Assembly: GCA_023665755.1 (NCBI GenBank) | Contig: JAMPDF010000002.1 | Span: forward strand, 396,982-460,981 | Origin: Prevotella sp. | GTDB taxonomy: Bacteria; Bacillota_I; Bacilli_A; ML615J-28; CAG-313 | DNA length: 64,000 bases | Direction: 5' to 3' | In this document: positions 1-64,000 of the stretch, piece by piece | Layout of the letters: the number at the start of each line of letters is the position of its first letter | Position numbering within the stretch: position 1 is the stretch's first letter | Made by a program: the position numbers and the translations under genes | Notes under the pieces: generated by a model | Seen by the model: the letters and a program-made list of their open reading frames with translations, nothing else | Database searches by the model: none | Told to the model about the DNA's origin: nothing

Positions 1-1077
1 TCTTGAGGAATCATCAATTGATATACTATCGCATCTTTTGTAGTAGATAAGTAATGATAAGATTTTAGACAGAGCCGGTGAGTAATGATTTCACCAATTT
101 TTTGAGGACTAATTTCAATGATTTCGGTATCTTGGATAGGGTTTTCTTTTGTATCTACAACATAAGCTGCTTGAAAAGCAGAAGGAATAGGATATTTTTC
201 TTTTTCATTCAATTTTTTAACCAATCGTTTGGGCATTTCTACATCGGGTAACAACTGTTGATATACATAAATAGCATCACAAGCAAAGAAAAAATAATCA
301 CCCTGGACCGTCTCACCACTAGCTAGTTCAATAGATTCAATTGCTTTTTGAGAGTGATTTACTTTGGTGACTTCACTATTGTAGTTGATTTTACCACCCA
401 ATTGTAAGTAGTGATGGAGTATATTTTGGGTAAAGGCCAAAGATCCTTCTTGGTAGACTTTACCATTTCCACTGGCAAATGCCGCATAGGCCAAAAGCAA
501 GGCAATGCTCGAATAATAAGATGGCAGATAATCGGTAAATAGTTTTTGAAGGAGTGGGTGTTGAAAGCGTTTGGCTAAGTCGGCTAAAGAAAGATGCCGA
601 TAATACCAATAAGCTTTAGCATATCCAGCAGTAGTATGATAGGTGTGTTGTAAAAAAGAGGCTTGTTGATTGGCAATAACCAAATGTTTCGTTGTAGAGA
701 TAAAACGTTCTATTTCAGTGCTATCTATAGGAGAAAGAGCAATCATCTCATGCTTGGTCTGTTCTAAATCGGTATATAGTGCAATAGATGCATCACCATC
801 ATGGCTTTTATAAAAATATTTTCCTTGATAGAGATTGCTAGTTTCGTCAATAGCACCTATCTTTTTCCAAAGTCTAAACATTTTTGTTGTTTGATTGGTT
901 CCAGTAAGCCAGTGCATACAGTTATCAATATAATGTCCATCACGATACCATCCGCTACAGCAGCCACCAGCAGTTTGATTTTTTTCATAAATGGTTACAT
1001 CGTATCCAGCTTCTAATGCGCCAATGCCAGTAGACAAACCGGTTATACCTGCCCCAACAATAATTATTTTTTTCATC
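1..1077 (-). CDS. NAD(P)/FAD-dependent oxidoreductase, amine-oxidase/phytoene-desaturase (CrtI-like) superfamily. C-terminal end lies beyond the window start.
   Basis: Reverse-strand translation from the ATG at 1075-1077 gives MKKIIIVGAGITGLSTGIGALEAGYDVTIYEKNQTAGGCCSGWYRDGHY..., a Rossmann GxGxxG dinucleotide-binding N-terminus. RBS GGTGAGGTGA lies upstream on the minus strand. The frame stays open to the window edge. It is absent from the ORF track because it is truncated. Confidence 0.7.
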
Positions 1078-1342
1078 ACATCACCTCACCATAGTATTGC
1101 CCATAAATGAAGAAATTACACAGGCAAATTCAATATGGGGTGAATAACAAATAGAATCGGAAATTTTTGCTAGGATATTTGTTTGAAATAAGGGGAAAAT
1201 GAATTTATTTTTCCAATTGTCCATAACTTTATATGTAAAATGGTTGAAAAACTTGTAGAAAATCCATATAATATTAAGCGTGTTTAGTTTAGAATTACTA
1301 AACAAATAAATTAAAATTCTTAAACCAAAAGAAGGTGATGTT

Positions 1343-1876
1343 TTGAAGATTGGAAAAAAAATCAAAGAATTGAGGACACGCTGCAATTTAACTCAAGAGG
1401 AATTAGCAGATAGAACAGAGCTAACAAAGGGCTATATTTCTCAACTTGAAAATGATGTAGCAGAACCATCAATTTCGACATTAGAAGATATTGTTAATGC
1501 TCTAGGAACCAATTTAGGTGATTTCTTTCGAGAACAGAGTATGGAAAAGACGGTTTTTTTAGAAGAGGATTATTTTGTGAAAGATGCAGATAATTATCAA
1601 ATCAAGTGGCTAGTTCCTAATGCTCAAAAAAACGAGATGGAGCCAATTCTAATTACGATTTATCCTCATCAACAAACAGACATCGATTATCCACATGAGG
1701 GTCAAGAATTTGGATATGTGTTAGAAGGAGAAGTTTTGCTTTGTATAGATAGCGTTGTGCAAAAGGTAAAAAAGGGTGAGACTTTTTATTATGAGTCTAG
1801 TAAAAATCATTATTTGAAAAATATCAAGGATAAGCAATGTCGTATTATTTGGGTCAGTAGCCCACCAAACTTTTAA
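1343..1876 (+). CDS. XRE-family HTH transcriptional regulator with a C-terminal cupin domain (PuuR-like)
   Basis: The N-terminal HTH_3 motif (KIKELRTRCNLTQEELADRTELTKGYISQLEN) is followed by a cupin-like beta-barrel segment. The gene sits 16 nt upstream of potA. Confidence 0.75.
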   Translation: MKIGKKIKELRTRCNLTQEELADRTELTKGYISQLENDVAEPSISTLEDIVNALGTNLGDFFREQSMEKTVFLEEDYFVKDADNYQIKWLVPNAQKNEMEPILITIYPHQQTDIDYPHEGQEFGYVLEGEVLLCIDSVVQKVKKGETFYYESSKNHYLKNIKDKQCRIIWVSSPPNF

Positions 1877-1892
1877 TTAGGAGGATTTACAA

Positions 1893-3407
1893 ATGGAGAA
1901 GAATGATGTTATTTTAAAATTAATAGACGTAAACAAATCGTTTGATGGTAGTATTGTTGTTGAAAATTTTAATTTATCGGTACACAAGGGTGAATTTGTT
2001 ACCTTTCTTGGACCATCAGGTTGTGGAAAAACAACAACATTACGAATGATTGCGGGACTAGAGATGCCAGATAGTGGACAAATTTTACTCAATGGTAGGG
2101 ATATTGCACAATTACCTCCACACAAAAGACCACTCAATACTGTGTTTCAGCGATATGCACTTTTTCCTCATCTAGATGTCTATGATAACATTGCATTTGG
2201 CTTGAAACTCAAAAAGGTAAGTTATGAAACTACCAATAAACAAGGTCATGTCATTACTAAAACGAGAAAATATACCAAAGATGAAATTGATGCAAAGGTA
2301 AAGAAAGCCTTGAAGATTGTTGATTTAGAGTCTTTTGAATGCCGAAATGTAACTACGCTTTCTGGTGGGCAACAGCAAAGGGTTGCTATTGCAAGAGCAA
2401 TTGTCAATGAACCAGAAATCCTATTATTAGATGAACCACTTGGGGCATTGGATTTAAAAATGAGAAAAGAAATGCAGTTGGAACTAAAGGAAATGCATAA
2501 AAAACTAGGTATTACTTTTATTTATGTAACGCATGACCAAGAAGAGGCATTGACAATGAGTGACCGAATTGTCGTGATTGAAGATGGTTTCATTCAACAA
2601 ATTGGCACTCCACTAGACATTTATAATGAACCTGCAAATGCTTTTGTTGCAGACTTCATTGGTGAATCGAATATTTATGTAGGAACGATGATCGGCCCTA
2701 AAAAGGTACGCTTTTTAGGAACTACTTGGGACTGCGTGGATGATTTTGATATCAATGAAAAGGTAGATGTAGTAGTAAGACCAGAAGATATTATTATGCA
2801 TTTACCAAATGAAGGTAAAGTAAAGGCGAAGATTGTGAATAAAATTTTCAAAGGGATTCACTATCAATTTACCGCTATGGTAGGTAATAATGAAGTATTG
2901 ATTCAATCGACAGTAGATCATCCCGTTGGTCAAGATATTAGTTTAACGATTGAACCTGATTTGATTCAAATTATGAAACGAGAATACACCGCCAATATCT
3001 ATGAAGATGCCTATATCAATAAAAATAATGAAGTTGTTTTTGCGGGAACATCTTGGGCATGTGATGTAACGCAATTAATGGAAGGTGCTACATTAGATGA
3101 AAAAGGATATTTTATTACACCTAATGGTAAAAAATATGATTTAGATGATATTGATGTCATTGCTACAATCGATATGAAGGATATCGAGATTAGTGATAAT
3201 TTAGAAGAAGGCAATATTACGGGGCAAATTATTCAAATGGTATGGAAAGGTGACCATTATCAATTGATTATTAGAACAGAAGATGAAGAAGATTTTATAG
3301 TAGATACAGAATGGACATGGAATGAGTCCGATACAGTTAGCATTAGTATAGATCCTAGTAAAATCAAATTAAAGTTAAAGGCGGATTTGTCGAAGTATGA
3401 AATTTAA
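1893..3407 (+). CDS. potA: Spermidine/putrescine ABC transporter ATP-binding protein PotA with an internal insertion and a roughly 170-aa C-terminal extension
   Basis: It carries Walker A GPSGCGKTT, signature LSGGQQQRVAIARA and Walker B ILLLDEP. A PotA/MalK-type regulatory C-domain follows, and an extra tail brings the length to 504 aa. Confidence 0.85.
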   Translation: MEKNDVILKLIDVNKSFDGSIVVENFNLSVHKGEFVTFLGPSGCGKTTTLRMIAGLEMPDSGQILLNGRDIAQLPPHKRPLNTVFQRYALFPHLDVYDNIAFGLKLKKVSYETTNKQGHVITKTRKYTKDEIDAKVKKALKIVDLESFECRNVTTLSGGQQQRVAIARAIVNEPEILLLDEPLGALDLKMRKEMQLELKEMHKKLGITFIYVTHDQEEALTMSDRIVVIEDGFIQQIGTPLDIYNEPANAFVADFIGESNIYVGTMIGPKKVRFLGTTWDCVDDFDINEKVDVVVRPEDIIMHLPNEGKVKAKIVNKIFKGIHYQFTAMVGNNEVLIQSTVDHPVGQDISLTIEPDLIQIMKREYTANIYEDAYINKNNEVVFAGTSWACDVTQLMEGATLDEKGYFITPNGKKYDLDDIDVIATIDMKDIEISDNLEEGNITGQIIQMVWKGDHYQLIIRTEDEEDFIVDTEWTWNESDTVSISIDPSKIKLKLKADLSKYEI

Positions 3408-4188
3408 ACGTAAATACTTATCTCTTCCTTATGTATTATTTTTGATTTGCTTCATCATCATTCCCGTTTTCTTTATCATTTATTATGCATTTACCAATAA
3501 AGGCGGTGCATTTACTTTTGATAACTTATCGAAATTTTTCTCTGATTCGACAAATGTAAATGTACTATTGATTTCATTTGTATATGCCATTTTAAATACA
3601 GTGATTTGCCTATTGATAGGATATCCACTAGCTATGATACTAGCAAATAAAAACTACAATCGTTCATCTGTAATGGTGATGTTATTTGTGATGCCTATGT
3701 GGATTAATTTTATTATTCGTACGAGTGCAACACGGGATGTGCTCAATTGGATAGGTATTTCAACTGGTGCTAATTCAGGATTAACAACAATGATTGGATT
3801 AGTTTACAACTATTTACCATTTGTTATTCTACCATTATATTCTACAATGTTAAAAATGGATAAATCCCAAATTGAAGCAAGTGCTGACCTTGGTGCTAAT
3901 CGTTTTGTGACTTTCTTTAAAGTCATTATTCCGATGACGATGCCAGGGATTGTATCTGCGGCGACAATGGTATTTATGCCTACTTTATCCTCTTATGTAA
4001 TTTCCGATATTTTATCAGAGTACAACGTTGTTTTATTTGGTAGTTATATTGATTTATATTTTAATCAAGCCGATTGGAATTTTGGTTCTTTAATGGCGTT
4101 GATTATGTTATTATTGATTGGAATCAGTGTATTCATTTCTAGAAAATTTTCTAAAGATGAAACAGGAGGGAGAACATCATTATGGTAA
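3397..4188 (+). CDS. potB: Spermidine/putrescine ABC transporter permease PotB
   Basis: It has six predicted TM segments and ABC permease EAA-like loop context. It overlaps potA and potC. Confidence 0.8.
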   Translation: MKFKRKYLSLPYVLFLICFIIIPVFFIIYYAFTNKGGAFTFDNLSKFFSDSTNVNVLLISFVYAILNTVICLLIGYPLAMILANKNYNRSSVMVMLFVMPMWINFIIRTSATRDVLNWIGISTGANSGLTTMIGLVYNYLPFVILPLYSTMLKMDKSQIEASADLGANRFVTFFKVIIPMTMPGIVSAATMVFMPTLSSYVISDILSEYNVVLFGSYIDLYFNQADWNFGSLMALIMLLLIGISVFISRKFSKDETGGRTSLW

Positions 4189-4997
4189 AACGTCCAAATA
4201 CACGAAAAATAGTTGCAAAAAGTTATTTATATTTGATATTGTTTCTAATGTATTTGCCCATTTTGGTTTTAATTGTTTTTTCATTTACCAAAAGCGTCGA
4301 GCTTGGTGTTTGGACTGGCTTTTCTCTTCAATTATACAAAGACCTATTTGCCAATGACTCTTTAATGAAGGCAATTGGAAATACAGTACTGATTGCTTTT
4401 GTTTCAGCAGTTGTATCAACTTTACTTGGAACAATGGGGGCAGTAGGCACATTTTATGCCAAAAGAAAGTACAAAAAAGCGGTGGAAACGGCTACGCAAC
4501 TTCCTGTAGTGAATGCAGAAATTGTGATGGCTTTGTCGCTTGCGGTGTTATTCAAATCACTCAATCTCAGTTATACCTTTTGGACGCTATTGATTGGTCA
4601 TGTAGTATTAACGGTTGCGTTTGTATATTTGAATGTCAAACCCAAATTGGTACAAATGGATGCAAGTATTTATGAAGCAGCACTAGATTTAGGGGCAACG
4701 CCATGGTATGCTTTATTTAAGATTGTTCTTCCTGAGATTTTACCAGGTATTTTTTCAGGGTTCTTACTTTCTATTACATTATCGCTCGATGACTTTGTCA
4801 TTACTCAATATTTAAAGGAACCTTCTTTTGAAACGATATCTACCTATATTCAAAAAATTGTAGTCAAGCATCCTATCCCACCTGAGGTAAGAGCATTAAG
4901 TACAATCTTATTCTTGGTTGTACTAGGAGCAGTCATCACAATTACCGTATATAACAATAAAAAGGCTACCAAAGTAGCAACTATGCGGAGGAAGTAA
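4182..4997 (+). CDS. potC: Spermidine/putrescine ABC transporter permease PotC
   Basis: It is a polytopic membrane protein with a binding-protein-dependent permease signature (AALDLGATPW...) and is translationally coupled to potB. Confidence 0.8.
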   Translation: MVKRPNTRKIVAKSYLYLILFLMYLPILVLIVFSFTKSVELGVWTGFSLQLYKDLFANDSLMKAIGNTVLIAFVSAVVSTLLGTMGAVGTFYAKRKYKKAVETATQLPVVNAEIVMALSLAVLFKSLNLSYTFWTLLIGHVVLTVAFVYLNVKPKLVQMDASIYEAALDLGATPWYALFKIVLPEILPGIFSGFLLSITLSLDDFVITQYLKEPSFETISTYIQKIVVKHPIPPEVRALSTILFLVVLGAVITITVYNNKKATKVATMRRK

Positions 4998-4999
4998 CA

Positions 5000-6748
5000 A
5001 TGAAAAAGACAGTATTTACATTGATGTTAATGCTTGGCTTGTCTATTGGTTTAACTAATGTCACAAAAGCCAACGCCAAAAGTAAATTTGCAGGGTCTAC
5101 TCTTACGATTTATAATGTAGAAGATTATATTTCCAATGGTGAGGATGGATATGTGGATTTGATTGCGGAATTTGAAGACTTATATGATGTGAAAGTCAAT
5201 TACTATACATATGATACCAATGAAACTATGTATAATCAATTTACGCTTCAAAAAGAAGGTACCTATGATTTGATTTGTACATCAGATTATATGATCCAAA
5301 AGATGATCAAGCAAGAATTGGTCATTCCAATGGAAGATTATGCGGAAAAAATCCCTAATTATGAAAAATACGCATCTAAAGCTTTAAGAGAAAAACTCAA
5401 ACAAATGGAAGTACCTTATCAAGGCAGAACTGTGAATTTAGATGAGTTTGCGGTGGGATATATGTGGGGAACACTTGGCATTGTATATGACCCTACTTGT
5501 AGTGACACAATTTGCGAAGATGTAAAATCTTGGGATGTATTTTGGGATCCAAAATATAAGGATTTAATTTCTATTAAAAATTCGATTCGTGATGCTTTTG
5601 TTGCGGGATTGATGCATGCATATAGCCAAGATGAGACTTTTCAAAGTATCAAAAATGCGTACTTAGAAAACCCAACCGAGGCCAATCAATTACGTTATAA
5701 TCAATTGGTTCAAGATATTTTTGATTTCAAATTGGATGGTTCTTTAGAAAGCGATCGTGAAAACAAGGAAAAAATTGCTCGTGTAAAACAAGAACTTATC
5801 AGTATGAAGGAAAATATTTTTGGATTTGAAGTAGACTCTGGCAAAAATGATATTGTAACAGGAAGAATTAAACTGAATTTGGCTTATTCTGGTGATGCAG
5901 TATTTTCTATTGACACTGCAGAAGAAGAACAGGGTAAAAGACTAGAATATTATGTGCCAGAAGATGGAAGTAATATTTGGTATGATGCTTGGACCATTCC
6001 CAAGGGAGCTAAAAATATTGAACTTGCATATTTATTTTTAGACTATTTATCAGACCCAATCAATGCGGCTAGCAATATGGATTATATCGGCTATACGCCT
6101 TATATTGTTGGAGATGAATTGTTTACACTTGCTGGCGCATGGTATGGTGCAACCGACTATGCAGTAAATTGCGAGTATCTTGCCGAAAACGAATCTATGG
6201 TGATATATGAAAATCAGTTATATTGCTGTATCAAAGATAAACCAGCAGATGTTATCGTATATCCAGATAATGAGGAATACTTTGAACTTTGTGCATATGA
6301 TCCTGAAGGTGAATATGAAGAAGGAGAGATGGTATCATATGGTGGAAAATTATATAACTATATTGCAGAAGAAGCGGGTATTGTAGATGCCATTGAACAA
6401 ATAGAGGTATGGCAAGAAGTGGAAGCTTATGATTTATCTTATCTATTTAAAGGAACCCTGGGTGAAGAAAGAAGTGCTATCATTTATCCATTCCTTGGAT
6501 ATGAAAATAAACTACAAACACAGTATCCTAGTGAAAATTTAATTGCACGATGTGCCATTATGAATGACTTTGATTCCTATAATGAGCAAGTAGTAATTAT
6601 GTGGAGTCAAGTGAAAGCTTATACCAATATGATACCTGTGTATATTTTCTTAGTCATCACTCTAATTGTAGTGATTGGTTTATCTATTCTTTATGTTACA
6701 CGGAAACACATTACCATGAAATATAAGAAAAGAATGAGTCAAAAATAA
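5000..6748 (+). CDS. potD: Polyamine-binding protein PotD-like with a long C-terminal extension and a C-terminal TM anchor
   Basis: An N-terminal signal peptide is followed by a PotD/PotF-type periplasmic binding fold over the first 370 aa or so. A roughly 170-aa acidic extension follows, and the protein ends in hydrophobic helix IPVYIFLVITLIVVIGLSILYV plus a basic tail. Confidence 0.75.
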   Translation: MKKTVFTLMLMLGLSIGLTNVTKANAKSKFAGSTLTIYNVEDYISNGEDGYVDLIAEFEDLYDVKVNYYTYDTNETMYNQFTLQKEGTYDLICTSDYMIQKMIKQELVIPMEDYAEKIPNYEKYASKALREKLKQMEVPYQGRTVNLDEFAVGYMWGTLGIVYDPTCSDTICEDVKSWDVFWDPKYKDLISIKNSIRDAFVAGLMHAYSQDETFQSIKNAYLENPTEANQLRYNQLVQDIFDFKLDGSLESDRENKEKIARVKQELISMKENIFGFEVDSGKNDIVTGRIKLNLAYSGDAVFSIDTAEEEQGKRLEYYVPEDGSNIWYDAWTIPKGAKNIELAYLFLDYLSDPINAASNMDYIGYTPYIVGDELFTLAGAWYGATDYAVNCEYLAENESMVIYENQLYCCIKDKPADVIVYPDNEEYFELCAYDPEGEYEEGEMVSYGGKLYNYIAEEAGIVDAIEQIEVWQEVEAYDLSYLFKGTLGEERSAIIYPFLGYENKLQTQYPSENLIARCAIMNDFDSYNEQVVIMWSQVKAYTNMIPVYIFLVITLIVVIGLSILYVTRKHITMKYKKRMSQK

Positions 6749-6751
6749 AAA

Positions 6752-6780
6752 GCGAATATCTTCGGATATTCCTTTTTTTC
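6752..6780 (+). terminator. Rho-independent terminator after potD
   Basis: Hairpin GAATATC-TTCG-GATATTC is followed by CTTTTTTT. Confidence 0.7.
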
Positions 6781-6862
6781 TATTTCATTGAAATTTTAGA
6801 TAACTTTGAATTGAATTATTGGTAAAAATTCACAATGTGTAGTATAATATAAAGACGTATAG

Positions 6863-7618
6863 GTGATACTGATGAGAAAAGAAGAATTGTTAAAAAAAAT
6901 ACAATTGAAACCTCTTCCTAAGCATGTTGCACTCATCTTAGATGGCAATGGGAGATGGGCTAAAAAACGAGGACTCCCCCGTACCATGGGACACCATAAG
7001 GGAGCTAAGACATTACAAGAGATTGCTACAGTTGCGAATCAACTAGGGATTTCTTATTTGACATGCTTTGTATTTAGTACAGAAAATTGGTCAAGACCTC
7101 AAGAAGAAGTGGATTACATTATGAAGGAAGTTATTCGCTTATGTAACAATTGGCCAAAAACAAAGGAAAAAAATATCAAATTACAAATGATAGGCTCTAG
7201 AAAGCATGTTTTACCTACTGTTTTATCTGCTATTGATGAGGCAGTTGAACAAACGAAAAATTGTACAGGACTTACACTTTCTTTTGCCTTTAACTATGGA
7301 GGAAAAGAAGAAATTATTCAGGCCACGAAGTCAATTGCTAAACTTGTTCAAGAAGGAAAATTACCAATAGATGCCATCAATGAATCTATTTTTGAAGGGC
7401 ATCTTTATACCTACAATATGCCAATGGTGGACTTTATGGTTCGAACAAGTGGTGAAATGAGAATCAGTAACTTCTTATTGTGGCAAATTGCATATGCAGA
7501 GCTGTATTTTCCTAAAACATATTGGCCAGATTTTCATGAAAAAGAATTTTATATAGCAATAGAAGAATATCAAAACAGACATCGTCGTTTTGGTGGATTG
7601 GAGGATAAATCATGTTAA
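6863..7618 (+). CDS. uppS: Isoprenyl transferase / undecaprenyl-diphosphate synthase
   Basis: The conserved ILDGNGRWA motif and the UPP synthase C-terminal RFGG motif are present. Confidence 0.9.
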   Translation: MILMRKEELLKKIQLKPLPKHVALILDGNGRWAKKRGLPRTMGHHKGAKTLQEIATVANQLGISYLTCFVFSTENWSRPQEEVDYIMKEVIRLCNNWPKTKEKNIKLQMIGSRKHVLPTVLSAIDEAVEQTKNCTGLTLSFAFNYGGKEEIIQATKSIAKLVQEGKLPIDAINESIFEGHLYTYNMPMVDFMVRTSGEMRISNFLLWQIAYAELYFPKTYWPDFHEKEFYIAIEEYQNRHRRFGGLEDKSC

Positions 7619-8568
7619 AACGTGTTATTACTGGTGCGATTATGTTCTTAGTATTTGCCCCATTTATAGTTTTAGGGGGCTTGGCATCTACTATATTATT
7701 TGCTGTGTTAGCTTATATTGGTACATTTGAATTACTTCGTATGTATAGAAGCAAAAATGCAATACCCAAAGCATGTTTATATATTATTCCTATTTTTTCT
7801 AGTCTAATGGTTTTATCAGTTGGATGTAATGGAATAGATATGAGTGGCATAAAAAACTGTTTAGAAGATATTATGTATACATTGATTTTAAGTATTGTCA
7901 CATTGTTATTTATTGCTATCTTGGGTAAAGGGATTGCTATGAAAGACATTGTCTTCTTTATCTTTGCTCTGATTTATAGTGGATTTTCTTTTGCTATAAT
8001 GGCAGGACTAAGAAATAGTGATTTAATAGATACTATGTCATGTATGCTAAGTAGCATACGACCTTGTTTGGGATATTATGATTTATTTGGCGTGATTGAA
8101 ATTAACTGGGTAGGATTAGTCTTGTTTGGATATGTTCTGCTAACTACGATGTTTACTGATATTGGTGCATATCAATTCGGTGTTCTTTTTGGAAAAAAGA
8201 AATTATGCCCTAACATTAGCCCTAAAAAAACAGTGGAAGGAAGTATTGCTGGAACAATTTGTGGGGCTTTAATAGGAACCTCATTTATTGTTATAATAAA
8301 ACTATTTGTTTCTGGTTTTTCTTATACAAATTTTCCTCAATTTGATAATATCTATTTATTTTCTTTAGTGATGTTTTGTATCTCTCTTTTGCTCAGTGTA
8401 GCAGGCCAAATTGGTGATTTGGTTGCTTCTAAACTCAAAAGAGAGTATGAAATTAAAGATTTTGGACAAATTTTTCCGGGTCATGGTGGGGTGCTGGATC
8501 GTTTTGATTCTACGATTTTAACTACACTATTGTTTACCGCAATCTTATTTTTACTGGGGGCATTTTAA
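7612..8568 (+). CDS. cdsA: Phosphatidate cytidylyltransferase
   Basis: It is a polytopic membrane protein with the CdsA C-terminal signature (KRxxxxKDxGxxxPGHGGxxDRxDS). Confidence 0.85.
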   Translation: MLKRVITGAIMFLVFAPFIVLGGLASTILFAVLAYIGTFELLRMYRSKNAIPKACLYIIPIFSSLMVLSVGCNGIDMSGIKNCLEDIMYTLILSIVTLLFIAILGKGIAMKDIVFFIFALIYSGFSFAIMAGLRNSDLIDTMSCMLSSIRPCLGYYDLFGVIEINWVGLVLFGYVLLTTMFTDIGAYQFGVLFGKKKLCPNISPKKTVEGSIAGTICGALIGTSFIVIIKLFVSGFSYTNFPQFDNIYLFSLVMFCISLLLSVAGQIGDLVASKLKREYEIKDFGQIFPGHGGVLDRFDSTILTTLLFTAILFLLGAF

Positions 8569-9725
8569 TGAAAAATATCTTATTACTAGGAGCAACAGGA
8601 TCAATTGGTACACAAGTATTAGATTTGATTCGAGAAAATGAAGAATATGGTTTATCGGCATTTAGTTTTGGAAATAATGTAAATAGGGCTGAAGAAATTA
8701 TTGCGGAATTCCATCCAGAGGTCGTATGTGGTATTCATGGCTATGATATTGCAAAATTGCAAGAAAAATATCCTGATATCAAATATGTGATTGGAGACAT
8801 TGGGCTACAACAAATTGCCTCTGCACAAATTGAAAATCCCATGTTTATTAATGCATTAGTGGGAGCAGTGGGATTAATGCCAACTGTTACAGCAATTGAA
8901 AATAAAATGGATGTATATCTTGCCAACAAAGAGTCCTTAGTTATGGGGGGCGAAATTATTATGCAAAAGGCAAAAGAAAAAAATGTACGGATTATTCCTA
9001 TTGATAGTGAACATAGTGCCATTTATCAACTATTAGAAGGTAAAAACAAAGAGGATATTCGAAAATTGTGGATTACTGCAAGTGGGGGTGCTTTCCGAGA
9101 TTTGCCACGAGAAGATCTTGAACATGTCACTCTAGAACAAGCTTTACAACATCCCAATTGGAAAATGGGGAAGAAGATTACAATTGATAGTGCAACAATG
9201 ATGAATAAAGGTTTTGAATTGATTGAGGCACATTATTTATTTGATATCGATATTGATGCAATTGTGCCAATCTTACATCAAGAAAGCATTATTCATTCTA
9301 TGGTTGAATTTCGCGATGGCAGTATCTTTGCGCAAATGGCTTCTTCGGATATGCATTTACCTATTTTATATGCATTAGAAGGGCCAAGACATTTGCCTAG
9401 TGAAGCAATTACTCCACTTGATTTGACAAAGGTTGGTGCACTTCATTTTGAAGAAGTATCATTGCAGAGGTATCCGCTAGTTGCCCTTGCTATTTCGGCT
9501 TTTAAAACGGGAAAATTACAATGTACCATTTTAAATGCTGCAAATGAAGCGGCTGTACAATTGTTTTTAGAAGGTAAAATTGCTTTTTTAGATATTGAAA
9601 CAATTATTGCTCAAGCCTTAGAAAATCCACAGTATCAAGGATTTAATCAAGGCGATATTAGCATACCGAAAATGATGACATTACATGAATTGGTTTATCA
9701 ATCTATTTATCATCAATTTCATTAG
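8568..9725 (+). CDS. dxr: 1-deoxy-D-xylulose 5-phosphate reductoisomerase
   Basis: It starts MKNILLLGATGSIGTQ with an NADPH-binding N-terminus and has Dxr catalytic motifs. The uppS-cdsA-dxr-rseP synteny is classic. Confidence 0.9.
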   Translation: MKNILLLGATGSIGTQVLDLIRENEEYGLSAFSFGNNVNRAEEIIAEFHPEVVCGIHGYDIAKLQEKYPDIKYVIGDIGLQQIASAQIENPMFINALVGAVGLMPTVTAIENKMDVYLANKESLVMGGEIIMQKAKEKNVRIIPIDSEHSAIYQLLEGKNKEDIRKLWITASGGAFRDLPREDLEHVTLEQALQHPNWKMGKKITIDSATMMNKGFELIEAHYLFDIDIDAIVPILHQESIIHSMVEFRDGSIFAQMASSDMHLPILYALEGPRHLPSEAITPLDLTKVGALHFEEVSLQRYPLVALAISAFKTGKLQCTILNAANEAAVQLFLEGKIAFLDIETIIAQALENPQYQGFNQGDISIPKMMTLHELVYQSIYHQFH

Positions 9726-9740
9726 AAAGGAGTAAAACAA

Positions 9741-11348
9741 ATGAATTTTTTATGGATATTAATTGGTCTTGTGATATTCGCCATTGTGATGACCATTTTA
9801 GTTGCGATTCATGAGGGGGGACATTTCATTGCCGCAAAAAAAGCGGGCATCTTATGTCATGAGTTTTCGATTGGTATGGGACCAATCATTTATCAAAAGA
9901 AAAAAGGAGAAACCGTTTATTCTATTCGTGCTTTGCCAATTGGTGGTTTCGTATCAATGGCAGGTGAGGAAGTAGAAGATAATGTACTCAAAGGCGTTCA
10001 AAAAGTGAAGTTACAATTGGATGATACTGGTAGGGTTACCAAAATCATCATCAATTTAGATAATCCTAAATATAAAGATTTACCAGTATACCAATTAGTT
10101 TCTTATGATCTCATTGGTACCAAAGCGGCTTTACCTGATGAATTGTTTATTGAAGTCAAAGAAGAAAATGAGAGTACTTCTAATCGATACATTGTTAATC
10201 GAGATTGCTTAGTGAATTATCAAAAGAAAGAAGAAATTCAAATAGCACCATATGATAGAAATTTTGTCAACAAACCATTATTGAATCGTTTTCTAAGTGT
10301 GTTTGCTGGTCCATTTATGAATTTTGTATTGGCCATATTTATCTTTTTTTTAATTGGGTTATTTGCAGGATATGCAGATACAGAGCATACCATTTTGGGT
10401 GGTGTTACCGTAGTGGAAGGTTCAAATAACACTTTAGAAGTAGGCGATGAACTAGAATCCATTAATGGTATATCGTTAGAGGATTGGGCGAGTATTTCTA
10501 CTGTATTAGATAATATTGCTCAAGGTGGAGAAAAATTTACAGGCAGTATTACAGTTGTTGCCAAAGGGAAAGAACCTATTGTGATTCATCCAAGTGTATT
10601 TATTTATTCCATTGAATTAGCCTTTAAGGTGGATGGAACGAATGAAGCCATAATTGGTAGCTATTCAAGTAACAATGATAAAACCAAGGCATATAAGGCG
10701 GGATTAAGAGAAGGGGATAAAATTATTGCCATTAACGGAGATACAACCCTATCTACCAAATCGGCACTATTAGCTTATTTTACTTCTAAAGAATTAGAAA
10801 AGGGTCAAAAATTAGAAATTACATATGAACGTGATGGTTTGACGAAAACAACTGAAATTGAAAATTACAGTAAAAAGGTACTTGATGCACAAGGCATTGT
10901 GGCAACCAAAGTACAGCTAGGTATTACTTGTCAAAATAAATTTCATTTGGGTAAATTATTGTATATGCCATTTGTAGAAACAGCTGAATCTTGTACTATG
11001 ATTTTTAAAACATTAGGGGCTCTTTTTACAGATAAATCAATTGGCGTAGACGATTTAAGTGGACCAGTAGGCATTTTTAATTTATTGAAAGAGGCCACTA
11101 AACAAGGTGTTTTAACATTATTAAGTTGGATTGCAATTTTAAGCGTCAATTTGGGATTTATCAATTTGTTACCACTACCTGCTTTAGATGGTGGACGTCT
11201 TGCTTTTATGATATACGAAGCAATTACTAAGAAAAAACCAAGTCCAAAGGTAGAAAATACGATTCATACAATTGGGTTCTTACTACTTATGGCATTGATG
11301 TTGTTTATTTCTTTTAATGATATTTTACGTTGTATAGGAATCAAGTGA
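9741..11348 (+). CDS. rseP: RIP metalloprotease RseP/RasP (site-2 protease) with PDZ domain(s)
   Basis: The HEGGHF zinc motif sits in the first TM helix and the LDGG motif near the C-terminus. It ends in TGA. At 535 aa it is longer than typical. Confidence 0.85.
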   Translation: MNFLWILIGLVIFAIVMTILVAIHEGGHFIAAKKAGILCHEFSIGMGPIIYQKKKGETVYSIRALPIGGFVSMAGEEVEDNVLKGVQKVKLQLDDTGRVTKIIINLDNPKYKDLPVYQLVSYDLIGTKAALPDELFIEVKEENESTSNRYIVNRDCLVNYQKKEEIQIAPYDRNFVNKPLLNRFLSVFAGPFMNFVLAIFIFFLIGLFAGYADTEHTILGGVTVVEGSNNTLEVGDELESINGISLEDWASISTVLDNIAQGGEKFTGSITVVAKGKEPIVIHPSVFIYSIELAFKVDGTNEAIIGSYSSNNDKTKAYKAGLREGDKIIAINGDTTLSTKSALLAYFTSKELEKGQKLEITYERDGLTKTTEIENYSKKVLDAQGIVATKVQLGITCQNKFHLGKLLYMPFVETAESCTMIFKTLGALFTDKSIGVDDLSGPVGIFNLLKEATKQGVLTLLSWIAILSVNLGFINLLPLPALDGGRLAFMIYEAITKKKPSPKVENTIHTIGFLLLMALMLFISFNDILRCIGIK

Positions 11349-11848
11349 TGAAAAGAATTTTCTTCTGTCTTGTACTATGTCTATGCTGCATGGCTAGCAT
11401 AGGGTGCAAAAAACAATCAAAGGCTCAGTATGTAGGTGTTTATATTGAAGTGGTTGAAACAAATGAAAAATCACTTACAGATGAAAATATAAAATTATAC
11501 ATTGATGTAACAAAGAATAACCAGTTTGAAGAAGTAAATCATTTAACGGAATATCAAAATGTTTGTAATAGTAAAACATACAATCTATATCAAGAAGACG
11601 GGGTAGAAGTGTATGATTTCAGTGCTGTATATACAATCACTTTTCCTACTCGTCTCGATAAAAAGAAAATAGATGTCTATCCAATTGTGTATCAAAATCA
11701 AGAATTTATTATTGTTACACAGATGAAAAAGACTATCTCGTTAGAAACTAATCAATCAAAAGGTGTGCTTTTGAGCGAGTCTTATCGATTGAAAAAGCAA
11801 GACTATCATCTCAAAGCATCAATAAAAATTATTAAAAAGGAAGTGTAA
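11348..11848 (+). CDS. Putative lipoprotein, function unknown
   Basis: The start ATG overlaps the rseP TGA. The Cys-rich signal peptide ends in lipobox-like ASIGC. No recognisable family. Confidence 0.5.
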   Translation: MKRIFFCLVLCLCCMASIGCKKQSKAQYVGVYIEVVETNEKSLTDENIKLYIDVTKNNQFEEVNHLTEYQNVCNSKTYNLYQEDGVEVYDFSAVYTITFPTRLDKKKIDVYPIVYQNQEFIIVTQMKKTISLETNQSKGVLLSESYRLKKQDYHLKASIKIIKKEV

Positions 11849-11851
11849 ATA

Positions 11852-12988
11852 ATGAAAGGTTTTAAAAATACTTGGATTGTAACAGCAGAAGGACTACAAA
11901 AAACAGCCCTCACTTATGAAAAAAACTTTGAATCCATTGGTCAGCCCGATGATAGTTTAATAGAACTACCTGATGATTATGTAGTTGTGCCTGGATTTAT
12001 TGACGAACATGTGCATGGTGCAGCAGGCAGTGATGCAATGGATGGTACAATTGAAGATTTATCTACAATTGCTCAAGCCTTAGCTAGTGAGGGAACAACT
12101 GCCTTTTTAGCTACTACAATGACACAAAGTCCAGAAAATATTATCAAAGCTTTAGAAGCGGTCAAACAATATAAAAAGGCAAACTATACAGAAGGCGCTG
12201 AAATTCTTGGTGTTCATTTAGAAGGTCCATTTATTTCTAAGGATTTCGTGGGTGCACAGCCGATTGAATATGTGGCAGCACCAAAGGTAGATACGTTTAA
12301 GGTTTATCAAGAAGCATCAGGGAATACAATTAAAGTAGTAACACTTGCACCAGAAGTAGAAGGGTGTGATGAACTTATTCGCTATCTAGCTAGTCAAGGT
12401 ATTGTTGCTTCAATTGGTCATACCAATGCCAAATACGCTGATGTGGAAAAGGCAGTTTTGGCAGGGGCAAAAACATTTACGCACACTTACAATGCGATGA
12501 AACCTGTTCATCATCGTGAAATTGGAACGGTTGGATCAGCTTATTTATTTGATTGCATGACTTGTGAGTGCATTTGTGATGGCATTCATGTCAGTGCACC
12601 AGCTATTCGTTTATTACATAAAAATAAACCTAATGGCAAGTTTATTTTGATTACGGATGCTATGCGTGCAAAACATATGCCTGATGGTGTATCAGAATTA
12701 GGTGGTCAAGTGGTCATTGTGAAAAATGGAGAGGCAAGGCTTGAAAATGGAACGCTTGCAGGAAGTGTATTGAAAATGAATCAGGCTGTAAAGAATGTAA
12801 TGGGATTCTTGAATTTGCCTATTGAAGAAGTTGTAAAATTTGCTTCATTATATCCTGCTCAAAATTTAGGAGTAGACCAATATTTGGGTAGTATTGAAGT
12901 GGGAAAACGAGCTGATTTTGTTGTATTAGATAAGGAATTAAATGTTGTAGCAACAGTTCGTTCTGGTCAATTAATCTATCAAAAATAG
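11852..12988 (+). CDS. nagA: N-acetylglucosamine-6-phosphate deacetylase
   Basis: It has an amidohydrolase fold with metal-binding DEHVHG near the N-terminus and NagA-like motifs (HTYNAM, ITDAM). Confidence 0.85.
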   Translation: MKGFKNTWIVTAEGLQKTALTYEKNFESIGQPDDSLIELPDDYVVVPGFIDEHVHGAAGSDAMDGTIEDLSTIAQALASEGTTAFLATTMTQSPENIIKALEAVKQYKKANYTEGAEILGVHLEGPFISKDFVGAQPIEYVAAPKVDTFKVYQEASGNTIKVVTLAPEVEGCDELIRYLASQGIVASIGHTNAKYADVEKAVLAGAKTFTHTYNAMKPVHHREIGTVGSAYLFDCMTCECICDGIHVSAPAIRLLHKNKPNGKFILITDAMRAKHMPDGVSELGGQVVIVKNGEARLENGTLAGSVLKMNQAVKNVMGFLNLPIEEVVKFASLYPAQNLGVDQYLGSIEVGKRADFVVLDKELNVVATVRSGQLIYQK

Positions 12989-12997
12989 GAATCGTCA

Positions 12998-13030
12998 AAA
13001 TACTTATACGTAGAGTATAAGTATTTTTTG
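12998..13030 (+). terminator. Rho-independent terminator after nagA
   Basis: Stem ATACTTATAC / GTATAAGTAT is followed by TTTTTT. Confidence 0.7.
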
Positions 13031-13105
13031 GTTTGATTTAGCGTACAATAGCATTGGAAAGTAAATATATTCGCTATATACATAAAAATACATAGTATAC
13101 ATAAA

Positions 13106-13134
13106 TTGACAAAATATAGAAAATATAATATAAT
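13106..13134 (+). promoter_or_regulatory. Sigma-A type promoter (TTGACA-17-TATAAT) for the 13.2-16.2 kb ABC module
   Basis: The -35 TTGACA is exact at 13106-13111, the spacer is 17 nt and the -10 TATAAT is exact at 13129-13134. Confidence 0.55.
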
Positions 13135-13187
13135 AGAAGATGGTAAAATAGAAATTCAGTCGTTGACAAAAATTGAAGGAGGTAACG

Positions 13188-13874
13188 ATGAAACAAAAAT
13201 TAAATCAATTTTGGATTGTAATTTGGACGATTATTTTGTTAGTATATAATGCAGTATTGTTTTTACTAGTGAACCAATTGAAAAAAGAACTTTTTGATAA
13301 ACCCGCTTTTTGGGTAAACTATGCATGGATGATGATTGCTTTCCTCATTTGGCTTGTTGTAGAGTTGATTGCTAAATCGACTCAAAAAGGAAATCTTCGT
13401 CCCCTAACTGTGGTGGTATATCCCTTCTTAGCAGTGAGCTTTTTAACTACTAGTATATTGTATTTTTTTGCCATGAATATCGTGTTAATTGGTATTATTA
13501 TTCCAATGATTATGATTATAGGGCTATTTATAATTGGCTATTGTCTTGCTAGTGTACAAACAACAGTGCTAGAACGATCCACAAAATCATCAAAAGGATT
13601 CTTGCGAGTAGAAGATTTAACTAGTTATTTTAGTGAAATAGAACAATATACATCGGATAAAACGCAAAGAGCACTGCATCATTTGACGATTTTGTGCAGA
13701 GATTTACACTCCGTTGAAAAAGGAGAAGAAGTAAAACAACTTGAAAAAAGAATTTATGAATATGCATCATTTATTGAAAAAGATATCCAACAGGGCGAGG
13801 ATTCTAATGTCTATCTACATATTGAAAAATTGGAACAATTATTAAAAGAAAGGGCTAATTTAATAGCGAAATAA
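13188..13874 (+). CDS. Membrane protein (4 TM) with a cytoplasmic coiled-coil tail, first gene of an ABC-2 module. Function unknown.
   Basis: The start ATG at 13188 follows RBS GAAGGAGG (the ORF track begins at an upstream TTG). It has four hydrophobic helices and then a charged, helical C-terminus. Confidence 0.5.
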   Translation: MKQKLNQFWIVIWTIILLVYNAVLFLLVNQLKKELFDKPAFWVNYAWMMIAFLIWLVVELIAKSTQKGNLRPLTVVVYPFLAVSFLTTSILYFFAMNIVLIGIIIPMIMIIGLFIIGYCLASVQTTVLERSTKSSKGFLRVEDLTSYFSEIEQYTSDKTQRALHHLTILCRDLHSVEKGEEVKQLEKRIYEYASFIEKDIQQGEDSNVYLHIEKLEQLLKERANLIAK

Positions 13875-13878
13875 TATT

Positions 13879-14592
13879 ATGTTAGAAATTATACATTATT
13901 CTAAGTCATATCAAAAAGGAAAATTTGCGGTAGAAGACTTGAATTTAAAAGTTGAAAATGGAGATTTATTTGCTTTTATTGGTCACAATGGAGCAGGGAA
14001 AAGCACTACAATCAAGTCTATTGTAGGCATTCTTCCCTTTGAATCAGGTGATATTCAAATTGATGGTGTATCAATTCAAGAAAACCTCATTGCATGCAAG
14101 AAAAAAATAGCTTATATTCCAGATAATCCGGATTTGTATGATGCTTTAACGGGAATTCAGTATTTGAATTTTATTGGTGATGTATTTCAAGTGAAAAGTG
14201 AAGATAGAAAAGAGCGAATTGAAAAGTATGCTACACTTTTTGAATTAAAGAACGATTTAAATAATTTGATTGGCTCATATTCACATGGTATGAAACAAAA
14301 ATTAGCGATTATTTCAGCTTTTTTGCATAGCCCAAAATTATTGGTTTTAGATGAACCATTTGTTGGATTAGACCCTAAAGCTGCCTTTTTAGTCAAACAA
14401 GCTATGATAGAATTTTGTAAATTGGGTGGTGCTATCTTTTTTTCCACCCATGTATTGGAAGTTGCAGAAAAATTATGCAATAAAATAGCCATTATTCAAA
14501 ATGGAAAATTGGTTGTAACAGGAAAAATGGAAGAAATCACCAAAAATGCAAGCCTAGAAGAAGTATTTATGGGGTTAACGAATCATGAGTAG
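13879..14592 (+). CDS. ABC transporter ATP-binding protein (ABC-2 / DrrA-like)
   Basis: It carries Walker A GHNGAGKST, signature YSHGMKQKLAI and Walker B LLVLDEP. Confidence 0.85.
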   Translation: MLEIIHYSKSYQKGKFAVEDLNLKVENGDLFAFIGHNGAGKSTTIKSIVGILPFESGDIQIDGVSIQENLIACKKKIAYIPDNPDLYDALTGIQYLNFIGDVFQVKSEDRKERIEKYATLFELKNDLNNLIGSYSHGMKQKLAIISAFLHSPKLLVLDEPFVGLDPKAAFLVKQAMIEFCKLGGAIFFSTHVLEVAEKLCNKIAIIQNGKLVVTGKMEEITKNASLEEVFMGLTNHE

Positions 14593-16180
14593 TGTGATGA
14601 AAATCCTAAAGTGCTATTATACATCTTTATTCAATAAGGTTTTTAAAAATACCAAATATCGGGATAAAATTTATATAGCATTATTGTTTAGCATATTGGG
14701 TATAGGAGCTTTCAGCCTTATATTTGGAATGCTTTCGTATAGTAGTATCATAACTATGCAAAAAGAAGGTGTTCCAGAACTTGCGATCTACTCCTTTTCC
14801 ACTACAGCATTGATGTTTATGTTCATGTTAATTGTAACAGAATCAACGGGTATAAAGAAAACAACAGATGAAGAAATGCTATTAAGTCTGCCAATTCAAA
14901 AAGGGGCTATTATTACAGCCAAAGTGTTGTATTATCTTATTTTTGATTTTGTGGTAATTTTTATTCTTGTTTATCCTGCTTATATTATGTATGGCATTAT
15001 TGTTGAAGGGACTATCTTTCCTTTTGCTACTCGCGGGTTGGTGTTAATATTATTGTGTACATTATTTGGAGCAGGAATATCAGGTATTATAGCCACTTTT
15101 TTATCCCGTTTAACTATGCGCTTAAGGCATAGTGGAATCATTCAATCCATATTTGGTATGGCATTGATGGTGATCTTTGTGATAGTTTATATTGCTTTTT
15201 CTTTTACCAGTCAAAACTCCACGACAGCTGTTCAGGTATATGAGTTTTATCCCATTCAGCTGTTATCTCGCTTTATTTTAGAAGGTAGTGTGACTAGTTT
15301 ATTGATAATGATTCTTTGTGCAATGATACCATTTGTTTTATCTGTTATGCTAAAGGCATATTTTTTGGGAAAACAAGTCTCAACTTATCAAAGTAAGAAT
15401 CATGAACTAAGTTTTGAAGAATCCACCATTAGAAAAAGTTTATATAAAAAAGAAATGAACAAATATTTTTCTATTCCCATTTATGTAAGCAATACCGCAT
15501 TTGGTCCTATTTTTATGATTATGATAGCTATACTGATAACAGTAATGGGAAAACCTCATTTCATTCATTTGATTGAGAACTTATTATCTGTAGGGTATAT
15601 TGATGGTGAAGTTCCGGAAAATTTAATGAAGGTAGTAGATAGTTATTTTAATATCGGTGTAGTATGCATTATGGCAATGATGATTTCTTTTTCACCAACT
15701 ACAGCAGCCTCAATTTCTTTAGAAGGAAAAGAGCTTTGGATTTTAAAAGCGCATCCGATTCCTATAAAAGATGTATTTATTTCGAAGATACTAGTGAATA
15801 TATCCATTGGTATTATACCTGCTATATTATCGAGCATTTTACTATCTACGCAGTTGGGAATTGCATATTTGCCTATCCTCTGCATTGTCTTGATAGAGGT
15901 ATTGTGGATTAGTTCAGTAATTGGGCTATATGCCAATTTAAGTTTACCCAAGTTAAACTGGGAAAGTGAAGTTGAGGCAGTAAAACAGGGGATAGCTGTG
16001 CTTTTATCAATGGGACTCAATTTGATTTGTATTCTTGCACCCATTATTATTATTAATGTCATTGGAATCAATTCGGAATGGTTAATGATGGGCGCATTGA
16101 TTTTGATTTATGTTGGCGTAGGTTTGATATGGACATATGTCTTAAAGAAAAAAGGAATGCAATTATATCAAAAATTATAA
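14585..16180 (+). CDS. Large polytopic ABC-2 family permease (531 aa)
   Basis: It has 10 or more predicted TM helices and overlaps the ATPase gene by 8 nt. No other motif. Confidence 0.65.
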   Translation: MSSVMKILKCYYTSLFNKVFKNTKYRDKIYIALLFSILGIGAFSLIFGMLSYSSIITMQKEGVPELAIYSFSTTALMFMFMLIVTESTGIKKTTDEEMLLSLPIQKGAIITAKVLYYLIFDFVVIFILVYPAYIMYGIIVEGTIFPFATRGLVLILLCTLFGAGISGIIATFLSRLTMRLRHSGIIQSIFGMALMVIFVIVYIAFSFTSQNSTTAVQVYEFYPIQLLSRFILEGSVTSLLIMILCAMIPFVLSVMLKAYFLGKQVSTYQSKNHELSFEESTIRKSLYKKEMNKYFSIPIYVSNTAFGPIFMIMIAILITVMGKPHFIHLIENLLSVGYIDGEVPENLMKVVDSYFNIGVVCIMAMMISFSPTTAASISLEGKELWILKAHPIPIKDVFISKILVNISIGIIPAILSSILLSTQLGIAYLPILCIVLIEVLWISSVIGLYANLSLPKLNWESEVEAVKQGIAVLLSMGLNLICILAPIIIINVIGINSEWLMMGALILIYVGVGLIWTYVLKKKGMQLYQKL

Positions 16181-16188
16181 TATTTAAA

Positions 16189-16220
16189 AAGGACTGTATG
16201 AGCAATACAGTCTTTTTTAA
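16189..16220 (+). terminator. Rho-independent terminator
   Basis: GGACTGTAT-GAGCAA-TACAGTC is followed by TTTTTT. Confidence 0.75.
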
Positions 16221-16302
16221 AATAAATTATTTAAAATATAATGAGAAATAACGGAAATAGCATCAAAAGAATCGTATAATTAGGTGAAAGGAGAAAATTT
16301 AA

Positions 16303-16953
16303 ATGAAACAATTTTTTAAAATCAATCTAGGCATAGTGTTAAGTGTAATTGTTTTTTGTGGTTTATTTGGTGCAGAAGCCAATGCGTCAACAGGACATGA
16401 TGAATTTACTAGTATCAAATTTCTCTATAATCCTGAATTAAAATTAATTGTTGAAATGACTGATAGTGAACGTTTATCTCTACTCAATCATGTAAAGAGA
16501 AAGGCATTTGGGTGGTCAACATATACGAATTATCGAAAATATGAAATTGAATATGAAGCAGGTACCATTTTTTCAAGGTCAAATACCACAAATCAGGTTA
16601 TTGAATTTCATTATTCAACAGCAACATCTGATAAAAAGACTAAAACATCTGAATTGTCAGGTACACTTGGAATGAAATTTTCAGGGAAATTTAATAAAAT
16701 CACAGCGAGTTTAGACTCTAGTATTCGTGGAGAAATTGGTCAAAAAAATGAGTCTACTTTTAAAGAAGAGATGGAGTTTAAGGTGAAAATAGAACCAGGG
16801 AAAAGAGTATCCCTTATTGTAAAGGGATTAGCTAGACTTTCTAATGGTGCATCTAAATATTATTTATTTGGTATATCAGCTAAAAAGGAAATTTGGGAAT
16901 ATATTGACGTGGTGAATGAATATTATGAACTTGCCGAAGAAATCGCTATGTAA
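16303..16953 (+). CDS. Secreted hypothetical protein (signal peptide, beta-rich, Ser/Thr/Lys-rich)
   Basis: The signal peptide MKQFFKINLGIVLSVIVFCGLFGAEANA is followed by a roughly 188-aa mature part. An S/T-flanked alternating stretch TSELSGTLGMKFSGKFNKITASLDSSIRGEIGQ is present. No confident family. Confidence 0.55.
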   Translation: MKQFFKINLGIVLSVIVFCGLFGAEANASTGHDEFTSIKFLYNPELKLIVEMTDSERLSLLNHVKRKAFGWSTYTNYRKYEIEYEAGTIFSRSNTTNQVIEFHYSTATSDKKTKTSELSGTLGMKFSGKFNKITASLDSSIRGEIGQKNESTFKEEMEFKVKIEPGKRVSLIVKGLARLSNGASKYYLFGISAKKEIWEYIDVVNEYYELAEEIAM

Positions 16954-17854
16954 ACTAAAATGGATGATAGGAATAGGTGTATTGATACTATCAATAGGGG
17001 CAATTATAACAACAATCCTTAGGCGAAAAGAGATATATCAGTATTTGACATATCCAAATATATACTATCTTTCTACTGAGGAAGATAGTATAAAGGTGAA
17101 ACTGTATAGCCGTCATGAAATAGATCCATATTTGCAAAAAGCTAATATTACAAATTTATCTTTAGAGGCTTCTCAGCAAAAAGACCATTATACATTATCT
17201 ATCGAACAAATTGTGCCAGAACAAGAGTATATCAATTATCAAAAGCAAAAATATAGAACATATACGTTAAACTTGCACTTCCCTTTTGACCATAATGGCG
17301 ATTTACAAATACATAATGCCAATCTTGTTTTTGAATTTGTATATGGTGAAAAATTTAAAATTCCAATAGGGTCAATCATATGTTATACAAAGGGAACCCA
17401 AGATGTACTAAGACTTGCTAATCTAAAAGGGGTTGTCGAAGAAAAAGAAGATTTACAAGTCTTGACAGGAATAGGTATCACATTATACCATATTGAAAAT
17501 CACTCTTTTCAATTGAAAAAAATTGAATCAATAGATAAACGAGTAATCATGGAATCAAATACAATTATGGAACTAAATACTACAAGATATCCTCAAAATA
17601 CTAGTTTATTAGAAATAGAAGAAAACTACTGTAGGCAAATTCATGCATCACCTTTCAATATAGATGCGAGCGATCAAGTTCATCTTTTTTTCCCCATCAC
17701 CTATCATGACTTAGAAACGATTACAACTATGGCTTTGCTGATAACATATCAAGAAGATGGAGTCACATATACTCAAGTGTTTGAACCATTTCAGTTTTTT
17801 AAAACAACAAGTATAACGTATAATCAGGTGAAATATGTGCCCAATTCGAATTAG
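16916..17854 (+). CDS. Membrane-anchored (N-terminal TM) extracytoplasmic protein, unknown function
   Basis: A single N-terminal TM (WMIGIGVLILSIGAIITTIL) precedes a roughly 270-aa extracellular domain. It overlaps its neighbours. Confidence 0.45.
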   Translation: MNIMNLPKKSLCKLKWMIGIGVLILSIGAIITTILRRKEIYQYLTYPNIYYLSTEEDSIKVKLYSRHEIDPYLQKANITNLSLEASQQKDHYTLSIEQIVPEQEYINYQKQKYRTYTLNLHFPFDHNGDLQIHNANLVFEFVYGEKFKIPIGSIICYTKGTQDVLRLANLKGVVEEKEDLQVLTGIGITLYHIENHSFQLKKIESIDKRVIMESNTIMELNTTRYPQNTSLLEIEENYCRQIHASPFNIDASDQVHLFFPITYHDLETITTMALLITYQEDGVTYTQVFEPFQFFKTTSITYNQVKYVPNSN

Positions 17855-18458
17855 AAATCTAAAAAAATCATATAAACGACATTGCATTTTTGATCATGTT
17901 CATTTGGATTTAGATGAAAGGATGTATCATTTTCTGATTGGTGAAAATGGCGCTGGCAAATCTACCTTCATCAAGTGTCTATTGGATGAGGTGAAATATA
18001 GTGGAGTTATCGAAAAATCAAGTCATTCTATAGCTTATGTACCAGAAAAAATTATTTTACCCGATTATGTTACTGTTAGTGATTATTTATATTGGATGGC
18101 AAAAATTCAGTATCAGAAGAATATGCAACTAAAAGAAAAAGTTTTCCATTATTTACAACGTTTTGCCATGGAAAACTATGCGGAAACACCCATTTGTCAA
18201 TTATCTCAAGGCACGAGGCAGAAAGTACTTTTAATCCAAGCATTGCTTAGTGAATCTGATATCTATATTTTCGATGAACCACTTCGAGGATTAGATGAAT
18301 ATTCAAAAAAGTGTTTTATAGAGGAAATAAGAAAGTTAAAACAAAAAGATAAGTTAATTGTGATTTCGACACATACATTAGAACAATATCGCGTGCGTAA
18401 AAAGCATATTATTTCATTTCCGTTAGGAGAAGACTATGTATCTAATTCAATTACATAA
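17835..18458 (+). CDS. Short ABC transporter ATP-binding protein (207 aa)
   Basis: It carries Walker A GENGAGKST, signature LSQGTRQK and Walker B IYIFDEP. Confidence 0.75.
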   Translation: MCPIRIRNLKKSYKRHCIFDHVHLDLDERMYHFLIGENGAGKSTFIKCLLDEVKYSGVIEKSSHSIAYVPEKIILPDYVTVSDYLYWMAKIQYQKNMQLKEKVFHYLQRFAMENYAETPICQLSQGTRQKVLLIQALLSESDIYIFDEPLRGLDEYSKKCFIEEIRKLKQKDKLIVISTHTLEQYRVRKKHIISFPLGEDYVSNSIT

Positions 18459-19152
18459 GGGATACCTGTGGAATAAAGTCAATAGAACCATTATTTATTT
18501 GATTTTATTGATATCCATTTTATTAGAACTCATTTTGATAAAACCCTTTACTCATACACTAAATATTTGGACGCTCAAAATGATTGATGTAGATAATTAT
18601 TGTCAAGCTTCATTTTTCTTTTCAAAAATTGTACTCATTTTATTTTCCATTTATGTATTTGGTATTGGATTTAGCCAATCAGGAGATAATTATAGTATAG
18701 TGATTACAACAAGAATTTCTCATTGGAAATATTATTGTACTAAATTTTTTTCTATTGGATATGGATTAGGTAAAATAGTAGTTAGTTTTTTCTTAATACA
18801 TATTAATATAGGATTTCTCTTTTCCAAATGGTATATATTAGATTCATCTATATGGAAAGCATATGGTGAAATGTATTGGTTAGCTTTAGTATATGGGGCA
18901 TTAGCTATCGTATCAGTACGTGTAGGGAAGAGTATCTATGCGTTATTCATACCAATATGCTTGTATATTGTAAGCGAGGTTATTATTGATTTCAATATTG
19001 GTCAACAAGCTATGCGGATTTTTCAATTGTTTTTACCCATCCAGATGTATAATGGCTCAAGGTATATACTGATTTATGGCCTAGGCCATACGATTATTCT
19101 TGCCATATTTTATATGCTAATTGCCTATATAACTTATACCCAAAAACAATAG
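18436..19152 (+). CDS. ABC-2-like membrane permease (about 6 TM)
   Basis: It is a polytopic hydrophobic protein overlapping the ATPase gene. No motif. Confidence 0.5.
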   Translation: MYLIQLHKGYLWNKVNRTIIYLILLISILLELILIKPFTHTLNIWTLKMIDVDNYCQASFFFSKIVLILFSIYVFGIGFSQSGDNYSIVITTRISHWKYYCTKFFSIGYGLGKIVVSFFLIHINIGFLFSKWYILDSSIWKAYGEMYWLALVYGALAIVSVRVGKSIYALFIPICLYIVSEVIIDFNIGQQAMRIFQLFLPIQMYNGSRYILIYGLGHTIILAIFYMLIAYITYTQKQ

Positions 19153-19171
19153 AAATAAAAAGGTGACTTGG

Positions 19172-19200
19172 TTGACATATTTAGAAAATTATGGTATAAT
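19172..19200 (+). promoter_or_regulatory. Consensus sigma-A promoter of the infC-rpmI-rplT operon
   Basis: It reads TTGACA (19172-19177), 17 nt, then TGgTATAAT (extended -10, TATAAT 19195-19200). Confidence 0.65.
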
Positions 19201-19206
19201 ACGTTT

Positions 19207-19384
19207 GAAATAAATATTGTAGTGAAAAGAAGAAGTCCCACTTCTCACCTGACCAATGAGGTTGGTAGGTAAAGAGTCATGATGCAATTGTTGGATTGTT
19301 CAATCAATGATACTTACAGTGGGTTTTCCACTGTTTTTTATTCTTCCACACATATTTATTATAAATTTTTATGGAGGTGAGAAT
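19207..19384 (+). ncRNA. Ribosomal protein L20 leader / infC attenuator 5'UTR with intrinsic terminator at 19316-19342
   Basis: A roughly 180-nt leader runs between the promoter and infC. It contains hairpin ACAGTGG-gtttt-CCACTGT followed by a T-run, matching the Firmicutes L20-mediated attenuation architecture. Confidence 0.5.
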
Positions 19385-19924
19385 ATTATTAAGCCAGGCG
19401 ATAAAAAGGAAAATTTGGTGAATGATGAAATTGAGGCAGAATATGTCTTAGTTATATCTGAAGAAGGCGAACAATTGGGCAAACTTTCTTTGCATGACGC
19501 ATTGAAGACAGCAGAAACTAGAGGGTATGATTTGGTATGTGTTGCACCCAATGCTTCAGTTCCAGTTTGTAAATTAATGGATTATAGTAAATACCGTTAT
19601 GAACAAAATAAAAAAGCGAAGGAAGCTCGCAAAAATCAAAAAACCATTTCTGTTAAGGAAGTGCGCTTGAGTCCAACAATTGATGTTGGAGACTTTGAAA
19701 CGAAGATGCGTGCTGCTAGAAAATTCTTAACTAGTGGGGATAAAGTAAAGGTAAGTTGTCGCTTCAGAGGTCGTATGATTGAACAAGCCAATAATACAAA
19801 GCCTTTATTTAGTAAATTTGCTTTGGGTTTAGAAGACGTTGCTCAAATTGAACAAGCTCCATTTTTAGATGGGCGAAACATGTTTATGACTTTAAGTCCT
19901 AAACTACAAAAAAAGAAAAATTAA
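19385..19924 (+). CDS. infC: Translation initiation factor IF-3, with AUU start codon
   Basis: The conserved IF3 N-terminus (LVNDEIEAEYVLVISEEGEQLG) begins just after RBS GGAGGTGA (19373-19380). The first in-frame codons after the RBS are ATT ATT AAG, and the only upstream ATG lies far upstream at 19307. Confidence 0.8.
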   Translation: MIKPGDKKENLVNDEIEAEYVLVISEEGEQLGKLSLHDALKTAETRGYDLVCVAPNASVPVCKLMDYSKYRYEQNKKAKEARKNQKTISVKEVRLSPTIDVGDFETKMRAARKFLTSGDKVKVSCRFRGRMIEQANNTKPLFSKFALGLEDVAQIEQAPFLDGRNMFMTLSPKLQKKKN

Positions 19925-19942
19925 TTTGTAAGGAGAATATTT

Positions 19943-20143
19943 ATGCCAAAAATGAGATCACATAGCGGTACTAAAAAACGCTTAACTATCACAGCTACTG
20001 GTAAAGTAAGACGTGGCCAAGCTGGCAATAGACACTTAGCACCAGGAAAAACACAAAAACAAACTAGACAAATTCGTAAATTCGCTCTTGTATCTACAAG
20101 TGATAAGAGACATTTAAAACAAATTTTGTCTAATATTAAGTAG
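19943..20143 (+). CDS. rpmI: 50S ribosomal protein L35
   Basis: It starts MPKMRSHSGTKKR, is 66 aa and has RBS AAGGAG. Confidence 0.9.
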   Translation: MPKMRSHSGTKKRLTITATGKVRRGQAGNRHLAPGKTQKQTRQIRKFALVSTSDKRHLKQILSNIK

Positions 20144-20157
20144 GGAGGTAGAAGAAT

Positions 20158-20517
20158 ATGCCACGTACAAAAGGCGGAGTCGTATCAAGAAGAAGACGTA
20201 ATCGTGTTTTAAAACAAGCAAAAGGTTTCTTTGGTTCAAAACATTGTTTATTCAAGGTTGCCAACCAACAAGTTATGAAATCTCTTGTGTATGCATACAG
20301 AGATCGTAAGAATAATAAACGTAATTTCCGTAAATTATGGATTGTTAGAATTAACGCTGCAAGCCGTGCTTTAGGATTGAGTTATAATCAATTGATGCAT
20401 GGATTAAAACTTGCCAATGTGGACATCAATCGTAAGATGTTAGCCGATTTAGCTGTAAATGATGCTGCAATGTTTGCTAATCTTTGTGATACTGCAAAAC
20501 AAGCATTAGCTAAATAA
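20158..20517 (+). CDS. rplT: 50S ribosomal protein L20
   Basis: It starts [24 protein letters not shown], is 119 aa and lies immediately after rpmI. Confidence 0.9.
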
Positions 20518-20536
20518 CTAGAATATAGTAGCAAAT

Positions 20537-20566
20537 AAAAAGGACCAGTTTTGGTCCTTTTTTCTT
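20537..20566. terminator. Bidirectional rho-independent terminator between rplT (+) and the surface phosphoesterase gene (-)
   Basis: AAAAGGACCA-gttt-TGGTCCTTTTTT has A and T tracts on both sides. Confidence 0.8.
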
Positions 20567-20575
20567 CGCTATTTG

Positions 20576-22918
20576 TTATTGAGTTTTTTTGCGGAAAATG
20601 ATAAGTACAGTAGTTAACAAGGTAATAGAAGCTAGAATATCTAATCCTAATGATTTCTTACATCCTTTTTCTTTTTCCCAAGTTGCAATTAATGTAGTAT
20701 TACCAGTAATTCCTTCTAATGAAGTGATTTGTCTTCCATTGACTTTCCAACCAGTAAACCGATAACCATCTTTTGTAGGTGTTGGTAGTGTAGGCATATT
20801 TTCAGCAGTAAAGTTTTGAGGAGCATCTTGAGATAATGTTCCACCATCTAAATTATAATTTAGGGTGTAGGTTACTGCTTTCCAAACAGCTTTTAATGTA
20901 ATATCAGAAGTTATTCCTTCAGGAAGAGTAGTAATGATCTCATCACCTAATTGCCAACCTACAAATTCATAATCATCCTTTGTTGCTGGATAGAGTGTTA
21001 TAGGAAGACGATTCGTATAAAAAGAAATAGGATTTAATCCTGAATTACTTCCTCCGTCAAGATCATAGGTAACACGATATTGAGCTGCTTCCCAAATAGC
21101 AACTAAGGTAATTTCGCCTTTAGTACCTTCAGGAATTTCGGTTATTGTTTTACGATTTAGTTTCCATCCTTTAAATACATATCCTGGTTTAGTAGGCGTA
21201 TTCAAAGCCAGTGGAAGATCTGCACCTTTATAAGTAGTAGGATTATCAGGATGATTGGTACCACCATCTAAATCATACTCAATTGGGTATTCAACAATGT
21301 TTTCATTTAAAATAAGAGGTAAATCCTTGGTTAATGTAGTTCCATCATATTTGGTTAATTGAACTTGGAAATAATAATTATAATCTGTATAATAACCAGA
21401 CCAAGTCCTAGAAGTCATATTGTTTGAAACAACAGGCATAGAAACGTTGATTTTATTTCCTCCAGTAATTTGAATGTCTGATACAATGCCGTATAAATTA
21501 TCTCCCCATTGAATAGTTACTTTTTCAGTATTTTCGTCATATGAGACAGAAACAGAATCTAAAATCTCAGAATCGGATACCTCTTCAATATATTGAGGAC
21601 GTTTTGCTTCAAGAGTGAATTCATCTAATACTGTACCTGCTGCATTGTAGCATTGAATGGTCAATTGGTTTGCTTCGACACGGACTAATACACCTAAATT
21701 ATTGAACCCACGAATTACTTTATCATAATCTTCAAGTAGGGAAGGTTGAATCTTGCTTGCATAATCCTTTAATCCTGCAGCAGCACCTTGTAAATAAGTA
21801 ACACCTAGTTTTTCATCTACTGGCCCAGAATTAGAAGAAGAGGCAGTTCCACCATAACGCAAATTTTTACGACTGTAAACATGTTCGTGTCCATTCAAGG
21901 CAAGGTCAACTTGACATTCTTCAAATACGCTTAACCAATTTCTTCTCATAATATTTGCATCGCTGACATAAGCACCTGTGGCATATAATCCAGGATGAGA
22001 GCCAACAATAATCCATTGAGAAGGATTGTTTTTAACAACGTTTCTAAACCAATCTTGTTGAGCTTGTACATCATAATTGGTTTTAACAGTATCTAGCATA
22101 ATAAATAAGATTTGATCCCAAACAAAATAGTAAGAAGAACCTATTCTATCCTCTGGTCCATTTTTTGGATAATTGTGAAATTGGTTGAATACTTCATTAG
22201 AAACATAATCACCAGCCGATTTCAAATAATATTCATGGTTACCAGGAACAGTGGCTTGAAGGAATCCTTGTAAAGAGGTTACATATTTGTAATAGTCAAT
22301 CCACTGTTGTTCAATGCCTCCTCGGTCTACTTGGTCACCTGTCATAACAACCAAGTTCGGTTGAGCAGTCATATTTTTTTGTAAAATGGCTTGAATAAGA
22401 TTTTCTGCATTTTGGAAACTTCCACCGGAACTTTGAATGTCAGTTAAAAATAAAAAAGATTTATTATCTTTATTTGTACCTGTAGTTGTAAAAGACTGAA
22501 TTTGTGAAAAGGAATCACCAGATACAACTTGATAATAGTACTTTGTATTGGCATCTAGGTTAGTTAAGGTTGCTTTGCAAACATATCTTTCTGAAAAACC
22601 GTAGCCATTTTCAGCATCACTTGCTGTATATGCATCCATATGCCATAGTGTAGAAGTTGTATCTACTTTTATAGGGTTTGCAATAGACTTGCCATCTGAA
22701 GTTTTACTATAGATGACATAGGAACCATCCTCAGAACAATGATAATTGATGCCTACTGTATCATAAGTTTCTCCAACTGTTGCAGTTAGGTAACTTATAG
22801 TGCCAGATGCTTTACTTGTTATTGGAAAAAAGGCAAGTAGGAAAGCAAATACACTTAAAGTAAATAGTGATTTTTTAATAAATTTTAGTGTCATCTTATA
22901 CCTCCTATGTATTGACAA
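20576..22918 (-). CDS. Cell-surface calcineurin-like metallophosphoesterase (purple-acid-phosphatase-like) with three C-terminal Listeria-Bacteroides (Flg_new) repeats and a C-terminal TM anchor
   Basis: The signal peptide is followed by GDQVDRG, GNHEY and NGHEHVYSR metallophosphatase motifs. Three roughly 70-aa repeats follow (YDLDGG..NP...LP.PTK.GY.F.GW) and then the hydrophobic tail ILASITLLTTVLIIF-RKKTQ. Confidence 0.75.
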   Translation of the reverse strand: MSIHRRYKMTLKFIKKSLFTLSVFAFLLAFFPITSKASGTISYLTATVGETYDTVGINYHCSEDGSYVIYSKTSDGKSIANPIKVDTTSTLWHMDAYTASDAENGYGFSERYVCKATLTNLDANTKYYYQVVSGDSFSQIQSFTTTGTNKDNKSFLFLTDIQSSGGSFQNAENLIQAILQKNMTAQPNLVVMTGDQVDRGGIEQQWIDYYKYVTSLQGFLQATVPGNHEYYLKSAGDYVSNEVFNQFHNYPKNGPEDRIGSSYYFVWDQILFIMLDTVKTNYDVQAQQDWFRNVVKNNPSQWIIVGSHPGLYATGAYVSDANIMRRNWLSVFEECQVDLALNGHEHVYSRKNLRYGGTASSSNSGPVDEKLGVTYLQGAAAGLKDYASKIQPSLLEDYDKVIRGFNNLGVLVRVEANQLTIQCYNAAGTVLDEFTLEAKRPQYIEEVSDSEILDSVSVSYDENTEKVTIQWGDNLYGIVSDIQITGGNKINVSMPVVSNNMTSRTWSGYYTDYNYYFQVQLTKYDGTTLTKDLPLILNENIVEYPIEYDLDGGTNHPDNPTTYKGADLPLALNTPTKPGYVFKGWKLNRKTITEIPEGTKGEITLVAIWEAAQYRVTYDLDGGSNSGLNPISFYTNRLPITLYPATKDDYEFVGWQLGDEIITTLPEGITSDITLKAVWKAVTYTLNYNLDGGTLSQDAPQNFTAENMPTLPTPTKDGYRFTGWKVNGRQITSLEGITGNTTLIATWEKEKGCKKSLGLDILASITLLTTVLIIFRKKTQ

Positions 22919-23034
22919 TTTATTCTATCACATTTGTAAATTTTTTTCAACCAGAATAATTTGTCAAATGAAAACGCTTTATAAAAAGTGAAAAAACATC
23001 TCACAATTTTCTTATATTCCATATTACATAAAAT

Positions 23035-23063
23035 TTTACATTTAGGGAAAAATATGGTATAAT
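23035..23063 (+). promoter_or_regulatory. Sigma-A promoter with extended -10 (TTTACA-17-TGgTATAAT)
   Basis: The -35 is at 23035-23040, the spacer is 17 nt and the -10 TATAAT is at 23058-23063, preceded by TG. Confidence 0.5.
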
Positions 23064-23085
23064 ACTAAAAAAGGAGTATTAAGAT

Positions 23086-24051
23086 ATGTACAAGAAGTTC
23101 AAGAATTGTTTATTACATCCAAAGTTAATTTATCAATATGTAGATGAACGCTTTTCTAAGATACTTTTGTATTTTTTATTGCTAGCAGTAATCTATGCTA
23201 TACCACAATTGGTTTCAACGATTCATTTTCATCACTTTCCAGATGAAACTTTACAACAGGTGGCACGTGATTTTGAAAAATCGGGTAAAATAGAATATCA
23301 ATTCGAAAAAATTGATGGACAAGTACAGCTTGTTTCTACGCAAGACGTAGTTCGGCCACAATATGTACGGCTAAACTCCTATATTTTTTCTTTCTATCCA
23401 GTGATATTGCTTTTTCATGAAGAGAGCACGGCATTAGAAAATTATCAATTGCCTACAGATTTAGAAGGAAAAGATTGTTGTTATGTTGAGTTTACCAAAG
23501 ATAAAGTGAGTCTTTCTATACAAACGTATAATTCTAATCAAGAAGACGTTCAAAAATCAAAACGACAATTGTTCAATCAAACTGGATTAAATTGGCATCT
23601 TTTTGAAATGACGTACGAAAAGTTAGGTGTAGGTACATTAGACTTACGACTGGCTTATGAGAATAAAACCCTATTCGCAGAAGCATGCAATACTTTTTTA
23701 ATGGGAATTTATCATCAATACAAAGCATTGTTCCTTACAACAGGGGTAATTCGAGTATTAATTGTTTCTATTTTGGCTACTTTATTCGAAATTTTAATAC
23801 TAGCTATTATTGTACAATTTTTATATCGAAAGATGAACATATCTTTTGCCAATAGTTATAAAATTATGATATTGTGTTATACGCCAAGGGTAATTTTAAA
23901 TACTTTCTCTATACTCTGGTCGAGTATATGGTTGTATTTGCTTGGCGAAATTATTTCTGTTATTTATTTATTAATTACTATACGCTATTATAGTTTGCAT
24001 CAAATGGCAAAGAAAATTACCATTCACATTCATAACGATAATCAAGAATAG
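23086..24051 (+). CDS. Polytopic membrane protein, unknown function
   Basis: Hydrophobic helices lie at the N- and C-terminal thirds. There is no catalytic motif. It is located directly upstream of leuS. Confidence 0.5.
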
Positions 24052-24065
24052 AAGGAGAAAAATAT

Positions 24066-26483
24066 ATGAGTTATAATCATATTCAAATTGATAAAAAGTG
24101 GCAGGCCTACTGGGATAAGCATCAAACCTTTAAAACACCATCTGTTTCAGATAAACCAAAATTTTATGCGATGGATATGTTTCCCTATCCTAGTGGAGCA
24201 GGGCTACATGTCGGACACCCAGAAGGATATACAGCAACTGATATTATTTGTCGCTATAAACGAATGAAAGGTTTCAATGTAATGCATCCAATGGGATGGG
24301 ATGCATTTGGGCTTCCAGCAGAGCAGTATGCTATCCAAACTGGAAATGATCCAAGGGAATTCACGTTAAAAAATATTGCTAATTTCAAAAGACAATTAAA
24401 GATGCTAGGACTTTCATATGATTGGACAAGAGAAATTGCTACATGTGATCCAGCATATTTCAAGTGGACCCAATGGATTTTCTCCCAATTGTATCGTAAA
24501 GGATTGGCGGAACTAAAGGAGATAGAAGTCAATTGGTGTGAGGGATTAGGAACAGTACTTGCTAACGAAGAAATCATTAATAAAGATGGCAAAATGGTAA
24601 GTGAAAGAGGAGAATTTCCTGTTGAAAAACGCCCTATGAAACAATGGGTTCTAAAGATAACTGCATATGCAGAAAGATTATTGCAGGATTTAGATGAAAT
24701 TGATTGGCCTGAATCAATTAAAGAAATGCAAAGAAATTGGATTGGCAAAAGCAATGGTGCACTCATTGATTTTAAGGTGAAAGATAGCAATCAAAAGTTT
24801 ACTGTCTTTACTACACGTTGTGATACATTATTCGGAGCTACCTATTGTGTTCTTGCCCCTGAACATGAATTGGTTGAAAAAATTACAACAGAAGAGCAAA
24901 AAGAAGCAATAGCTGCATATGTAGCTTTTGCTAAATCAAAAACAGATTTAGACCGGACAGAATTAAACAAAGAAAAAACAGGATGTTTTACGGGGTCCTA
25001 TGCTATTAATCCAGTTAATGGTAAAACAATTCCTATTTGGATTGCCGATTATGTATTATCTAGTTATGGAACGGGTGCAATTATGGCGGTTCCAGCACAT
25101 GATGATAGAGATTATGCATTTGCCAAAAAGTTTGGTATGGAGATTATTCCAGTTTTAGAAGGCGGAGACACTGCTCAAGAAGCTTATACAAAAGATGGTC
25201 TTCATATCAATTCAGATTTTTTAAATGGTTTAAATAAAGAAGAAGCCATTCAAAAAATGGGTGAATTTTTAGTAGAAAATGGTATAGGGCAATTATCTGT
25301 TAATTATCGTTTACGTGATTGGATTTTTTCTCGCCAACGATATTGGGGCGAACCTTTTCCAATCATTCACTGGGAAGACGGTACAATTGAATTACTAGAT
25401 GAAAGTGAGTTACCATTAGAACTACCTAAGATGAATGGGCTAAAATTATCTGGAACAGGAGAAAGTCCTCTTGCCAATGCCAAAGAATGGCTAGAAGTAA
25501 CACGATCAGATGGAATAAAAGGTAGAAGAGAAACAAACACTATGCCACAATGGGCGGGTAGTTGTTGGTATTATATTGGATATCTTTTAAAAGAAGATGG
25601 TAAGATGCAGGATTTGACTGATCCAGCTGTTCAGGAAATGATAAATAGTTGGTTACCAGTTGATTTGTACATTGGTGGAACAGAACATGCCGTATTACAT
25701 TTATTGTATGCAAGATTTTGGCATAAAGTGTTATATGATTGTGGCATCTTGAAAACAAAAGAGCCTTTTCAAAAGTTGTTCAATCAAGGTATGATTTTGG
25801 GTGAGAATGGTGTTAAAATGTCAAAATCATTAGGAAATGTAGTTAATCCAGATGATATTGTTTGCAACTATGGGGCAGATACATTAAGAGTATATGAAAT
25901 GTTTATGGGGCCATTAGAGGCAATGAAACCATGGTCAACTACTGGTGTTGATGGAGCAAGAAGATTCTTGGAACGAGTATACCGTTTAGTTACAGAAGTA
26001 GCCATAATAGATGAAAACGACTGGAGTTTAGAGAAAGTATACCATCAAACTGTGAAAAAAGTAACAGAGGATATTGAAAATTTACGTTATAATACAGCAA
26101 TTTCACAATTGATGATTTTTACCAATGAAGCCTATAAGCATCCTCAAATGCCAAAAGTGTTTTTAGAAGGATATATTAAAATGGTTTATCCATTTGCACC
26201 ACATCTTGGTGAGGAATTATGGAGTATGATTGATCATCAAGATACCATTACTTATGAACCATGGCCGCTTTATGAAGAATCAAAAACTATCAACCAAGAG
26301 GTAACAGTTGTAGTACAAGTCAATGGAAAATTGAGGGATAAATTGATCGTGGCTGTAGATACGCCTCAAGCAGAGTTGGAAAAATTGGCATTAGCTAGTT
26401 CAAAGGTTCAAAATTATTTAGAAGGAAAAACGCCAAAAAAGATAATTGTAGTAATCAATAAACTAGTCAGCATAGTTTTATAA
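24066..26483 (+). CDS. leuS: Leucine--tRNA ligase
   Basis: It has class I HIGH (HVGHPEGY) and KMSKS (VKMSKSLGN) motifs and is 805 aa. Confidence 0.95.
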
Positions 26484-26491
26484 AATAAAAA

Positions 26492-26752
26492 ATGGGGGGA
26501 TATTCATTGTTTCGTCTTTTTTCAATTCAAAAAAAGAAACCAAAATGCTATCACTTTATGATTGGTAGGCAAAATGTTATAATCGTTGATGCAACCATTT
26601 ACCCGAAAGAAGTATGGTATGATAAGCATATTGCATTTTTAATGCAACATTTTTCAAGTGTATATTGGTTTTCTTCTTTTGAAGAAATGGAAGAAGAATT
26701 GGTTGATTTAATGACTATAACAGATGAAGATTATTATATTTTGATAACATAG
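26492..26752 (+). CDS. Small hypothetical protein (86 aa)
   Basis: It lies 8 nt after leuS and is followed by a terminator. No recognisable motif. It could be real or a gene fragment. Confidence 0.3.
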   Translation: MGGYSLFRLFSIQKKKPKCYHFMIGRQNVIIVDATIYPKEVWYDKHIAFLMQHFSSVYWFSSFEEMEEELVDLMTITDEDYYILIT

Positions 26753-26754
26753 AG

Positions 26755-26783
26755 CTACTTGATTTTTATCAAGTAGTTTTTTA
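26755..26783 (+). terminator. Rho-independent terminator
   Basis: CTACTTGAT-tttt-ATCAAGTAG is followed by TTTTTT. Confidence 0.75.
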
Positions 26784-26840
26784 CTGCAACAATATTTAAA
26801 ATAAGTATCTAAATTTTGCCTGAAATTCTTCTAAAATCAA

Positions 26841-26869
26841 TTGTCAAAATCAATTTTTTGGGGTATAAT
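26841..26869 (+). promoter_or_regulatory. Sigma-A promoter of hpf (TTGTCA-17-TATAAT)
   Basis: The -35 is at 26841-26846, the spacer is 17 nt and the -10 is at 26864-26869. Confidence 0.55.
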
Positions 26870-26917
26870 AAAATTGTAAACAAGTAAAGTTTACAATGAA
26901 TGAAAGGAGCTGTTTTT

Positions 26918-27457
26918 ATGAAGACAACTATTAGAGCAAATGATTTAGTGAAAATGAGTGATGGTGCAAAAGCGTATATTGAGGAGCGTGTTACTACACT
27001 AGAGAAATTATTCAATAATAGCGAACATGTGGTAGCCAATGTACTATGCAAAGGATACGAAAAATATACAATTGTAGAAATTACAATACCTCTAAAACAT
27101 ATCATTTTGCGAGCAGAAAGTAAGGCAGATACACTTTATGCGGCAGTTGATTTTGCGGTGGATAAAGTGGAAAGACAGCTTTTGCGCCATAAACAAAAAG
27201 TAATGAGTATGATGAAGAAACGTGATGGCATTGGTGAATATTTCAGCCAAATGGCATCTAGTGAAGAAGAAGATATCAAACCTGTTGCAAGAACAAAAGT
27301 AATTGAAAAGGAAGTATTGTCAGTTGATGAGGCCATTACTCAAATGGAATTATCAGATCATGATTTCTTTGCATTTATTAATGAAGCCAACTATAGAAAC
27401 GCTATAGTATATGTTCGAAAAGATGGAAGTTATGGTGTTTTAGAGATGAAAGATTAG
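26918..27457 (+). CDS. hpf: Ribosome hibernation-promoting factor, long form
   Basis: The start ATG at 26918 follows RBS AAAGGAG. The N-terminal RaiA/YfiA fold and the C-terminal dimerisation domain typical of Firmicutes long HPF are present. Confidence 0.85.
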   Translation: MKTTIRANDLVKMSDGAKAYIEERVTTLEKLFNNSEHVVANVLCKGYEKYTIVEITIPLKHIILRAESKADTLYAAVDFAVDKVERQLLRHKQKVMSMMKKRDGIGEYFSQMASSEEEDIKPVARTKVIEKEVLSVDEAITQMELSDHDFFAFINEANYRNAIVYVRKDGSYGVLEMKD

Positions 27458-27480
27458 AGGTCTTTAGACCTCTTTTTCTA
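27455..27480 (+). terminator. Rho-independent terminator after hpf
   Basis: AGAGGTC-ttta-GACCTCT is followed by TTTTT. Confidence 0.7.
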
Positions 27481-27549
27481 ATGATTTGATGTAAGGACTA
27501 AAAAAGTGTATAATATAAATAAAGAATATATAAATAAGGAAAAAGAGAA

Positions 27550-28245
27550 ATGAAAAAGATAGTTTGTATGGATTTAGGGAATACCATTATTCATAATGAT
27601 GTGCTTTGTTTTGAAATTGGTTATGAGAAATTGTATTCTGTAGTGGAAAAGACTAGTATAAGTGTAGAAGAATGGAAACAAAGTATGCATCAATTATATC
27701 TTTACACGTTTGCTACACGGGAAAAAGATTGTATGGAAATCCCTTTTCAACAATTTTTAAAAAAAGCAATGGAACTAATGAATGTGCAAACCCAATATTC
27801 GTTAGATGATTTGGAATATTTGTTTTATCAGGCCGCTACAATGGATAGTATTGAGAAAGATATTTTTTCTTTTTTTTCTTTTCTCAAGGCGAAAAATATA
27901 CCTATTTATGTTATCAGTAATTCCACATTTTCTAAAAGATGTTTACTCGATACATTAATAAGATTAGGTCTAAATGGTTATATTGTTGAGGTATATTCAT
28001 CTGCTGATGTAGGAATCCGAAAGCCTGATGCTCGTTTTTTTGATCGATTAACTGCATTGCAATCATTTTCAAAAGAAGAGATATTATATATTGGTAACGA
28101 TGCATTTATTGATTATAATTTTGCTAAAAATAGTGGGATTGAGTTTATTTGGTATAATCCAGAAAAGCAAAAGAAAGATATAATGTGTCAAACGATTGAA
28201 AACTATCAAGAATTAATAGAAATATGGGGTGAAAAATTTGATTAG
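27550..28245 (+). CDS. HAD-superfamily hydrolase (subfamily IA-like)
   Basis: It has the N-terminal DxG-type motif (CMDLGNT), a HAD core and a C-terminal GNDAFIDYNFAKNSG motif. Confidence 0.6.
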   Translation: MKKIVCMDLGNTIIHNDVLCFEIGYEKLYSVVEKTSISVEEWKQSMHQLYLYTFATREKDCMEIPFQQFLKKAMELMNVQTQYSLDDLEYLFYQAATMDSIEKDIFSFFSFLKAKNIPIYVISNSTFSKRCLLDTLIRLGLNGYIVEVYSSADVGIRKPDARFFDRLTALQSFSKEEILYIGNDAFIDYNFAKNSGIEFIWYNPEKQKKDIMCQTIENYQELIEIWGEKFD

Positions 28246-28879
28246 CAATTATCAAGAATTTAAAGAAAAAATCACTAGTTTATCAAAAGAAAATCCTCCC
28301 AAGAAATTATTATTGCATAGTTGTTGTGCACCATGTAGTACTCATGTTTTAACTATTCTATCTAAGATAGCAAAAGTTACAATTTTATTTTATAATCCCA
28401 ATATAGATACCAAAAGTGAATATGATATGAGATTATTAGAGGTAAAGCAATTGATTCAGTTGATGCACCTTCCAATTGAAGTGGTTGAACTGGGGTATCA
28501 ACATAATGATTTTTTGAAAGCAATTCAGGGTAAAGAAACATTAGGAGAAAGAAGTAGTCGGTGCTATTCTTGTTATGAAGAAAGATTGATTGTCACTGCA
28601 AATTATGCTAAGGAAAATGGATATGACTATTTCACAACCACGTTATCAATAAGTCCGTATAAAAATAGCAATTGGTTGAATGAAATTGGATATCGATTAT
28701 CTACAGAAACATGTCAATACTTGTATTCTAACTATAAGAAGGAAAATGGTTATCAGCATTCTATTGCATTATCTAAACAATATCAATTGTACCGACAGGA
28801 CTATTGTGGTTGTGAGTTTTCCAAAAAAGAACATGAAATGCGACTAACTATTGCCACGAAAGATAAAAGATACGAATAA
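28229..28879 (+). CDS. queH: Epoxyqueuosine reductase QueH (DUF208)
   Basis: It carries the conserved LLHSCCAPCS motif and CxxC cysteines typical of QueH. Confidence 0.7.
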   Translation: MKNLISNYQEFKEKITSLSKENPPKKLLLHSCCAPCSTHVLTILSKIAKVTILFYNPNIDTKSEYDMRLLEVKQLIQLMHLPIEVVELGYQHNDFLKAIQGKETLGERSSRCYSCYEERLIVTANYAKENGYDYFTTTLSISPYKNSNWLNEIGYRLSTETCQYLYSNYKKENGYQHSIALSKQYQLYRQDYCGCEFSKKEHEMRLTIATKDKRYE

Positions 28880-29007
28880 CTTGAAAAAAAAATTAAAATT
28901 TGATATGATATAAAGGATGAAATGTAGAATTTTAAATAGGGATATTTGTTGATAATTGATTCAAATATATAAGAATAATTTATAAAATATAAGGAGGATA
29001 TACAAAT

Positions 29008-31521
29008 ATGTTTGGGAAACTATTTGATCCAGCAAATAAAGAACTGAAAAAATGTGAAAAGATTGCAAATGCGGTAGTGGCATTGGCAGATGAATATAAA
29101 GCCTTGAGTGATGAAGAATTAAAAGGAAAAACACAACAGTTTAAGGATAGACTTGCCAAAGGGGCGACATTAGATGACATCATGGTTGAGGCTTTTGCTA
29201 CAGCAAGAGAGGCATCTACGCGTGTGACAGGTCTTACTCCATTTAAGGTGCAAATTATCGGTGCTGCTGCTCTTCATTTTGGTAATATTGCGGAAATGAA
29301 AACAGGTGAAGGTAAAACATTGACATCTGTGCTCGTGGCTTATTTGAATGCATTGTCTGGTGAGGGAGTGCATATCATTACAGTAAATGAATATTTGGCG
29401 AGCCGTGATGCAGTTGAAATGGGGGCTATTCATAACTTTTTAGGAATCACAGTTGGATTGAATTTACGAGAATTAGACCCAGAACAAAAACGAGCTGCAT
29501 ATAATTGTGATATCACTTATTCTACTAATAGTGAAATTGGTTTTGACTATCTAAGAGATCATATGGTACTATATAAAGAACAAATGGTACAGCGTCCAGT
29601 GATGAACTTTGCAATTGTCGATGAAGTTGACTCTATTTTAATTGATGAAGCTCGTACACCATTGATTATTTCAGGCGGCGAAAAAAAAGGTCCTAATTTA
29701 TATCTTCAAGCCAATAGTTTTGTTCGTACTTTACGTACAGAAGATTATGAAATTGATGTAAAAGATCGTCATGTTACCTTATTAGAATCTGGTATGGCTA
29801 AGGCTGAAAAATATTTTAATGTTGAAAATTTATATGATGTCAAACATGTAGGGTTGGTTCATCACATCAATAATGCGCTTCGTGCCAATTATATTATGGA
29901 AAAGGATAAAGACTATGTAGTTCACGAAGGAGCAATTGTCATTGTAGATCCGTTTACAGGTCGTTTGATGGTAGGCAGACAGTGGAGTGAAGGTTTGCAT
30001 CAAGCGATTGAAGCAAAAGAAAATGTCCAAATCAAAAAAGAAACAAGAACATTAGCGACCATTACTTATCAAAATTATTTTAGAATGTATAAAAAATTAG
30101 CTGGAATGACAGGTACTGCGAAAACCGAAGAAGAAGAATTTAGAAATATTTACAATATGCTTGTAGTAGAAATACCTACTAATTTACCAGTGATTCGAAT
30201 TGATGACCCTGATTTGATTTTTCGTTCCATGAAAGCCAAATATCAAGCTATTGCCAAAGATATTAAAGCACGATATGAAAAAGGGCAACCCGTTTTAGTG
30301 GGAACAATATCTATTGAATCAAGTGAATTGTTATCTAGTCTATTGAAAAAAAATGGTATTCCACATAATGTATTGAATGCTAAGCAACATGCTAGAGAAG
30401 CAGATATTATTGCTCAAGCAGGAGAAAAACATGCTGTAACGATTGCTACAAATATGGCTGGACGTGGTACAGATATCAAATTGGGTGAAGGTGTAAGAGA
30501 ACTTGGTGGTCTTGCAGTAATAGGAACAGAACGACATGAGGCACGTCGTATCGATAATCAACTTCGTGGTAGAAGTGGTCGTCAAGGAGATCCTGGATAT
30601 AGTAGATTCTATTTGTCAGCACAAGACGAACTAATGGTTCGATTTGGCGGCGATCGTTTTGAACGACTATTATCTATGATTGCTAGTCCAGATGAAGAAG
30701 GAAATGAAACGCCATTAGAATCAAAAATGTTTTCTAAAGCCGTAGAAAGTGCACAAAAAAAGGTGGAAGGATCTAACTATGATCGTCGTAAGAGCGTTGT
30801 AGAATATGATGAAGTTTTAAGAAAACAACGTGAAATTATTTATGGACAAAGAAAAGATATTTTATTCTTAGATGATATGGAGCCTACAATATCGAAAATG
30901 ATTCATTCTGTTGTAATGAAATATGTTGGATCTTATATCAATTATGACAAGAAGAATGAAGAAGTAGATGCTATTCGTTTTATGAATGATTTTGTTGCTC
31001 GCTTTTTTAATCGTGGTGATATTGAAATTGAAGAAATTGAGGGAATGAAAAAACTTGAATTAGAGGAGTTTGTTGAGGCAAAATTCAAAGAAAATTTGCA
31101 GAATAAGAAAGAAATTGTTCCTACAGAAGTTTATCAAGAATTTTTAAAAGTAGTATTATTACGTGTTGTAGATAAACATTGGATGGATCATATTGATCAA
31201 ATGAGTAATTTGCGTCAAAGTATTGGCTTACAATCTTATGCTCAAATCAATCCACTACGTGAATATCAACAAATAGGTTATGATACTTTTAATGAAATGA
31301 TTCAAACTATCAATGATGAGGTTACTTTGACGATTAATCGTGCTGTAGTAAGAGAAAATTTACAACGCGAAGAACAGGCTAAAGTGACAGGAACAAATGC
31401 GGGTAATGATGAGACTAGCAAACGAAAACCAGTTGTCAATCAAACCAAAGAACCAGGTCGAAATGATCCGTGTCCATGTGGTAGTGGTTTGAAATATAAA
31501 AATTGTTGTGGAAGAAAATAA
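29008..31521 (+). CDS. secA: Preprotein translocase ATPase SecA
   Basis: It has a DEAD-like motor (Walker A MKTGEGKT), SecA scaffold domains and the C-terminal zinc-binding CPCGSGLKYKNCCG. Confidence 0.95.
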   Translation: MFGKLFDPANKELKKCEKIANAVVALADEYKALSDEELKGKTQQFKDRLAKGATLDDIMVEAFATAREASTRVTGLTPFKVQIIGAAALHFGNIAEMKTGEGKTLTSVLVAYLNALSGEGVHIITVNEYLASRDAVEMGAIHNFLGITVGLNLRELDPEQKRAAYNCDITYSTNSEIGFDYLRDHMVLYKEQMVQRPVMNFAIVDEVDSILIDEARTPLIISGGEKKGPNLYLQANSFVRTLRTEDYEIDVKDRHVTLLESGMAKAEKYFNVENLYDVKHVGLVHHINNALRANYIMEKDKDYVVHEGAIVIVDPFTGRLMVGRQWSEGLHQAIEAKENVQIKKETRTLATITYQNYFRMYKKLAGMTGTAKTEEEEFRNIYNMLVVEIPTNLPVIRIDDPDLIFRSMKAKYQAIAKDIKARYEKGQPVLVGTISIESSELLSSLLKKNGIPHNVLNAKQHAREADIIAQAGEKHAVTIATNMAGRGTDIKLGEGVRELGGLAVIGTERHEARRIDNQLRGRSGRQGDPGYSRFYLSAQDELMVRFGGDRFERLLSMIASPDEEGNETPLESKMFSKAVESAQKKVEGSNYDRRKSVVEYDEVLRKQREIIYGQRKDILFLDDMEPTISKMIHSVVMKYVGSYINYDKKNEEVDAIRFMNDFVARFFNRGDIEIEEIEGMKKLELEEFVEAKFKENLQNKKEIVPTEVYQEFLKVVLLRVVDKHWMDHIDQMSNLRQSIGLQSYAQINPLREYQQIGYDTFNEMIQTINDEVTLTINRAVVRENLQREEQAKVTGTNAGNDETSKRKPVVNQTKEPGRNDPCPCGSGLKYKNCCGRK

Positions 31522-31580
31522 GCAGTAGGAAACAAGCAAGTTTACATTTAAGCTTGCTTTTTCTTCCTAATGGAGGATGT

Positions 31581-32675
31581 ATGGAAAAGTATGAAATTGT
31601 AAAATGGATAGAGAATTTCAAAGTACGTTTAAAGGATGTTGATGAAGTTCTTAAAATAGAGGACATGAAGCAACAAATCTTAGAAAATGAAAAGATGATG
31701 TCAACAGAAGATTTTTGGCAAGATGTTACAAGGGCCACACAATTTTCTCAAAAAAATAATGATTTAAAAGAAACCGTTTCAGAATATGAGAAATTGATGA
31801 AACAATTTGAAGACATTGAAATCATTCCCGATTTTGGAGATGAAGCCTTATTTGTAGAAGCGGAAGAAATGATTCATACATTGGATTTGGCTCTATCTGA
31901 AACAGAAGACAAATTGTTATTAGATGAAGAGTATGATAAAATGAATGCTATTTTAGAACTTCATCCTGGTGCTGGTGGAACGGAGTCACAAGATTGGGCC
32001 TTGATGTTATTTCGAATGTACAAAAGATATAGTGAGCGTCATCATTTTGAATTTGAATTGTTGGATTATCAAGAAGCAAATGATGCGGGGATCAAGAGTG
32101 TCACTTTTATGGTTAAAGGGCGATTTGCATATGGCATATTAAAAGGAGAAAAAGGTGTGCATAGATTAGTTCGCATTTCTCCATTTGATAGCAATGCGAG
32201 AAGACATACCTCATTTGCGGCATGTAATGTAACACCTGAAATTAGTGATGATATTGACATCACGATTCGACCTGAAGAAATAAAAATAGATACCTATCGT
32301 TCAAGTGGTGCAGGTGGTCAACATGTAAATACCACAGATTCTGCTGTACGTATTACACATTTACCTACAGGAATTGTGGTATCATGCCAAAATGAAAGAA
32401 GTCAAATTCAAAATCGAGAGCGTGCTTTGAAGGTATTGAAATCCAAATTATATCAAAGAATGCTAGAAGAACAAGAACAATTAAAGAAGAATATTGGTTC
32501 ACCTATCACAGAGAATGCTTTTGGTAGTCAAATTAGAAGTTATGTATTACATCCTTATGCTATGGTAAAAGACCACAGAACCAATCTAGAAAGTGCAACA
32601 CCGAACCATGTTTTAGATGGTGATTTAGATATGTTTTTGACTGGTTATTTAAAATGGTACAAGACCACCAAATAG
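31581..32675 (+). CDS. prfB: Peptide chain release factor 2, encoded in a single frame with no programmed +1 frameshift site
   Basis: The start ATG at 31581 follows RBS GGAGGA. SPF and GGQ motifs are present. The 5' region is continuous in frame, so the ORF track's upstream extension to 31503 is spurious. Confidence 0.9.
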   Translation: MEKYEIVKWIENFKVRLKDVDEVLKIEDMKQQILENEKMMSTEDFWQDVTRATQFSQKNNDLKETVSEYEKLMKQFEDIEIIPDFGDEALFVEAEEMIHTLDLALSETEDKLLLDEEYDKMNAILELHPGAGGTESQDWALMLFRMYKRYSERHHFEFELLDYQEANDAGIKSVTFMVKGRFAYGILKGEKGVHRLVRISPFDSNARRHTSFAACNVTPEISDDIDITIRPEEIKIDTYRSSGAGGQHVNTTDSAVRITHLPTGIVVSCQNERSQIQNRERALKVLKSKLYQRMLEEQEQLKKNIGSPITENAFGSQIRSYVLHPYAMVKDHRTNLESATPNHVLDGDLDMFLTGYLKWYKTTK

Positions 32676-32684
32676 AGGTGTATA

Positions 32685-33680
32685 ATGAAGATAGAATTAC
32701 GAAAAAATAAAAAAATTAGAGATTTTTTAACAATCAATTTGGGGATTTTTTTGCTATCTAGTGCCTTTGGTATTTTTGTTGACCCCAATGAAATTGTTGT
32801 TGGCGGGGTAGGAGGAATTGCAACTTTACTCAAATCTCTTTTGAAAGGTACCGCAATATTTGGAATAGAGATTACATCATCTATGATTATCTTTGTTATT
32901 AATATGATATTGTTGATTTTTGCCTTTCTGTTTGTTGGCAAGAGCTTCTTTTTAAAAACTGTATATGCATCGATTGTTTATCCATTGTTTATCTCGCTTT
33001 GGGAAATTATTTTTAAATTGATGGGAGGCCCTATTGTTAATCTTCCCGCCATTGAACAAAATTTAATAGAAATGGGGCTATCAGCAGATACAACACATGT
33101 AATTATGGCAGGAGCTTATTTAGTGATGCTTCTATTTGGTGCAGTATTATCGGGAGTTGGGTTAGGTTTAACTATGAAAAAAGGCGCTTCAACTGGAGGA
33201 GTAGATATTATTCAACAAATTCTTTTGGATAAATTCAAAATTCCGTTTTCCGCAAGCCTTTTTATTGTTGATGGCACAGTTGTAACACTAGCTACTATTT
33301 ATTATCAAAATATTTTTATCATTTTATATGGCTTTTTATATATTTATTTATCAGGAGTCGTGTTAGATGCAGTGGCATTTAGTGGATTTCATTCACGAGC
33401 CGTTTACATTATTACCAAAGAGCCTAAATCTATCAAGAATGCTGTTTATCGAAAATTAGGTAGAGGGGTAACGGAAATTTATTCTAGAGGTGGATATGAG
33501 ATGAAAGATAGCACAATGTTGGTTTGTGTGATGTCTAATTCTGAGTACTACCGAATCAAATCAATGATTTTAGAAATTGATCCAAGAGCATTCATCTATG
33601 TGGAACGAGCTAGTGAAGTACATGGTGAAGGATTTTCTTATGATAGTCCAGAAGGATGTGAGGAAACTTATGAAATCTAA
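32685..33680 (+). CDS. YitT-family membrane protein (DUF161 + C-terminal DUF2179)
   Basis: The polytopic N-terminal part is followed by a soluble C-terminal domain, the typical YitT architecture. Confidence 0.65.
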   Translation: MKIELRKNKKIRDFLTINLGIFLLSSAFGIFVDPNEIVVGGVGGIATLLKSLLKGTAIFGIEITSSMIIFVINMILLIFAFLFVGKSFFLKTVYASIVYPLFISLWEIIFKLMGGPIVNLPAIEQNLIEMGLSADTTHVIMAGAYLVMLLFGAVLSGVGLGLTMKKGASTGGVDIIQQILLDKFKIPFSASLFIVDGTVVTLATIYYQNIFIILYGFLYIYLSGVVLDAVAFSGFHSRAVYIITKEPKSIKNAVYRKLGRGVTEIYSRGGYEMKDSTMLVCVMSNSEYYRIKSMILEIDPRAFIYVERASEVHGEGFSYDSPEGCEETYEI

Positions 33681-34428
33681 TGAGACTTATGTAGTAGAAT
33701 CTGTTCAAAAGAAAGGAAAAAAATATCTTGTTCAATTTGAAAATAACGATGATCCTCTAACATTAACAGAAGATCAAATTGTCGAATTTCGAGTAATAAA
33801 AGGAAGCATTTTTTCTGATAGAGATTTTGAAAAAATCAAGGCTTCTATAGAATTATCCACATACTACGCCAAATCCATTCACTATATTGATTTTAAACCA
33901 AGAACAAAAAAAGAAGTCATAGAGTATCTTCAAACATATGGATTAAATGAAGAGGCTATAACAAAACTCATTCAAAAATTAGAACAAATTGGATATATTG
34001 ATGATGAACGTTATGTTAGCCGTTTTGTAGAAGAGTGTATTCGTAAAGGAAAAGGTCGATATTATATTATTCAAACGTTAAATCAAAAAGGGATTACTAA
34101 GGAATCTGTATTTCCGTTTTTAGAAGAATACGATAAAGATGTCGAAATAGAAAATGCGATGGCTCTAGCAGGTAAAATACTTTTAAAAATAATGGATTAT
34201 CCAGTCAAAAAACAAAAATTGCAAATTCAACAAAAACTACTTAGTGCAGGATTTCATTCAGAAATCACGAGTTATGTCATTAACCATCTTTCTTTTGAAA
34301 ATCATTCTCAGGAACGGCTAGAAAAAGAAGTTGCCAAGTTAAAAGAGAAAAATCTAGAAAAAGAAAAAATCATTGTTAAATTACTTGCTAAAGGATATGA
34401 ATATGCGGATATAAAAAAAGTATTATAA
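33670..34428 (+). CDS. recX: RecA regulator RecX-like protein
   Basis: The start ATG at 33670 overlaps the end of the yitT-like gene. A helical repeat C-terminal region is RecX-like (RYVSRFVEECIRKGKG...). Confidence 0.6.
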   Translation: MKSNETYVVESVQKKGKKYLVQFENNDDPLTLTEDQIVEFRVIKGSIFSDRDFEKIKASIELSTYYAKSIHYIDFKPRTKKEVIEYLQTYGLNEEAITKLIQKLEQIGYIDDERYVSRFVEECIRKGKGRYYIIQTLNQKGITKESVFPFLEEYDKDVEIENAMALAGKILLKIMDYPVKKQKLQIQQKLLSAGFHSEITSYVINHLSFENHSQERLEKEVAKLKEKNLEKEKIIVKLLAKGYEYADIKKVL

Positions 34429-34639
34429 TAAGTCTAAATTTGTGTATTTACACATATAATTTATTGGTGATAACATTGAAAAGAAAAAGGGTAAATGAAG
34501 GATTAAGAAGTCTTTCTAAGAATTTTGTCGAGGAAAAAGAATTAGAAGAAAATATCAAGACACAAATCACAAAAGAAATTAACAATCATCGTAAAAAATA
34601 ATGCATTTTTTGTGCAAAAGATAATCAATCGTAGTAGAA

Positions 34640-34765
34640 TGTGGGTAATCTTCAGGGCAGGGTGAAATTCCCGACCGGTGGTATAGTCCACGAGCTAGCA
34701 ATAGCATGATTTGGTGTAATTCCAAAACCGATAGTAAAGTCTAGATGAAAGAAGACATAATGCCA
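34640..34765 (+). ncRNA. FMN riboswitch (RFN element) aptamer
   Basis: The sequence reads CTTCAGGGCAGGGTGAAATTCCCGACCGGTGGTATAGTCCACGAGC ... CCGATAGTAAAGTCTAGATGAAAGAAGAC. This matches the conserved RFN core (GGGCAGGGUGAAAUUCCCGACCGGCGGUAGUAAAGC...CCGACAGUGAAAGUCUGGAUG) with P1 TCTTC/GAAGA. Confidence 0.85.
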
Positions 34766-34785
34766 ATATTATGCCTAAAAAATAC

Positions 34786-34815
34786 TGCCTAACTGAAGAT
34801 AGGCAGTTTTTATTT
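34786..34815 (+). terminator. Riboswitch expression-platform intrinsic terminator
   Basis: CTGCCT-aactgaagat-AGGCAG is followed by TTTTTATTT, immediately upstream of the ribU RBS. Confidence 0.75.
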
Positions 34816-34825
34816 GGAGAAGGAT

Positions 34826-35476
34826 ATGAAAAAGAACAAAAAAGTGTTGGATTATATGACAAAAGTGGCTATCTTTTCTGCGATATCCATTGTCTTGTAT
34901 TTTATTAAGTTTCCCCTACCTTTCTTATTTCCGGATTTTTTAGATATTCAATTTTCTAATCTTCCAGCAATATTAGGTGGGCTAGTCATGGGACCTATTG
35001 GTGGTGTGTTGATTGTAGTCATTCGAACTTTAATCAAATTACCATTTACATCTACAGCAGGTGTAGGTGAATTGGCCGATTTATTGATAGGTGTCTCCAC
35101 CGTTTTAGCCACTTCACTTGTTTATCGTAAACTCAAAACCAAAAAGGGTGGTGCGATTGCACTAGCTTTGGGTGTTGTAGTATGGGTGGCAATGGCATTA
35201 CTTGCCAATGGTACATTCTTGATTGAATTTTACAAAGAGGTGGCTGGACTAGATGCTGTAATTGGGATGTGCAAAAAAGTATTACCATCAATGAATGAAT
35301 CGAATTTTATGCGTCTTTATTTATTAGGAGCCATCTTGCCTTTTAATTTACTGCTTTCTACACTGGTTTCGCTAGTTACTTTCTTTGTGTATAAGCGTGT
35401 CTCTGTTTTATTCAAAAAGGAATTATTTCAAGGAAAAGATACATCCAATGAAACCGATGAGAATATTAACAATTAG
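34826..35476 (+). CDS. ribU: ECF-transporter S component for riboflavin (RibU-like)
   Basis: The start ATG at 34826 follows RBS GGAGAAGG. It is a small protein with 5-6 TM helices placed directly downstream of the FMN riboswitch. Confidence 0.7.
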   Translation: MKKNKKVLDYMTKVAIFSAISIVLYFIKFPLPFLFPDFLDIQFSNLPAILGGLVMGPIGGVLIVVIRTLIKLPFTSTAGVGELADLLIGVSTVLATSLVYRKLKTKKGGAIALALGVVVWVAMALLANGTFLIEFYKEVAGLDAVIGMCKKVLPSMNESNFMRLYLLGAILPFNLLLSTLVSLVTFFVYKRVSVLFKKELFQGKDTSNETDENINN

Positions 35477-36548
35477 TGATTCATTTAAAGGAACCTTGCG
35501 TTCTGCAGAGATTGGACAAATTGTAAGTGACTATTGCAAGGAAAAAGGTTATGCTGCAACGTATATTCCCATTTCAGATGGTGGAGAAGGTTTTTTAGAG
35601 ACCGTACATTATATCACAAAGTTACCATTTCATCAAACAGAGGTTAATGACCCCTTATTTCAAAAGACGACCGCGAAATATCTTTTTGATGATGCAAAAC
35701 AAATTGCCTATTTAGAACTAGCCGAAGCTTGTGGCATTACCAAGATAAAGACATTATCGCCTATCCAAGCATCGACATATGGATTAGGTGAATTGATGAT
35801 GTATGTCATCAACAAACATGCACCTAAGAAGATGATTTTAGGAATTGGTGGCAGTGCTACTTCTGATATGGGGGCAGGTATGCTAGAAGCCTGTGGGGTG
35901 AATTTTTTAGATGCGCATCATTTTCGACTTTCTAAAATGAATCATGCTAAATTGATGCAAATTCGAAAAATTGAGACAAAAGGCTTCCTCAAAAAAATAA
36001 AGCACATTGAATTTGTTACATTAACAGATGTAGCCAATTGTGCCTTTGGACAAACAGGTTGCATCAAAACCTTTGCTCCCCAAAAAGGAGCCAAGGAGGA
36101 AGACTTATTTTTAATGGAAAAAAATGTACTCCATTTTCATCATGTAACTCAAGATACCTTTGGGACAACCATTCAAGATTTTCCTGGAGCAGGTGCTGCA
36201 GGAGGAGTGGGATATACGATGAAACATTATTTTGGAAGTAGGATTCAGTCAGGAATAGAAGTTCTATTAGATCTGGTAGATTTTTCTCACCTTGTACAAG
36301 AAAATGATATTGTTATTACAGGAGAAGGAGCATTTGATGAACAAAGCTTAAATGGTAAAGTCATCAGTGGAATTTGGAAACACCATCCAAAACGTCTTAT
36401 TGTACTTTGTGGTAAAAGTGAATTTTCCAATCCGCCATTTGAAGTATATCCGATTGTGCCTAAGGTTGCCTCTTTTGAAGAAGCGATAGCGCATCCTCAA
36501 GCATCGCTGAAGCAGCTTTTAGATATGATACCATTTGATCAAAAATAG
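35448..36548 (+). CDS. glxK: Glycerate kinase (GlxK/GarK family)
   Basis: It starts MKPMRILTISDSFKGTL and has glycine-rich GGSATSDMGAG and C-terminal TGEGAFDEQS motifs. The start is set at the conserved N-terminus. The ORF track extends upstream into ribU. Confidence 0.8.
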   Translation: MKPMRILTISDSFKGTLRSAEIGQIVSDYCKEKGYAATYIPISDGGEGFLETVHYITKLPFHQTEVNDPLFQKTTAKYLFDDAKQIAYLELAEACGITKIKTLSPIQASTYGLGELMMYVINKHAPKKMILGIGGSATSDMGAGMLEACGVNFLDAHHFRLSKMNHAKLMQIRKIETKGFLKKIKHIEFVTLTDVANCAFGQTGCIKTFAPQKGAKEEDLFLMEKNVLHFHHVTQDTFGTTIQDFPGAGAAGGVGYTMKHYFGSRIQSGIEVLLDLVDFSHLVQENDIVITGEGAFDEQSLNGKVISGIWKHHPKRLIVLCGKSEFSNPPFEVYPIVPKVASFEEAIAHPQASLKQLLDMIPFDQK

Positions 36549-36580
36549 CTATTTCAAAGGAAATAGCTATTTTTCTTTTT
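36541..36580. terminator. Bidirectional terminator between glxK (+) and the Cof hydrolase gene (-)
   Basis: AAAAA-TAGCTATTT-caaagg-AAATAGCTA-TTTTTCTTTTT. Confidence 0.7.
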
Positions 36581-37385
36581 CAAAAAAAGATTTTAAAAAG
36601 TGGAGAACACCTTGTTGGTCAAACCGGCTAGTAATGGTAGTTGCAAAGGGAATTAAATCTGGATGAGCGTTTCCCATTGCAACGCCAATAGAAGCAGCTT
36701 GTAATAATCCAATATCATTGTGGCCATCACCAATGGCAATGGTTCTTTCTTTGGGAATATGATAATATTGACAAGCATCTTCAAATCCAACGCTTTTATC
36801 AACAAGAGGATTGTAGATTTCAACAATATAATGTTGATCTACTTGCCAAAAACGCGACAATAATTTATCTGTATAATGCCGTTCAATAAACAGTTGAAAC
36901 GAGGCAATAGCCTCTTTTTTTAGAAAAAAGAGTGCACCATTAGGATTGCCAGGCAAAATATCTTTGAGTTCACCAGCATATAATGATCCAAATGCATCAT
37001 TGATATGTAAAAAAGAATGGATAGTAGGATTATAGTCTTGAACGTAGATATCATCACCTATTTCACAAAACACATTGATTAAATGCGGTCTAATATATTC
37101 AATAATATCTAATAAATCTGTTCTATCAATACGTAAATCCGTTTGTGGATAAAACGGATCCTTAGGATTGGTAATTTTGGCTCCATTATAATTGATTAAA
37201 GGAGTATCTAAACCTAGTGCCTCATATACAAAATAACTAGAACGAAGTGGCCTACCAGTAGCTAGCATAATGATGTGCCCATTTGCTTTGAGCTGTCTTA
37301 AATAGTTGATGGTTTCTATATCATAGTGTTCAAAATCTAACATTAAAGTACCATCTAAATCAAGCACAATTAAATATGGTTTCAT
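36567..37385 (-). CDS. Cof-type HAD-IIB sugar-phosphate phosphatase
   Basis: It starts MKPYLIVLDLDGTLM (DxDGT), and ATGRP and GDGHNDIGLL motifs are present. RBS GGGTGA lies upstream of the ATG at 37385. Confidence 0.75.
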   Translation of the reverse strand: MKPYLIVLDLDGTLMLDFEHYDIETINYLRQLKANGHIIMLATGRPLRSSYFVYEALGLDTPLINYNGAKITNPKDPFYPQTDLRIDRTDLLDIIEYIRPHLINVFCEIGDDIYVQDYNPTIHSFLHINDAFGSLYAGELKDILPGNPNGALFFLKKEAIASFQLFIERHYTDKLLSRFWQVDQHYIVEIYNPLVDKSVGFEDACQYYHIPKERTIAIGDGHNDIGLLQAASIGVAMGNAHPDLIPFATTITSRFDQQGVLHFLKSFFEKEK

Positions 37386-37528
37386 TTTTATCACCCTAAG
37401 CATTATATCAAAAAAAGCGGTTTTTGTCTAATAAAAAAGAAAATTCCTTTTTTATAAGGAAGCAAAGAAAAAATAATACCCTACTTGATTTTTTTATTCA
37501 AATATGTTAAAATAAACAAACGAGGTAT

Positions 37529-38377
37529 ATGGAAAAGAAAAGGAGTGGTAAAGTGAAACAAATCATATTTTCTTTATCATGGATTGAAAAGGTAGATGGA
37601 TTTTTCACAGATTTATTTTCTAATTTGAAAGATATGATGACTTGGTCCACTTTTTTTATACTGCTTGCTGGAGTAATGATTGGATTTGTTATTTGTTCAA
37701 CTATCTATGGCATATTATTATTAGCCTCTATTGAACAAAAGGAAAAACAAATTACAACGCAAGAAAATAGAGCAACTGATGAAGCATTTTGTAAAATGAT
37801 AGATGACATAAAGCATCGTTATATTGAAGAAACAGAAGGCCTCGCAATGAAGGATCGTTTTGATGCTCTTGGTACAAAATTGTTTGAGGTAGTCAATAAA
37901 ACTGCGACAATCTATTATCCAGATTCTCAATATCCATTATATGAACTTACCATTGAAGAATTGATTTTATTTATACATTATTTATCTAATCGAATAGATG
38001 ATGTGTTTGATAGACCGATCTTGCGTCCTTTTAAGCAAATGAGTGTGAGTCAAATCATGAAATGGTTAGATACAAAGAAAAAGATAGAAGAAAATAAAGC
38101 AGTCAAATTAGCTAAACAAGCCAAAATGGGCAAGGTTGCTTCGACAACAATGACTTTATTAAAGGCACTGAATCCCATTACTTGGCTAAAAAAAATGGTC
38201 GTCGGATCAACTATTCAATTTGCTACAAGAAAAATATCACTTCTGATTATTGATATTGTTGCAGATGAAACCAACAAGACATATAGCAAAAGCATTTTCG
38301 ATAAAGAAAAAACACTTCGAAAAATTGAAATCGAAAAAACTCTAATGGAGTTAGAAAGGGAGGAAGCAGATGCCTAA
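37529..38377 (+). CDS. Single-pass membrane protein of unknown function, translationally coupled to ftsK
   Basis: It has one TM (FFILLAGVMIGFVICSTIYGILLLA) followed by a roughly 215-aa charged helical cytoplasmic domain. Its stop overlaps the ftsK start by 8 nt. Confidence 0.45.
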   Translation: MEKKRSGKVKQIIFSLSWIEKVDGFFTDLFSNLKDMMTWSTFFILLAGVMIGFVICSTIYGILLLASIEQKEKQITTQENRATDEAFCKMIDDIKHRYIEETEGLAMKDRFDALGTKLFEVVNKTATIYYPDSQYPLYELTIEELILFIHYLSNRIDDVFDRPILRPFKQMSVSQIMKWLDTKKKIEENKAVKLAKQAKMGKVASTTMTLLKALNPITWLKKMVVGSTIQFATRKISLLIIDIVADETNKTYSKSIFDKEKTLRKIEIEKTLMELEREEADA

Positions 38378-40463
38378 AGAATCAAAAAACAATTTAAACG
38401 CAAGAAGAGAATTTTATATCCATCGAATTGTCAGAAATGGAAAAATGTATGATGAAGAGGCACCAAAACAAGAAGAGATAATTGAAACTACACCAAAAGA
38501 AAAAAAGAAAATTTCTTATGCAGAATCATTTGGTTATCGTGAAGATCCTAAACGATATGATTTTTTAAATCCCAAAAAAACAGAGGAAGAAAAAGAATTA
38601 GAGCGGAGAAAAAAGGTATTATCTGTTATTCAAAGTACTCAATTAGAGCCACCTATAGTAGACGAACAAATTGGCTATTATGATGATGGAGTGATGGATG
38701 AAGGAAATATAGCAAATGTAGTTGATCAGTTATATCAAGAAAATGTACTAGATGAAGAAATGGAAATAAATGATGATGTGAAACCTATTGCTGTGCCTTC
38801 TGAGAAGGAAGGATCATCTTTTATTTCATCTAAGGAAATGGTGTTACCAGAAGAAAACGATGTATCCATAGAAATGGTAGCTGAACCAGTCAAAACTAAA
38901 CCAGAGCCTAAACCTATGCCTGAAGCAAAGGAATGGGTTATAGAAAAGCCAGTACAACATGTAAAAGTTGAAGAACCCAAACGCCCAGCTCCTACTAAGA
39001 CAAAGCGATCTAAATATATTGCACCATCATTTGATTTACTCACTTGTTCTGATGAACGAAATAGTGAAAATGAAGATGAAGCTAAAAAACAAGCGGAGAT
39101 TATCAATAAAACTTTTAAAGAGTCAGGTATTCGTGCTGAAGTCGCTCGGTTTATTTTTGGTCCAACAGTAACCCAGTTTTTAATTACGATTGAAGAAGGG
39201 GCCAATATCAAAGATATTCGTAAGGCAGAAGCAAATTTATTAATGTATTTGCAATGCGAAAGTATTCGGATACAAACTCCAATTCCTGGAAAACCTTTTG
39301 GTGGTATTGAAGTACCTAAAAAACCAGAAAATAGAAGAACGGTTTTTTTAGGAGATATGCTTACTTGTAAGGAATTTAAGAATTTAGATTATCAAGTACC
39401 TGTTGCTGTAGGGCAAGATAATTACGGGAATTATCATTATATTGATTTAACAGAGATGCCACATGGACTAGTTGCAGGAACAACAAAATCAGGAAAAAGC
39501 GTATGTTTAAATGCCTTTTTATTGAGTTTGATTTATCGATTTACACCAGATCAATTGCGCCTTGTTTTGATTGATCCAAAAAGAATCGAGTTAGGCGTAT
39601 ATGAAGGTATTCCTCATTTGGCTATGCCTGTTGTTACTGACCAAGAGGATTTTCAAAGTGCACTAGGCTGGGTATATGAAGAAATGGAAAACCGCTATAA
39701 GGAATTTGAGTTATATGGAGAGCGAAATATTGTAGATTATAATGAGATTCGAAAAGAACAACATGAAAAGCAAATGGCCTATATGATAGTCATTATGGAT
39801 GAATTTAGTGATTGGTTTGCCGATGCAAATTCAGAAATTGAGATGTATATGCAAAAATTAGCCCAAAAGGCTAGGGCTGCAGGAATCAATATTATTCTAG
39901 CAACACAAAGACCTTCTAAAGATGTTATCAAAGGAACCATTAAAGCCAATTTTGATACAAGAATTGCCTTCCGTGTGACAGGATTTGCTGATTCACAAGT
40001 TATTTTAGGTAATAGTGGGGCTGAGAAGTTAGAAGGCAAAGGAGATATGTTGATTCGTTATGCAGGACGCAGTGAACAACGTTTACAAGGTGCTTTTGTT
40101 CCTAATAGTGATATCAAAAAAGTAACTAGATTTCTTCGAGAAAACAACACTTGTGAATATATTGTAACGAAGGAAGAAATACATCAATCCACTGTATCTA
40201 GACAAGCCGCAACATCGAGTGCTGGAAAAACACTAGGTCGTGATGATCCACGCTTTGAGGAAGTCGCTTATTGGATTGTTCGCAATAAAAATGCTTCAAT
40301 GAATCAATTGACTCAAAATTTTGGTATGGGATTTAACCGAATCAATGATATTGTTATGGCATTAGAACAAATGGGTGTACTAAGTCCGGGTGTAAAAGGA
40401 AAACAGCGTGAAGTATTGATGGACGAATTTGAATTTACACAATTATTAGAAGAAAATGAATAA
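38370..40463 (+). CDS. ftsK: FtsK/SpoIIIE-family DNA translocase lacking an N-terminal membrane domain (SftA-like), with a C-terminal gamma/winged-helix domain
   Basis: It carries Walker A GTTKSGKS and Walker B MDEF of the FtsK motor. No hydrophobic helix occurs in the first 250 aa or so, which are Lys/Glu/Pro-rich. The C-terminal segment AYWIVRNKNASMNQLTQNFGMGFNRINDIVMALEQMGVL is gamma-domain-like. Confidence 0.85.
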   Translation: MPKESKNNLNARREFYIHRIVRNGKMYDEEAPKQEEIIETTPKEKKKISYAESFGYREDPKRYDFLNPKKTEEEKELERRKKVLSVIQSTQLEPPIVDEQIGYYDDGVMDEGNIANVVDQLYQENVLDEEMEINDDVKPIAVPSEKEGSSFISSKEMVLPEENDVSIEMVAEPVKTKPEPKPMPEAKEWVIEKPVQHVKVEEPKRPAPTKTKRSKYIAPSFDLLTCSDERNSENEDEAKKQAEIINKTFKESGIRAEVARFIFGPTVTQFLITIEEGANIKDIRKAEANLLMYLQCESIRIQTPIPGKPFGGIEVPKKPENRRTVFLGDMLTCKEFKNLDYQVPVAVGQDNYGNYHYIDLTEMPHGLVAGTTKSGKSVCLNAFLLSLIYRFTPDQLRLVLIDPKRIELGVYEGIPHLAMPVVTDQEDFQSALGWVYEEMENRYKEFELYGERNIVDYNEIRKEQHEKQMAYMIVIMDEFSDWFADANSEIEMYMQKLAQKARAAGINIILATQRPSKDVIKGTIKANFDTRIAFRVTGFADSQVILGNSGAEKLEGKGDMLIRYAGRSEQRLQGAFVPNSDIKKVTRFLRENNTCEYIVTKEEIHQSTVSRQAATSSAGKTLGRDDPRFEEVAYWIVRNKNASMNQLTQNFGMGFNRINDIVMALEQMGVLSPGVKGKQREVLMDEFEFTQLLEENE

Positions 40464-40474
40464 GGGGGGAAAAT

Positions 40475-41359
40475 ATGGGTCAAGATCAGTATTTGAAACG
40501 ATATTATAAAAATAATAACCCCTTGCTTTCTCAATTGACGATTCAAAAAAGAATCTTTAAGCGCTTTTGGATATTTATTGTTGCTTCTATTTTCTATTTC
40601 ATTATGATTTCTTTTTCTAATTTTGGAAAATTAAGCGGAGAGTTGACGATTGGCGATACATTATCTATCTTGCATTATATTATGGTGATTTCTGCTTGTA
40701 TCGGTGGAATCGGATTAATTGTGATGGTTTTCTTTTATTGTAAAAAAGATCTTTTGAAAGTATTATCTTACCGAATGAAAGCAGGTTTATTTACTTTCTT
40801 AGATTGGTTCTCGGTTTTGCCAATTTGTATTTTTCTGACCATTTTTTGCTTTTCCTATTTATTCATCATTACACCTGTTAGTGGAACATCCATGATGCCG
40901 ACTATTGAAGACGGAGAACATGTTTTGGTTTGGTATCATCAAAAAATTGAACACGGTTCAGTAGTGATTCTAGAGGTAAATGAAGAGGATAATTTTGATG
41001 TTAGAAAAACAAGCCATTATATCAAACGAGTTGTTGGTTGCCCTGGGGACACAGTAGAATGGAAAAATAAACAGTTGATTATCAATGGTCAAGTAGTAGA
41101 AGAATCCTATTTTCCAGAAGATTATTTAACAAATTTAATTACAACTGATTTTGAGGGACCATTGAAATATAAAGATGAAAAGGGACAACTCATAGAAACA
41201 GTGCGTATTCCAGAAGGATATTATTTTGTACTTGGGGATAATCGTAGTGTAGGGGGAAGTCATGATAGTAGAGCAATAGGTCTTATTCCAGAAGAAAATA
41301 TCATAGGGGTTGCTACCTATCATATGCGCTTTATTATTCCAAGAGGTAAAATTGTATGA
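40475..41359 (+). CDS. lepB: Signal peptidase I (S26) with a roughly 130-aa, 3-TM N-terminal extension
   Basis: The catalytic segment is GTSMMPTIEDGEH (Ser) ... KRVVGCPGD (Lys) ... VLGDNRSVGGSHDSR. An unusual long hydrophobic N-terminus precedes the catalytic domain. Confidence 0.8.
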   Translation: MGQDQYLKRYYKNNNPLLSQLTIQKRIFKRFWIFIVASIFYFIMISFSNFGKLSGELTIGDTLSILHYIMVISACIGGIGLIVMVFFYCKKDLLKVLSYRMKAGLFTFLDWFSVLPICIFLTIFCFSYLFIITPVSGTSMMPTIEDGEHVLVWYHQKIEHGSVVILEVNEEDNFDVRKTSHYIKRVVGCPGDTVEWKNKQLIINGQVVEESYFPEDYLTNLITTDFEGPLKYKDEKGQLIETVRIPEGYYFVLGDNRSVGGSHDSRAIGLIPEENIIGVATYHMRFIIPRGKIV

Positions 41360-42213
41360 TTCAGTGGTATCCTGGTCATATGGCCAAGGCCATCAAAGAA
41401 ATCACAGAAAAAGTCAAAATAGTGGATTTAGTGATTGTCTTATTAGATGCTAGAGTGCCAATATCGTCTTTCAATCCGTTATTAAAAGAAATTTTATCAA
41501 ATAAGAAAGTATTATATATTTTGACAAAAAAAGATAAAGCGGATGCTACCGAAACAGCAAAATGGTTAAAATACTATCAGTCACTTGGCATACGGGCAAT
41601 TGCGATGGATGCACGAGAACTGAAAAATGCCAAAATCGTTGTAAAAGAAGCAACACAATTATTAGCAGATAAACGCGCAAAGGATGTAGCTAGGGGAATA
41701 AAGCCAAGACCGATTAAAACGATGATTGTAGGAATTCCCAATGTAGGAAAATCAACCTTAATTAATGCTTTAGTTGGAAAAAGAGTAACCGCAGTGGGGG
41801 ATAGACCTGGTGTAACAAAGGTTCAGCAATGGATTAAAATCAATCAGGATTTAGAATTATTAGATACACCGGGTGTATTGTGGCAAAAGTTTGAAGATCA
41901 AACAATGGGACTTCATTTATCGATTACAGGTGCCATTCATGATGCAATATTGCCGGTTGTAGAAGTCAGTACATATTTGATTGATGCTTTGAATCAGTAT
42001 TATCCTGGAGCGCTAGAGAAAAGATATCAACTTTCTTTTCAACATCAAACAGCAGAAGACATACTATGTTCAATTGCCAAAAAGCAAAATCATTATTTAT
42101 CTGATAAATCGTTTGATTTAGAAAGAACGGCTCTATTCTTACTTCAAGAAGTAAGAAATGGGTATTATGGAAGAATTACATTAGATAGGTGCCCAATATG
42201 CGAAAATCAGTAG
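41356..42213 (+). CDS. rbgA: Ribosome biogenesis GTPase A (YlqF/RbgA)
   Basis: It starts MIQWYPGHMAKA and has a circularly permuted GTPase (NKKDKAD before GIPNVGKST ... DTPG). Confidence 0.85.
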   Translation: MIQWYPGHMAKAIKEITEKVKIVDLVIVLLDARVPISSFNPLLKEILSNKKVLYILTKKDKADATETAKWLKYYQSLGIRAIAMDARELKNAKIVVKEATQLLADKRAKDVARGIKPRPIKTMIVGIPNVGKSTLINALVGKRVTAVGDRPGVTKVQQWIKINQDLELLDTPGVLWQKFEDQTMGLHLSITGAIHDAILPVVEVSTYLIDALNQYYPGALEKRYQLSFQHQTAEDILCSIAKKQNHYLSDKSFDLERTALFLLQEVRNGYYGRITLDRCPICENQ

Positions 42214-42830
42214 AAGAAATGAAAGAAAATTACACTTTTGAAACCAGATATTATGCTGAAGGATTTCAATATATTGCGGGGACCGATGAAGTAGGAAGAG
42301 GCCCTTTGGCAGGTCCTGTTGTAGCAAGTGCTGTTATTATGCCTAAGGGATGTTATATTGAAGGGGTTACAGATTCGAAGAAATTATCGAGTAAAAAAAG
42401 AAAAGCTTTGCGAGCTGAAATTGAAGCAAAAGCATTAAGCATTGTTACAGTATTTATTGATGAGGAAACAATTGATCAAATCAATATTTATGAAGCTAGT
42501 CGCTTGGCCATGCAACAAGCTATAAAAGGTTTATATCCACAACCCGATTTGGTTCTATCTGATGCTATGCCATTACATATGGAAATAGAGAATCTCCCCA
42601 TTATTAAGGGCGATGAAAAAAGTTTTGTTATTGGCTGTGCAAGTATTATTGCCAAGGAAATTCGTGATGACTATATGGATATATTAGACAAAAGGTATCC
42701 TGGATATGGATTCAGTCAAAATAAGGGATATCCAACCAAGGCACATCAGGAGGCTTTACAAACGCAAGGTGTTTTGCCAATTCATCGCAAAACATATGGT
42801 CCTGTAGCAAGATTATTGCAAAATAAATAA
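42198..42830 (+). CDS. rnhB: Ribonuclease HII
   Basis: It has the IAGTDEVGRGPLAGPVVASAV catalytic N-motif and the rbgA-rnhB synteny. The exact start is ambiguous (42189, 42198 or 42219). Confidence 0.8.
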   Translation: MRKSVEEMKENYTFETRYYAEGFQYIAGTDEVGRGPLAGPVVASAVIMPKGCYIEGVTDSKKLSSKKRKALRAEIEAKALSIVTVFIDEETIDQINIYEASRLAMQQAIKGLYPQPDLVLSDAMPLHMEIENLPIIKGDEKSFVIGCASIIAKEIRDDYMDILDKRYPGYGFSQNKGYPTKAHQEALQTQGVLPIHRKTYGPVARLLQNK

Positions 42831-42844
42831 ATATAGGTGAAAAG

Positions 42845-43774
42845 ATGAATTTATTACATTTAAAATACGTTGTTGAAGTATATCAAACCAAATCATTTAC
42901 AAAAGCTGCAGAAAATTTATATATGGGACAACCTAATTTAAGTAGAGCCATTAAGGAGTTAGAACAGTCCTTAGGCATTACTATCTTTAGACGAACATCG
43001 AGAGGCATTGAAATTACTGAAGCAGGTGAGGAATTTGTTCATTATGCTAAAAAGATATTACAAGAGGTAGATGTTGTAGAAAAACGATATACACAACAAG
43101 AGACGCCAAAAGAAAAATTCTCAATTCTTGTGCCACGAGCTAGTTATATTGGTTCTGCTTTTGTAGCATTTATGCGCAAAATTGATCCTCATAAACATAT
43201 GGATATCACTTATAAAGAGACCAATTCTTTGAAAGCTCTAGATAAAGTATTAAAGGGTGAATATCGTTTGGGAATTATTCGATATCGCTCCTGTTTCGAT
43301 CGTGCATTTAAGCAAATGTTTGAGGAAAAGGGTTTAAATTATGAATTGATTTCTGAATTTCAGTATCAATTGGTAGTGCATCAAGATCACCCATTGACAA
43401 AGTTGGAACAAGTGACATGTGAAGATTTAAATCAATATATTGAAATCTGTCATCCTGATCCGTATGTCCCTAATGTTCCTTTTTATGATGTGAAAAAGAT
43501 TGAATTTTCAGAGGCCATTCATAGAAGAATATCAGTCTATGAAAGAGCTAGTCAATTTGATTTACTAGAGAATTTGCCCAATACATTTATGTGGGTTTCA
43601 CCTATTCCTCAAAAATTAATGGAAAAGTATAATTTGGTTGAACTAGTTTGTAAAGAACATAGTAATAAATATAAGGATGTCCTAATTTTTCGAAAAGGTT
43701 ATCATCTTACACCGATTGACCATCAATTTTTAACTATTTTATGTCAAGTAAAAAGAGAAATTTTAAAAGAATAA
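42845..43774 (+). CDS. LysR-family transcriptional regulator
   Basis: It has the N-terminal LysR wHTH (LHLKYVVEVYQTKSFTKAAENLYMGQPNLSRAIKELE) and a substrate-binding C-domain. Confidence 0.8.
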   Translation: MNLLHLKYVVEVYQTKSFTKAAENLYMGQPNLSRAIKELEQSLGITIFRRTSRGIEITEAGEEFVHYAKKILQEVDVVEKRYTQQETPKEKFSILVPRASYIGSAFVAFMRKIDPHKHMDITYKETNSLKALDKVLKGEYRLGIIRYRSCFDRAFKQMFEEKGLNYELISEFQYQLVVHQDHPLTKLEQVTCEDLNQYIEICHPDPYVPNVPFYDVKKIEFSEAIHRRISVYERASQFDLLENLPNTFMWVSPIPQKLMEKYNLVELVCKEHSNKYKDVLIFRKGYHLTPIDHQFLTILCQVKREILKE

Positions 43775-43812
43775 TATCCATATCAATTTGATATGGATTT
43801 ATTTATTTTTTA
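43775..43812 (+). terminator. Rho-independent terminator after the LysR gene
   Basis: ATCCATATCAA / TTGATATGGAT is followed by TTTATTTATTTTTT. Confidence 0.7.
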
Positions 43813-43815
43813 CAT

Positions 43816-43844
43816 TTGCCAAAAAAAAGCAAATTATGTATAAT
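43816..43844 (+). promoter_or_regulatory. Sigma-A promoter (TTGCCA-17-TATAAT) upstream of rex-adhE-hydrogenase operon
   Basis: The -35 is at 43816-43821, the spacer is 17 nt and the -10 is at 43839-43844, preceded by TG. Confidence 0.5.
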
Positions 43845-44005
43845 AATAGGGTAATAGCTTGTTGGTATATTCAATATCATTTTAATGCTAGAAAAAACAA
43901 AAATGAATAGCTATACAAGAATCATCTAGGATGATTTTTCCTTTATGATTTTTAATCGATATACTAGTATCGATATAGTTATATTTGATTCAAGGTGGTG
44001 AGAAC

Positions 44006-44629
44006 TTGCTACAGAATGCTGTTGCTAAAACAGTCCTTTATCGTATACCTATGTATTTGGAATATTTAATGGATATTCATGAAAATGAACCATCCATATC
44101 ACATATTTCTTCAAAGAAGATTTCGACTGATTTAGAATTAGGAGAAGTACAAGTAAGAAAAGATTTATCTATGATATGCGATAAGGGAAAACCCAAAATA
44201 GGATATAATTTATTAGAACTTATCGCGCATCTTCAAGACTATTTGGGGTGCAACTTTACCAAATATGCAATAGTAATAGGGGTTGGGAAATTAGGTAGCG
44301 CCATTTATCATTACGATGGTTTCAAGAAGTATGGTATTGAAATTGTTGCGGGATACGACAAAAAAGGTAACAGGATACCTGGTATTCAATTTTTTTCAAA
44401 AGAAAATGTGATGAAAATATTTCAAACGCATAAGATTGAAATTGGGATTATTTGTGTACCCAAAGAAGAAGCCCAAGAGGTTGCCGATGTACTAGTTGCA
44501 CTCGGTATAAAAGCAATTTGGAATTTTGCACCTATCCGGTTAAAGGTTCCAAAACATATATTTGTTCAAAATGAAAATCTTGCTTATTCATTAAGCATTA
44601 TCTCATCAATTATTAATCATTCACAATAG
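44006..44629 (+). CDS. rex: Redox-sensing transcriptional repressor Rex
   Basis: It has the N-terminal wHTH (VLYRIPMYLEYL) and an NADH-binding Rossmann fold (AIVGVGKLGSAIYHY). The likely TTG start at 44006 lies 5 nt after RBS AAGGTGGTGA. The ORF track starts at an upstream TTG at 43985. Confidence 0.75.
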   Translation: MLQNAVAKTVLYRIPMYLEYLMDIHENEPSISHISSKKISTDLELGEVQVRKDLSMICDKGKPKIGYNLLELIAHLQDYLGCNFTKYAIVIGVGKLGSAIYHYDGFKKYGIEIVAGYDKKGNRIPGIQFFSKENVMKIFQTHKIEIGIICVPKEEAQEVADVLVALGIKAIWNFAPIRLKVPKHIFVQNENLAYSLSIISSIINHSQ

Positions 44630-44638
44630 GAGGTAGAC

Positions 44639-47242
44639 ATGAATAAAATAGTTGACAGTTTAGAAACGTTAGAAGAAAAAATTAAAGAAGTGCGAAAGGC
44701 ACAAGAGATTTTAGCTACTTATACACAAGAACAAGTAGATAAGATTTTTAAGGCGGCGGCTATTGCGGCAAATTCCAATCGAATTATGTTAGCAAAAATG
44801 GCAGTAGAAGAAACAGGCATGGGAGTGGTTGAAGATAAGGTAATCAAAAACCATTATGCCAGTGAATATATTTATAATGCTTATCGTGATACACAAACTT
44901 GTGGTGTCATTGAAGAAGATAGTGCTTTTGGCATCAAAAAGGTTGCAGAACCAATTGGCGTTATTGCTGCAGTTATTCCGACGACAAATCCAACATCTAC
45001 AGCGATATTCAAAACATTAATTGCTCTAAAAACGCGAAATGGAATTATCATTAGTCCACATCCAAGGGCGAAAAAATCAACGATTGCTGCAGCAAAAGTG
45101 GTACTAGATGCTGCTGTAAAGGCGGGTGCTCCCAAACATATTATTGGTTGGATTGATGTTCCGAGTCTAGAAATGACGAATACTGTGATGAAAGAAGCCG
45201 ATATTATTTTAGCAACAGGTGGTCCTGGTATGGTGAAAGCTGCCTACTCTAGCGGCAAACCTGCTTTAGGAGTAGGTTCAGGAAATACACCAGCAATCAT
45301 TGACGAAAGTGCAAATGTGGTTCTTGCAGTCAACTCCATTATTCATTCCAAAACATTTGATAATGGAATGATTTGCGCATCTGAACAATCAGTGATTGTA
45401 TTAAAAAAGATATATGAACAAGTAAAAGATGAGTTTTTGAAAAGAGGCTGTTATTTCTTAAATCCAGAAGAATTGGAGAAAGTAAGAAAGACAATTTTAA
45501 TTAATGGATCTTTGAATGCGAAGATTGTAGGACAATCAGCTTATAAAATTGCTCAGTTATCGGGTATTGAGGTGCCTGCCTATACAAAAATTTTAATTGG
45601 TGAAGTAGAAAAATATGATTTGAGTGAAGAGTTTGCGCATGAAAAATTATCTCCAGTACTTGCTATGTATAAGGCTACTTCATTTGATGACGCTTTAGTT
45701 AAAGCAGAATCTTTAATTGCAGATGGTGGATTGGGACACACTTCCTCGATTTTTATTGATCAAATTCATGAAAAAGCCAAATTAGAAAAATTTTATAATC
45801 GAATGAAGACCTGTAGAATTATTGTCAATACACCTGCTTCTCAAGGAGGTATTGGGGATTTATATAACTTTAAACTGGCTCCATCTCTTACATTAGGTTG
45901 TGGATCATGGGGAGGAAACAGTGTTTCTGAAAATGTTGGTGTCAAACATTTATTAAATATCAAAACAGTAGCGGAAAGAAGGGAAAATATGTTGTGGTTT
46001 AGAACTCCTCAAAAAGTATATATCAAAAAAGGATGTTTACCTGTTGCCCTAAATGAATTAAAGGATGTATACAATAAAAAGAAGGTATTTATTGTAACAG
46101 ATGGTTTCTTGTATCAAAATGGATATACAAAGCCTATTACCAATCAATTGGATGCTATGGGAATAATGCATACTACTTTCTATAATGTTGCTGCTGATCC
46201 TTCTTTAGGCAGTGCAAAAGAAGGGGCAAGGCAAATGGCTTCTTTTGGACCAGATGCAATTATTGCTATAGGTGGAGGTTCCGCAATGGATGCTGCTAAA
46301 ATCATGTGGGTATTATATGAACACCCAGAAGTAGATTTTGCTGATATGGCTATGCGTTTTTCCGATATTCGCAAAAGAATTTATCAATTTCCAAAGATGG
46401 GGGAAAAAGCAATGTTTATTGCTATTCCAACTACAGCGGGAACTGGTTCTGAAGTTACGCCATTTGCTGTTATTACTGATGAGGCTACGGGTATTAAATA
46501 TCCACTAGCAGATTATGAATTGATGCCTAATATGGCAATTGTAGATGCGGATATGATGATGAATGCACCGAAAGGTCTTACGAGTGCATCCGGAATAGAT
46601 GCAGTTACACATGCATTAGAAGCATATGCATCAATGCTCGCAACAGAGTATACAGATGGTCTTGCAAAAGAGGCATTAAAGGTAATTTTTGAATATTTGC
46701 CTCGGGCATATGAAGATGGACCATCAGATGCAGTAGCTAGAGAAAAAATGGCTAATGCAGCAACTATGGCAGGTATGGCTTTTGCTAATGCTTTCCTAGG
46801 AGTTTGTCACTCTATGGCACATAAATTAGGTGCATTCCACCATTTACCACATGGTGTAGCTAATGCTTTGATGATTGATGAAGTGATTCATTTCAATAGT
46901 GCAGAAATTCCAACTAAGATGGGAACCTTCCCACAATATGATCATCCACATACGGCTAGTCGATATGCTGAAATTGCAGACTATTTGGGATTAGGAGGAA
47001 AGACAACTGAAGAAAAAGTAGAACTATTGATTGAAAAAATAGATCAGTTAAAAGAAAAAATTGGTATCAAACAGTCTATTCAAGAATATGGTGTGGATGA
47101 AAAAGATTTCTTAGAAAGATTAGATGAAATGACTGAACAAGCATTTGATGATCAATGTACAGGTGCTAATCCTCGTTATCCTCTAATGAGTGAAATTAAA
47201 CAAATGTATTTAAATGCATATTATGGAAAGGAGACAAAGTAA
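44639..47242 (+). CDS. adhE: Bifunctional aldehyde/alcohol dehydrogenase AdhE
   Basis: It is 867 aa with an N-terminal ALDH domain and a C-terminal Fe-ADH domain (GGGSAMDAAK and the iron-ADH histidines). Confidence 0.95.
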   Translation: MNKIVDSLETLEEKIKEVRKAQEILATYTQEQVDKIFKAAAIAANSNRIMLAKMAVEETGMGVVEDKVIKNHYASEYIYNAYRDTQTCGVIEEDSAFGIKKVAEPIGVIAAVIPTTNPTSTAIFKTLIALKTRNGIIISPHPRAKKSTIAAAKVVLDAAVKAGAPKHIIGWIDVPSLEMTNTVMKEADIILATGGPGMVKAAYSSGKPALGVGSGNTPAIIDESANVVLAVNSIIHSKTFDNGMICASEQSVIVLKKIYEQVKDEFLKRGCYFLNPEELEKVRKTILINGSLNAKIVGQSAYKIAQLSGIEVPAYTKILIGEVEKYDLSEEFAHEKLSPVLAMYKATSFDDALVKAESLIADGGLGHTSSIFIDQIHEKAKLEKFYNRMKTCRIIVNTPASQGGIGDLYNFKLAPSLTLGCGSWGGNSVSENVGVKHLLNIKTVAERRENMLWFRTPQKVYIKKGCLPVALNELKDVYNKKKVFIVTDGFLYQNGYTKPITNQLDAMGIMHTTFYNVAADPSLGSAKEGARQMASFGPDAIIAIGGGSAMDAAKIMWVLYEHPEVDFADMAMRFSDIRKRIYQFPKMGEKAMFIAIPTTAGTGSEVTPFAVITDEATGIKYPLADYELMPNMAIVDADMMMNAPKGLTSASGIDAVTHALEAYASMLATEYTDGLAKEALKVIFEYLPRAYEDGPSDAVAREKMANAATMAGMAFANAFLGVCHSMAHKLGAFHHLPHGVANALMIDEVIHFNSAEIPTKMGTFPQYDHPHTASRYAEIADYLGLGGKTTEEKVELLIEKIDQLKEKIGIKQSIQEYGVDEKDFLERLDEMTEQAFDDQCTGANPRYPLMSEIKQMYLNAYYGKETK

Positions 47243-47243
47243 A

Positions 47244-47993
47244 ATGGATTTAGAACGTGTTATTGCCGTAAGAACATCAAAGACAATTTATCGGACAGGT
47301 GAAAAAGTTGTTAAGGTATTTGATGAAGACTATTCAAAAGTAGATGTCTTAAATGAAGCGTTAAATCAAGCGATTGTAGAAGGATTAGGACTACATATTC
47401 CTAAGATTTATTCTGTAGAATCTGTAGAGGGAAAATGGGCCATTGTCTCTGAATATATAAAAGGAAAAACAATTTCTGATTTGATGCAAATGCATCCTGA
47501 GAAAAAAAATGAATATTTAGAAAAATTTGTGGATTTACAACTATCCATGCATCAAGTCAAGTGTTCTAATTTAAAGAAACTCAAAGACAAAATGAATACA
47601 AAAATTAGCCAAACGGACTTAGATGCTACTACTCGTTATGAATTACATACGAGATTAGAGGGGATGCCTAAACATAATAAGTTGTGTCATGGTGATTTTA
47701 ATCCATCAAATGTAATTATTCGTGAGGATGGAACACCATTTATTATTGACTGGAGTCATGCTACGCAAGGCAACGCATCTGCTGATGTTGCTAGAACATA
47801 TTTGTTATTTTGGTTAAATCAAGAGGGTGAAACAGCAAATCAATATTTGGATTTATATTGCCAAAAGAGTGGTGTAGCTAAGAAATATATTCAGTCTTGG
47901 TTACCTATTGTTGCTGCGTCACAATCTGTAAAAGGTCATCAAAATGAACGTGATCTTTTGTTGAGTTGGGTTAATGTTGTTGACTACGAATAG
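47244..47993 (+). CDS. Protein-kinase-fold phosphotransferase (APH/choline-kinase family)
   Basis: It carries the Brenner motif HGDFNPSNVII and IDWSHA (DxxxxN...D). The start ATG at 47244 follows RBS AAGGAG, 1 nt after the adhE stop. Confidence 0.6.
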   Translation: MDLERVIAVRTSKTIYRTGEKVVKVFDEDYSKVDVLNEALNQAIVEGLGLHIPKIYSVESVEGKWAIVSEYIKGKTISDLMQMHPEKKNEYLEKFVDLQLSMHQVKCSNLKKLKDKMNTKISQTDLDATTRYELHTRLEGMPKHNKLCHGDFNPSNVIIREDGTPFIIDWSHATQGNASADVARTYLLFWLNQEGETANQYLDLYCQKSGVAKKYIQSWLPIVAASQSVKGHQNERDLLLSWVNVVDYE

Positions 47994-48002
47994 GAGGAAA
48001 AT

Positions 48003-48242
48003 ATGAAAAAAGTAGTAGTTTGTATAGGAAGTTCATGTCATTTAAAAGGCTCTAGACAAGTTGTAGAAAGATTGCAAGAATTGATTGCAGAATATGATTT
48101 AAAAGAAGAAGTAGAACTCCAAGGTACTTTTTGTATGGGCAACTGCCAAAAAGGGGTTTGCGTGAAAGTAGATGAAACATTATTTTCCGTATCCCCAGAA
48201 ACAGTAGATGCATTCTTTCAAAAAGAGGTAATGGGAAAATAG
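48003..48242 (+). CDS. Thioredoxin-like [2Fe-2S] ferredoxin (NuoE/HydC-fold), copy 1
   Basis: It is 79 aa with four Cys in a CxxxxC...CxxxC pattern (C7, C12, C44, C48). Confidence 0.6.
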   Translation: MKKVVVCIGSSCHLKGSRQVVERLQELIAEYDLKEEVELQGTFCMGNCQKGVCVKVDETLFSVSPETVDAFFQKEVMGK

Positions 48243-48253
48243 GTACATAGCAA

Positions 48254-48502
48254 ATGACAATTCAAATTTGTATCGGTAGCTCATGCCATCTAAAAGGTTC
48301 ACAACAAATAATTGAATTATTTGAAAAAAGTATTCAGGAAAATCAATTAGAAGAAAAGGTAAAACTTGTCGGTTCTTTCTGTTTGGGAAAGTGTAGCAAT
48401 TCAGGAGTTAATGTTTGCATTGATGATAAGGAAATGATTAGTGTAACTCCAGAAAATTTTCACGCGTTTTTCAATGATAAAGTATTAAAATATTTAAAAT
48501 AG
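48254..48502 (+). CDS. Thioredoxin-like [2Fe-2S] ferredoxin (NuoE/HydC-fold), copy 2 (tandem paralog)
   Basis: It is 82 aa with the same Cys spacing as copy 1 and clear paralogy (ICIGSSCHLKGS in both). Confidence 0.6.
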   Translation: MTIQICIGSSCHLKGSQQIIELFEKSIQENQLEEKVKLVGSFCLGKCSNSGVNVCIDDKEMISVTPENFHAFFNDKVLKYLK

Positions 48503-48511
48503 GTGAGAAAT

Positions 48512-50188
48512 ATGTCCGAATTTTTAAAATTAAAGAAATCAAATTGTAAGAATTGTTATAAATGTATTCGACATTGTCCAGTAAAATCAATTAAATTCTC
48601 TGGTGATCAAGCGCATATTGTTGGCAACGAATGTATTTTATGTGGTCAATGTTTTGTCGTTTGTCCACAAAATGCCAAAGAAATTCAGAATGATTTGGAA
48701 AAAGTGAAAGTAATGCTTGCTGCAAAAGAACAAGTCATTGTAAGTTTAGCTCCTTCATTTATTGCCAACTACGATGGAATTGGTCTTGAGCAAATGGCAC
48801 AAGCTCTACGTCAATTGGGCTTTTTTGCGGTAGAGGAAACTGCCATTGGTGCAACCATTGTAAAAAAGCAATATGAAGCCATTTTGGAGTCAAAAAGACA
48901 AAATATCTTGATTACATCTTGCTGTCATTCTGTGAATTTGCTCATTCAAAAGTATTTTCCGAGTACACTTCGATATCTTGCTGACGTAAAATCTCCTATG
49001 CAAATGCATGCAATAGATATCAAGAAAAGAATGCCTAATGCCAAAGTTGTATTTATTGGACCATGTCTCGCTAAAAAGGATGAGGCAGACCATTATACAG
49101 GAATCGTTGATGCTGTCTTGACATACGAAGAATTGACAATGTGGTTAAAAGAAAGTAATATTGTTCTAGAAAAAGGACTAGAAGTAAATGAAAAGTCAAA
49201 GGCAAGATTATTCCCAATAACCGGAGGGATTTTAAAAACAATGAAACCTGATATTGCAGGCTATAAATATATTGCGATTGATGGGGTAGAAAATTGTATA
49301 GCTGCTTTAAAAGATATAGAAAATGGCATGTTAGATAATTGTGTAATTGAAATGTCAGCTTGCGTAGGTAGTTGTATAGGTGGGCCAGTTATGGAGAAAT
49401 ATCATCGTTCCCCTATTCGTGATTATTGTTCAGTCGTAAATTATGCAGGTAATCAAGATTTCGATGTAGAAGCATATGGTGATGAGGAACTAACCAAGCA
49501 TTTTGAATATATTGCAAGAAAGGCAGAAGAACCCTCTGAAGATGCTATTCGTTCTATTCTAAGACAGATGGGCAAGATGCGCCCATCAGATGAATTAAAT
49601 TGTGGTTCATGTGGCTATAATACTTGTCGTGAAAAGGCGATAGCGATTATTCAAGGTAAAGCTTCTATTTCTATGTGTTTGCCTTTCCTAAAAGAAAGAG
49701 CAGAGAAATTTTATACCAATATTATTGATAATACACCAGATGGCATTTTAGTATTAAATGAAGATCTAGAAGTTCAACAAATCAATGATGCGGCACGTAA
49801 GATTATGAATATTAAATATGCAACGGACGTATTAGGAGATCAAGTCATTCGTATTCTTGATCCATATCCATTCTTGCAAGTCAAATTAAACAATAAAAAT
49901 GTTTATAATGAACGTATTTATTTGGCTGAGTATAATCGATATGTCGAAAGAACTATTGTCTATGATAAAAATTATAAAATTATCATTTGTTTTATGAGAG
50001 ATGTTACACTTGAGGTTACCGCAAAAGAAAAGAAAGATGAAATCTCTTCAAGAACGGTAGAAATCGCTGATAAAGTGGTGGATAAACAAATGCGTATTGT
50101 CCAAGAAATTGCTTCCCTTTTAGGAGAAACTGCAGCTGAAACTAAAATTGCTTTAACGAAATTAAAGGAGTCAATGAAGGATGAATAA
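48512..50188 (+). CDS. hydS: Sensory-type [FeFe] hydrogenase (HydS/HfsB-like, group C). Domains are 2x[4Fe-4S] ferredoxin, H-cluster, Cx2Cx4Cx16C cluster and a C-terminal PAS domain.
   Basis: Ferredoxin motifs CKNCYKCIRHCP and CILCGQCFVVCP are present. The H-cluster motifs are variant: TSCCHSV (L1), FIGPCLAKKDE (L2), EMSACVGSCIGGP (L3). CGSCGYNTC-x16-C and a PAS-like C-terminus follow. The start ATG at 48512 follows AGGTGAG. Confidence 0.8.
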   Translation: MSEFLKLKKSNCKNCYKCIRHCPVKSIKFSGDQAHIVGNECILCGQCFVVCPQNAKEIQNDLEKVKVMLAAKEQVIVSLAPSFIANYDGIGLEQMAQALRQLGFFAVEETAIGATIVKKQYEAILESKRQNILITSCCHSVNLLIQKYFPSTLRYLADVKSPMQMHAIDIKKRMPNAKVVFIGPCLAKKDEADHYTGIVDAVLTYEELTMWLKESNIVLEKGLEVNEKSKARLFPITGGILKTMKPDIAGYKYIAIDGVENCIAALKDIENGMLDNCVIEMSACVGSCIGGPVMEKYHRSPIRDYCSVVNYAGNQDFDVEAYGDEELTKHFEYIARKAEEPSEDAIRSILRQMGKMRPSDELNCGSCGYNTCREKAIAIIQGKASISMCLPFLKERAEKFYTNIIDNTPDGILVLNEDLEVQQINDAARKIMNIKYATDVLGDQVIRILDPYPFLQVKLNNKNVYNERIYLAEYNRYVERTIVYDKNYKIIICFMRDVTLEVTAKEKKDEISSRTVEIADKVVDKQMRIVQEIASLLGETAAETKIALTKLKESMKDE

Positions 50189-51353
50189 TCTTTGTACAGA
50201 TATAGGCTATCGTAGTTTACTCAAACATCATGAGCAACTTTGTGGTGATCATATAGATATTATTGACCAGGAGGATGGAACAAAAATTATTGTACTTGCT
50301 GATGGATTAGGAAGCGGGGTAAAAGCATGTATTTTATCAACTTTAACTTCTAAAATTATTTCAACAATGATGGCAGAAGGAATCTCTATTGAGGAATGTG
50401 TCGCAACGATTGCTGCAACACTACCTGTTTGTTCTGTTCGTAAGGTGGCTTATTCTACCTTTACAATTTTGAAAATTTCACCTAATAGCGAAGCTGAAGT
50501 TATAGAATATGATAATCCTGGGATTATTTTAATACGTGATGGAGAAAATTATGAGTTAAACAAAACTGAATTGAACATTGGAGGTAAAAAAATTTACAAA
50601 TCCAAAGTCCAATTGTATGAAAATGACGTATTTGTAATGATGAGTGATGGATGTATTTACGCTGGAGTCGGAAAAACACTTAATTTTGGTTGGAAAAGAG
50701 AAGATATCATTGAAATGGTAAAGATTTTACCATCAGCTGGTTATACAGCAAAAACAATGACAACAATTTTACTAGATGAGTGTAATAAATTATATGGCTA
50801 TGAACCAGGTGATGATACGACTGCTTGTGTAGTTCGAATTAGAAAAAGAGAACCAATGAATCTTTTATTTGGTCCACCAAGTAATCCGGATGATTGTAAT
50901 CGAATGATGTCATTGTTTTTTTCTAAAGGTGGAAAACACATTGTATGTGGTGGAACAACTTCATCTATAGCTGCTAAATACTTAGGTAAATCAATCACCC
51001 CATCACTTAATTATTCGGATCCTAAAATCCCACCAACTGCTGAAATTGAAGGAGTAGATTTGGTAACAGAAGGTGTAATTACCATTAATCGTGTATTAGA
51101 ATATGCAAAGGATTATTTAGAAGATAATCAATCTTATGTCAATTGGTGTTATAAAAAAGATGGAGCATCTTTAATCTCACGTCTTTTATTTGAAGAAGCT
51201 ACCGATATTAATTTTTATGTAGGAAGAGCAATGAATCCTGCACATCAAAATCCCAATCTACCTATCAATTTCAACATTAAAATGCAATTGGTTCAAGAAC
51301 TATCAGAGTGCTTGAAAAAGATGGGAAAAAATATAAAAGTAAGTTATTTTTAG
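50181..51353 (+). CDS. PP2C (PPM/SpoIIE-type) serine phosphatase with an uncharacterised roughly 170-aa C-terminal domain
   Basis: It carries the PPM motifs GDHIDI, ADGLGSGVKA, MMSDGCIYAGVG and GDDTTACVV. Its start overlaps the hydS stop. Confidence 0.75.
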   Translation: MNNLCTDIGYRSLLKHHEQLCGDHIDIIDQEDGTKIIVLADGLGSGVKACILSTLTSKIISTMMAEGISIEECVATIAATLPVCSVRKVAYSTFTILKISPNSEAEVIEYDNPGIILIRDGENYELNKTELNIGGKKIYKSKVQLYENDVFVMMSDGCIYAGVGKTLNFGWKREDIIEMVKILPSAGYTAKTMTTILLDECNKLYGYEPGDDTTACVVRIRKREPMNLLFGPPSNPDDCNRMMSLFFSKGGKHIVCGGTTSSIAAKYLGKSITPSLNYSDPKIPPTAEIEGVDLVTEGVITINRVLEYAKDYLEDNQSYVNWCYKKDGASLISRLLFEEATDINFYVGRAMNPAHQNPNLPINFNIKMQLVQELSECLKKMGKNIKVSYF

Positions 51354-51364
51354 GTGAAAAAAAT

Positions 51365-52789
51365 ATGAAAAAATTTGATACACAAGTTCAATATTTAAAA
51401 TATAAAGTATTAAGAGAAGTAGCAAGAAAGGCTTGGGATGATACGTTATATGAAAAAATATTGGATATACCCAAAATTATTATTCCAGGACCTACCCCGA
51501 CTACAAGATGTTGTATTTATAAAGAAAGGGCAATTGTTGAAGAAAGAATTAAGATTGCTATGGGTGGAGATAAATCAAATCCCAATGTCATAGAAGTCAT
51601 TGATTTGGCTTGTGATGAATGTCCTGTTGCAGGATATGAAGTAACAGATGTATGTAGAGGTTGTCTTGCGCATCGCTGTCAAGATGCGTGTAAAAAAGAT
51701 GCCATTTATTTTGATCACAACCAAAAAGCTCACATTGATAAATCGAAATGTGTAGAATGTGGAAAGTGTTCTACAGTATGCCCATATGGTGCCATTGTCA
51801 ATTTTAAAAGACCATGTGAAAAATCATGCAAAGTAAAAGCGATTTCAATGGGACCAAATAAGGCAGCCAAAATCGATAATGATAAATGCATTTCTTGTGG
51901 TTCATGTGTTTATCAATGCCCATTCGGTGCTATTATGGATAAATCTTATATTATTAATGTCATTGATATTTTGAAAAAAAGTCAGCATAATCAAAAATAT
52001 AAAACTTATGCGGTAGTAGCTCCATCCATATCTAGTCAATTTGTGCATGCTAAATTAGGACAAGTGATTTCAGGTATCAAGGAATTAGGATTCTTTACAG
52101 TAGTAGAAGCAGCTCTTGGTGCTGATATGGTGGCATACAAGGAAACACAAGAATTAATTGAAAAAGGCTTTTTAACTAGTTCGTGTTGTCCTGCTTTTGT
52201 AATGTATATCAAAAAGAATTTTCCCAAATTGGTAGAGCATATTTCGCACAATTTATCTCCTGCCGCAGAAATTGCCAAATACATTAAGGAAACTGATCCA
52301 ACCGCAAAAGTGATTTTTATTGGTCCATGTACTGCGAAAAAGGCTGAGTTTCAGCAAGAAATGCAGAAACAATATGTTGATTCTGTATTGACATTTGAAG
52401 AATTGCAAGCCCTTTTTGATAGTAAAGATTTAGATATTTACTCATTATCAGAAGATGTTTTAGATAATGCATCTTATTATGGCAGAATCTTTGCTAGGAG
52501 TGGGGGTTTAACGGATGCTGTAAAACAGGCATTAATTGAATTGGGACAAACGGATTTTGAGGTAAAGCCAGTCGTATGTAATGGAATTGAAGAATGCCGA
52601 ATGGCCTTATTAAAAGTTGGTAAAATTGATATTGGTAACTTTATAGAAGGAATGGCTTGTGTAGGTGGATGCATTGCTGGAGCAGGTTGTTTAACTCATG
52701 GTGAAAAGAATAAAGCAGAAGTAGATAAGTATGGCATGGAAGCATATGAAAAAACCATTCAAGATGCTATCAAAGTGCTTAAAAAGTAA
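51365..52789 (+). CDS. hydA: [FeFe] hydrogenase catalytic subunit (group B-like, extra N-terminal Cys cluster plus 2x[4Fe-4S])
   Basis: The canonical H-cluster motifs SSCCPAFV (L1), FIGPCTAKKAE (L2) and EGMACVGGCIAGAG (L3) are present. Ferredoxin motifs are CVECGKCSTVCPYGAI and CISCGSCVYQCPFGAI. The start is set at MKKFDTQ after AGGTGA. The ORF track extends upstream into the PP2C gene. Confidence 0.8.
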   Translation: MKKFDTQVQYLKYKVLREVARKAWDDTLYEKILDIPKIIIPGPTPTTRCCIYKERAIVEERIKIAMGGDKSNPNVIEVIDLACDECPVAGYEVTDVCRGCLAHRCQDACKKDAIYFDHNQKAHIDKSKCVECGKCSTVCPYGAIVNFKRPCEKSCKVKAISMGPNKAAKIDNDKCISCGSCVYQCPFGAIMDKSYIINVIDILKKSQHNQKYKTYAVVAPSISSQFVHAKLGQVISGIKELGFFTVVEAALGADMVAYKETQELIEKGFLTSSCCPAFVMYIKKNFPKLVEHISHNLSPAAEIAKYIKETDPTAKVIFIGPCTAKKAEFQQEMQKQYVDSVLTFEELQALFDSKDLDIYSLSEDVLDNASYYGRIFARSGGLTDAVKQALIELGQTDFEVKPVVCNGIEECRMALLKVGKIDIGNFIEGMACVGGCIAGAGCLTHGEKNKAEVDKYGMEAYEKTIQDAIKVLKK

Positions 52790-52875
52790 TTCAATTTATG
52801 CTTTTGCAAAAGAGTTGCTTATCTATATGAAGTGTGCTAAAATTACCTTATATATAATATATGAGGTAATTTTTT

Positions 52876-53724
52876 ATGAACAATACTCATTTCATTCAAG
52901 AGGAAATAGAAGTTATATCTACGGCTAATCAAACACTACGACAAAGTTATTTTCGATATGAGAAAAAGATGAATATATTTAATTTCTCAATGTTCATGTG
53001 TTGTTTTGTTACTATGGCTTTGGTAGGAATGCTTTTATCATCTAAGATTATGACAGGAATTAGTGTAGGGATTACATTATTTTTACTATTGATGTTAGTA
53101 ATAGTATTAGTCAATATCCATAAGCGCTCCAAACTATCTTGTGATGTATCTTATGATGAATTTTTGTTTCAATCGGATGCGTTCATAGTGAAAGAAAAAT
53201 CAGTATCTAATTCATCTACAACTAAGATTTTATATACACAAGTAGTTGGACTTACGGAAAATAAAGATTTCTTTTTGATTCAATTAAAAGACAATAGAGG
53301 TTATCTAATTGAAGTTAGTGGCAATGAACTGGCTCTTTGGAAAATTAAACGAATGTTATTTCCTTATGTAAAAATATTCAATCAAATCACAGTGACTAAG
53401 AAGACAAAAATTGAATCCTGTGAGTATATGGATAATGCTTTGCGGTTATCACCAGGTATGATAACTGTTTTGAATGGGCTATTAACGTTTGCTTCACTGA
53501 TTGTAGGTATGTTTTGTGTTTATATAGACCAACAAACATTATCGCCACTTATGTTATTTCCAGTAGTTTTGGTTTTACAACTAAGTATAATCGGACTAGG
53601 TATTTTTTTAGGAACGAAAAGTGGTCAATTCAAAAAGAGCATTCTTGCAATAATAGTAGGAAGTATACTATTTTTTGCGGAATTGATGATAGGTTTATCT
53701 TACGTGATACTGAATTACTGGTAA
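52876..53724 (+). CDS. Membrane protein of unknown function (possible bacterial PH-like domain)
   Basis: An N-terminal TM pair is followed by a soluble roughly 120-aa segment and then about 3 C-terminal TM helices. No motif. Confidence 0.45.
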   Translation: MNNTHFIQEEIEVISTANQTLRQSYFRYEKKMNIFNFSMFMCCFVTMALVGMLLSSKIMTGISVGITLFLLLMLVIVLVNIHKRSKLSCDVSYDEFLFQSDAFIVKEKSVSNSSTTKILYTQVVGLTENKDFFLIQLKDNRGYLIEVSGNELALWKIKRMLFPYVKIFNQITVTKKTKIESCEYMDNALRLSPGMITVLNGLLTFASLIVGMFCVYIDQQTLSPLMLFPVVLVLQLSIIGLGIFLGTKSGQFKKSILAIIVGSILFFAELMIGLSYVILNYW

Positions 53725-53760
53725 GCGCATGAAAAATACAATGCGCTTTTTTTGTTTTTT
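53725..53760 (+). terminator. Rho-independent terminator
   Basis: GCGCAT-gaaaaataca-ATGCGC is followed by TTTTTTTGTTTTTT. Confidence 0.8.
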
Positions 53761-53815
53761 TAATAAATAAGTCGAAAAATATTCAAAATCAGTAGATGAT
53801 TTTTATTCGTTTTGG

Positions 53816-53844
53816 TTGACTTATTATTTGAAGTGTTATATAAT
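53816..53844 (+). promoter_or_regulatory. Sigma-A promoter of topA (TTGACT-17-TATAAT)
   Basis: The -35 is at 53816-53821, the spacer is 17 nt and the -10 is at 53839-53844. Confidence 0.55.
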
Positions 53845-53873
53845 CAAAACACAAAATGATGACGAGGTGTTTT

Positions 53874-56000
53874 ATGAAGTTACTCATCGTGGAATCTCCA
53901 GCAAAGTGTAAAACCATAGGGAATTATTTAGGTGAAGAATATTTAGTAGAATCTAGTATAGGTCATATTAGAGATCTCAAAATCAAAGGCAAAGGTGGAT
54001 TCGGAGTAGATATCGAAAATAACTTTCAGCCTGAATATAGTATTTTAAAAGATAAAGGAGAAATTGTTGAAAAACTAAAATCAGTTGCCAATTTAGCTGA
54101 GCACATCTATTTAGCAACTGACCCTGACCGTGAAGGAGAAGCGATTAGCTGGCATTTGAGCGAGGTACTAGAACAACCAGACGAAAAAGTTTCTAGAATT
54201 GTCTTTAATGAAATTACGAAAAACGCAATATTAAAAGCGATTCAAAATGATCGCGATATAGATATGGATTTGGTTCATTCACAAGAATCAAGAAGAATAT
54301 TAGATCGTATTATTGGATTCCGTTTATCTAGTTTACTTCAACAAAAGATAGGTTCAAAATCGGCTGGTCGGGTACAATCGGTTGCCTTAAAATTGGTAGT
54401 AGATCGTGAAAAAGAAATCGAAGCATTTGACAAGGTTGAATATTGGGATTTGGCTGCTATTTTAAATAAGGAAATAGCAGGAAATATTTATACATTACGA
54501 GCGAAATTTTTTGGCCGAAAAGATGAAAAGATGACACTTTCTTCTGAGGAAGAAACCAATCAAGTCATTGCAGCTTTAAAAGAAGATGAATACAAAATTA
54601 TCGATATCAATAAGAAAGAACGAAATCGTGCTTCACGTCCTCCTTTTATTACCTCGACATTACAACAAGATGCTGGTGCGAAATTCAATTATAATGCAAA
54701 ACGAGTAATGGGAATCGCCCAAAAGTTATATGAAGGGGTTGAACTTGGTAAAGAGCGTGTTGGTTTGATTACTTATATGCGTACTGATTCTATTCGTTTA
54801 TCGGATGAGTTTGTTCATTCTGCTAAACAATATATTACTGAAAAGTATGGTGAAAAATATTATAAAGGAACCAAAAAAGCGCCTAAAGGAAAGAATATAC
54901 AAGATGCGCATGAAGCCATTCGTCCAACCAATATTGTTAGAACTCCTGAGAGTGTGAAAAAATATTTGGCTGCTGATGAATATAAAATCTATTCCTTAAT
55001 ATATAATAGAGCGATTGCCTCTTTAATGAGCGATGCCATATTAGAGGATACGAAAGTAGATATTGAAAACCAAGGCTACATTTTTAATTTAACAGGTGAA
55101 ATTACTTTATTTGATGGTTTTTTAACTATTTATGAAGAATCAAGTTTGGTCGATGAAGAAGAAAATTTGGATCACTTACCAGAGTTATCCATTGGAGAAA
55201 ATTTATCCTTCCAAGAAATTTCAAAGGAACAGAAATTTACTTCGCCACCATATCGTTATACTGAGGCAAGATTAATTCGTAAGATGGAAGAACTAGGCAT
55301 TGGAAGACCTTCTACTTATGCACTAACGATGGAAACTTTGCGGGCAAGAGCATATGTAGCGATGGAAAAGAAAACATTCGTTCCCACTGCACAAGGAAGA
55401 CTTACGACAGAACAATTGGAATTGTTCTTTAGTAGCATTATTAATGTAAAATATACTGCTGATATGGAAAATACATTAGATAAAATTGCTGAGGGCGATG
55501 CGATTTGGTATGAGGAACTACGCAAGTTTTATGATGTGTTTGCTCCACTCATTGAAAATGCTAGAGACAATATGGTCAAAATATATCCAAAAATAACGGA
55601 TGAATTTTGTCCTGAATGTGGGTTGCCATTATTCATTAGACGTGGTCCATTTGGTGAATTCACCGCTTGCTCGGGTTATCCTCATTGCCGTTACATCAAA
55701 AAAGCACCAAAGAAGGAAGTGGTGACAACGGGAGTAACCTGTCCTATTTGTGGTGAAGGTGAGGTTGTCGAAAGAACAAGTGCAAGGGGAAGATCAAAAG
55801 GTGCATTATTTTATGCTTGTAGTCGTTTCCCAAAATGTAAAGCCACTTTTTCAGGTATTCCTACAGGAGAAAAATGTGAAATTTGTGGTGCACCGATGAT
55901 TCGAGTAGGTGAAATTATTCGTTGTAATAGTGAACGCTGTAAATCCAATGTTGGATTGCTACCTCAAAAAGAAGAAAACAAAAAGATTGATAGCAAGTAG
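53874..56000 (+). CDS. topA: DNA topoisomerase I
   Basis: It has the Toprim N-terminus (MKLLIVESPAKCKTIGNYLG), a catalytic Tyr region and three C-terminal Cys4 zinc ribbons. RBS GAGGTG lies before the ATG at 53874. Confidence 0.95.
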   Translation: MKLLIVESPAKCKTIGNYLGEEYLVESSIGHIRDLKIKGKGGFGVDIENNFQPEYSILKDKGEIVEKLKSVANLAEHIYLATDPDREGEAISWHLSEVLEQPDEKVSRIVFNEITKNAILKAIQNDRDIDMDLVHSQESRRILDRIIGFRLSSLLQQKIGSKSAGRVQSVALKLVVDREKEIEAFDKVEYWDLAAILNKEIAGNIYTLRAKFFGRKDEKMTLSSEEETNQVIAALKEDEYKIIDINKKERNRASRPPFITSTLQQDAGAKFNYNAKRVMGIAQKLYEGVELGKERVGLITYMRTDSIRLSDEFVHSAKQYITEKYGEKYYKGTKKAPKGKNIQDAHEAIRPTNIVRTPESVKKYLAADEYKIYSLIYNRAIASLMSDAILEDTKVDIENQGYIFNLTGEITLFDGFLTIYEESSLVDEEENLDHLPELSIGENLSFQEISKEQKFTSPPYRYTEARLIRKMEELGIGRPSTYALTMETLRARAYVAMEKKTFVPTAQGRLTTEQLELFFSSIINVKYTADMENTLDKIAEGDAIWYEELRKFYDVFAPLIENARDNMVKIYPKITDEFCPECGLPLFIRRGPFGEFTACSGYPHCRYIKKAPKKEVVTTGVTCPICGEGEVVERTSARGRSKGALFYACSRFPKCKATFSGIPTGEKCEICGAPMIRVGEIIRCNSERCKSNVGLLPQKEENKKIDSK

Positions 56001-56019
56001 TCTATCAATCTTTTTATTT
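55985..56019 (+). terminator. Rho-independent terminator overlapping the topA stop
   Basis: GATTGATAG-caagtagt-CTATCAATC is followed by TTTTTATTT. Confidence 0.7.
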
Positions 56020-56102
56020 ATAAGGGTTGAAAAAAATAAAAAAATATAGTATAATACAAAAATAAGGATTTAGACATAAGGTCTAATGAGAGGAGCAATA
56101 TA

Positions 56103-57083
56103 ATGGGGTTATTTGATTTATTTAAAAAGAAAAAACAAAATGATACTTCAAAAAAATATGAACTCGGTATGAAAAAAACAAGACAAGGGCTAATGGGTAA
56201 ACTAAAAGCAATCTTGTCAGGCCATAAAGAAATAGATGAAGACCTATTTGATGATTTAACTGATGCCTTTATTATGGCTGATATTGGTGTAGAAACGACA
56301 CTAGATTTTATTGATGCCCTTAAGGAAGATGAAAGAGTAGAAGGATTAACAAATGTAGAGGACTTACAACCGATTATTGTTGATAAAATGTTTGAATTAT
56401 ATTTAAAAGGAGAAATTGTCAATAATAATTTTAATTTACAAAAAAACGATTTGTCTGTTTTTTTATTTGTTGGCGTAAATGGTGTAGGAAAGACAACAAC
56501 GATTGCTAAAATTGCTTATCGATTAAAAAAAGAAGGAAAAAAGATATTACTTGCTGCAGGTGATACCTTTAGAGCAGGCGCAGTAGATCAATTAGAAGTA
56601 TGGGCCAATCGTGTTGGTGTAGATATCGTAATTAAAAAAGGAGCAACGGATCCTTCAAGTGTGATTTATGAGGCAGTGCAAAAGGCTAAACAAGAAAAGT
56701 ATGATGTTTTATTATGTGATACAGCAGGACGGCTCCAAAATAAAACAAATCTAATGAAAGAATTGGAAAAGATGAATCGTGTGATTGCCCGTGAAGTGGA
56801 AAATGGTCCCCATGAAACCATATTGGTTATCGATGCAACAACAGGTCAAAATGGATTATCTCAAGCAGAAGCTTTTATGGAGGTTACCAATATTACTGGA
56901 GTTATTTTAACCAAATTAGATGGAACTAGTAAAGGTGGAATCGTACTTGCCATTCGAGATAAATATAATTTACCTATCAAAATGGTCGGACTAGGTGAAA
57001 AAATGGAAGACTTAGAATATTTTGATTTAGAGGATTATATTGGCGGACTCTTTATTGGCTCAGAGGATGATGTAGATGCCTAA
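56103..57083 (+). CDS. ftsY: Signal recognition particle receptor FtsY
   Basis: It has an SRP GTPase NG domain (GVNGVGKTTT, DTAGR, TKLDG). Confidence 0.9.
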   Translation: MGLFDLFKKKKQNDTSKKYELGMKKTRQGLMGKLKAILSGHKEIDEDLFDDLTDAFIMADIGVETTLDFIDALKEDERVEGLTNVEDLQPIIVDKMFELYLKGEIVNNNFNLQKNDLSVFLFVGVNGVGKTTTIAKIAYRLKKEGKKILLAAGDTFRAGAVDQLEVWANRVGVDIVIKKGATDPSSVIYEAVQKAKQEKYDVLLCDTAGRLQNKTNLMKELEKMNRVIAREVENGPHETILVIDATTGQNGLSQAEAFMEVTNITGVILTKLDGTSKGGIVLAIRDKYNLPIKMVGLGEKMEDLEYFDLEDYIGGLFIGSEDDVDA

Positions 57084-57399
57084 TACAATAGAAAAAAAAG
57101 ATTATTATAATTTCTTATATACATACTATCAAAACTTATTTACAACAAAGCAGAGGGAAGTATTTGAAAGTTATTATTTTGAAGATTATAGTTTATCCGA
57201 AATATCGGAATCCCTTGGTGTCTCACGTAATGCTATTTGGGATTTATTAAAAAAAGTAGAACACAATTTAGATGAATATGAGTCAAAATTAGGGCTTTAT
57301 CAAAAAAATAAGGTATTAGAAGCTTATTTGAACGATTTAATGCCTTATACCACTGAAGAAGGGAAAGTCATCATTCATCGGATCAAGGAGATGGAATAA
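57076..57399 (+). CDS. ylxM: YlxM/UPF0122 putative DNA-binding protein (sigma-70 region-4-like HTH)
   Basis: It is a small protein with the HTH YSLSEISESLGVSRNAIWD and the conserved position immediately upstream of ffh. Confidence 0.7.
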   Translation: MPNTIEKKDYYNFLYTYYQNLFTTKQREVFESYYFEDYSLSEISESLGVSRNAIWDLLKKVEHNLDEYESKLGLYQKNKVLEAYLNDLMPYTTEEGKVIIHRIKEME

Positions 57400-57405
57400 A
57401 AATAT

Positions 57406-58815
57406 ATGCCGTTTGAGAATTTATCAGAAAAAATCCAATATTCATTAAGAAAATTAACTGGACGTGGTAAAGTAAATGAAAAAGATATTGACGATGCAAT
57501 GCGTGAAATTCGTGTATCATTACTTGAAGCAGACGTTAATTATAAAATTGTTAAAGAGTTTATTAGTGAAGTAAAAGAATTGGCTTTAGGCGAGCGAGTG
57601 ATGAAATCACTTACTCCAGGTGACCAAGTTGTTAAAATTGTTTATGAAGAATTAATTAAATTGATGGGGGATGAAGCAGTTCCTATCAATTTAAAGAAAT
57701 CCGGAACTAGTATTGTCTTGATGGTGGGATTACAAGGTAGTGGAAAAACAACTCACGTTGGTAAACTAGCCAGTTACTTACGAAAGAATAACAAATGTAA
57801 ACCATTAATGATTGCTGCAGACGTATATCGACCTGCTGCCATCAATCAGTTAGTTACTATCGGAAAGCAACTAGATATTGAAGTATTCCAAATGGGAATA
57901 CTAGCCAAACCACAGGCTATTGTTAAAAGTGGTTTAGATTACGCAAAAGAAAAGGGCTATAATTTAGTCTTGATTGATACAGCAGGTCGTCTTGCTATTG
58001 ATGAAGTGTTGATGCAAGAATTAGTTGAAATTAAACAAATTGTAAATCCAGATGAAATATTGTTGACTGTTGATGCGATGACAGGACAAGATGCGGTCAA
58101 TGTTGCAATGAAGTTTCATGAAAAATTGGGTATAACAGGCTGCTTATTGACGAAACTGGATAGCGATACTCGTGGTGGTGCTGCATTATCTATTCGTTAT
58201 ATGACCCAAATTCCAATTAAATTCACTGGTCTTGGTGAAAAAATGGATGAGATTGATGTGTTTCATCCTGAACGTATGGCCAAGCGGATTCTTGGAATGG
58301 GGGATGTTCTTACTTTTATAGAAAAAGCACAAGCTTCATTTGATGAAGAAGAAGCGATGAAAATGGCAGAAAAAATGCAAGCAGGTCGTTTTACGTATAA
58401 TGATTTTCTTGATCAAATCAAAAAGATTAAAAAGATGGGCTCAATAAAAGGTCTATTGGGATTAATTCCTGGACTTGGCTCACAGATTAAAAATTTAGAT
58501 ATTGATGAAAAAAAATTTGTGTATATCGAGGCATTGATTGGATCAATGACGAAAGAAGAACGGAATAATCCTGATTTGATCAATAAGAGTCACTCGAGAA
58601 AATCGCGTATTGCAAATGGTAGTGGTAGAAGTTATCAAGAAATTAATCAGTTGACCAAACAATTTGAAACGATGCGTACGCAAATGAAATCATTAATGAA
58701 TATGGATGAAGATCAAATGGAAAAAGTATCTAAAGGGCAAGCACCTATTCCAGGTATGAAACCATCTAAGCCGAAAAAGGGCAAGGGAAAAAATAAAGGT
58801 GGATTTAGATTTTAA
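57406..58815 (+). CDS. ffh: Signal recognition particle protein Ffh
   Basis: It has an NG domain (GLQGSGKTT, DTAGR, TKLDSD) and a Met-rich M domain. Confidence 0.95.
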   Translation: MPFENLSEKIQYSLRKLTGRGKVNEKDIDDAMREIRVSLLEADVNYKIVKEFISEVKELALGERVMKSLTPGDQVVKIVYEELIKLMGDEAVPINLKKSGTSIVLMVGLQGSGKTTHVGKLASYLRKNNKCKPLMIAADVYRPAAINQLVTIGKQLDIEVFQMGILAKPQAIVKSGLDYAKEKGYNLVLIDTAGRLAIDEVLMQELVEIKQIVNPDEILLTVDAMTGQDAVNVAMKFHEKLGITGCLLTKLDSDTRGGAALSIRYMTQIPIKFTGLGEKMDEIDVFHPERMAKRILGMGDVLTFIEKAQASFDEEEAMKMAEKMQAGRFTYNDFLDQIKKIKKMGSIKGLLGLIPGLGSQIKNLDIDEKKFVYIEALIGSMTKEERNNPDLINKSHSRKSRIANGSGRSYQEINQLTKQFETMRTQMKSLMNMDEDQMEKVSKGQAPIPGMKPSKPKKGKGKNKGGFRF

Positions 58816-58887
58816 TTACCTCTTCTATTATATTCCTTTTCAAAAAGGTTTTTTGCATACATAAAAAATAAGCAGGAGGATATTATC

Positions 58888-60258
58888 ATGAATCAAGATT
58901 ACGTTGAAAAGATATTAACATTAATTAGATCACATTCTTCATTAGAGGAAAAACGCAGTGCTCTTTCTCAATATCATGAAAATGATATTGCCAAAGTATT
59001 TCCATTTTTGACAAAGGAAGAAAGACAACAACTCTATTTGCTCTTCAATCAAGATGTTTTATCAGATATTTTTAGTTACTTAGAAGAACCAGCTGAATAT
59101 TTTGAGGAATTGTCTACAGATGCTGCGGCGGATATCTTAGAAAATATGGATACAGATGATGCTATCGATATTTTAGAAGAATTAGAAGAACAAGATCGTA
59201 ATGAATTAATTGAATTGATGGATCAAGAAGCGGTTGATGATATCAAACTAATCACCTCTTATGATGAAAATGTAATTGGAAGTAAAATGACAACGAACTA
59301 TGTTGCCATATCAAAAGATGCGACTGTTAGACAAGCGATGAAAAAAATGATAGAAGAGGCTGCTGTCAATGATAATATTTCAACGCTTTATTTTGTTGAT
59401 ATGGATAATCATTTTTTTGGTGCTATGGATTTAAGAGATTTGATTTTAGCTAGGGAAAATCAAAATTTAAAAGAATTGATCAAAACCTCCTATCCATACT
59501 TAAATGCAACAGAGGAAGTGAGTGCATGTTTAGAAAAAATTCAGGAGTATGCACTTGACTCTATCCCGGTATTAGATGAAGAAAAACATTTAGTTGGTGT
59601 AATTACGAGTGATGATGTCGTTGAAGTAGTTCAAGATGAATTGAGTGATGACTATGCTAAGTTAGCAGGTTTATCTAGTGAGGAGGACTTAGATGAGTCT
59701 ATCTTTACATCAATCAAAAAAAGAGTGCCATGGTTATTGATTTTACTTGGTTTAGGTCTTGTGACAAGTCTATTGATTTCTAGTTTTGAAAAAGTTGTTG
59801 CGGCACTACCACTTATTGTGTTTTTTCAATCATTAATTTTAGATATGGCAGGAAATACAGGAACGCAATCGCTTGCTGTAACAATTCGTGTGTTATCTAG
59901 CGAAAGAACAACAAGTAAGGATATTGCCAAATTGATTTTTAAAGAGATTCGTGTAGGTTTTATCAATGGTCTGTGTATTGGATTGATGAGTTTTCTTTCT
60001 GTTTTTCTCTTTATTTATTTTGTTCAGAATGAGACATTATTGGATAATTTTAAAATTGCCCTTTCTGTAGGTGTAAGTATGCTTGGATCAATGCTAATCG
60101 CTAGTTTAGCAGGAAGTGCCATACCTGTTATATTTAAGAAATGCAAAATTGATCCCGCTGTTGCATCAGGTCCACTCATTACCACTATCAATGATGTGAT
60201 TGCAGTTGTGATTTATTACGGACTTGCTTGGATAATGTTTGCTTCTTTAATAGGTTAA
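58888..60258 (+). CDS. mgtE: Magnesium transporter MgtE
   Basis: It has an N-domain, tandem CBS pair and a C-terminal 5-TM MgtE domain. Confidence 0.9.
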   Translation: MNQDYVEKILTLIRSHSSLEEKRSALSQYHENDIAKVFPFLTKEERQQLYLLFNQDVLSDIFSYLEEPAEYFEELSTDAAADILENMDTDDAIDILEELEEQDRNELIELMDQEAVDDIKLITSYDENVIGSKMTTNYVAISKDATVRQAMKKMIEEAAVNDNISTLYFVDMDNHFFGAMDLRDLILARENQNLKELIKTSYPYLNATEEVSACLEKIQEYALDSIPVLDEEKHLVGVITSDDVVEVVQDELSDDYAKLAGLSSEEDLDESIFTSIKKRVPWLLILLGLGLVTSLLISSFEKVVAALPLIVFFQSLILDMAGNTGTQSLAVTIRVLSSERTTSKDIAKLIFKEIRVGFINGLCIGLMSFLSVFLFIYFVQNETLLDNFKIALSVGVSMLGSMLIASLAGSAIPVIFKKCKIDPAVASGPLITTINDVIAVVIYYGLAWIMFASLIG

Positions 60259-60296
60259 CTTTGGGCTAAGTATATAAAATTAAATTGATTAGAATA

Positions 60297-60330
60297 ATAA
60301 AAAATGGTTCAATATGAACCATTTTTTTAC
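60297..60330. terminator. Bidirectional terminator between mgtE (+) and ruvA (-)
   Basis: AAAAA-TGGTTCA-atat-GAACCATT-TTTTTT is a palindromic hairpin flanked by an A-run and a T-run. Confidence 0.75.
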
Positions 60331-60400
60331 TTAAGTAATAGGATGAAATATCGATTATATAATATAAGGAATAGTGGGTTCGATTCCAAATTTATTTATA

Positions 60401-60429
60401 TTGCAAAAAGAAGCAAAATAGTGTATAAT
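60401..60429 (+). promoter_or_regulatory. Near-consensus sigma-A promoter (TTGCAA-17-TGTATAAT) on the + strand, firing antisense into ruvA toward ruvB
   Basis: The -35 is at 60401-60406, the spacer is 17 nt and the -10 TATAAT is at 60424-60429, preceded by TG. Confidence 0.4.
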
Positions 60430-60433
60430 AGAA

Positions 60434-61003
60434 TTAATTCTTTTTAAGCCGTTTTAGGGCATTTTTTACTGCATCACTTAGTGAAATAGTATCACTAACG
60501 TCTAAATCTTTGGTGGCTTGCTTAATTTCATTGTTGTTGTATCCCAAAGATTTTAGTGCCAAAATGACGTTATTTTTCTTTTCATTGGAAAAATCCTGAG
60601 TATCTTGATGAAAATCAATCTTGCCTTTTAAGTCAAGAACAATTTGTTGACTTAATTTTGGCCCTATTCCTGGAAATTGACCAAAAAATTTTGAATTGCT
60701 ATCATCTAATGCTTGAATAATTTCCTCAGGAGTACTAGAGGCAAGAATTGCTAGTGCACCTTTTGGCCCAAGACCTTTTACATTGATGAGATTTTCAAAC
60801 ATATCTCTAGTAGTAGAAGAACTAAAGCCAAATAGTTCATGAGCATCCTCACGGACATGATAATGTAAGTAAAGCGTCATAGGTGTGTTACATTCAAATT
60901 GATATGGATTGGGTACTTTGACTAAATAGCCAATTTGTCCTACCTCAAATGTAATATGTGTGGCACAAATTTCTGTTGCCTGGCCTTTAAAATATCGGTA
61001 CAT
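60434..61003 (-). CDS. ruvA: Holliday junction DNA helicase RuvA, inverted relative to ruvB
   Basis: It starts MYRYFKGQATEI and has HhH motifs (VKGLGPKGALAIL, IGPKLSQQIVLDLKGK) and the C-terminal domain III. RBS GGAGGT lies before the ATG at 61003. Confidence 0.85.
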   Translation of the reverse strand: MYRYFKGQATEICATHITFEVGQIGYLVKVPNPYQFECNTPMTLYLHYHVREDAHELFGFSSSTTRDMFENLINVKGLGPKGALAILASSTPEEIIQALDDSNSKFFGQFPGIGPKLSQQIVLDLKGKIDFHQDTQDFSNEKKNNVILALKSLGYNNNEIKQATKDLDVSDTISLSDAVKNALKRLKKN

Positions 61004-61074
61004 AGGAACCTCCATAAGAAATATAGTTAGATAATTTATTATATCATAAAAATAGAATTAAATCAAAGAAAAGG

Positions 61075-62082
61075 GTGATGGTCTTGGATAATATTATGGA
61101 CAAAAAAATGATAGATGGCGATGAGATTGAGTCCTCTCTTCGACCTCAAAGGTTAAAAGAATATGTGGGGCAGTTGGAACTGAAAGAAATGATGGAAATA
61201 TTTATTCATACAGCAAAATTGCGTCATGAGAGTTTAGATCATGTGTTATTATATGGTCCTCCAGGACTAGGCAAGACGACGCTTGCCCACATCATTGCCA
61301 ATGAAATGAACACAGGGATTAAAATTACTACAGGCCCTGCATTATCTAGACCAGGCGATCTTGCTGCAATATTATCCTCTCTCGAGCCTGGTGACATATT
61401 ATTTATTGATGAAATTCACCGGATACCTAAAGTCATAGAAGAAATTTTGTATTCTGCTATGGAAGATTATGCGATTGATATTGTAATGGGAAAAGATGCT
61501 GCTGCTTCTACGTTACGCATAGATTTACCACCATTTACTTTAGTTGGTGCGACAACACGTTTTGGAGATTTAACAGCACCTATGCGCGATCGGTTTGGTA
61601 TAGTGCATCAATTGAAATATTATGATATGGAAGAATTAGCCACCATTATTGAACGGACATCGAGAATTTTTCATTTTCCAATTGACAAAGATGCAACTTA
61701 TGAGTTAGCTAGACGTTCTCGCGGGACGCCACGTATTGCCAATCGCTTATTTAGAAGAATCCGTGATTTTGCTCAATATGAGAATTCAAGTCACATATCA
61801 GTAGATATAACGGATTATGCCTTGAATAAACTGGATATTGATAAAGCAGGGTTAGATATCACTGACCGAAAATATCTTCTGGGTTTGATTGAACGATTTA
61901 AAGGGGGGCCAGCAGGACTTGAGGCACTTGCTGCGACTATTTCCGAAGAAACTGTTACCTTAGAAGATGTCAATGAACCCTATTTATTACAAGAGGGATT
62001 TATTATTCGTACGCATAGAGGGCGAATGGTGACGGAAAAAGCGTATGAACATTTGGGATATAAAAAGGGAGGCTTATTTTGA
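61075..62082 (+). CDS. ruvB: Holliday junction DNA helicase RuvB
   Basis: It has AAA+ Walker [10 protein letters not shown], Walker B ILFIDEIH and sensor motifs. The start could be an internal Met a few codons downstream. Confidence 0.95.
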
Positions 62083-63104
62083 AAGTAGCAGATTTTGATT
62101 ATAATTTACCAGAAGAATTGATTGCGCAAACTCCACTAGAAAATAGAACTGATTCTAGGTTATTGGTTTTGGATAAGATAACAGGAAATATAGAACATAA
62201 GCATTTTTATGACATAGTTGATTATTTAACAGATCAGGATGTTTTAGTGCTGAATGATACAAAAGTTTATCCATCACGCATCTATGGAAAAAAGACAGAT
62301 ACTGATGCATCTATTGAATTGCTATTGCTCAAAGAAGTAGCGAAAGATGAATGGGTGGCTTTGACCCGTCCTGCAAGACGTGTCAAAACAGGAACACAAA
62401 TATCTTTTGGGAATGGCTTATTGATAGCAACTTGCATAGAGGAAAAAGCAGATGGTGAAAGAAGATACCAAATGACCTATCAAGGTATATTTTTAGAAAT
62501 ATTAGAACAAATAGGCACGATGCCATTACCGCCATACATTCATGAGAAATTAGAGGATGGTTCTCGTTATCAAACGGTATATGCAAAAGATTATGGTAGT
62601 GCTGCGGCACCTACTGCGGGTTTACACTTTACCCAAGAATTATTAGAACGGGTAAAAGCAAAAGGTGTACAAATTGAATATGTGACATTACATGTTGGAT
62701 TAGGTACATTCAGGCCTGTCATGAGTGAAACAATTGAGGAACATCATATGCATAGTGAGGCATACCAAATGACAAAAGAAACCGCAATGGCTTTGAATCA
62801 AGCCAAGGCAGCAGGAAAAAGGATTATTAGTGTAGGAACGACTTCAACAAGAACATTGGAAAGTATTATGACCAAATATGGTTGTTTTCGGGAGTGTCAT
62901 GAATCGACCAATATTTTCATCTATCCACCATATCCATTTCAAGCGGTCGATGCCTTGATTACTAATTTTCACTTACCAAAGTCAACTTTAATCATGTTGG
63001 TAAGTGCTTTAGCGGGAAGAGAACATGTACTTGAAGCATATCGCATTGCGGTTCAAGAAAAGTATCGCTTCTTTTCTTTTGGCGATGCAATGTTTATCAA
63101 ATAA
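62079..63104 (+). CDS. queA: S-adenosylmethionine:tRNA ribosyltransferase-isomerase
   Basis: It starts [17 protein letters not shown] and ends FSFGDAMFI. It overlaps the ruvB stop. Confidence 0.9.
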
Positions 63105-63130
63105 AGAAAATCAAAACGAGGAGGAATAGT

Positions 63131-63733
63131 ATGTATCAAATTATCACTATAGGAAGAGAGTTTGGTAGTGGAGGACGAGAATTTGGTAGGAGACTTGCGG
63201 AAGAATTAGGATATGAGTATTATGATAAAGAGATTATTACAGAAATTTCTAAACATACATCACTATCAGAAGAGTATGTTCAAGATATTATTGAGAAAAA
63301 ACCACATCGGTTATATCCAATTACAATTGGTCAAAGTTTGACAGGGCATGAAAATTATGAATTGCAACAAGTTCAAATGGTGTTTCAAGCACAATGTGAA
63401 ATTATAGAACGCTTGGCCACACAGTCTAATTGTGTCATTGTAGGAAGATGTGCAGATTATATCTTAAGAGAATATCAGCCATATCGTATTTTTATTTATG
63501 CACAAATGGATAGTAAAGTCAAACGATGCATAGAACGAAATAGTGCATCTAGCACGTATACAGAAAAACAAATTCGCAAACATATTGCACGATTAGACAA
63601 AGAAAGGGCCAAGTATTATCAATACTATACAGGTCAAAAATGGGGAAAGATTCAAAATTATGATTTGTGTATCAACACAACACATACTATAATTAAAGAT
63701 ATTGTTCCACTCATTGCAAAAATGTTTCAATAA
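63131..63733 (+). CDS. Cytidylate kinase-like family P-loop protein
   Basis: It has the P-loop IGREFGSGGREFG typical of the cytidylate-kinase-like family and is 200 aa. Confidence 0.6.
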   Translation: MYQIITIGREFGSGGREFGRRLAEELGYEYYDKEIITEISKHTSLSEEYVQDIIEKKPHRLYPITIGQSLTGHENYELQQVQMVFQAQCEIIERLATQSNCVIVGRCADYILREYQPYRIFIYAQMDSKVKRCIERNSASSTYTEKQIRKHIARLDKERAKYYQYYTGQKWGKIQNYDLCINTTHTIIKDIVPLIAKMFQ

Positions 63734-63735
63734 AA

Positions 63736-63800
63736 CAAAAAAACTCACCTTTTTGTCCATTCGTTTTTTAACGAATAGGTTTTAAAAGTGAGTTTTTTAT
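63736..63800. terminator. Nested hairpin bidirectional terminator
   Basis: Inner stem ATTCGTT-tttt-AACGAAT is enclosed by outer stem AAAAACTCAC ... GTGAGTTTTTT. Confidence 0.65.
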
Positions 63801-63811
63801 TATTTAATTTT

Positions 63812-64000
63812 TCTTCCACAAGAAGGGCAAAAACGGTCCGTTTTTTCAAGTGATTCACCGCATCCAGGACAAAATAATATCAAATAGTCATCATCAATAG
63901 AATCTTCATGTAAGGTAGAATCAGTTATCTTTTCTTGTTTTGTCCCTTTAAATGTTCGAATAATTTGTATAATCAAAATAATGATGACTAAGAAAAAAGG
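63812..64000 (-). CDS. Partial CDS (C-terminal end) of a membrane protein with a C-terminal zinc-ribbon (CxxC...CxxC)
   Basis: The reverse-strand frame is open from the window edge and ends ...ILFCPGCGESLEKTDRFCPSCGRKIK before the stop at 63812-63814. A hydrophobic stretch lies upstream. It is absent from the ORF track because it is truncated. Confidence 0.35.

Follow-up and report, generated by a model that had tools for sequence, protein, structure and literature searches.

The window, by which we mean the whole stretch of 64,000 nt analysed, contains a compact cluster of plus-strand genes preceded by an extended control region. Eight plus-strand open reading frames spanning 44006-52789 were recovered in an ORF check, at or near the coordinates given by an earlier first-pass annotation, and the gene starts were refined against the annotation of the same contig. 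Domain calls were based on Pfam and NCBIfam profile scores in relation to the family cut-offs; every assignment for the eight genes was backed by these resources, and the identities proposed in the first-pass annotation proved correct for all of them. The features of the locus are as follows.

42845-43774, plus strand: LysR-family transcriptional regulator, 309 aa (HTH_1 74 bits, LysR_substrate 28.8 bits)
43780-43794, no strand assigned: dyad ATATC-N5-GATAT, LTTR-box-like (T-N11-A type), the sole exact match in the 64-kb window
43816-43844, plus strand: promoter-like site P1, TTGCCA-17-TATAAT, 11/12 consensus positions
43920-43950, plus strand: leader hairpin AATCATC-TAG-GATGATT with a T-rich run after it (fold of -8.9 kcal/mol)
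43954-43975, no strand assigned: tandem palindrome AATCGATA-N6-TATCGATA (also given as TATCGATA-N6-TATCGATA), candidate operator
44006-44629, plus strand: rex, NADH/NAD+-sensing repressor paralogue, 207 aa, TTG start, RBS AAGGTGGTGA
44639-47242, plus strand: adhE, bifunctional acetaldehyde-CoA/alcohol dehydrogenase, 867 aa (NF010378 1394 bits, cut-off 951)
47244-47993, plus strand: APH/choline-kinase-fold phosphotransferase, putative signalling kinase, 249 aa (PF01636 74 bits)
48003-48242, plus strand: fdxA, thioredoxin-like [2Fe-2S] ferredoxin A, 79 aa (PF01257, 2Fe-2S_thioredx, 33 bits)
48254-48502, plus strand: fdxB, thioredoxin-like [2Fe-2S] ferredoxin B, 82 aa (PF01257 36 bits)
48512-50188, plus strand: hydS, putative H2-sensing group-C-type [FeFe] hydrogenase, 558 aa (Fe_hyd_lg_C, PF04060, PAS)
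50181-51353, plus strand: SpoIIE-family PP2C phosphatase, 390 aa (SpoIIE PF07228 61 bits)
51365-52789, plus strand: hydB, monomeric group-B [FeFe] hydrogenase of the hydB/hydA2 type, 474 aa (TIGR04105 562 bits, cut-off 450)
52839-52875, plus strand: intrinsic-terminator-like hairpin and U-run closing the operon (-12.8 kcal/mol)

The genes are tightly packed, and the recomputed spacers from rex to hydB (9, 1, 9, 11 and 9 nt, an 8-nt overlap, and 11 nt) match the gaps of 1 to 11 nt or overlaps described previously. A relaxed scan for hairpins followed by T-runs found nothing convincing within 44006-52789, in agreement with the earlier statement that no internal terminator is visible. The terminator-like hairpin reported after the last hydrogenase gene is real: it consists of an AT-rich stem of about 13-16 bp followed by a U-run, with z = -3.5 for the 101-nt segment, in which the RBS of the following gene, with its start at 52876, is sequestered. 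The lone promoter-like site near adhE would initiate 3' of the adhE ATG, and adhE must therefore share a transcript with rex.

The LysR protein finds its best NCBIfam matches in CidR and AlsR, both under cut-off. Orthologues with 51-64% identity lie directly 5' of the operon in Ruminococcus albus 7 and in the loci L002 and L005, and lysR is found directly upstream in 36 of the 45 loci of a census of HydS relatives, which comprised species-level genomes or loci with enough flanking sequence. This LysR-family gene, a conserved partner of the operon, had been overlooked in the first-pass annotation.

The dyad at 43780-43794 sits within a hairpin (43776-43798) which also resembles a lysR terminator. 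Its end is separated from the TATAAT element (43839-43844) by exactly 44 nt, a spacing which a manual count found to be kept in the sequences of L002 and L005, and numerous loci without rex have kindred TATC-N5-8-GATA dyads. As this LTTR-type dyad is centred approximately 64 nt upstream of the transcription start predicted for P1, the LysR protein is a probable activator of the operon, with the dyad as its putative DNA target. The promoter proposed earlier at 43816 is present as a site, but the consensus scan which identifies it does not rise above chance, with 51 promoter-like matches observed across the region and 55.6 expected from shuffled sequence. Since such matches are no commoner than in shuffled sequence, the P1 consensus match alone proves nothing; the backing for P1 is its conserved geometry at orthologous loci, its placement relative to the dyad being kept in L002, L005, L011 and L091.

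The leader hairpin at 43920-43950, kept in L011 and L091, the nearest rex-bearing relatives, may be an attenuator or a terminator in the P1 leader, and P1 transcripts could end there. Were they to do so, the locus might comprise more than one transcription unit, with rex-adhE and the hyd genes driven separately by a second promoter at the tandem site or by intragenic promoters. The same two relatives carry a clear second promoter-like TGTATAAT 3' of the tandem site, and promoter-like hexamers are found within hydS (49133-49161) and hydB (51963-51991). Such a division is nevertheless distinctly unlikely, as internal promoter-like matches are no commoner than in shuffled sequence, no regulatory region would fit into gaps of at most 11 nt or the one overlap, and the scan found no internal terminator. 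Moreover, the orthologous R. albus cluster acts as one co-regulated unit, and a second promoter 5' of rex would still yield one rex-to-hydB transcript.

Within the single operon favoured here, the first gene encodes a protein which scores 226 bits against the Rex family NF003994 (cut-off 130), aligns to Thermoanaerobacter ethanolicus Rex 3WG9 with E = 5e-36 and keeps the GxGxxG motif. The operon-borne Rex proteins form a subfamily with the signature G(E/D)VQVRKDL...GKPK(I/V)GY, in which the recognition helix and the wing are distinct. Rex control had previously been assumed rather than shown, and no canonical Rex operator with up to three mismatches was found near the window's promoter. The tandem palindrome at 43954-43975 is the sole match in the window at up to one mismatch, and at up to two mismatches it occurs 5' of rex in 27 of the 30 rex-bearing loci. 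The fetched loci, 1.46 Mb in total, contain 24 tandem matches (up to one mismatch), of which 21 are 50-300 nt upstream of a rex carried in the operon, and the element is present in all 20 rex-first intergenic regions compared with 2 of 22 others (Fisher p = 4.5e-10). Rex-less orthologous operons instead carry a canonical Rex box, TGTTAA-N4-TTAACA, over an extended -10 element. Binding of the operon-borne Rex to the tandem site is a candidate interaction and a lead to its DNA targets.

The neighbourhood search for adhE beside HydS homologues, suggested by the first-pass annotation, was run on the 45 loci and found adhE adjoining the hydS module in 30 of them. The exact nine-gene layout, i.e. 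lysR and the eight genes, is the commonest arrangement sampled (15/45), PP2C is present at every locus (45/45) and the kinase gene at 38. The translation of the latter shows HGDFNPSN and IDWS catalytic motifs. Its earlier designation as a kinase holds as regards an APH/choline-kinase-like fold, but a Hanks-type protein kinase is not supported by the Pfam score (Pkinase 18 bits, cut-off 31.7). The nearest solved structures, choline kinase 4R77 (E = 1.5e-4) and Bud32, are weak matches.

It could be argued that this protein phosphorylates small molecules, in the manner of choline, thiamine or antibiotic kinases, and is metabolic in function or hitch-hiking with adhE and outside any H2 signalling; the top family and PDB matches (APH, thiamine kinase, choline kinase), all weak, and the sub-threshold Pkinase score would fit this description. 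Its genomic distribution makes the proposal quite improbable: wherever present, the gene lies directly 5' of the ferredoxin-hydS-PP2C genes, and it accompanies adhE in 30 of 30 cases and occurs in eight loci without adhE, whereas not one case of adhE without the kinase was found among the 45 well-flanked loci. In addition, a kinase and a PP2C phosphatase in one operon are the usual signature of a phospho-switch, and Bud32 and RIO-type protein kinases are also among the weak matches. The preferred assignment is that of a putative signalling kinase.

HydS contains, from the N- to the C-terminus, two [4Fe-4S] motifs, the H-domain, a 4-Cys FeS domain, PAS and a conserved C-terminal helix. The H-cluster domain on which its earlier assignment depended is present, with a Fe_hyd_lg_C score of 164 bits, a match to the FeS family PF04060 and a PAS score of 24.5 bits (cut-off 22.6); alignment A1 shows no variation at the H-cluster cysteines C138, C185, C284 and C288. 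There, G183 and S282 occupy the positions of CpI M353 and M497, a pattern which agrees with the sensory substitutions described in PMC10055695. C137, the equivalent of the CpI proton-relay residue C299, is also kept, as it is in only 17% of sensory hydrogenases (PMC10055695), and HydS may on this account be catalytically active. The SpoIIE/PP2C profile match of the 390-aa protein agrees with its earlier classification as a PPM phosphatase, and it carries an uncharacterised C-terminal domain of 170 aa. HydB, whose translation shows TSCCP, GPCxxKK and EGMACxxGC motifs, is presumably ferredoxin-dependent.

The full set of H-cluster ligands and the C299-equivalent cysteine would also be expected if HydS were a catalytic or electron-transfer subunit, forming a multi-subunit hydrogenase with the two ferredoxins and HydA2, while the kinase and PP2C acted post-translationally on the enzyme and not on transcription. 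Work on the Hfs proteins lends this some substance, as the Thermoanaerobacterium saccharolyticum authors considered that HfsABC might be a functional hydrogenase without HfsD (PMC13277313), and hfs mutant data suggested partly post-transcriptional regulation (PMC5707799). We regard it as unlikely, given the G/S residues at the M353/M497 positions, shared with the low-activity sensor TmHydS, the presence of PAS and a conserved C-terminal helix, typical for signalling proteins, and the very low activity of characterised group C enzymes (PMC11376134). A sensory role of HydS is retained in what follows.

The same gene order, i.e. LysR followed by Rex-AdhE-phosphotransferase-Fdx-Fdx-HydS-SpoIIE-HydA2, is found on the megaplasmid pRUMAL01 (NC_014824.1, 138999-147916) of R. 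albus 7, a bacterium from the rumen. All nine proteins are homologous to their counterparts there, with identities of 41-74% (LysR 51%, Rex 41%, AdhE 74%, kinase 67%, ferredoxin A 68%, ferredoxin B 49%, HydS 65%, PP2C 69%, HydB 72% to HydA2). The R. albus unit is reportedly co-transcribed, with rex and the kinase included (Zheng et al. 2014, J Bacteriol 196:3840). The gene complement, its orthology and synteny, a layout kept in numerous genomes and the pattern of cis-elements, all shown here, anchor the reading that the window very probably holds an orthologue of the R. albus hydS-hydA2-aad (adhE) unit, organised as a single operon rex-adhE-kinase-fdx-fdx-hydS-PP2C-hydA2 with lysR just upstream.

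Drawing on the literature about the orthologous R. albus and Hfs systems, we infer a signalling chain for the operon, which would likely switch on a 'high-H2' branch of fermentation where NADH is disposed of as ethanol via AdhE and reduced ferredoxin via a ferredoxin-only hydrogenase. H2 would be bound by HydS at an H-cluster tuned to sensing and not to turnover, and the redox state of the protein would be conveyed through the 4-Cys cluster to PAS, with the two small [2Fe-2S] ferredoxins possibly taking part. This relay would decide how far the co-encoded kinase or the PP2C phosphatase prevails, and through the phosphorylation state of some target AdhE and HydA2 would then be adjusted in expression or activity. 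Transcription would start at 43816-43844 under LysR activation, with the operon-borne Rex adding a gate for NADH/NAD+. The earlier suggestion that NADH and H2 signals converge here on the choice between ethanol and H2 is in line with what others have proposed for the orthologous cluster (PMC6776011, PMC5707799).

As in Clostridia and Thermoanaerobacter, where adhE and hydrogenase genes belong to the Rex regulon, the window encodes a Rex-family member whose Rossmann motif is intact, but its rex lies inside the operon which it presumably controls and the canonical box is missing. HydS resembles the Thermotoga maritima sensor TmHydS in its H-cluster ligands and in Gly/Ser at the M353/M497 positions (G177/S267 in TmHydS), and group C sensory [FeFe] hydrogenases in general in the additional C-terminal 4-Cys cluster and PAS; a PDB sequence search found no structure of a group C enzyme. 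It differs from TmHydS in keeping the C299-equivalent cysteine, which is Ala there, and in being paired with PP2C and an APH-fold kinase.

The hfsABCD cluster of T. saccharolyticum (Tsac_1550-1553) and its relatives, compared by its published description, has the PAS-[FeFe] hydrogenase HfsB, the PP2C-type HfsC and an additional [FeFe] hydrogenase, HfsD, in the order seen here, HydS being the counterpart of HfsB and HydA2 that of HfsD (PMC13277313, PMC11837493). The Hfs-like quartet recognised previously stands for these three members, but equating the ferredoxins with HfsA is doubtful: the window encodes two thioredoxin-like [2Fe-2S] ferredoxins, whereas HfsA is described as having no good alignment to any protein known (PMC11837493). 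The T. saccharolyticum genome has adhE (Tsac_0416) and rex at other positions, and a kinase is not described in its hfs operon. Five thermophiles responded to deletion of hfsB with higher expression of adhE and a higher ethanol yield (PMC5707799). A parallel has also been drawn with the [NiFe] regulatory hydrogenase (PMC5707799, PMC6776011): in the HoxBC-HoxJ-HoxA system of Ralstonia eutropha a low-activity hydrogenase likewise acts as H2 sensor and feeds a phospho-relay to the expression of metabolic genes, but through a histidine kinase and a response regulator, whereas the window combines an [FeFe] enzyme with an APH-fold kinase and PP2C, and there is no homology between the two.

The closest counterpart is the R. 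albus 7 cluster, and the earlier claim of an undescribed operon architecture fails, the identical order having already been published for pRUMAL01. In R. albus, this 'putative eight-gene cluster' was 111-fold down in co-culture with an H2 consumer (PMC6776011, Greening et al. 2019), while the expression of the second, chromosomal Rex (Rumal_1252) was unchanged. Both copies have the tandem TATCGATA site 5' of rex. In the window, the cluster is flanked by rnhB and topA on the chromosome of an uncultured, low-GC Bacilli-/Mollicutes-like bacterium of gut or rumen, represented by a MAG with about 33% GC, whereas that of R. albus resides on a Clostridial megaplasmid; the control region measures 235 nt compared with 203 nt in R. 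albus, and differs in that the LTTR-like dyad and P1 are set apart from the tandem site, with the leader hairpin between them. With the same order in R. albus 7, where it is H2-regulated, and with a gene order which, judging from the genomes sampled, is common in gut Clostridia, the operon of the window is another copy of a known operon.

Eight consecutive open reading frames occupy the + strand at 43985-52789, and Pfam and NCBIfam back every gene identity proposed for them in the first-pass annotation: the feature is real and its annotation is correct. Gene starts were refined with the annotation of an identical public contig (GCA_023664905.1).

Genes of the operon, with refined starts (window positions)
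44006-44629, + strand: rex, with a TTG start preceded by AAGGTGGTGA
44639-47242, + strand: adhE
47244-47993, + strand: kinase gene
48003-48242, + strand: first small ferredoxin gene
48254-48502, + strand: second small ferredoxin gene
48512-50188, + strand: hydS
50181-51353, + strand: PP2C phosphatase gene
51365-52789, + strand: hydB (hydA2-type), encoding the second hydrogenase

The tight packing claimed for these genes holds, with successive gaps of 9, 1, 9, 11 and 9 nt, an 8-nt overlap and a last gap of 11 nt. Neither a stock terminator scan nor a relaxed scan for hairpins followed by T-runs found a convincing terminator inside the operon, as had been stated from the first reading. Clear hairpin structures were called by both scans only at 43776-43798, 43920-43950, 52839-52875 and 53730-53750, and the hairpin 3' of hydB is both real and strong (fold z = -3.5 for a 101-nt segment). 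The close spacing of the genes and the absence of terminators inside the operon point to a single putative transcript, and a division of the region into more than one transcript is quite improbable. Downstream, a + strand gene at 52876-53724, specific to the window genome and not found beside the cluster in other loci, encodes a multi-pass membrane protein of 282 aa, weakly YcxB-like; its ribosome-binding site is buried in the stem of the operon terminator.

AdhE is recognised by NF010378 (1394 bits, cut-off 951 in NCBIfam), and both small ferredoxins are of the thioredoxin-like [2Fe-2S] type in Pfam and NCBIfam. HydS carries two N-terminal [4Fe-4S] motifs, an H-domain (Fe_hyd_lg_C, 164 bits in Pfam), a C-terminal PAS domain (PF00989, 24.5 bits, cut-off 22.6) and an invariant C-terminal four-cysteine cluster (C364, C367, C372 and C389; FeS PF04060, 42.8 bits). 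The presence of an H-cluster domain, on which the initial assignment depended, is borne out by all four cysteine ligands, C138, C185, C284 and C288, which are invariant in alignment A1 (motifs L1-L3). On the L1-L3 motif alignment, G183 and S282 fall at the positions of CpI M353 and M497, as G177 and S267 do in the characterised sensor TmHydS (PMC10055695). The same alignment shows that HydS keeps C137, the equivalent of CpI C299, a cysteine that 17% of sensory enzymes also keep (PMC10055695). That HydS is catalytic and not a sensor is unlikely. A PDB sequence search returned no solved group C hydrogenase. The terminal helix of HydS (about 50 C-terminal residues, window 50030-50188) is almost invariant, even in a 39%-identical Acetoanaerobium homologue, and is a candidate interaction or phosphorylation segment.

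The 390-aa protein is a PPM phosphatase, as first proposed, with SpoIIE PF07228 above its cut-off (61 bits against 25) and conserved metal-binding Asp motifs; GDH, ADGLGSG, SDG and GDDTT are nearly invariant in alignment A2, and its PDB matches are SpoIIE and RsbX. Its C-terminal domain gave nothing meaningful in Pfam at E values up to 10. HydB belongs to the monomeric group B [FeFe] hydrogenases (TIGR04105, 562 bits, cut-off 450), with the catalytic motifs TSCCP (SSCCP in the translation), GPCTAKK and EGMACVGGC and with Gly at the M353 position, as reported for CpIII. The kinase has the APH fold (PF01636, 74 bits), and its translation contains the catalytic motifs HGDFNPSN and IDWS. A Hanks-type Ser/Thr kinase was considered and rejected, with Pkinase PF00069 at 18.2 bits, below the cut-off of 31.7. 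Since solved relatives in the PDB sequence search are only weak matches (choline kinase, Bud32 and hygromycin kinase), the label 'protein kinase' is a prediction, as is the 'Ser/Thr kinase' of the literature.

A tblastn search of HydS against plasmids identified a 65%-identical protein on pRUMAL01 of Ruminococcus albus 7, where the annotated order is LysR, Rex, AdhE, phosphotransferase, two (2Fe-2S) ferredoxin-domain proteins, [Fe-Fe] hydrogenase domain protein, SpoIIE-family phosphatase and 4Fe-4S dicluster protein, the last being HydA2. The window has the same layout gene for gene, all on one strand. Nearly full-length tblastn alignments give identities of 51% for LysR, 74% for AdhE, 67% for the kinase, 68% and 49% for the ferredoxins, 65% for HydS, 69% for PP2C and 72% for HydA2; Rex is 41% identical to its R. 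albus counterpart over 191 aa. The pRUMAL01 cluster is the one examined by Zheng et al. (2014, J Bacteriol 196:3840), whose abstract reportedly places hydS and hydA2 within a larger transcriptional unit that is also said to encode Aad, a redox-sensing repressor and both a Ser/Thr kinase and a Ser/Thr phosphatase. Greening et al. describe the sensor hydrogenase as 'co-transcribed' with the other two (PMC6776011), and a single transcript and H2-dependent expression are reported for R. albus only (PMC6776011). The claim that the architecture was undescribed is therefore refuted, by the gene-for-gene match and by the published work on that locus: functionally the idea is sound, but it rediscovers what was known.

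The distribution of the module was assessed by pattern-scanning one genome per species with the use of a HydS alignment, and at least 568 relatives were confirmed. The 80 best loci, with HydS identities of 65-82%, were retained, neighbours were annotated by tblastn with the window proteins, and 45 of the 80 had at least 6.8 kb upstream and at least 2.7 kb downstream. Among these 45, drawn from the best 80 of at least 568, the commonest layout is LysR / Rex-AdhE-Kin-Fdx-Fdx-HydS-PP2C-HydB (15 loci); in second place, with nine loci, comes the same layout lacking rex. PP2C is present in all 45, HydB in 42 and the kinase in 38, while LysR, a near-constant partner of the module, occurs in 36. The proposed neighbourhood search for HydS homologues beside adhE or rex gives AdhE in 30 and Rex in 21 of the same 45 loci. 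Within this set the kinase accompanies AdhE in 30 of 30 cases and occurs without it in eight; because AdhE is never seen without the kinase, and the converse is, the kinase is assigned to the sensing core and not to adhE. A small-molecule kinase, in favour of which the APH fold and the weak choline kinase match speak, has little probability. Carriers among the best 80 of at least 568 loci are mostly uncultured Oscillospiraceae, Ruminococcaceae and other Clostridia of animal guts, and a few are labelled Bacilli or Mycoplasmatota (L011 and L027). The R. albus layout is, within the same best 80, the predominant form in many uncultured gut and rumen Clostridia, and it is also found in Bacilli- or Mollicutes-like genomes.

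Upstream of rex lies a control region, of which the LysR-family gene was overlooked in the first-pass annotation.

Elements of the control region (window positions)
42845-43774: LysR-family gene, ending 71 nt before the promoter-like site
43780-43794: dyad ATATC-N5-GATAT, inside the hairpin at 43776-43798 that was called a terminator by the scan
43816-43844: P1, the promoter-like site
43920-43950: leader hairpin AATCATC-N3/4-GATGATT followed by a T-run
43954-43975: tandem site, also at 4276-4298 of the R. albus 7 pRUMAL01 locus (L008) and in 20 other loci

Orthologues of LysR (51-64% identity) hold the same position whether rex, adhE, kinase or fdxA comes first. The protein has HTH_1 and LysR substrate domains, the latter at the Pfam cut-off, and the NCBIfam families it most resembles, none at its cut-off, are CidR and AlsR, regulators of overflow metabolism. 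The dyad, the sole exact match in the 64-kb window, ends 44 nt before the TATAAT of P1, a spacing that by hand count recurs in one adhE-first and one fdxA-first locus (L002 and L005). It is of the T-N11-A type, with its centre at about -64, upstream of the -35 element, and around -65 is the usual position of a LysR-type recognition site; with its conserved spacing, it is a candidate LysR operator. Promoter-like hexamers are not generally enriched in the operon region, and the dyad spacing together with the centre near -64 provides the best evidence that P1 is a real, conserved promoter, at which LysR is probably an activator. The literature search for a link between LysR and hydS in this context returned only an unrelated genome report.

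Between P1 and the tandem site extends a leader of about 85 nt, whose hairpin could act as an attenuator or mark the end of a short leader RNA. The succession of this hairpin and the tandem site is common to the window, L011 and L091, the closest rex-bearing relatives among the matches listed, and all three leaders share a 5' GTAATAG box; L011 and L091 have a second TGTATAAT about 50 nt beyond the tandem site, which the window lacks. No Rfam family was found in the leader, where the only hit was a sub-threshold gltS on the opposite strand (22 bits, cut-off 47.5). Over the whole window, Rfam recognised only an FMN riboswitch (RF00050, 34644-34760, + strand, 108 bits against a gathering threshold of 66), upstream of the ORFs at 34814-36548 and unrelated to the operon.

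Rex itself is well supported (NF003994, 226 bits, cut-off 130), with Put_DNA-bind_N and CoA_binding domains both present and GVGKLG aligned to the GxGxxG motif of solved Rex proteins. The canonical operator TTGTKAA-N4-TTMACAA, also written TGTTAAAATATTAACA, does not occur at up to three mismatches in 43700-44700; across the whole window 27 matches were counted against 41 expected, none of them near the operon promoter. As a by-product of this search, the 18-mer TTATTATGCATTTACCAA was found twice, about 690 nt apart (2791-2808 and 3480-3497), inside or near the ORFs at 1893-3407 and 3397-4188.

Canonical boxes are found in rex-less orthologous operons, and the cis elements differ between versions with and without rex. 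The spacers from LysR to the first gene were compared in 42 non-redundant loci, again from the best 80 of at least 568. Within this sample, a canonical box (TGTTAA-N4-TTAACA, up to two mismatches) is present in 14 of the 22 spacers that are not rex-first and in 5 of the 20 that are; adhE-first spacers have it in 11 of 12, overlapping an extended -10 element (TGTTAAAAT). A tandem palindrome of the form TATCGATA-N6/7-TATCGATA, at up to two mismatches, is found in 20/20 rex-first spacers versus 2/22 others (Fisher p = 4.5e-10). At up to one mismatch, 21 of 24 matches in the 1.46 Mb of loci fetched from the same best 80 lie 50-300 nt upstream of an operon-borne rex. At up to two mismatches, 27 of the 30 rex-bearing loci in that set have the site, including three without an adjacent LysR.

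The tandem could be a variant of the LysR site: by hand count it stands 37 nt upstream of the -10 in several Clostridial loci (that of R. albus, L027, L048 and L083), an activator-like position. This alternative is weakened by loci in which the tandem lies upstream of rex with no LysR adjacent (L029, L040 and L070), and by its coexistence in the window with a separate LysR-type dyad. The operon-borne Rex proteins share the signature G(E/D)VQVRKDL...GKPK(I/V)GY in the recognition helix and wing; the two solved canonical proteins in the alignment, from T. ethanolicus (3WG9) and B. subtilis (2VT2), differ from it. R. albus 7 has a further, chromosomal Rex, Rumal_1252, with unchanged expression in co-culture (Greening et al., PMC6776011). 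Bringing these observations together, we advance, as a possibility that is more doubtful than not, that the operon rex may be a specialised paralogue whose operator switched from TTGTTAA-N4-TTAACAA to the tandem, which would travel with the gene. Two wirings would then exist, rex-less operons being controlled in trans through a canonical Rex box over the -10 and rex-bearing operons being autoregulated through the tandem site; the conserved CidR/AlsR-like LysR activator would form a third input, and may be a target of the kinase and PP2C pair.

A neighbour-joining tree of HydS and PP2C, drawn without support values, has loci with and without rex scattered among each other, which suggests that the association of tandem and rex is not a single inherited event. 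The window cluster sits between rnhB and topA, within a run of housekeeping genes, and this site, compared with the R. albus plasmid, and the mixed rex states on the tree suggest lateral mobility, with modular gain and loss of rex and of adhE-kinase. Horizontal transfer from Clostridia is plausible; no base-composition anomaly was detected at the cluster. LysR gene and operon together span about 11 kb, with flanks at 42189-42830 and 53856-56000. Public MAG records with identical HydS and PP2C (P0001 and P0121) are labelled Prevotella sp., Staphylococcus sp. and Anaeroplasma bactoclasticum, of which at least two must be wrong; because of these conflicting labels, the host is described here only as Bacilli- or Mollicutes-like, with about 33% GC.

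The best-supported mechanism for the operon would be the one published for the orthologue. At high H2, HydS would signal via the kinase and PP2C pair, raising AdhE and the ferredoxin-only hydrogenase; when H2 is low, the operon would be silent, and NADH and reduced ferredoxin would go to the bifurcating hydrogenase. To this model we would add LysR in its probable role as activator at P1, and Rex as a presumed NADH gate. According to the review literature, how sensory [FeFe] hydrogenases transduce their signal is still not known (PMC11376134); the conserved partners and sites described here are concrete candidates to examine. The window itself adds nothing new in kind. Operons of this type are thought to set the ethanol/acetate/H2 balance of fermenters according to H2 partial pressure, a balance on which hydrogen transfer between species in rumen and gut depends, and with it methane output.

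In engineered thermophiles, it was by targeting this type of operon that high ethanol yield was unlocked. Eminoglu et al. reported that adhE expression and ethanol yield both rise on deletion of hfsB in five thermophiles (PMC5707799). The resemblance to hfsABCD put forward in the first-pass annotation stands in part. By domain architecture, the order PAS [FeFe] hydrogenase, PP2C and [FeFe] hydrogenase matches, and HfsB has been equated with HydS and HfsD with HydA2 (PMC11837493; PMC13277313). The equation of the ferredoxins with HfsA is doubtful: the window has two thioredoxin-like [2Fe-2S] ferredoxins in that position, compared with HfsA by description only, whereas HfsA is said not to align with known proteins (PMC11837493). 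In R. albus 7 the cluster is carried on a 420-kb plasmid, whereas that of the window is chromosomal. Only two leads go beyond the literature found: the conserved LysR partner and the cis-element pattern seen across loci. Relative to the known clusters, this one has a new host lineage, a new chromosomal context and a differently arranged control region.

Follow-up and report, generated by a model that had tools for sequence, protein, structure and literature searches.

We have identified hydS as the sixth of eight genes in an operon (rex-adhE-kinase-two ferredoxins-hydS-PP2C-group B hydrogenase), and its sequence supports the placement of HydS as a genuine member of the described HydS/HfsB (group C, M2f) putative sensory [FeFe] hydrogenases. 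The placement is made because domain order, metal ligands, second-sphere substitutions and gene neighbourhood match published descriptions (PMC8163306, PMC10055695, PMC6776011). The locus illustrates a known system well but is not unusual, and it does not represent a new kind of system, the operon type having been known since 2009-2014. Four points go beyond the literature consulted for the HydS family, namely a retained Cys299, a histidine at position 301, a conserved terminal helix, and the apparently unclassified C-terminal domain of the PP2C phosphatase. In gut and rumen fermenters, the choice between releasing H2, which feeds methanogens, and making ethanol is believed to rest with putative H2-sensing [FeFe] hydrogenases. 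The locus shows that a compact module of sensor, PP2C, kinase, two ferredoxins, group B hydrogenase, AdhE, Rex and LysR regulator is widespread, and the helix, the PP2C and the kinase are concrete targets for interaction and phosphorylation work.

Operon organization and distribution

The features below lie in the window, i.e. the whole 64,000-nucleotide stretch of DNA that was analysed.

42845..43774, + strand, LysR-family regulator (Pfam HTH_1, E 9e-21, and LysR_substrate)
43816..43844, + strand, predicted sigma-70-like promoter TTGCCA-17-TATAAT upstream of rex (consensus match only)
43921..43935, + strand, inverted repeat ATCATC-N3-GATGAT in the operon leader, with a T-rich run after it
44006..44629, + strand, rex, redox-sensing (NADH/NAD+) repressor (NCBIfam NF003994 Rex, 226 bits against a cutoff of 130)
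44639..47242, + strand, adhE, bifunctional acetaldehyde/alcohol dehydrogenase (Pfam Aldedh and Fe-ADH)
47244..47993, + strand, kinase of APH/choline-kinase/Bud32-like fold (Pfam APH, E 2e-20; RIO1, E 4e-8)
48003..48242, + strand, thioredoxin-like [2Fe-2S] ferredoxin 1, 79 aa, Cx4C...Cx3C (Pfam 2Fe-2S_thioredx)
48254..48502, + strand, thioredoxin-like [2Fe-2S] ferredoxin 2, 82 aa, in the hfsA position (2Fe-2S_thioredx, E 6e-9)
48512..50188, + strand, hydS, 558 aa, group C (M2f) putative H2-sensing [FeFe] hydrogenase (motifs, Pfam, conserved ligands and AF2 model)
50181..51353, + strand, SpoIIE/RsbU-type PP2C Ser/Thr phosphatase, 390 aa (Pfam SpoIIE, E 1.6e-16)
51365..52789, + strand, group B monomeric [FeFe] hydrogenase, HfsD-like (TIGR04105 FeFe_hydrog_B1, 562 bits against a cutoff of 450)

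The genes from rex onwards are read as a single operon because a strong promoter precedes rex, a terminator lies ahead of it (a terminator-like hairpin at 43776-43798, after the LysR gene), and successive genes overlap or lie only a short distance apart. The kinase gene starts 2 nt past the adhE stop, and hydS and the PP2C gene, which overlaps the hydS stop by 8 nt, are predicted to be translationally coupled. Matching 11 of 12 consensus positions and scoring highest in 42500-54000, the promoter-like element is likely to be the operon promoter. The leader repeat could serve as an operator or attenuator, and a similar repeat (ATCATC-N4-GATGAT) lies upstream of rex in one relative (L002, 82% identity). 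A search for the Rex operator TTGTTAAN4TTAACAA with up to three mismatches returned 15 matches against 19.8 expected, none of them near the promoter. Zheng, in 2014, reportedly included rex in the R. albus hydS unit as well. Upstream of the module, the LysR gene is itself a conserved neighbour (35/46 assessable related loci) and is separately transcribed.

Conservation across related loci was highest for the PP2C gene, found directly downstream of hydS in 73 of the 73 assessable close loci. Ferredoxin 1 was present in 76/78 loci and ferredoxin 2 in 67/79, the kinase in 57/74, and adhE, at 77-83% identity, in 35/59. The group B hydrogenase (HydB), presumed to be the H2-evolving enzyme, accompanied hydS in 60/65 loci and was missing from some distant ones. 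The gene content, with an overlapping PP2C followed by a group B hydrogenase, matches the HydDB C3-type context, for which the C3-PP2C-B arrangement has been described (PMC6163223). The HydS family comprises at least 591 species-level genomic matches, and the module was found in about 80 species, mostly gut Clostridia; it also occurs in the Anaeroplasma-like bacterium from which the locus comes.

Two described operons are close counterparts. The hfsABCD operon of T. saccharolyticum has a small upstream gene, a PAS hydrogenase, a Ser phosphatase and a ferredoxin-linked hydrogenase in the same order (PMC5707799, PMC11837493). It differs in having one hfsA where two thioredoxin-like ferredoxin genes are found here, and in that rex, adhE and the kinase gene share the transcription unit here. 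A tie to adhE is common to both: hfsB and adhE expression are genetically linked in T. saccharolyticum (PMC5707799, PMC11837493), and adhE here lies within the operon itself. The hfs host is a thermophilic Clostridium relative, whereas the host here is a mesophilic Anaeroplasma-like gut/rumen bacterium. The hydS cluster of R. albus 7 likewise has eight genes, among them adhE and the genes for a Ser/Thr phosphatase and for two hydrogenases, one putatively sensory and one fermentative, but its partner enzyme is classed as a group A1 ferredoxin-only hydrogenase (PMC6776011), in contrast to the group B enzyme (TIGR04105) encoded here.

Domain structure and active site of HydS

The open reading frame opens with GTG 48503 and closes with a stop at 50188. 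ATG 48512 (MSEFLK...) was preferred as the start, and GTG 48503 dropped, because homologs are uniformly 558 aa (the deposited protein and 120/120 closest homologs share this length and start). HydS is divided as follows.

48545..48667, + strand, two CxxCxxCxxxCP [4Fe-4S] motifs (residues 12-52)
48731..49387, + strand, H-domain (residues 74-292; Pfam, HMMER alignment to CpI, family frequencies and fold match)
49601..49678, + strand, Cx2Cx4Cx16C cluster motif (residues 364-389; PF04060)
49709..50002, + strand, PAS domain (residues about 400-497; Pfam, profile and AF2 model)
50006..50182, + strand, C-terminal helical hairpin (residues 499-557; AF2 helices at 499-537 and 541-557)

The ferredoxin motifs are CKNCYKCIRHCP (12-23) and CILCGQCFVVCP (41-52), with Fer4 family matches as well, and the H-cluster motifs are L1 TSCCHSV (135-141), L2 GPCLAKKDE (183-191) and L3 EMSACVGSCIGGP (280-292). 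The extra cluster, CGSCGYNTCREKAIAIIQGKASISMC, has the exact spacing C364-x2-C367-x4-C372-x16-C389 and is covered by PF04060 FeS (E 4e-11), and HydS has three accessory [4Fe-4S] sites. A first-pass annotation had quoted the two ferredoxin motifs, L1, L2, L3 and the exact Cx2Cx4Cx16C motif, all of which were found in 48512-50188. The HMM search that it proposed matched Fe_hyd_lg_C to the H-domain at E 8e-48, together with a PAS match above cutoff. The modelled fold resembles CbA5H, HydABC and CpI; no solved group C structure was found in the PDB, where the best matches by sequence and fold were group A enzymes and CbA5H.

In the single sequence the Pfam scores for the PAS domain are borderline (PF00989, 24.5 bits against a cutoff of 22.6; PAS_8, 24.1 against 21.8), and the call was therefore checked in three more ways. 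PAS_8 was matched in 25/27 diverse HydS family members and PF00989 in 21/27, with a best E of 5e-9. A C-terminal family profile searched against solved PAS domains matched WalK at E 9e-9, followed by 'Sensor protein' 3a0r, DosP, FixL and CitA. The AF2 model (pLDDT 87.6) places a five-stranded sheet with intervening helices at 411-497. The PAS fold that had been claimed for this region is thus borne out by Pfam, by the family and WalK profile matches, and by the modelled topology.

Sequence constraint in HydS is strongest on the terminal helix and not on the PAS domain. The conservation peak is VVDKQMRIVQEIASLLGETAAETK (residues 522-545), within the terminal hairpin, where the helix consensus is KQMRxxQEIASLLGETxAETK and G538, E539 and A542 are invariant. 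Mean major-residue frequency is 0.76 at 520-548 compared with 0.48 in the H-domain and 0.37 in the PAS domain.

Active-site conservation was assessed in 122 representatives of 50%-identity clusters, reaching down to about 31% identity. In the HMMER alignment, C138, C185, C284 and C288 align with the H-cluster ligands C300, C355, C499 and C503 of CpI. These four cysteines and the four of the C-terminal cluster are invariant in 122/122 representatives, and the surrounding L1-L3 framework is also kept across the full range of relatives. C137, H139, G183 and S282 correspond to C299, P301, M353 and M497 of CpI, respectively. The catalytic group A consensus reads TSCCPxW in L1, MPCxxKxxE in L2 and ExMACxxGCxxG in L3, alongside an intact E279-E282-R286-S319-C299 proton pathway. 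Relative to CpI and this consensus, HydS carries P301H, W303V, M353G, M497S, E279K, a deletion of R286, and S319A. In the alignment, the canonical proton pathway is broken by the change of E279 to Lys, the deletion of R286 and the change of S319 to Ala, while Cys is kept at the C299 position and Glu at E282.

Several of these departures are shared widely among relatives. Gly precedes PC in L2 (position 353) in 112/122 representatives, position 497 is occupied by N/S/L/M, and L1 reads xSCCHS[VI]N in 118/120 close homologs, which marks the change of Pro301 to His as a clade signature. The claim that the H-cluster motifs are variant holds as far as deviation from the consensus is concerned; as a peculiarity of this hydS gene it does not, these being family or clade features. 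The CpI C299 position itself varies (C in 42, A in 38 and S in 30 of the 122 representatives), and loss of this cysteine is therefore a trait of the characterised enzymes and not family-defining.

TmHydS, TsHfsB and RaHydS were compared with HydS by way of their published descriptions. TmHydS of Thermotoga maritima has the same domain order (two [4Fe-4S]-H-domain-Cx2Cx4Cx16C-PAS), the same replacements of M353 by Gly and M497 by Ser, and a canonical proton pathway that is not conserved (PMC8163306, PMC10055695). It differs in having Ala (A131) at the position of CpI C299, a loss that is absent here, where C137 is kept; HydS also keeps E282 and replaces Pro301 by His. The TmHydS signature A131/S267 was found in none of the 122 full-length representatives. 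Enzymes of group D (TamHydS type) resemble HydS in their N-terminal clusters, C-terminal Cx2Cx4Cx16C cluster and altered active-site pocket (PMC8163306, PMC13104023), but they have no PAS domain and carry Ser/Thr at M353.

Other class assignments were considered and rejected. Catalytic group A is contradicted by the altered L1, L2, L3 and proton pathway and by a TIGR02512 score of 95 bits against a cutoff of 406, and group B by a TIGR04105 score of 188 bits against a cutoff of 450. Group D/M2e was rejected on the PAS domain, whose position downstream of the C-terminal cluster discriminates M2f from M2e, and on Gly in place of Ser/Thr at 353. A pseudo-hydrogenase was rejected on the invariance of all ligands in the 122 representatives. 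The second-sphere replacement of M353 and M497 (G183, S282) is that of group C, and the HydS-type sensory group C call of the first-pass annotation agrees with domain order, ligands, substitutions and neighbourhood alike. No H-cluster cysteine ligand is absent, in the CpI alignment or among the representatives, and the C-terminal region is PAS-like by all three approaches; on both counts the call stands.

Phosphatase and kinase encoded alongside HydS

The adjacency of PP2C holds in distant loci where HydS is only 32-42% identical, and reciprocal look-up from the PP2C recovered both hydS adjacency and gene overlap in Alkaliphilus and Gottschalkiaceae. A partnership between HydS and PP2C is suggested because of this constant adjacency, the gene overlap, and the position of the most conserved HydS segment in the terminal helix.

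The AF2 model of the PP2C (pLDDT 87) matched SpoIIE, RsbX and Rv1364c RsbU in a Foldseek search of the PDB. PP2Cs of the SpoIIE/RsbU/RsbP/RsbX type are controlled via helical elements by a sensory partner. The PP2C domain encoded downstream of hydS is structurally closest to SpoIIE, Rv1364c-RsbU and RsbX among these partner-switching phosphatases, but neither a STAS-domain substrate nor a GHKL anti-sigma kinase is encoded in the operon, the sensor is a hydrogenase made as its own polypeptide, and the PP2C carries a further C-terminal domain. This alpha/beta domain (residues about 225-390), with invariant GGT, DLVTEGV and NPA motifs, appears to be unclassified. It had no Pfam match, and its profile gave only insignificant matches to PDB sequences (a hypothetical protein at E 0.075 and SIS-fold GmhA at E 0.087). 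The best 50 Foldseek matches listed from the PDB were PP2C-type phosphatases and one Legionella effector with very poor superposition, and the fold of the C-terminal domain therefore stayed hidden.

The kinase has an HGDFNPSN catalytic loop and an IDWS motif, and among solved structures it matches choline kinase best (E 1.5e-4). Set beside the R. albus 7 cluster, the kinase here has an APH/choline-kinase-like fold and not that of a Hanks-type protein kinase. With this fold, the substrate could equally well be a small molecule.

Proposed signalling chain and competing readings

That the downstream signalling of these enzymes is unsolved, as the first-pass annotation noted, still holds in April 2026 (PMC13104023). 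We consider it probable, though well short of certain, that HydS acts as a group C sensor and not as a bulk catalyst, feeding the proposed PP2C/kinase signalling chain. H2 would be bound and slowly split at the H-cluster, whose redox or conformational state would be referenced to the cellular electron pool via the N-terminal clusters together with the neighbouring [2Fe-2S] ferredoxins. The state of HydS would be relayed via the C-terminal cluster domain and PAS to the terminal helix, which would dock on the PP2C phosphatase and gate it. The PP2C and the kinase would jointly set the phosphorylation of a putative target, and electron disposal would shift between H2 (group B hydrogenase) and ethanol (AdhE), together with Rex and probably also with the LysR regulator.

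Published work on relatives bears on several of these steps. When hfsA or hfsB is deleted in T. saccharolyticum, adhE expression, ethanol yield and hydrogenase activity all go up, an effect that needs hfsC and hfsD (PMC5707799). The eight-gene cluster of R. albus is 111-fold down when a partner organism removes H2 (PMC6776011). TmHydS turns over slowly, and its reduced states are stabilised (PMC10055695, PMC13104023). For TmHydS and TamHydS, slow turnover has been ascribed in part to loss of the cysteine at the C299 position (PMC8163306, PMC8924675), an argument that is not directly transferable to the present HydS because C299 and E282 are kept. In group D TamHydS, 1 atm H2 does not reduce the C-terminal cluster (PMC13104023), which counts against a simple electron relay through that cluster.

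Two other functions for an intact HydS deserve weight, each of which we judge to be improbable and about equally so. HydS could be the catalytic or electron-transfer subunit of a ferredoxin-dependent Hfs hydrogenase composed of the ferredoxins, HydS and HydB, with the PAS domain and phosphatase serving only for fine-tuning. Intact H-cluster ligands with C299 and E282 kept, the close linkage of its gene, in one operon, to those for two small ferredoxins and a group B hydrogenase, and the first description of hfs as the principal source of H2 evolution among the hydrogenases of T. saccharolyticum (PMC11837493) all speak for such a role. Set against it, deletion of hfsB alone raises the hydrogenase activity of T. 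saccharolyticum whereas loss of the entire operon lowers it (PMC5707799), both methionines framing the diiron site are replaced, E279, R286 and S319 are lost, and the constant partner is the phosphatase and not HydB. HydS might instead sense the ferredoxin or NAD(P)H redox state via its Fe-S clusters and PAS domain, and not H2, the H-cluster being vestigial or an electron sink. The two [2Fe-2S] ferredoxin genes just upstream, an operon shared with the NADH sensor Rex, the frequent use of PAS domains to report redox state, and the suggestion that the HfsB PAS may respond to cellular redox potential (PMC11837493) are in keeping with this; yet a vestigial site is not expected, since the four H-cluster cysteines and the L1-L3 framework are invariant to about 31% identity. 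The pure-culture and co-culture stoichiometries of R. albus, moreover, correspond to high and low H2, and the authors credit primarily the H2 level (PMC6776011).

A degenerate, cofactor-less scaffold devoid of H2 chemistry would account for the departure of L1, L2 and L3 from the catalytic consensus, but we regard it as very improbable given that all ligands are conserved, that selection is strong across thousands of homologs, and that characterised relatives bind a functional H-cluster (PMC10055695).

Returning to HydS as a group C sensor, a fuller version of the signalling chain is put forward tentatively and is rather doubtful as a whole. The HydS hairpin would be the output element, docking on a PP2C whose C-terminal domain belongs to an undescribed family, and HydS, the PP2C and the APH-like kinase would make up a horizontally mobile, self-contained unit that turns the H2 level into a phosphorylation signal and thereby switches between H2 and ethanol. 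The conserved Thr/Ser at 540 and 544 of the helix could be phospho-sites, and the CCH variant (Cys299 kept, Pro301 changed to His) could represent a subclass of sensors that differs in its proton path or in the range of H2 to which it responds. In its logic, this arrangement of a slow hydrogenase, a PAS-containing partner and a phosphorylation cascade resembles HoxBC-HoxJ-HoxA of Ralstonia eutropha (PMC5707799, PMC6776011), which differs in its unrelated metal site and fold ([NiFe]) and in its use of a histidine kinase and response regulator in place of a PP2C and an APH-like kinase.

Identity and architecture of HydS

The hydS ORF extends on the + strand from a GTG at 48503 to a stop at 50188. 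Its deposited product (MCM1260196.1 / MCM1350456.1), annotated as '4Fe-4S binding protein' and nothing more, is 558 aa long, with the ATG at 48512 as its start. This length and start position are common to 120/120 closest homologs, and the coordinates of the first-pass annotation (48512-50188) are therefore exact. All of the motifs it quoted were found in the translated ORF, namely two CxxCxxCxxxCP motifs in the N-terminal part, the H-cluster motifs L1 (TSCCHSV), L2 (GPCLAKKDE) and L3 (EMSACVGSCIGGP), and an extra cluster motif spaced C364-x2-C367-x4-C372-x16-C389. Both domains it named for an HMM search were matched in Pfam with scores above cutoff: Fe_hyd_lg_C (E 8e-48) and PAS (24.5 bits, cutoff 22.6). 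PAS_8 (24.1 bits, cutoff 21.8), PF04060 FeS (E 4e-11) and several Fer4 families were also matched. Two MAGs, one labelled Prevotella sp. and the other Staphylococcus sp., have yielded the identical HydS protein, and a 99%-identical one comes from a MAG labelled Anaeroplasma bactoclasticum (Mollicutes); the taxonomic labels of these assemblies look unreliable.

A homolog scan in which all of 1.84 billion cluster representatives were searched returned 870 proteins at E <= 1e-30, and 122 full-length representatives, with identity down to ~31%, were aligned. The H-cluster cysteines C138, C185, C284 and C288 are invariant in these 122, as are the four C-terminal cluster cysteines, and no H-cluster ligand whose loss would speak against a hydrogenase is missing. 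Active-site residues were mapped by HMMER alignment of HydS to CpI, a reference [FeFe] hydrogenase.

Active-site residues of CpI and their counterparts in HydS
CpI C299: HydS C137, kept
CpI C300: HydS C138
CpI P301: HydS H139
CpI W303: HydS V141
CpI E279: HydS K119
CpI E282: HydS E122, kept
CpI R286: deleted in HydS
CpI S319: HydS A157
CpI M353: HydS G183
CpI M497: HydS S282

TmHydS, the characterised group C / M2f enzyme of Thermotoga maritima, has the same Gly and Ser in place of M353 and M497 (PMC8163306). C299 has been described as non-conserved in M2e/M2f, and TmHydS has an alanine (A131) at this position (PMC8163306, PMC10055695), in contrast to the cysteine (C137) of HydS. The position is C in 42, A in 38 and S in 30 of the 122 representatives; many family members therefore retain Cys. 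L1 takes the form xSCCHS[VI]N in 118/120 homologs with >=69% identity, and His occurs at position 301 in 10/122 diverse representatives; by these alignments, the form is a clade signature.

Three independent lines agree on a PAS domain in the C-terminal region, where a fold unlike PAS would have spoken against the first-pass reading. PAS_8 was matched by 25/27 diverse family members and PF00989 by 21/27. A profile of the region searched against solved structures placed the WalK PAS first (E 9e-9), with further matches to the 'Sensor protein' entry 3a0r, DosP, FixL and CitA. In the HydS AlphaFold2 model (pLDDT 87.6, pTM 0.73), residues 411-497 form a five-stranded sheet with helices between the strands, followed by helices 499-537 and 541-557. 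The whole model matches the [FeFe] hydrogenases CbA5H, T. kivui HydA1 and CpI (E ~1e-20); sequence and fold comparison found no group C hydrogenase structure in the PDB.

HydS has every structural feature that defines group C / M2f, in agreement with the sensory-type assignment first proposed; its identity and anatomy are shown directly. It departs from the structural criteria of group A and of group D (M2e, the TamHydS type, without PAS). The NCBIfam models put it far below cutoff, with 95 bits against 406 for group A and 188 bits against 450 for group B.

The operon and the spread of the module

hydS is gene 6 of 8 in a closely spaced run with a LysR gene upstream. A GTDB scan, with one genome per species, returned at least 600 matching stretches, at least 591 of which encode a HydS relative; the best 80 of these (HydS identity 63-82%) served as the locus sample. 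Most of these 80 come from MAGs of gut/rumen Clostridia (Oscillospiraceae, Acutalibacteraceae, Ruminococcus); a small number carry a Bacilli or Anaeroplasmataceae label.

Genes of the module in the window, with counts (present/assessable, only loci with sufficient flanking sequence, among the best 80)
42845-43774, +, LysR regulator; 35/46 loci
44006-44629, +, rex (226 bits, cutoff 130); 22/55 loci
44639-47242, +, adhE (Aldedh + Fe-ADH); 35/59 loci
47244-47993, +, APH/choline-kinase-like kinase (Pfam APH E 2e-20); 57/74 loci, sometimes without adhE
48003-48242, +, thioredoxin-like [2Fe-2S] ferredoxin 1 (Pfam 2Fe-2S_thioredx); 76/78 loci
48254-48502, +, thioredoxin-like [2Fe-2S] ferredoxin 2 (Pfam 2Fe-2S_thioredx); 67/79 loci
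48512-50188, +, hydS, the gene under study
50181-51353, +, SpoIIE-type PP2C phosphatase (8-nt overlap with hydS); 73/73 loci
51365-52789, +, group B [FeFe] hydrogenase (TIGR04105 562 bits, cutoff 450); 60/65 loci

HydS and its operon are a known type of system, not a new one. The hfsABCD operon of Thermoanaerobacterium saccharolyticum comprises a small upstream gene, the sensor, a phosphatase and a group B-like hydrogenase, all of which also occur here, as do the adhE and kinase of the R. albus cluster. The latter reportedly also includes rex (attributed to Zheng 2014). The C3-[PP2C]-group B arrangement in Vallitalea goes under group C3 in HydDB (PMC6163223), and the same gene order is found here. 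The clade-level details and the breadth of the module are useful leads on the question of HydS signalling.

Even where HydS identity falls to 32-42%, the hydS-PP2C pair is kept, and a reciprocal look-up from distant 384-390-aa PP2Cs found hydS adjoining in Alkaliphilus metalliredigens and one Gottschalkiaceae genome, where the two genes also overlap. Together with the presence of PP2C in 73/73 loci, this makes sensor and phosphatase the invariant core. Across the best 80 loci, the proteins of the LysR-to-hydrogenase module (42845-52789) are 63-88% identical to those in the window (AdhE ~80%), and neither topA nor the YcxB-like gene was found as a flank in the gut Clostridia loci or in the 82%-identity Bacilli relative. 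Identity at this level with differing flanks suggests that the module may be mobile across lineages and genomic settings. In the distant A. metalliredigens relative (locus from CP000724.1, positions 2264-8499 of that locus), the genes immediately before the hydS-PP2C-ferredoxin trio are pfkA and pyk instead of adhE, which hints that the sensor pair is joined to different fermentation/glycolysis genes in different lineages.

A terminator-like hairpin lies 3' of the LysR gene, followed by the region's top promoter match (43816-43844), a candidate promoter. In the rex leader, a T-rich run comes after an inverted repeat, ATCATC-N3-GATGAT (43921-43935), and the stretch 43957-43978 holds the direct repeat ATCGATAT-ACTAGT-ATCGATAT. 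A similar ATCATC-N4-GATGAT lies 5' of rex in the 82%-identity relative (L002, ~5355-5400). The inverted repeat may be an operator or attenuator, and in the window it is compatible with an ATC-N9-GAT LysR-type box; a pattern scan with the Rex-box consensus tried found no enrichment.

The terminal helix, the phosphatase and a candidate signalling chain

[quoted passage not shown] Mean major-residue frequency is 0.76 in this terminal helix, 0.67 in the cluster domain, 0.48 in the H-domain and 0.37 in the PAS. G538, E539 and A542 are invariant in a 27-sequence panel, and Thr/Ser occupies position 540 in 113/122 representatives and 544 in 116/122. In the PP2C AlphaFold2 model (pLDDT 87), the N-terminal domain is nearest to SpoIIE, Rv1364c-RsbU and RsbX by fold comparison. 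The C-terminal alpha/beta domain (residues ~225-390, window 50853-51353) has the invariant motifs GGT, PP, LVTEGV and G-x-A-x-N-x-A, and gave no match in a Pfam search and no significant match to PDB sequences. The cited literature on these hydrogenases makes no mention of the terminal-helix conservation or of these PP2C features. The kinase, whose start codon is 2 nt past the adhE stop, belongs by fold with APH, choline kinase and Bud32 and not with the Hanks-type protein kinases; its best solved relative is a choline kinase (E 1.5e-4), and such a fold would suit small-molecule substrates as well.

For function we argue from homologous systems. In T. saccharolyticum, adhE transcripts, ethanol yield and hydrogenase activity all go up when hfsA or hfsB (the PAS hydrogenase) is deleted, an effect that depends on hfsC and hfsD (PMC5707799). 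The eight-gene R. albus cluster, which contains a sensory hydrogenase, phosphatase, adhE and ferredoxin-only hydrogenase, is repressed 111-fold once a partner organism takes away H2 (PMC6776011), and TmHydS is slow, with reduced states stabilised (PMC10055695). These data favour a putative chain from H2 to phosphorylation. The H-cluster would sense H2, and the N-terminal clusters and two adjacent ferredoxins would reference its state to the electron pool. The cluster domain and PAS would relay this state to the terminal helix, which may gate PP2C through a putative HydS-PP2C contact. PP2C and the kinase would then set the phosphorylation of a putative target, balancing H2 evolution against ethanol formation. 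As a caveat to the relay step, H2 does not reduce the C-terminal cluster of a group D enzyme (PMC13104023). With C299 and E282 kept, the case for an enzyme that is slow by design is weaker in this clade.

Other features of the window

An FMN riboswitch (RF00050, 108 bits) at 34644-34760 lies directly 5' of an ECF-transporter S-component gene (34814-35476). Genes are almost all on the + strand outside the 20-24 kb region, where GC skew, uniformly positive elsewhere in the window, drops to ~0.01-0.03. The largest of only three called minus-strand genes (20576-22918) encodes a 772-aa product with purple-acid-phosphatase N-terminal, metallophosphatase and Flg_new repeat domains.

Follow-up and report, generated by a model that had tools for sequence, protein, structure and literature searches.

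Among the [FeFe] hydrogenases, HydDB group C3 is defined as "phosphatase-linked" (PMC5037454). Clusters of this kind have been described in Thermoanaerobacterium, as the hfsABCD operon (PMC5707799, PMC11837493), and in Ruminococcus albus, where the hydS cluster includes a Ser/Thr phosphatase together with Rex, AdhE and a kinase (PMC6776011). Genetic and transcriptomic evidence for H2-dependent regulation of fermentation genes comes only from Thermoanaerobacterium and R. albus (PMC5707799, PMC6776011), and in T. saccharolyticum deletions of hfsC and hfsD have the same phenotype (PMC5707799). The HfsC-like protein is treated in the literature simply as a serine phosphatase, and the work on hfsABCD, R. 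albus and group C3 makes no mention of a C-terminal domain (PMC5707799, PMC11837493, PMC6776011, PMC5037454).

The window (the whole stretch of 64,000 nucleotides that was analysed) contains a cluster with the same gene order as hfsABCD and the R. albus locus: a small [2Fe-2S] protein, a PAS-bearing sensory hydrogenase, a PP2C phosphatase and a ferredoxin-linked hydrogenase. The Rex, AdhE and kinase of the R. albus cluster are all present as well. Features of hfsABCD-type group C3 systems found here are an H-domain and PAS hydrogenase adjoining the phosphatase, two PF01257 proteins and a TIGR04105 hydrogenase. The likeness of the window protein to HfsC is one of gene order and description. The downstream hydrogenases differ, as that of the window belongs to group B1 and R. 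albus HydA2 to group A1 (PMC6776011). The pairing of HydS with a phosphatase is already known; the new part is the C-terminal domain of the phosphatase (hereafter, C-domain), for which we report orphan status, boundaries, predicted fold, conservation pattern, genomic neighbourhoods and stand-alone forms.

Organization of the gene cluster

At the head of the co-directional cluster (all genes on the + strand) are rex (43985-44629) and adhE (44639-47242), which are kept upstream in many relatives. The next gene encodes an APH/ELK-fold kinase (47244..47993; Pfam APH, 2e-20) with weak NCBIfam matches to Bud32, thiamine kinase and APH. Its open reading frame is listed from 47214, and the N-termini of homologues point to M11 at 47244, one base past the adhE stop, as the probable true start. 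Two tandem genes for HfsA-like, thioredoxin-like [2Fe-2S] ferredoxins (48003-48242 and 48254-48502; PF01257), 45% identical to each other, precede the gene for HydS (48503..50188), a sensory group-C [FeFe] hydrogenase with Fer4, H-domain, FeS and PAS regions (Pfam Fe_hyd_lg_C, 8e-48; FeS PF04060, 4e-11; PAS, 2.8e-05).

The gene for the HfsC-like HydS partner (50181..51353, + strand) encodes 390 aa from an ATG that lies inside the 3' end of hydS, with an AAGGAG Shine-Dalgarno sequence 11-16 nt 5' of it. The overlap of this start codon with the hydS stop, noted in the initial annotation, amounts to 8 nt (...GG ATG AAT AA...) and indicates translational coupling to the PAS-bearing sensory hydrogenase. 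A HfsD-like, group-B1 monomeric [FeFe] hydrogenase (51365..52789, + strand; TIGR04105, 561.9 bits, cut-off 450) starts 12 nt past the phosphatase stop, which its AGGTGA ribosome-binding site overlaps. This hydrogenase has 63-77% identity in 67 of all the loci fetched, counting only those with a match covering >85% of the protein. A consensus scan placed a promoter-like site at 43816-43844 and found no + strand terminator-like site from there to 54000, the end of the scan. Pfam gave no STAS match among the kinase, the two ferredoxins, HydS, the phosphatase and the group-B hydrogenase.

The phosphatase catalytic domain

Residues 1-220 (50181..50840, + strand) form a PPM catalytic domain of the SpoIIE/RsbU/RsbX type. 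The Pfam SpoIIE domain (PF07228) extends over residues 32-220 (61.3 bits, cut-off 25), phmmer matches the PPM domain to SpoIIE 5mqh at 5e-05, and identical proteins carry the NCBI names serine/threonine or SpoIIE-family phosphatase. With the full-length AF2 model (pLDDT 89.8, pTM 0.88), Foldseek retrieved 5mqh (E 3e-14, TMt 0.69), 3pu9 (TMt 0.75) and 3zt9 (TMt 0.77), and also Rv1364c RsbU (3ke6), RsbX, 3w40 and SiaA (6k4e). The four PPM motifs that had been read in the first 220 residues are all present, as CGDHIDI (residues 21-27), ADGLGSG (40-46), SDG (155-157) and DDTT (211-214). They fall on invariant columns of 39 diverse homologues (D23, D41, G42, D156, G157, D211 and D212) and align with the metal-binding motifs of SpoIIE. 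The reading that no input domain precedes the PPM also holds, as Pfam places no domain N-terminal to it in the full 390-aa protein. By family HMM, metal-binding Asp motifs and fold, the protein is a SpoIIE-subfamily PPM phosphatase with putative Mn/Mg-dependent activity on phospho-Ser/Thr.

Phosphatases of the SpoIIE/RsbU/RsbX/SiaA type act on a small single-domain phosphoprotein, the kinase of which is encoded nearby. The catalytic subfamily and fold of the window PPM are common to such partner-switching PPMs (SpoIIE, RsbU, RsbP, RsbX, and SiaA of SiaABC), and in both cases a kinase is encoded in the cluster. Unlike these PPMs, that of the window lacks an N-terminal regulatory domain, and its cluster has neither a STAS substrate nor a GHKL anti-sigma-type kinase, the kinase being of the APH/ELK fold. 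The candidate substrate differs as well, being a 170-aa non-STAS domain fused C-terminally to the phosphatase.

An orphan C-terminal domain

Profile searches and the AF2 model define residues 221-390 (FGPPSNPDD...KVSYF; 50841..51350, + strand) as an alpha/beta domain without a family. That this stretch of about 170 aa could be placed in no family was already suspected, and the searches agree: there was no Pfam match for the window protein, or for 47 family members at E<=10, no NCBIfam match, no PDB match by sequence or profile, and no Foldseek match in the PDB at E<1e-3. Foldseek with the C-domain model also found no housekeeping fold unrelated to signalling. The AF2 model of the C-domain is confident and compact (pLDDT 92.7, pTM 0.88), and in the full-length model a 2-residue turn, with no flexible linker, joins it to the PPM (pLDDT 96 across the junction). 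The C-terminal 170 residues are an autonomous, previously undescribed alpha/beta domain, probably with a role in signalling.

The best Foldseek neighbours, all weak, are phosphate-binding Rossmann-like folds: methylglyoxal synthase (MGS) 1vmd (prob 0.97, TM 0.41/0.44), 1wo8 (prob 0.95) and UbiX. MGS structures fit best among the PDB neighbours, at prob 0.95-0.97 and TM 0.41-0.48, that is, below a TM of 0.5. The MGS-like (PF02142), SIS and UbiX/flavoprotein folds have a strand, a Gly-rich Ser/Thr loop and a helix at the position equivalent to that in the C-domain. The C-domain shares no significant sequence or profile similarity with them, carries, unlike them, an insertion of roughly 50 residues with IPP and DLVTEG motifs, and does not recognisably conserve the MGS catalytic residues. 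Against an 8-sequence MGS profile, hhalign aligned only 28 columns (prob 5.5, P 0.007), covering the GGTT loop only, opposite the TGTT motif of MgsA; hmmsearch likewise aligned only this loop, with the SIS GNGSS motif (E 0.2). Membership of the MGS-like family (PF02142) was rejected by sequence, with no match in 47 members at E<=10 and a meaningless global alignment.

Other assignments were rejected too. For the STAS family there was no Pfam match and no STAS structure among the best 50 Foldseek matches. The name DsrH/TusB, given by one source to the family member P0560, is spurious: comparison of the C-domain with E. coli TusB and TusD gave nothing, and the sole similarity is a short PPM segment (L..GD.L...SDGV..A). 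A Cys-ligated metal or Fe-S domain was dismissed, as the 3-4 or more conserved Cys that it would need are absent. The scattered Cys remarked on in the initial annotation do exist, but are uninformative, as C256 alone is largely conserved (C in 91, S in 11 and A in 5 of 108) and the remaining C-domain Cys vary.

Conserved residues of the C-domain

The G257-G258-T259-T260 loop (50949..50960, + strand) leads from strand beta2 to the N-terminus of helix alpha2 in the predicted secondary structure, and is a candidate phosphate-binding or phospho-acceptor site. Both glycines occur in 107/108 sequences each. Position 259 is T or S in 103/109 (the exceptions are A, D, V and Q, with Asp in one representative) and position 260 in 104/109, so that about 95% of sequences have a hydroxyl side chain at each of the two, and neither is strictly invariant. 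The D293-L-V-T296-E297-G298-x-x-T301 motif (51057..51083, + strand) lies at a strand end and helix start; D293 is found in 117/129, T296 (T or S) in 130/133, E297 in 132/135, G298 in 134/135 and T301 in 131/136, and six verified homologues encoded as stand-alone genes keep the motif without change. After strand beta4 comes the N352-P-A-H355 motif (51234..51245, + strand; N352 in 137/140, H355 in 118/140).

The near-invariant polar motifs (GG-T-T, D-LV-TEG-x-x-T, DG and N-P-A-H) mostly lie just past predicted beta-strands, and the near-invariant residues beyond the Thr loop (D293, T296, E297, T301, D327, N352 and H355) are mostly past strands or at helix starts. In stand-alone homologues the NPAH and DG motifs are degenerate, and several of these members lack His355 and Asp327.

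A ligand-binding sensor or allosteric domain is possible on this pattern, if doubtful, and is a close rival of the phospho-signalling function considered below. The GG-T-T, D-TEG-T, DG and NPAH motifs would together make a pocket for a metabolite or cofactor that carries phosphate, for example a triose or hexose phosphate of glycolysis, acetyl phosphate, a nucleotide or a flavin. Ligand binding would then let the fused C-domain control the activity of the PPM in cis, and the stand-alone form that of the kinase in trans, and metabolic state would be combined with the H2 signal of HydS. Gly-rich loops with polar residues past the strands and at the helix starts of a Rossmann-like fold are a classical ligand site, the weak structural neighbours 1vmd, 1wo8 and UbiX all bind phosphorylated ligands via the equivalent strand-loop-helix, and the GGTT loop is the only part aligned to the MgsA and SIS motifs. 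A PPM without an N-terminal input and with a linker-free junction to a C-terminal domain is also typical of allosteric control, and the GGTT and TEG motifs are kept in L081, a locus with no kinase. However, no ligand can be named, every fold and sequence similarity is below significance, and the NPAH and DG motifs degenerate in the stand-alone forms. HydS is, moreover, already a plausible input to the PPM, and ligand sensing alone does not explain why the C-domain travels with a kinase.

The invariant Asp, Glu, His, Asn and Thr are also enzyme-like, and we considered whether the C-domain might be a second enzyme, for example a small-molecule phosphatase, lyase or isomerase akin to enzymes of the MGS-like or SIS-like kind. 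A signalling metabolite would be its product or its substrate, and the APH-type kinase would see to the phosphorylation of this metabolite. The weak MGS-like structural resemblance and the resemblance of the APH-fold kinase to small-molecule kinases fit this idea, but we judge it highly improbable: the candidate catalytic residues His355 and Asp327 are gone in several stand-alone members, no family membership is detectable, and the genomic context is regulatory rather than that of a metabolic pathway.

Distribution and conservation

The full-length protein search gave at least 8000 candidates at E<=1e-3, and the C-domain alone matched 1075 clusters at 50% identity (649 at E<=1e-10), and thus it is not part of a chance ORF. 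Across 80 relatives, identity is 74.7-84.1% in the C-domain versus 63.2-70.9% in the PPM (78.4% versus 66.7%), and the C-domain value is the higher in 80/80 loci. Judged from these sequences, no other regulatory element of the operon is as well conserved as the C-domain.

The gene is also present next to hydS homologues in relatives, with hydS directly upstream in 80/80 genome loci and 67/80 metagenome loci. The 13 metagenome loci without a HydS match comprise nine with PPM, C-domain and group-B hydrogenase, three with C-domain and hydrogenase, and one with PPM and C-domain. In the three loci of C-domain and hydrogenase the match lies within about 30 nt of a contig end, which accounts for the missing HydS there. 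A kinase gene is nearby in most loci, and about 17/80 of the fused-gene genome loci have no upstream kinase match.

Stand-alone C-domains in other redox cassettes

The C-domain also occurs as a separate gene of 160-171 aa, with its own start, in cassettes that have neither HydS nor a PPM. One type consists of LysR or Rex, an APH-like kinase, a [2Fe-2S] ferredoxin, the C-domain and nfnAB; another of LysR, the C-domain and a group-B hydrogenase. Cassettes with kinase, ferredoxin and C-domain fall into at least five sequence-distinct groups (L087, L089-91, L093, L094 and L095/96), those of L094 and L095/96 being on 448-kb and 967-kb contigs. Their kinases are orthologous to that of the window (34-47% identity), as are their ferredoxins (49-61%), which are encoded directly upstream of the C-domain gene. 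Among the cassettes that have a kinase, the transcription factor (Rex or LysR) and the enzymes vary, which leaves the ferredoxin and the C-domain as the only shared candidates for a partner of the kinase. The C-domain is a near-constant part of a redox-regulatory cassette of APH-fold kinase, thioredoxin-like [2Fe-2S] ferredoxin and C-domain. It is usually headed by Rex or a dedicated LysR-type regulator, and the neighbours are usually redox-balancing enzymes (AdhE, group-B hydrogenase, NfnAB or LDH).

These stand-alone genes bear on the proposal of the initial annotation that the C-domain is a docking or target-recognition module for the sensory hydrogenase. Docking, with the H2 signal reaching the C-domain through contact with the PAS domain or C-terminal helix of HydS, could be argued from the translational coupling of hydS and the phosphatase gene, and from the fused PPM-C-domain gene that directly follows HydS in every locus with a HydS match. 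Regulators of SpoIIE/RsbU-class PPMs usually act on the switch helices of the catalytic domain, which speaks against docking. Stand-alone C-domains, furthermore, are conserved in cassettes free of HydS and PPM; the C-domain is therefore not primarily a HydS-docking module and its primary partners lie elsewhere. We regard docking to HydS as improbable.

Target recognition in a broad sense has more to recommend it, although we still think it unlikely. As an adaptor or regulatory subunit, the C-domain would bind a redox enzyme (group-B hydrogenase or NfnAB) or a Rex or LysR-type factor and bring the PPM to its substrate. A redox enzyme gene lies directly downstream of the C-domain in most loci read, be it the group-B hydrogenase (in the window, 68/80 metagenome loci and L081) or nfnA (L087 and L094-96). 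A dedicated LysR subfamily, with members 46-57% identical to one another, accompanies the C-domain in L018, L081 and L094, and the shared phenotype of the hfsC and hfsD deletions (PMC5707799) would also fit. However, the partners vary between hydrogenase and Nfn and between Rex and LysR, and one docking surface serving all of these would not be expected to keep so many polar and Gly residues invariant.

A possible receiver-like phospho-switch

We tentatively favour a C-domain that is a receiver-like phospho-signalling element on which kinase and PPM converge, a reading that we hold to be plausible rather than probable. The APH-fold kinase, acting as a protein kinase, would phosphorylate the C-domain, with T259 or T260, where helix alpha2 begins, as the most plausible acceptor, and the SpoIIE-type PPM would take the phosphate off. 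In the window and in most gut Clostridia, PPM and C-domain form one polypeptide, the PPM at its N-terminal end and translationally coupled to HydS, which may gate it and so put dephosphorylation under H2 control. The regulator, the neighbouring enzymes or both might read the phospho-state.

This logic resembles partner-switching, in which a kinase and a phosphatase oppose each other on a small alpha/beta protein. The PPM is of the partner-switching type, whose known substrates are small phosphoproteins, and kinase and phosphatase are encoded together here without a conventional STAS substrate among the proteins scanned. The cassettes with orthologous kinases and ferredoxins but without HydS or PPM, and the higher conservation of the C-domain than of the PPM in 80/80 loci, also point to a phospho-switch. 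In SpoIIAA-type substrates the acceptor geometry is that of a helix N-cap hydroxyl, which the near-invariant GG-[TS]-[TS] loop, placed where a helix starts, resembles.

Other observations argue against the phospho-switch. APH-fold kinases mostly phosphorylate small molecules, and the weak NCBIfam matches of the window kinase include thiamine kinase and APH. The many near-invariant polar residues are more suggestive of a pocket for ligand binding or catalysis than of an acceptor site alone, T259 and T260 vary in some sequences, and dephosphorylation in cis across the 2-residue junction would need the right geometry. In addition, kinases are absent near the C-domain in L081, which consists of LysR, C-domain and hydrogenase, and unmatched upstream in the fused-gene genome loci mentioned above. 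We found no experimental phosphosite evidence for the C-domain in the literature.

Its occurrence as a stand-alone gene beside a kinase and a small iron-sulfur protein suggests that the C-domain is probably a core part of redox-balance regulation in gut fermenting bacteria, and not just a docking handle. More speculatively, and we think rather unlikely as a whole, it could be a phospho-receiver of a new, non-STAS class, around which a widespread "redox partner-switch" is built. The thioredoxin-like [2Fe-2S] ferredoxin would tune the APH/ELK-fold kinase that phosphorylates the C-domain, and the fused, HydS-gated PPM would dephosphorylate it. Through the phospho-state, AdhE, group-B hydrogenase and NfnAB would be controlled, either in their activity or in their expression under Rex or LysR. 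If true, the missing output pathway by which sensory [FeFe] hydrogenases act in gut and rumen Clostridia would have been found.

A precedent for a phosphatase fused to its own partner-switch parts is Rv1364c of M. tuberculosis, in which the solved fragment (3ke6) comprises RsbU and RsbW; full-length Rv1364c also carries an RsbV (STAS) substrate domain. The parts fused to the PPM there are thus a GHKL kinase and a STAS domain, whereas the PPM of the window is fused to an orphan Rossmann-like domain, with an APH-fold kinase encoded by a gene of its own. In L088 the gene for a stand-alone C-domain comes immediately after that for a PHP-family phosphoesterase, and thus a second, unrelated phosphatase family adjoins the C-domain, as would suit a phospho-switch.

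A phosphatase gene within a hydrogenase operon

The gene at 50181-51353 on the plus strand encodes a phosphatase of 390 aa, and the ORF listing confirmed that it is real, as the initial annotation had assumed. Its ATG lies within the last codons of hydS (48503-50188), which encodes a sensory group C [FeFe] hydrogenase, with an overlap of 8 nt and an AAGGAG Shine-Dalgarno sequence upstream. The TAG stop in turn overlaps an AGGTGA ribosome-binding site, with the following gene beginning 12 nt on, at 51365. Residues 32-220 were assigned to the SpoIIE/PPM family by Pfam (61.3 bits against a cut-off of 25). All four metal-binding motifs that had been read from the sequence alone occur in invariant columns of a 39-sequence homologue alignment (38-64% identity) and align with the metal-binding motifs of SpoIIE. 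No domain was found N-terminal to the PPM domain, in agreement with the earlier remark that an input domain is missing there. The full-length AlphaFold model (pLDDT 89.8, pTM 0.88) resembles the phosphatase structures of SpoIIE, RsbU (Rv1364c), RsbX, RssB and SiaA, with Foldseek E values down to 3e-14. An identical protein is labelled Anaeroplasma bactoclasticum (MAG) at NCBI, whereas the nearest genome relatives (69-74% identity) are nearly all from Clostridia (Acutalibacteraceae, Oscillospiraceae, Christensenellales), together with one Anaeroplasmataceae bin. Horizontal transfer or a binning problem could possibly explain this.

The co-directional neighbours encode Rex, AdhE, a kinase of the APH/ELK fold, two thioredoxin-like [2Fe-2S] ferredoxins, HydS (with Fer4, H-domain, FeS and PAS regions), the phosphatase and a group B1 monomeric [FeFe] hydrogenase (TIGR04105, 562 bits), an arrangement that matches hfsABCD and the R. 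albus hydS cluster. Among relatives, each of the 80 genome loci inspected (mostly Clostridia MAGs, 69-74% identity) has hydS immediately before the phosphatase gene, the two overlapping at the start codon. In a second sample, of metagenome loci, it is directly upstream in 67 of 80; the other 13 gave no HydS match, in at least three cases because the match sits at a contig end. In 68 of the 80 metagenome loci, the phosphatase gene is followed by that of the group B hydrogenase; over the 67 loci with a match to most of its length, this enzyme shows 63-77% identity.

The partnership with HydS that the initial annotation proposed is correct but already known. Group C3 [FeFe] hydrogenases are "phosphatase-linked" by HydDB definition (PMC5037454), HfsC, the Thermoanaerobacterium counterpart, is a serine phosphatase homologue (PMC11837493, PMC5707799), and an eight-gene R. 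albus cluster with AdhE, a sensory hydrogenase and a phosphatase undergoes 111-fold regulation by H2-consuming partners (PMC6776011). On the signal output of these putative H2-sensing group C enzymes, the publications consulted go no further than the PAS domain and the neighbouring phosphatase. Those consulted on hfsABCD, the R. albus cluster and group C3 systems make no mention of a C-terminal phosphatase domain, and the literature searched contained nothing on phosphosites or on this domain.

Several details of the operon were also noted. The kinase ORF as listed (47214-47993) overlaps adhE by 29 nt, and judging by the N-termini of its homologues (MNLDRIIAVRN...), translation truly begins at M11 (47244), one base past the adhE stop. 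The group B hydrogenase ORF as listed (51308-52789) begins at a GTG at 51308, within the phosphatase gene; its true start is the ATG at 51365, since MKKFDTQ is where both the TIGR04105 match and the homologous proteins start. Residues ~146-152 of HydS read ITSCCHS at the site where catalytic [FeFe] hydrogenases carry TSCCP, in contrast to TSSCCPAF in the neighbouring group B enzyme. A search for the Rex-box TTGTTAAN4TTAACAA with up to three mismatches returned 15 matches against 19.8 expected, none of them near the operon.

The C-terminal domain is a conserved family without annotation

Residues 221-390 of the phosphatase (the C-domain) have no Pfam or NCBIfam match, and comparison of 47 family members with Pfam at E<=10 gave nothing recurrent. 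Searches against PDB sequences (phmmer, and hmmsearch with a profile) returned only noise, the best being a SIS phosphoheptose isomerase at E 0.2 that covered the GG-loop only. The initial annotation was thus right that the region belongs to no placed family. It is nonetheless widespread: among 1.84 billion cluster representatives, residues 221-390 matched 1075 clusters at E<=1e-3, of which 649 reach E<=1e-10, almost always at ~221-390 of proteins of 385-400 aa.

Across the 80 genome loci, the C-domain was in every case more conserved than the PPM domain (mean identity 78.4% versus 66.7%) and was on par with AdhE (79.9%). Column counts draw on 108-145 representatives, varying by position, with fewer at G231 (n=92), which is invariant (92/92). 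Near-invariant positions include G257 and G258 (107/108 each), T259 and T260 (T or S in 103/109 and 104/109), D293 (117/129), T296 (T or S in 130/133), E297 (132/135), G298 (134/135), T301 (131/136), G348 (139/141) and N352 (137/140), alongside H355 (118/140) and D327 (123 D and 17 N of 145). Most of the near-invariant residues directly follow predicted strands or sit at the beginning of helices, positions at which ligand or active sites form in Rossmann-like folds. The scattered cysteines pointed out earlier are present, but C256 is the only conserved one (84%); because the others vary among homologues, we rejected the idea of a metal or Fe-S cluster bound by cysteines.

Structure prediction, which had been proposed as a check, gave a confident fold for the domain modelled alone from a 47-sequence alignment (pLDDT 92.7, pTM 0.88). 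The predicted order is b1-a1-b2-a2-b3, an insertion of ~50 residues, and a3-b4-a4-b5. In the full-length model, the domain starts a two-residue turn after the last PPM strand with a junction pLDDT of 96, so the two domains are predicted to be joined without a flexible linker. Foldseek comparison with 350,542 PDB chains gave no match at E<1e-3. The top neighbour was UbiX (2ejb; E 4.5e-3, TM 0.31), and others among the best were the methylglyoxal synthases 1vmd and 1wo8 (E 0.016-0.021, prob 0.95-0.97, TM 0.37-0.48) and the Rossmann-like N-domain of acetyl-CoA synthase.

The GG-T-T loop of the C-domain resembles the phosphate-binding strand - G-x-[ST]-[ST] - helix loop of MGS-like, SIS and flavodoxin-type domains, and the ATGTTG loop of MgsA and STGGTA loop of PurH suggested an MGS-like domain. 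A small MGS profile was built from E. coli mgsA, for which the homologue search gave almost only Enterobacteriaceae. With hhalign, this profile aligned to the loop only (28 columns, prob 5.5, P 0.007), and aligning the two globally gave no meaningful result; we therefore rejected MGS-like membership and place the C-domain in no known family. An MGS-like fold remains a weak structural lead from the predicted model, and the likeness to known folds is confined to a probable phosphate- or anion-binding loop. One full-length family member (P0560, GenBank MBM7870251.1, from Clostridium pascui) carries in one database the name "sulfur transfer complex TusBCD TusB component (DsrH family)". Its similarity to TusB is limited to a short PPM segment and is due to chance, so this name is a misannotation.

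The C-domain also occurs without HydS and the phosphatase

Among the representatives, some are only 159-171 aa long and comprise the C-domain and a short leader of their own. Many short matches of this kind are artefacts, namely contig-edge fragments, gene calls from internal methionines (e.g. P0172, P0175) and frameshifted long-read contigs (L097-L100), and a stand-alone gene was counted as real only where the upstream gene was observed to be something else. Contig look-up established that genuine separate genes exist, in cassettes that lack both HydS and a PPM domain. Fusion to the PPM domain greatly predominates: 77 of the 80 metagenome loci show it, with the other three cut at a contig end. 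Stand-alone proteins match no Pfam domain and are unnamed or "hypothetical protein" in source databases.

In L094 (a 50-kb contig, 4060-8983) and in L095/L096 (gut contigs of 448 and 967 kb, 5008-9940) the gene order is LysR, APH kinase, [2Fe-2S] ferredoxin, C-domain, NfnA and NfnB, and the ferredoxin and C-domain genes of L094 overlap by 4 nt. L087 (462-3468) has kinase, ferredoxin, C-domain, NfnA and NfnB; L089-91 have Fe-ADH, Rex, kinase, ferredoxin and C-domain; and L093 has kinase, ferredoxin and C-domain. The cassette kinases are orthologous to that of the window (34-47% identity), as are the ferredoxins (49-61%). This recurrent arrangement connects the kinase, ferredoxin and C-domain set with NfnAB, for which publications on Thermoanaerobacterium describe a functional tie to HfsD.

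A minimal type of cassette is found in L081-83 (L081, 2789-5680), where LysR and C-domain genes precede a group B1 [FeFe] hydrogenase. That of L081 scores 567 bits with TIGR04105 and is 63% identical to the enzyme in the window, and no kinase, ferredoxin, HydS or PPM is encoded nearby. The LysR regulators of L018 (~3797-4657), L081 (2789-3754) and L094 (4060-5028) are 46-57% identical to one another and appear to form a dedicated subfamily beside C-domain genes that can substitute for Rex at the head of the cluster. In L088 (1-1244), a single contig of 1.85 kb, the C-domain gene lies 8 nt 3' of a gene for a PHP-family phosphoesterase (Pfam PHP, 1.9e-10), which by this assignment places a different phosphatase superfamily at the usual PPM position.

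The GG-(T)-T and V-T-E-G-x-x-T motifs are strictly kept in the stand-alone proteins, NPAH and DG less so. The initial annotation had suggested that the C-domain of this likely HydS partner may be a docking or target-recognition module. Since identity and motifs are kept where HydS and PPM are both absent, the domain is not primarily a HydS-docking device, and we consider this explanation very unlikely. The original observation on the phosphatase and its C-domain is therefore confirmed and its interpretation partly supported. The phosphatase class and the operon were known; what is new is the C-domain family, an autonomous domain under strong constraint that also marks a smaller kinase - ferredoxin - C-domain cassette beside nfnAB. 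Its members, "hypothetical" or "phosphatase, partial" in source databases, merit a family definition.

Possible roles of the C-domain

In biofuel thermophiles, the hfs system governs how much ethanol, acetate, lactate and H2 is formed relative to one another, and deletion of hfsB there reportedly doubled the ethanol yield; the system also operates in rumen and gut Clostridia. Besides the kinase, only the ferredoxin and the C-domain are common to all cassette variants that contain a kinase. Regulator (Rex or LysR) and enzymes (AdhE, group B hydrogenase, NfnAB, or LDH in L002, L012, L016 and L029) differ from one variant to the next. Phosphatases of the SpoIIE/RsbU type normally target a small single-domain phosphoprotein with a kinase encoded alongside. 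No STAS match was found among the cluster proteins scanned, and the cluster kinase has the APH fold, not that of GHKL kinases. For these reasons we tentatively favour a receiver-like role, in which the C-domain is acted on by both kinase and PPM. In this model the kinase would transfer a phosphate to the C-domain, most plausibly to T259/T260, which lie at the N-terminus of a helix; its fused PPM domain, coupled to HydS, would take the phosphate off under H2 control; and the ferredoxin would provide redox input. Rv1364c is a precedent for the fusion of a PPM phosphatase with other parts of its partner-switch module. The PHP phosphoesterase of L088 is a second, unrelated phosphatase family next to the domain, seen on one short contig.

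A close rival, which we consider possible and somewhat less probable, is a sensor function of the C-domain, with a metabolite or cofactor that carries a phosphate as its ligand. A sensor is a better fit than a receiver for the many invariant pocket residues, for the linker-free junction with the PPM domain and for the small-molecule bias of APH-fold kinases. Taken together, the receiver-like and phosphate-ligand sensor versions probably cover the true function. A role as adaptor for a downstream enzyme or regulator we regard as unlikely, and a second enzymatic activity seems the least likely of all. With a mutable residue set of GG-T259-T260, D293, T296, E297 and T301, the C-domain offers a tangible way into the output pathway of sensory [FeFe] hydrogenases, whatever its mechanism may prove to be.

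Relatives of the cluster show further variation. The HydS encoded in L098/L099 (1676-3613) has 645 aa and a thioredoxin-like [2Fe-2S] domain as the first of its Pfam matches (weak), which suggests that the small ferredoxin may be able to fuse with the sensory hydrogenase; in the window, the two separate tandem ferredoxin genes are 45% identical. In L002, L012, L016 and L029, relatives in which no kinase match was detected upstream, an L-lactate dehydrogenase gene lies divergently (minus strand) ~1.3-1.7 kb upstream of hydS, just upstream of ferredoxin-hydS. L018 has a LysR-type regulator in its place. In L021, a genuine methylglyoxal synthase gene (3462-3890, 50% identical to E. coli MgsA) is flanked by minD and by the APH kinase gene of the hyd cluster, probably by coincidence of insertion site.
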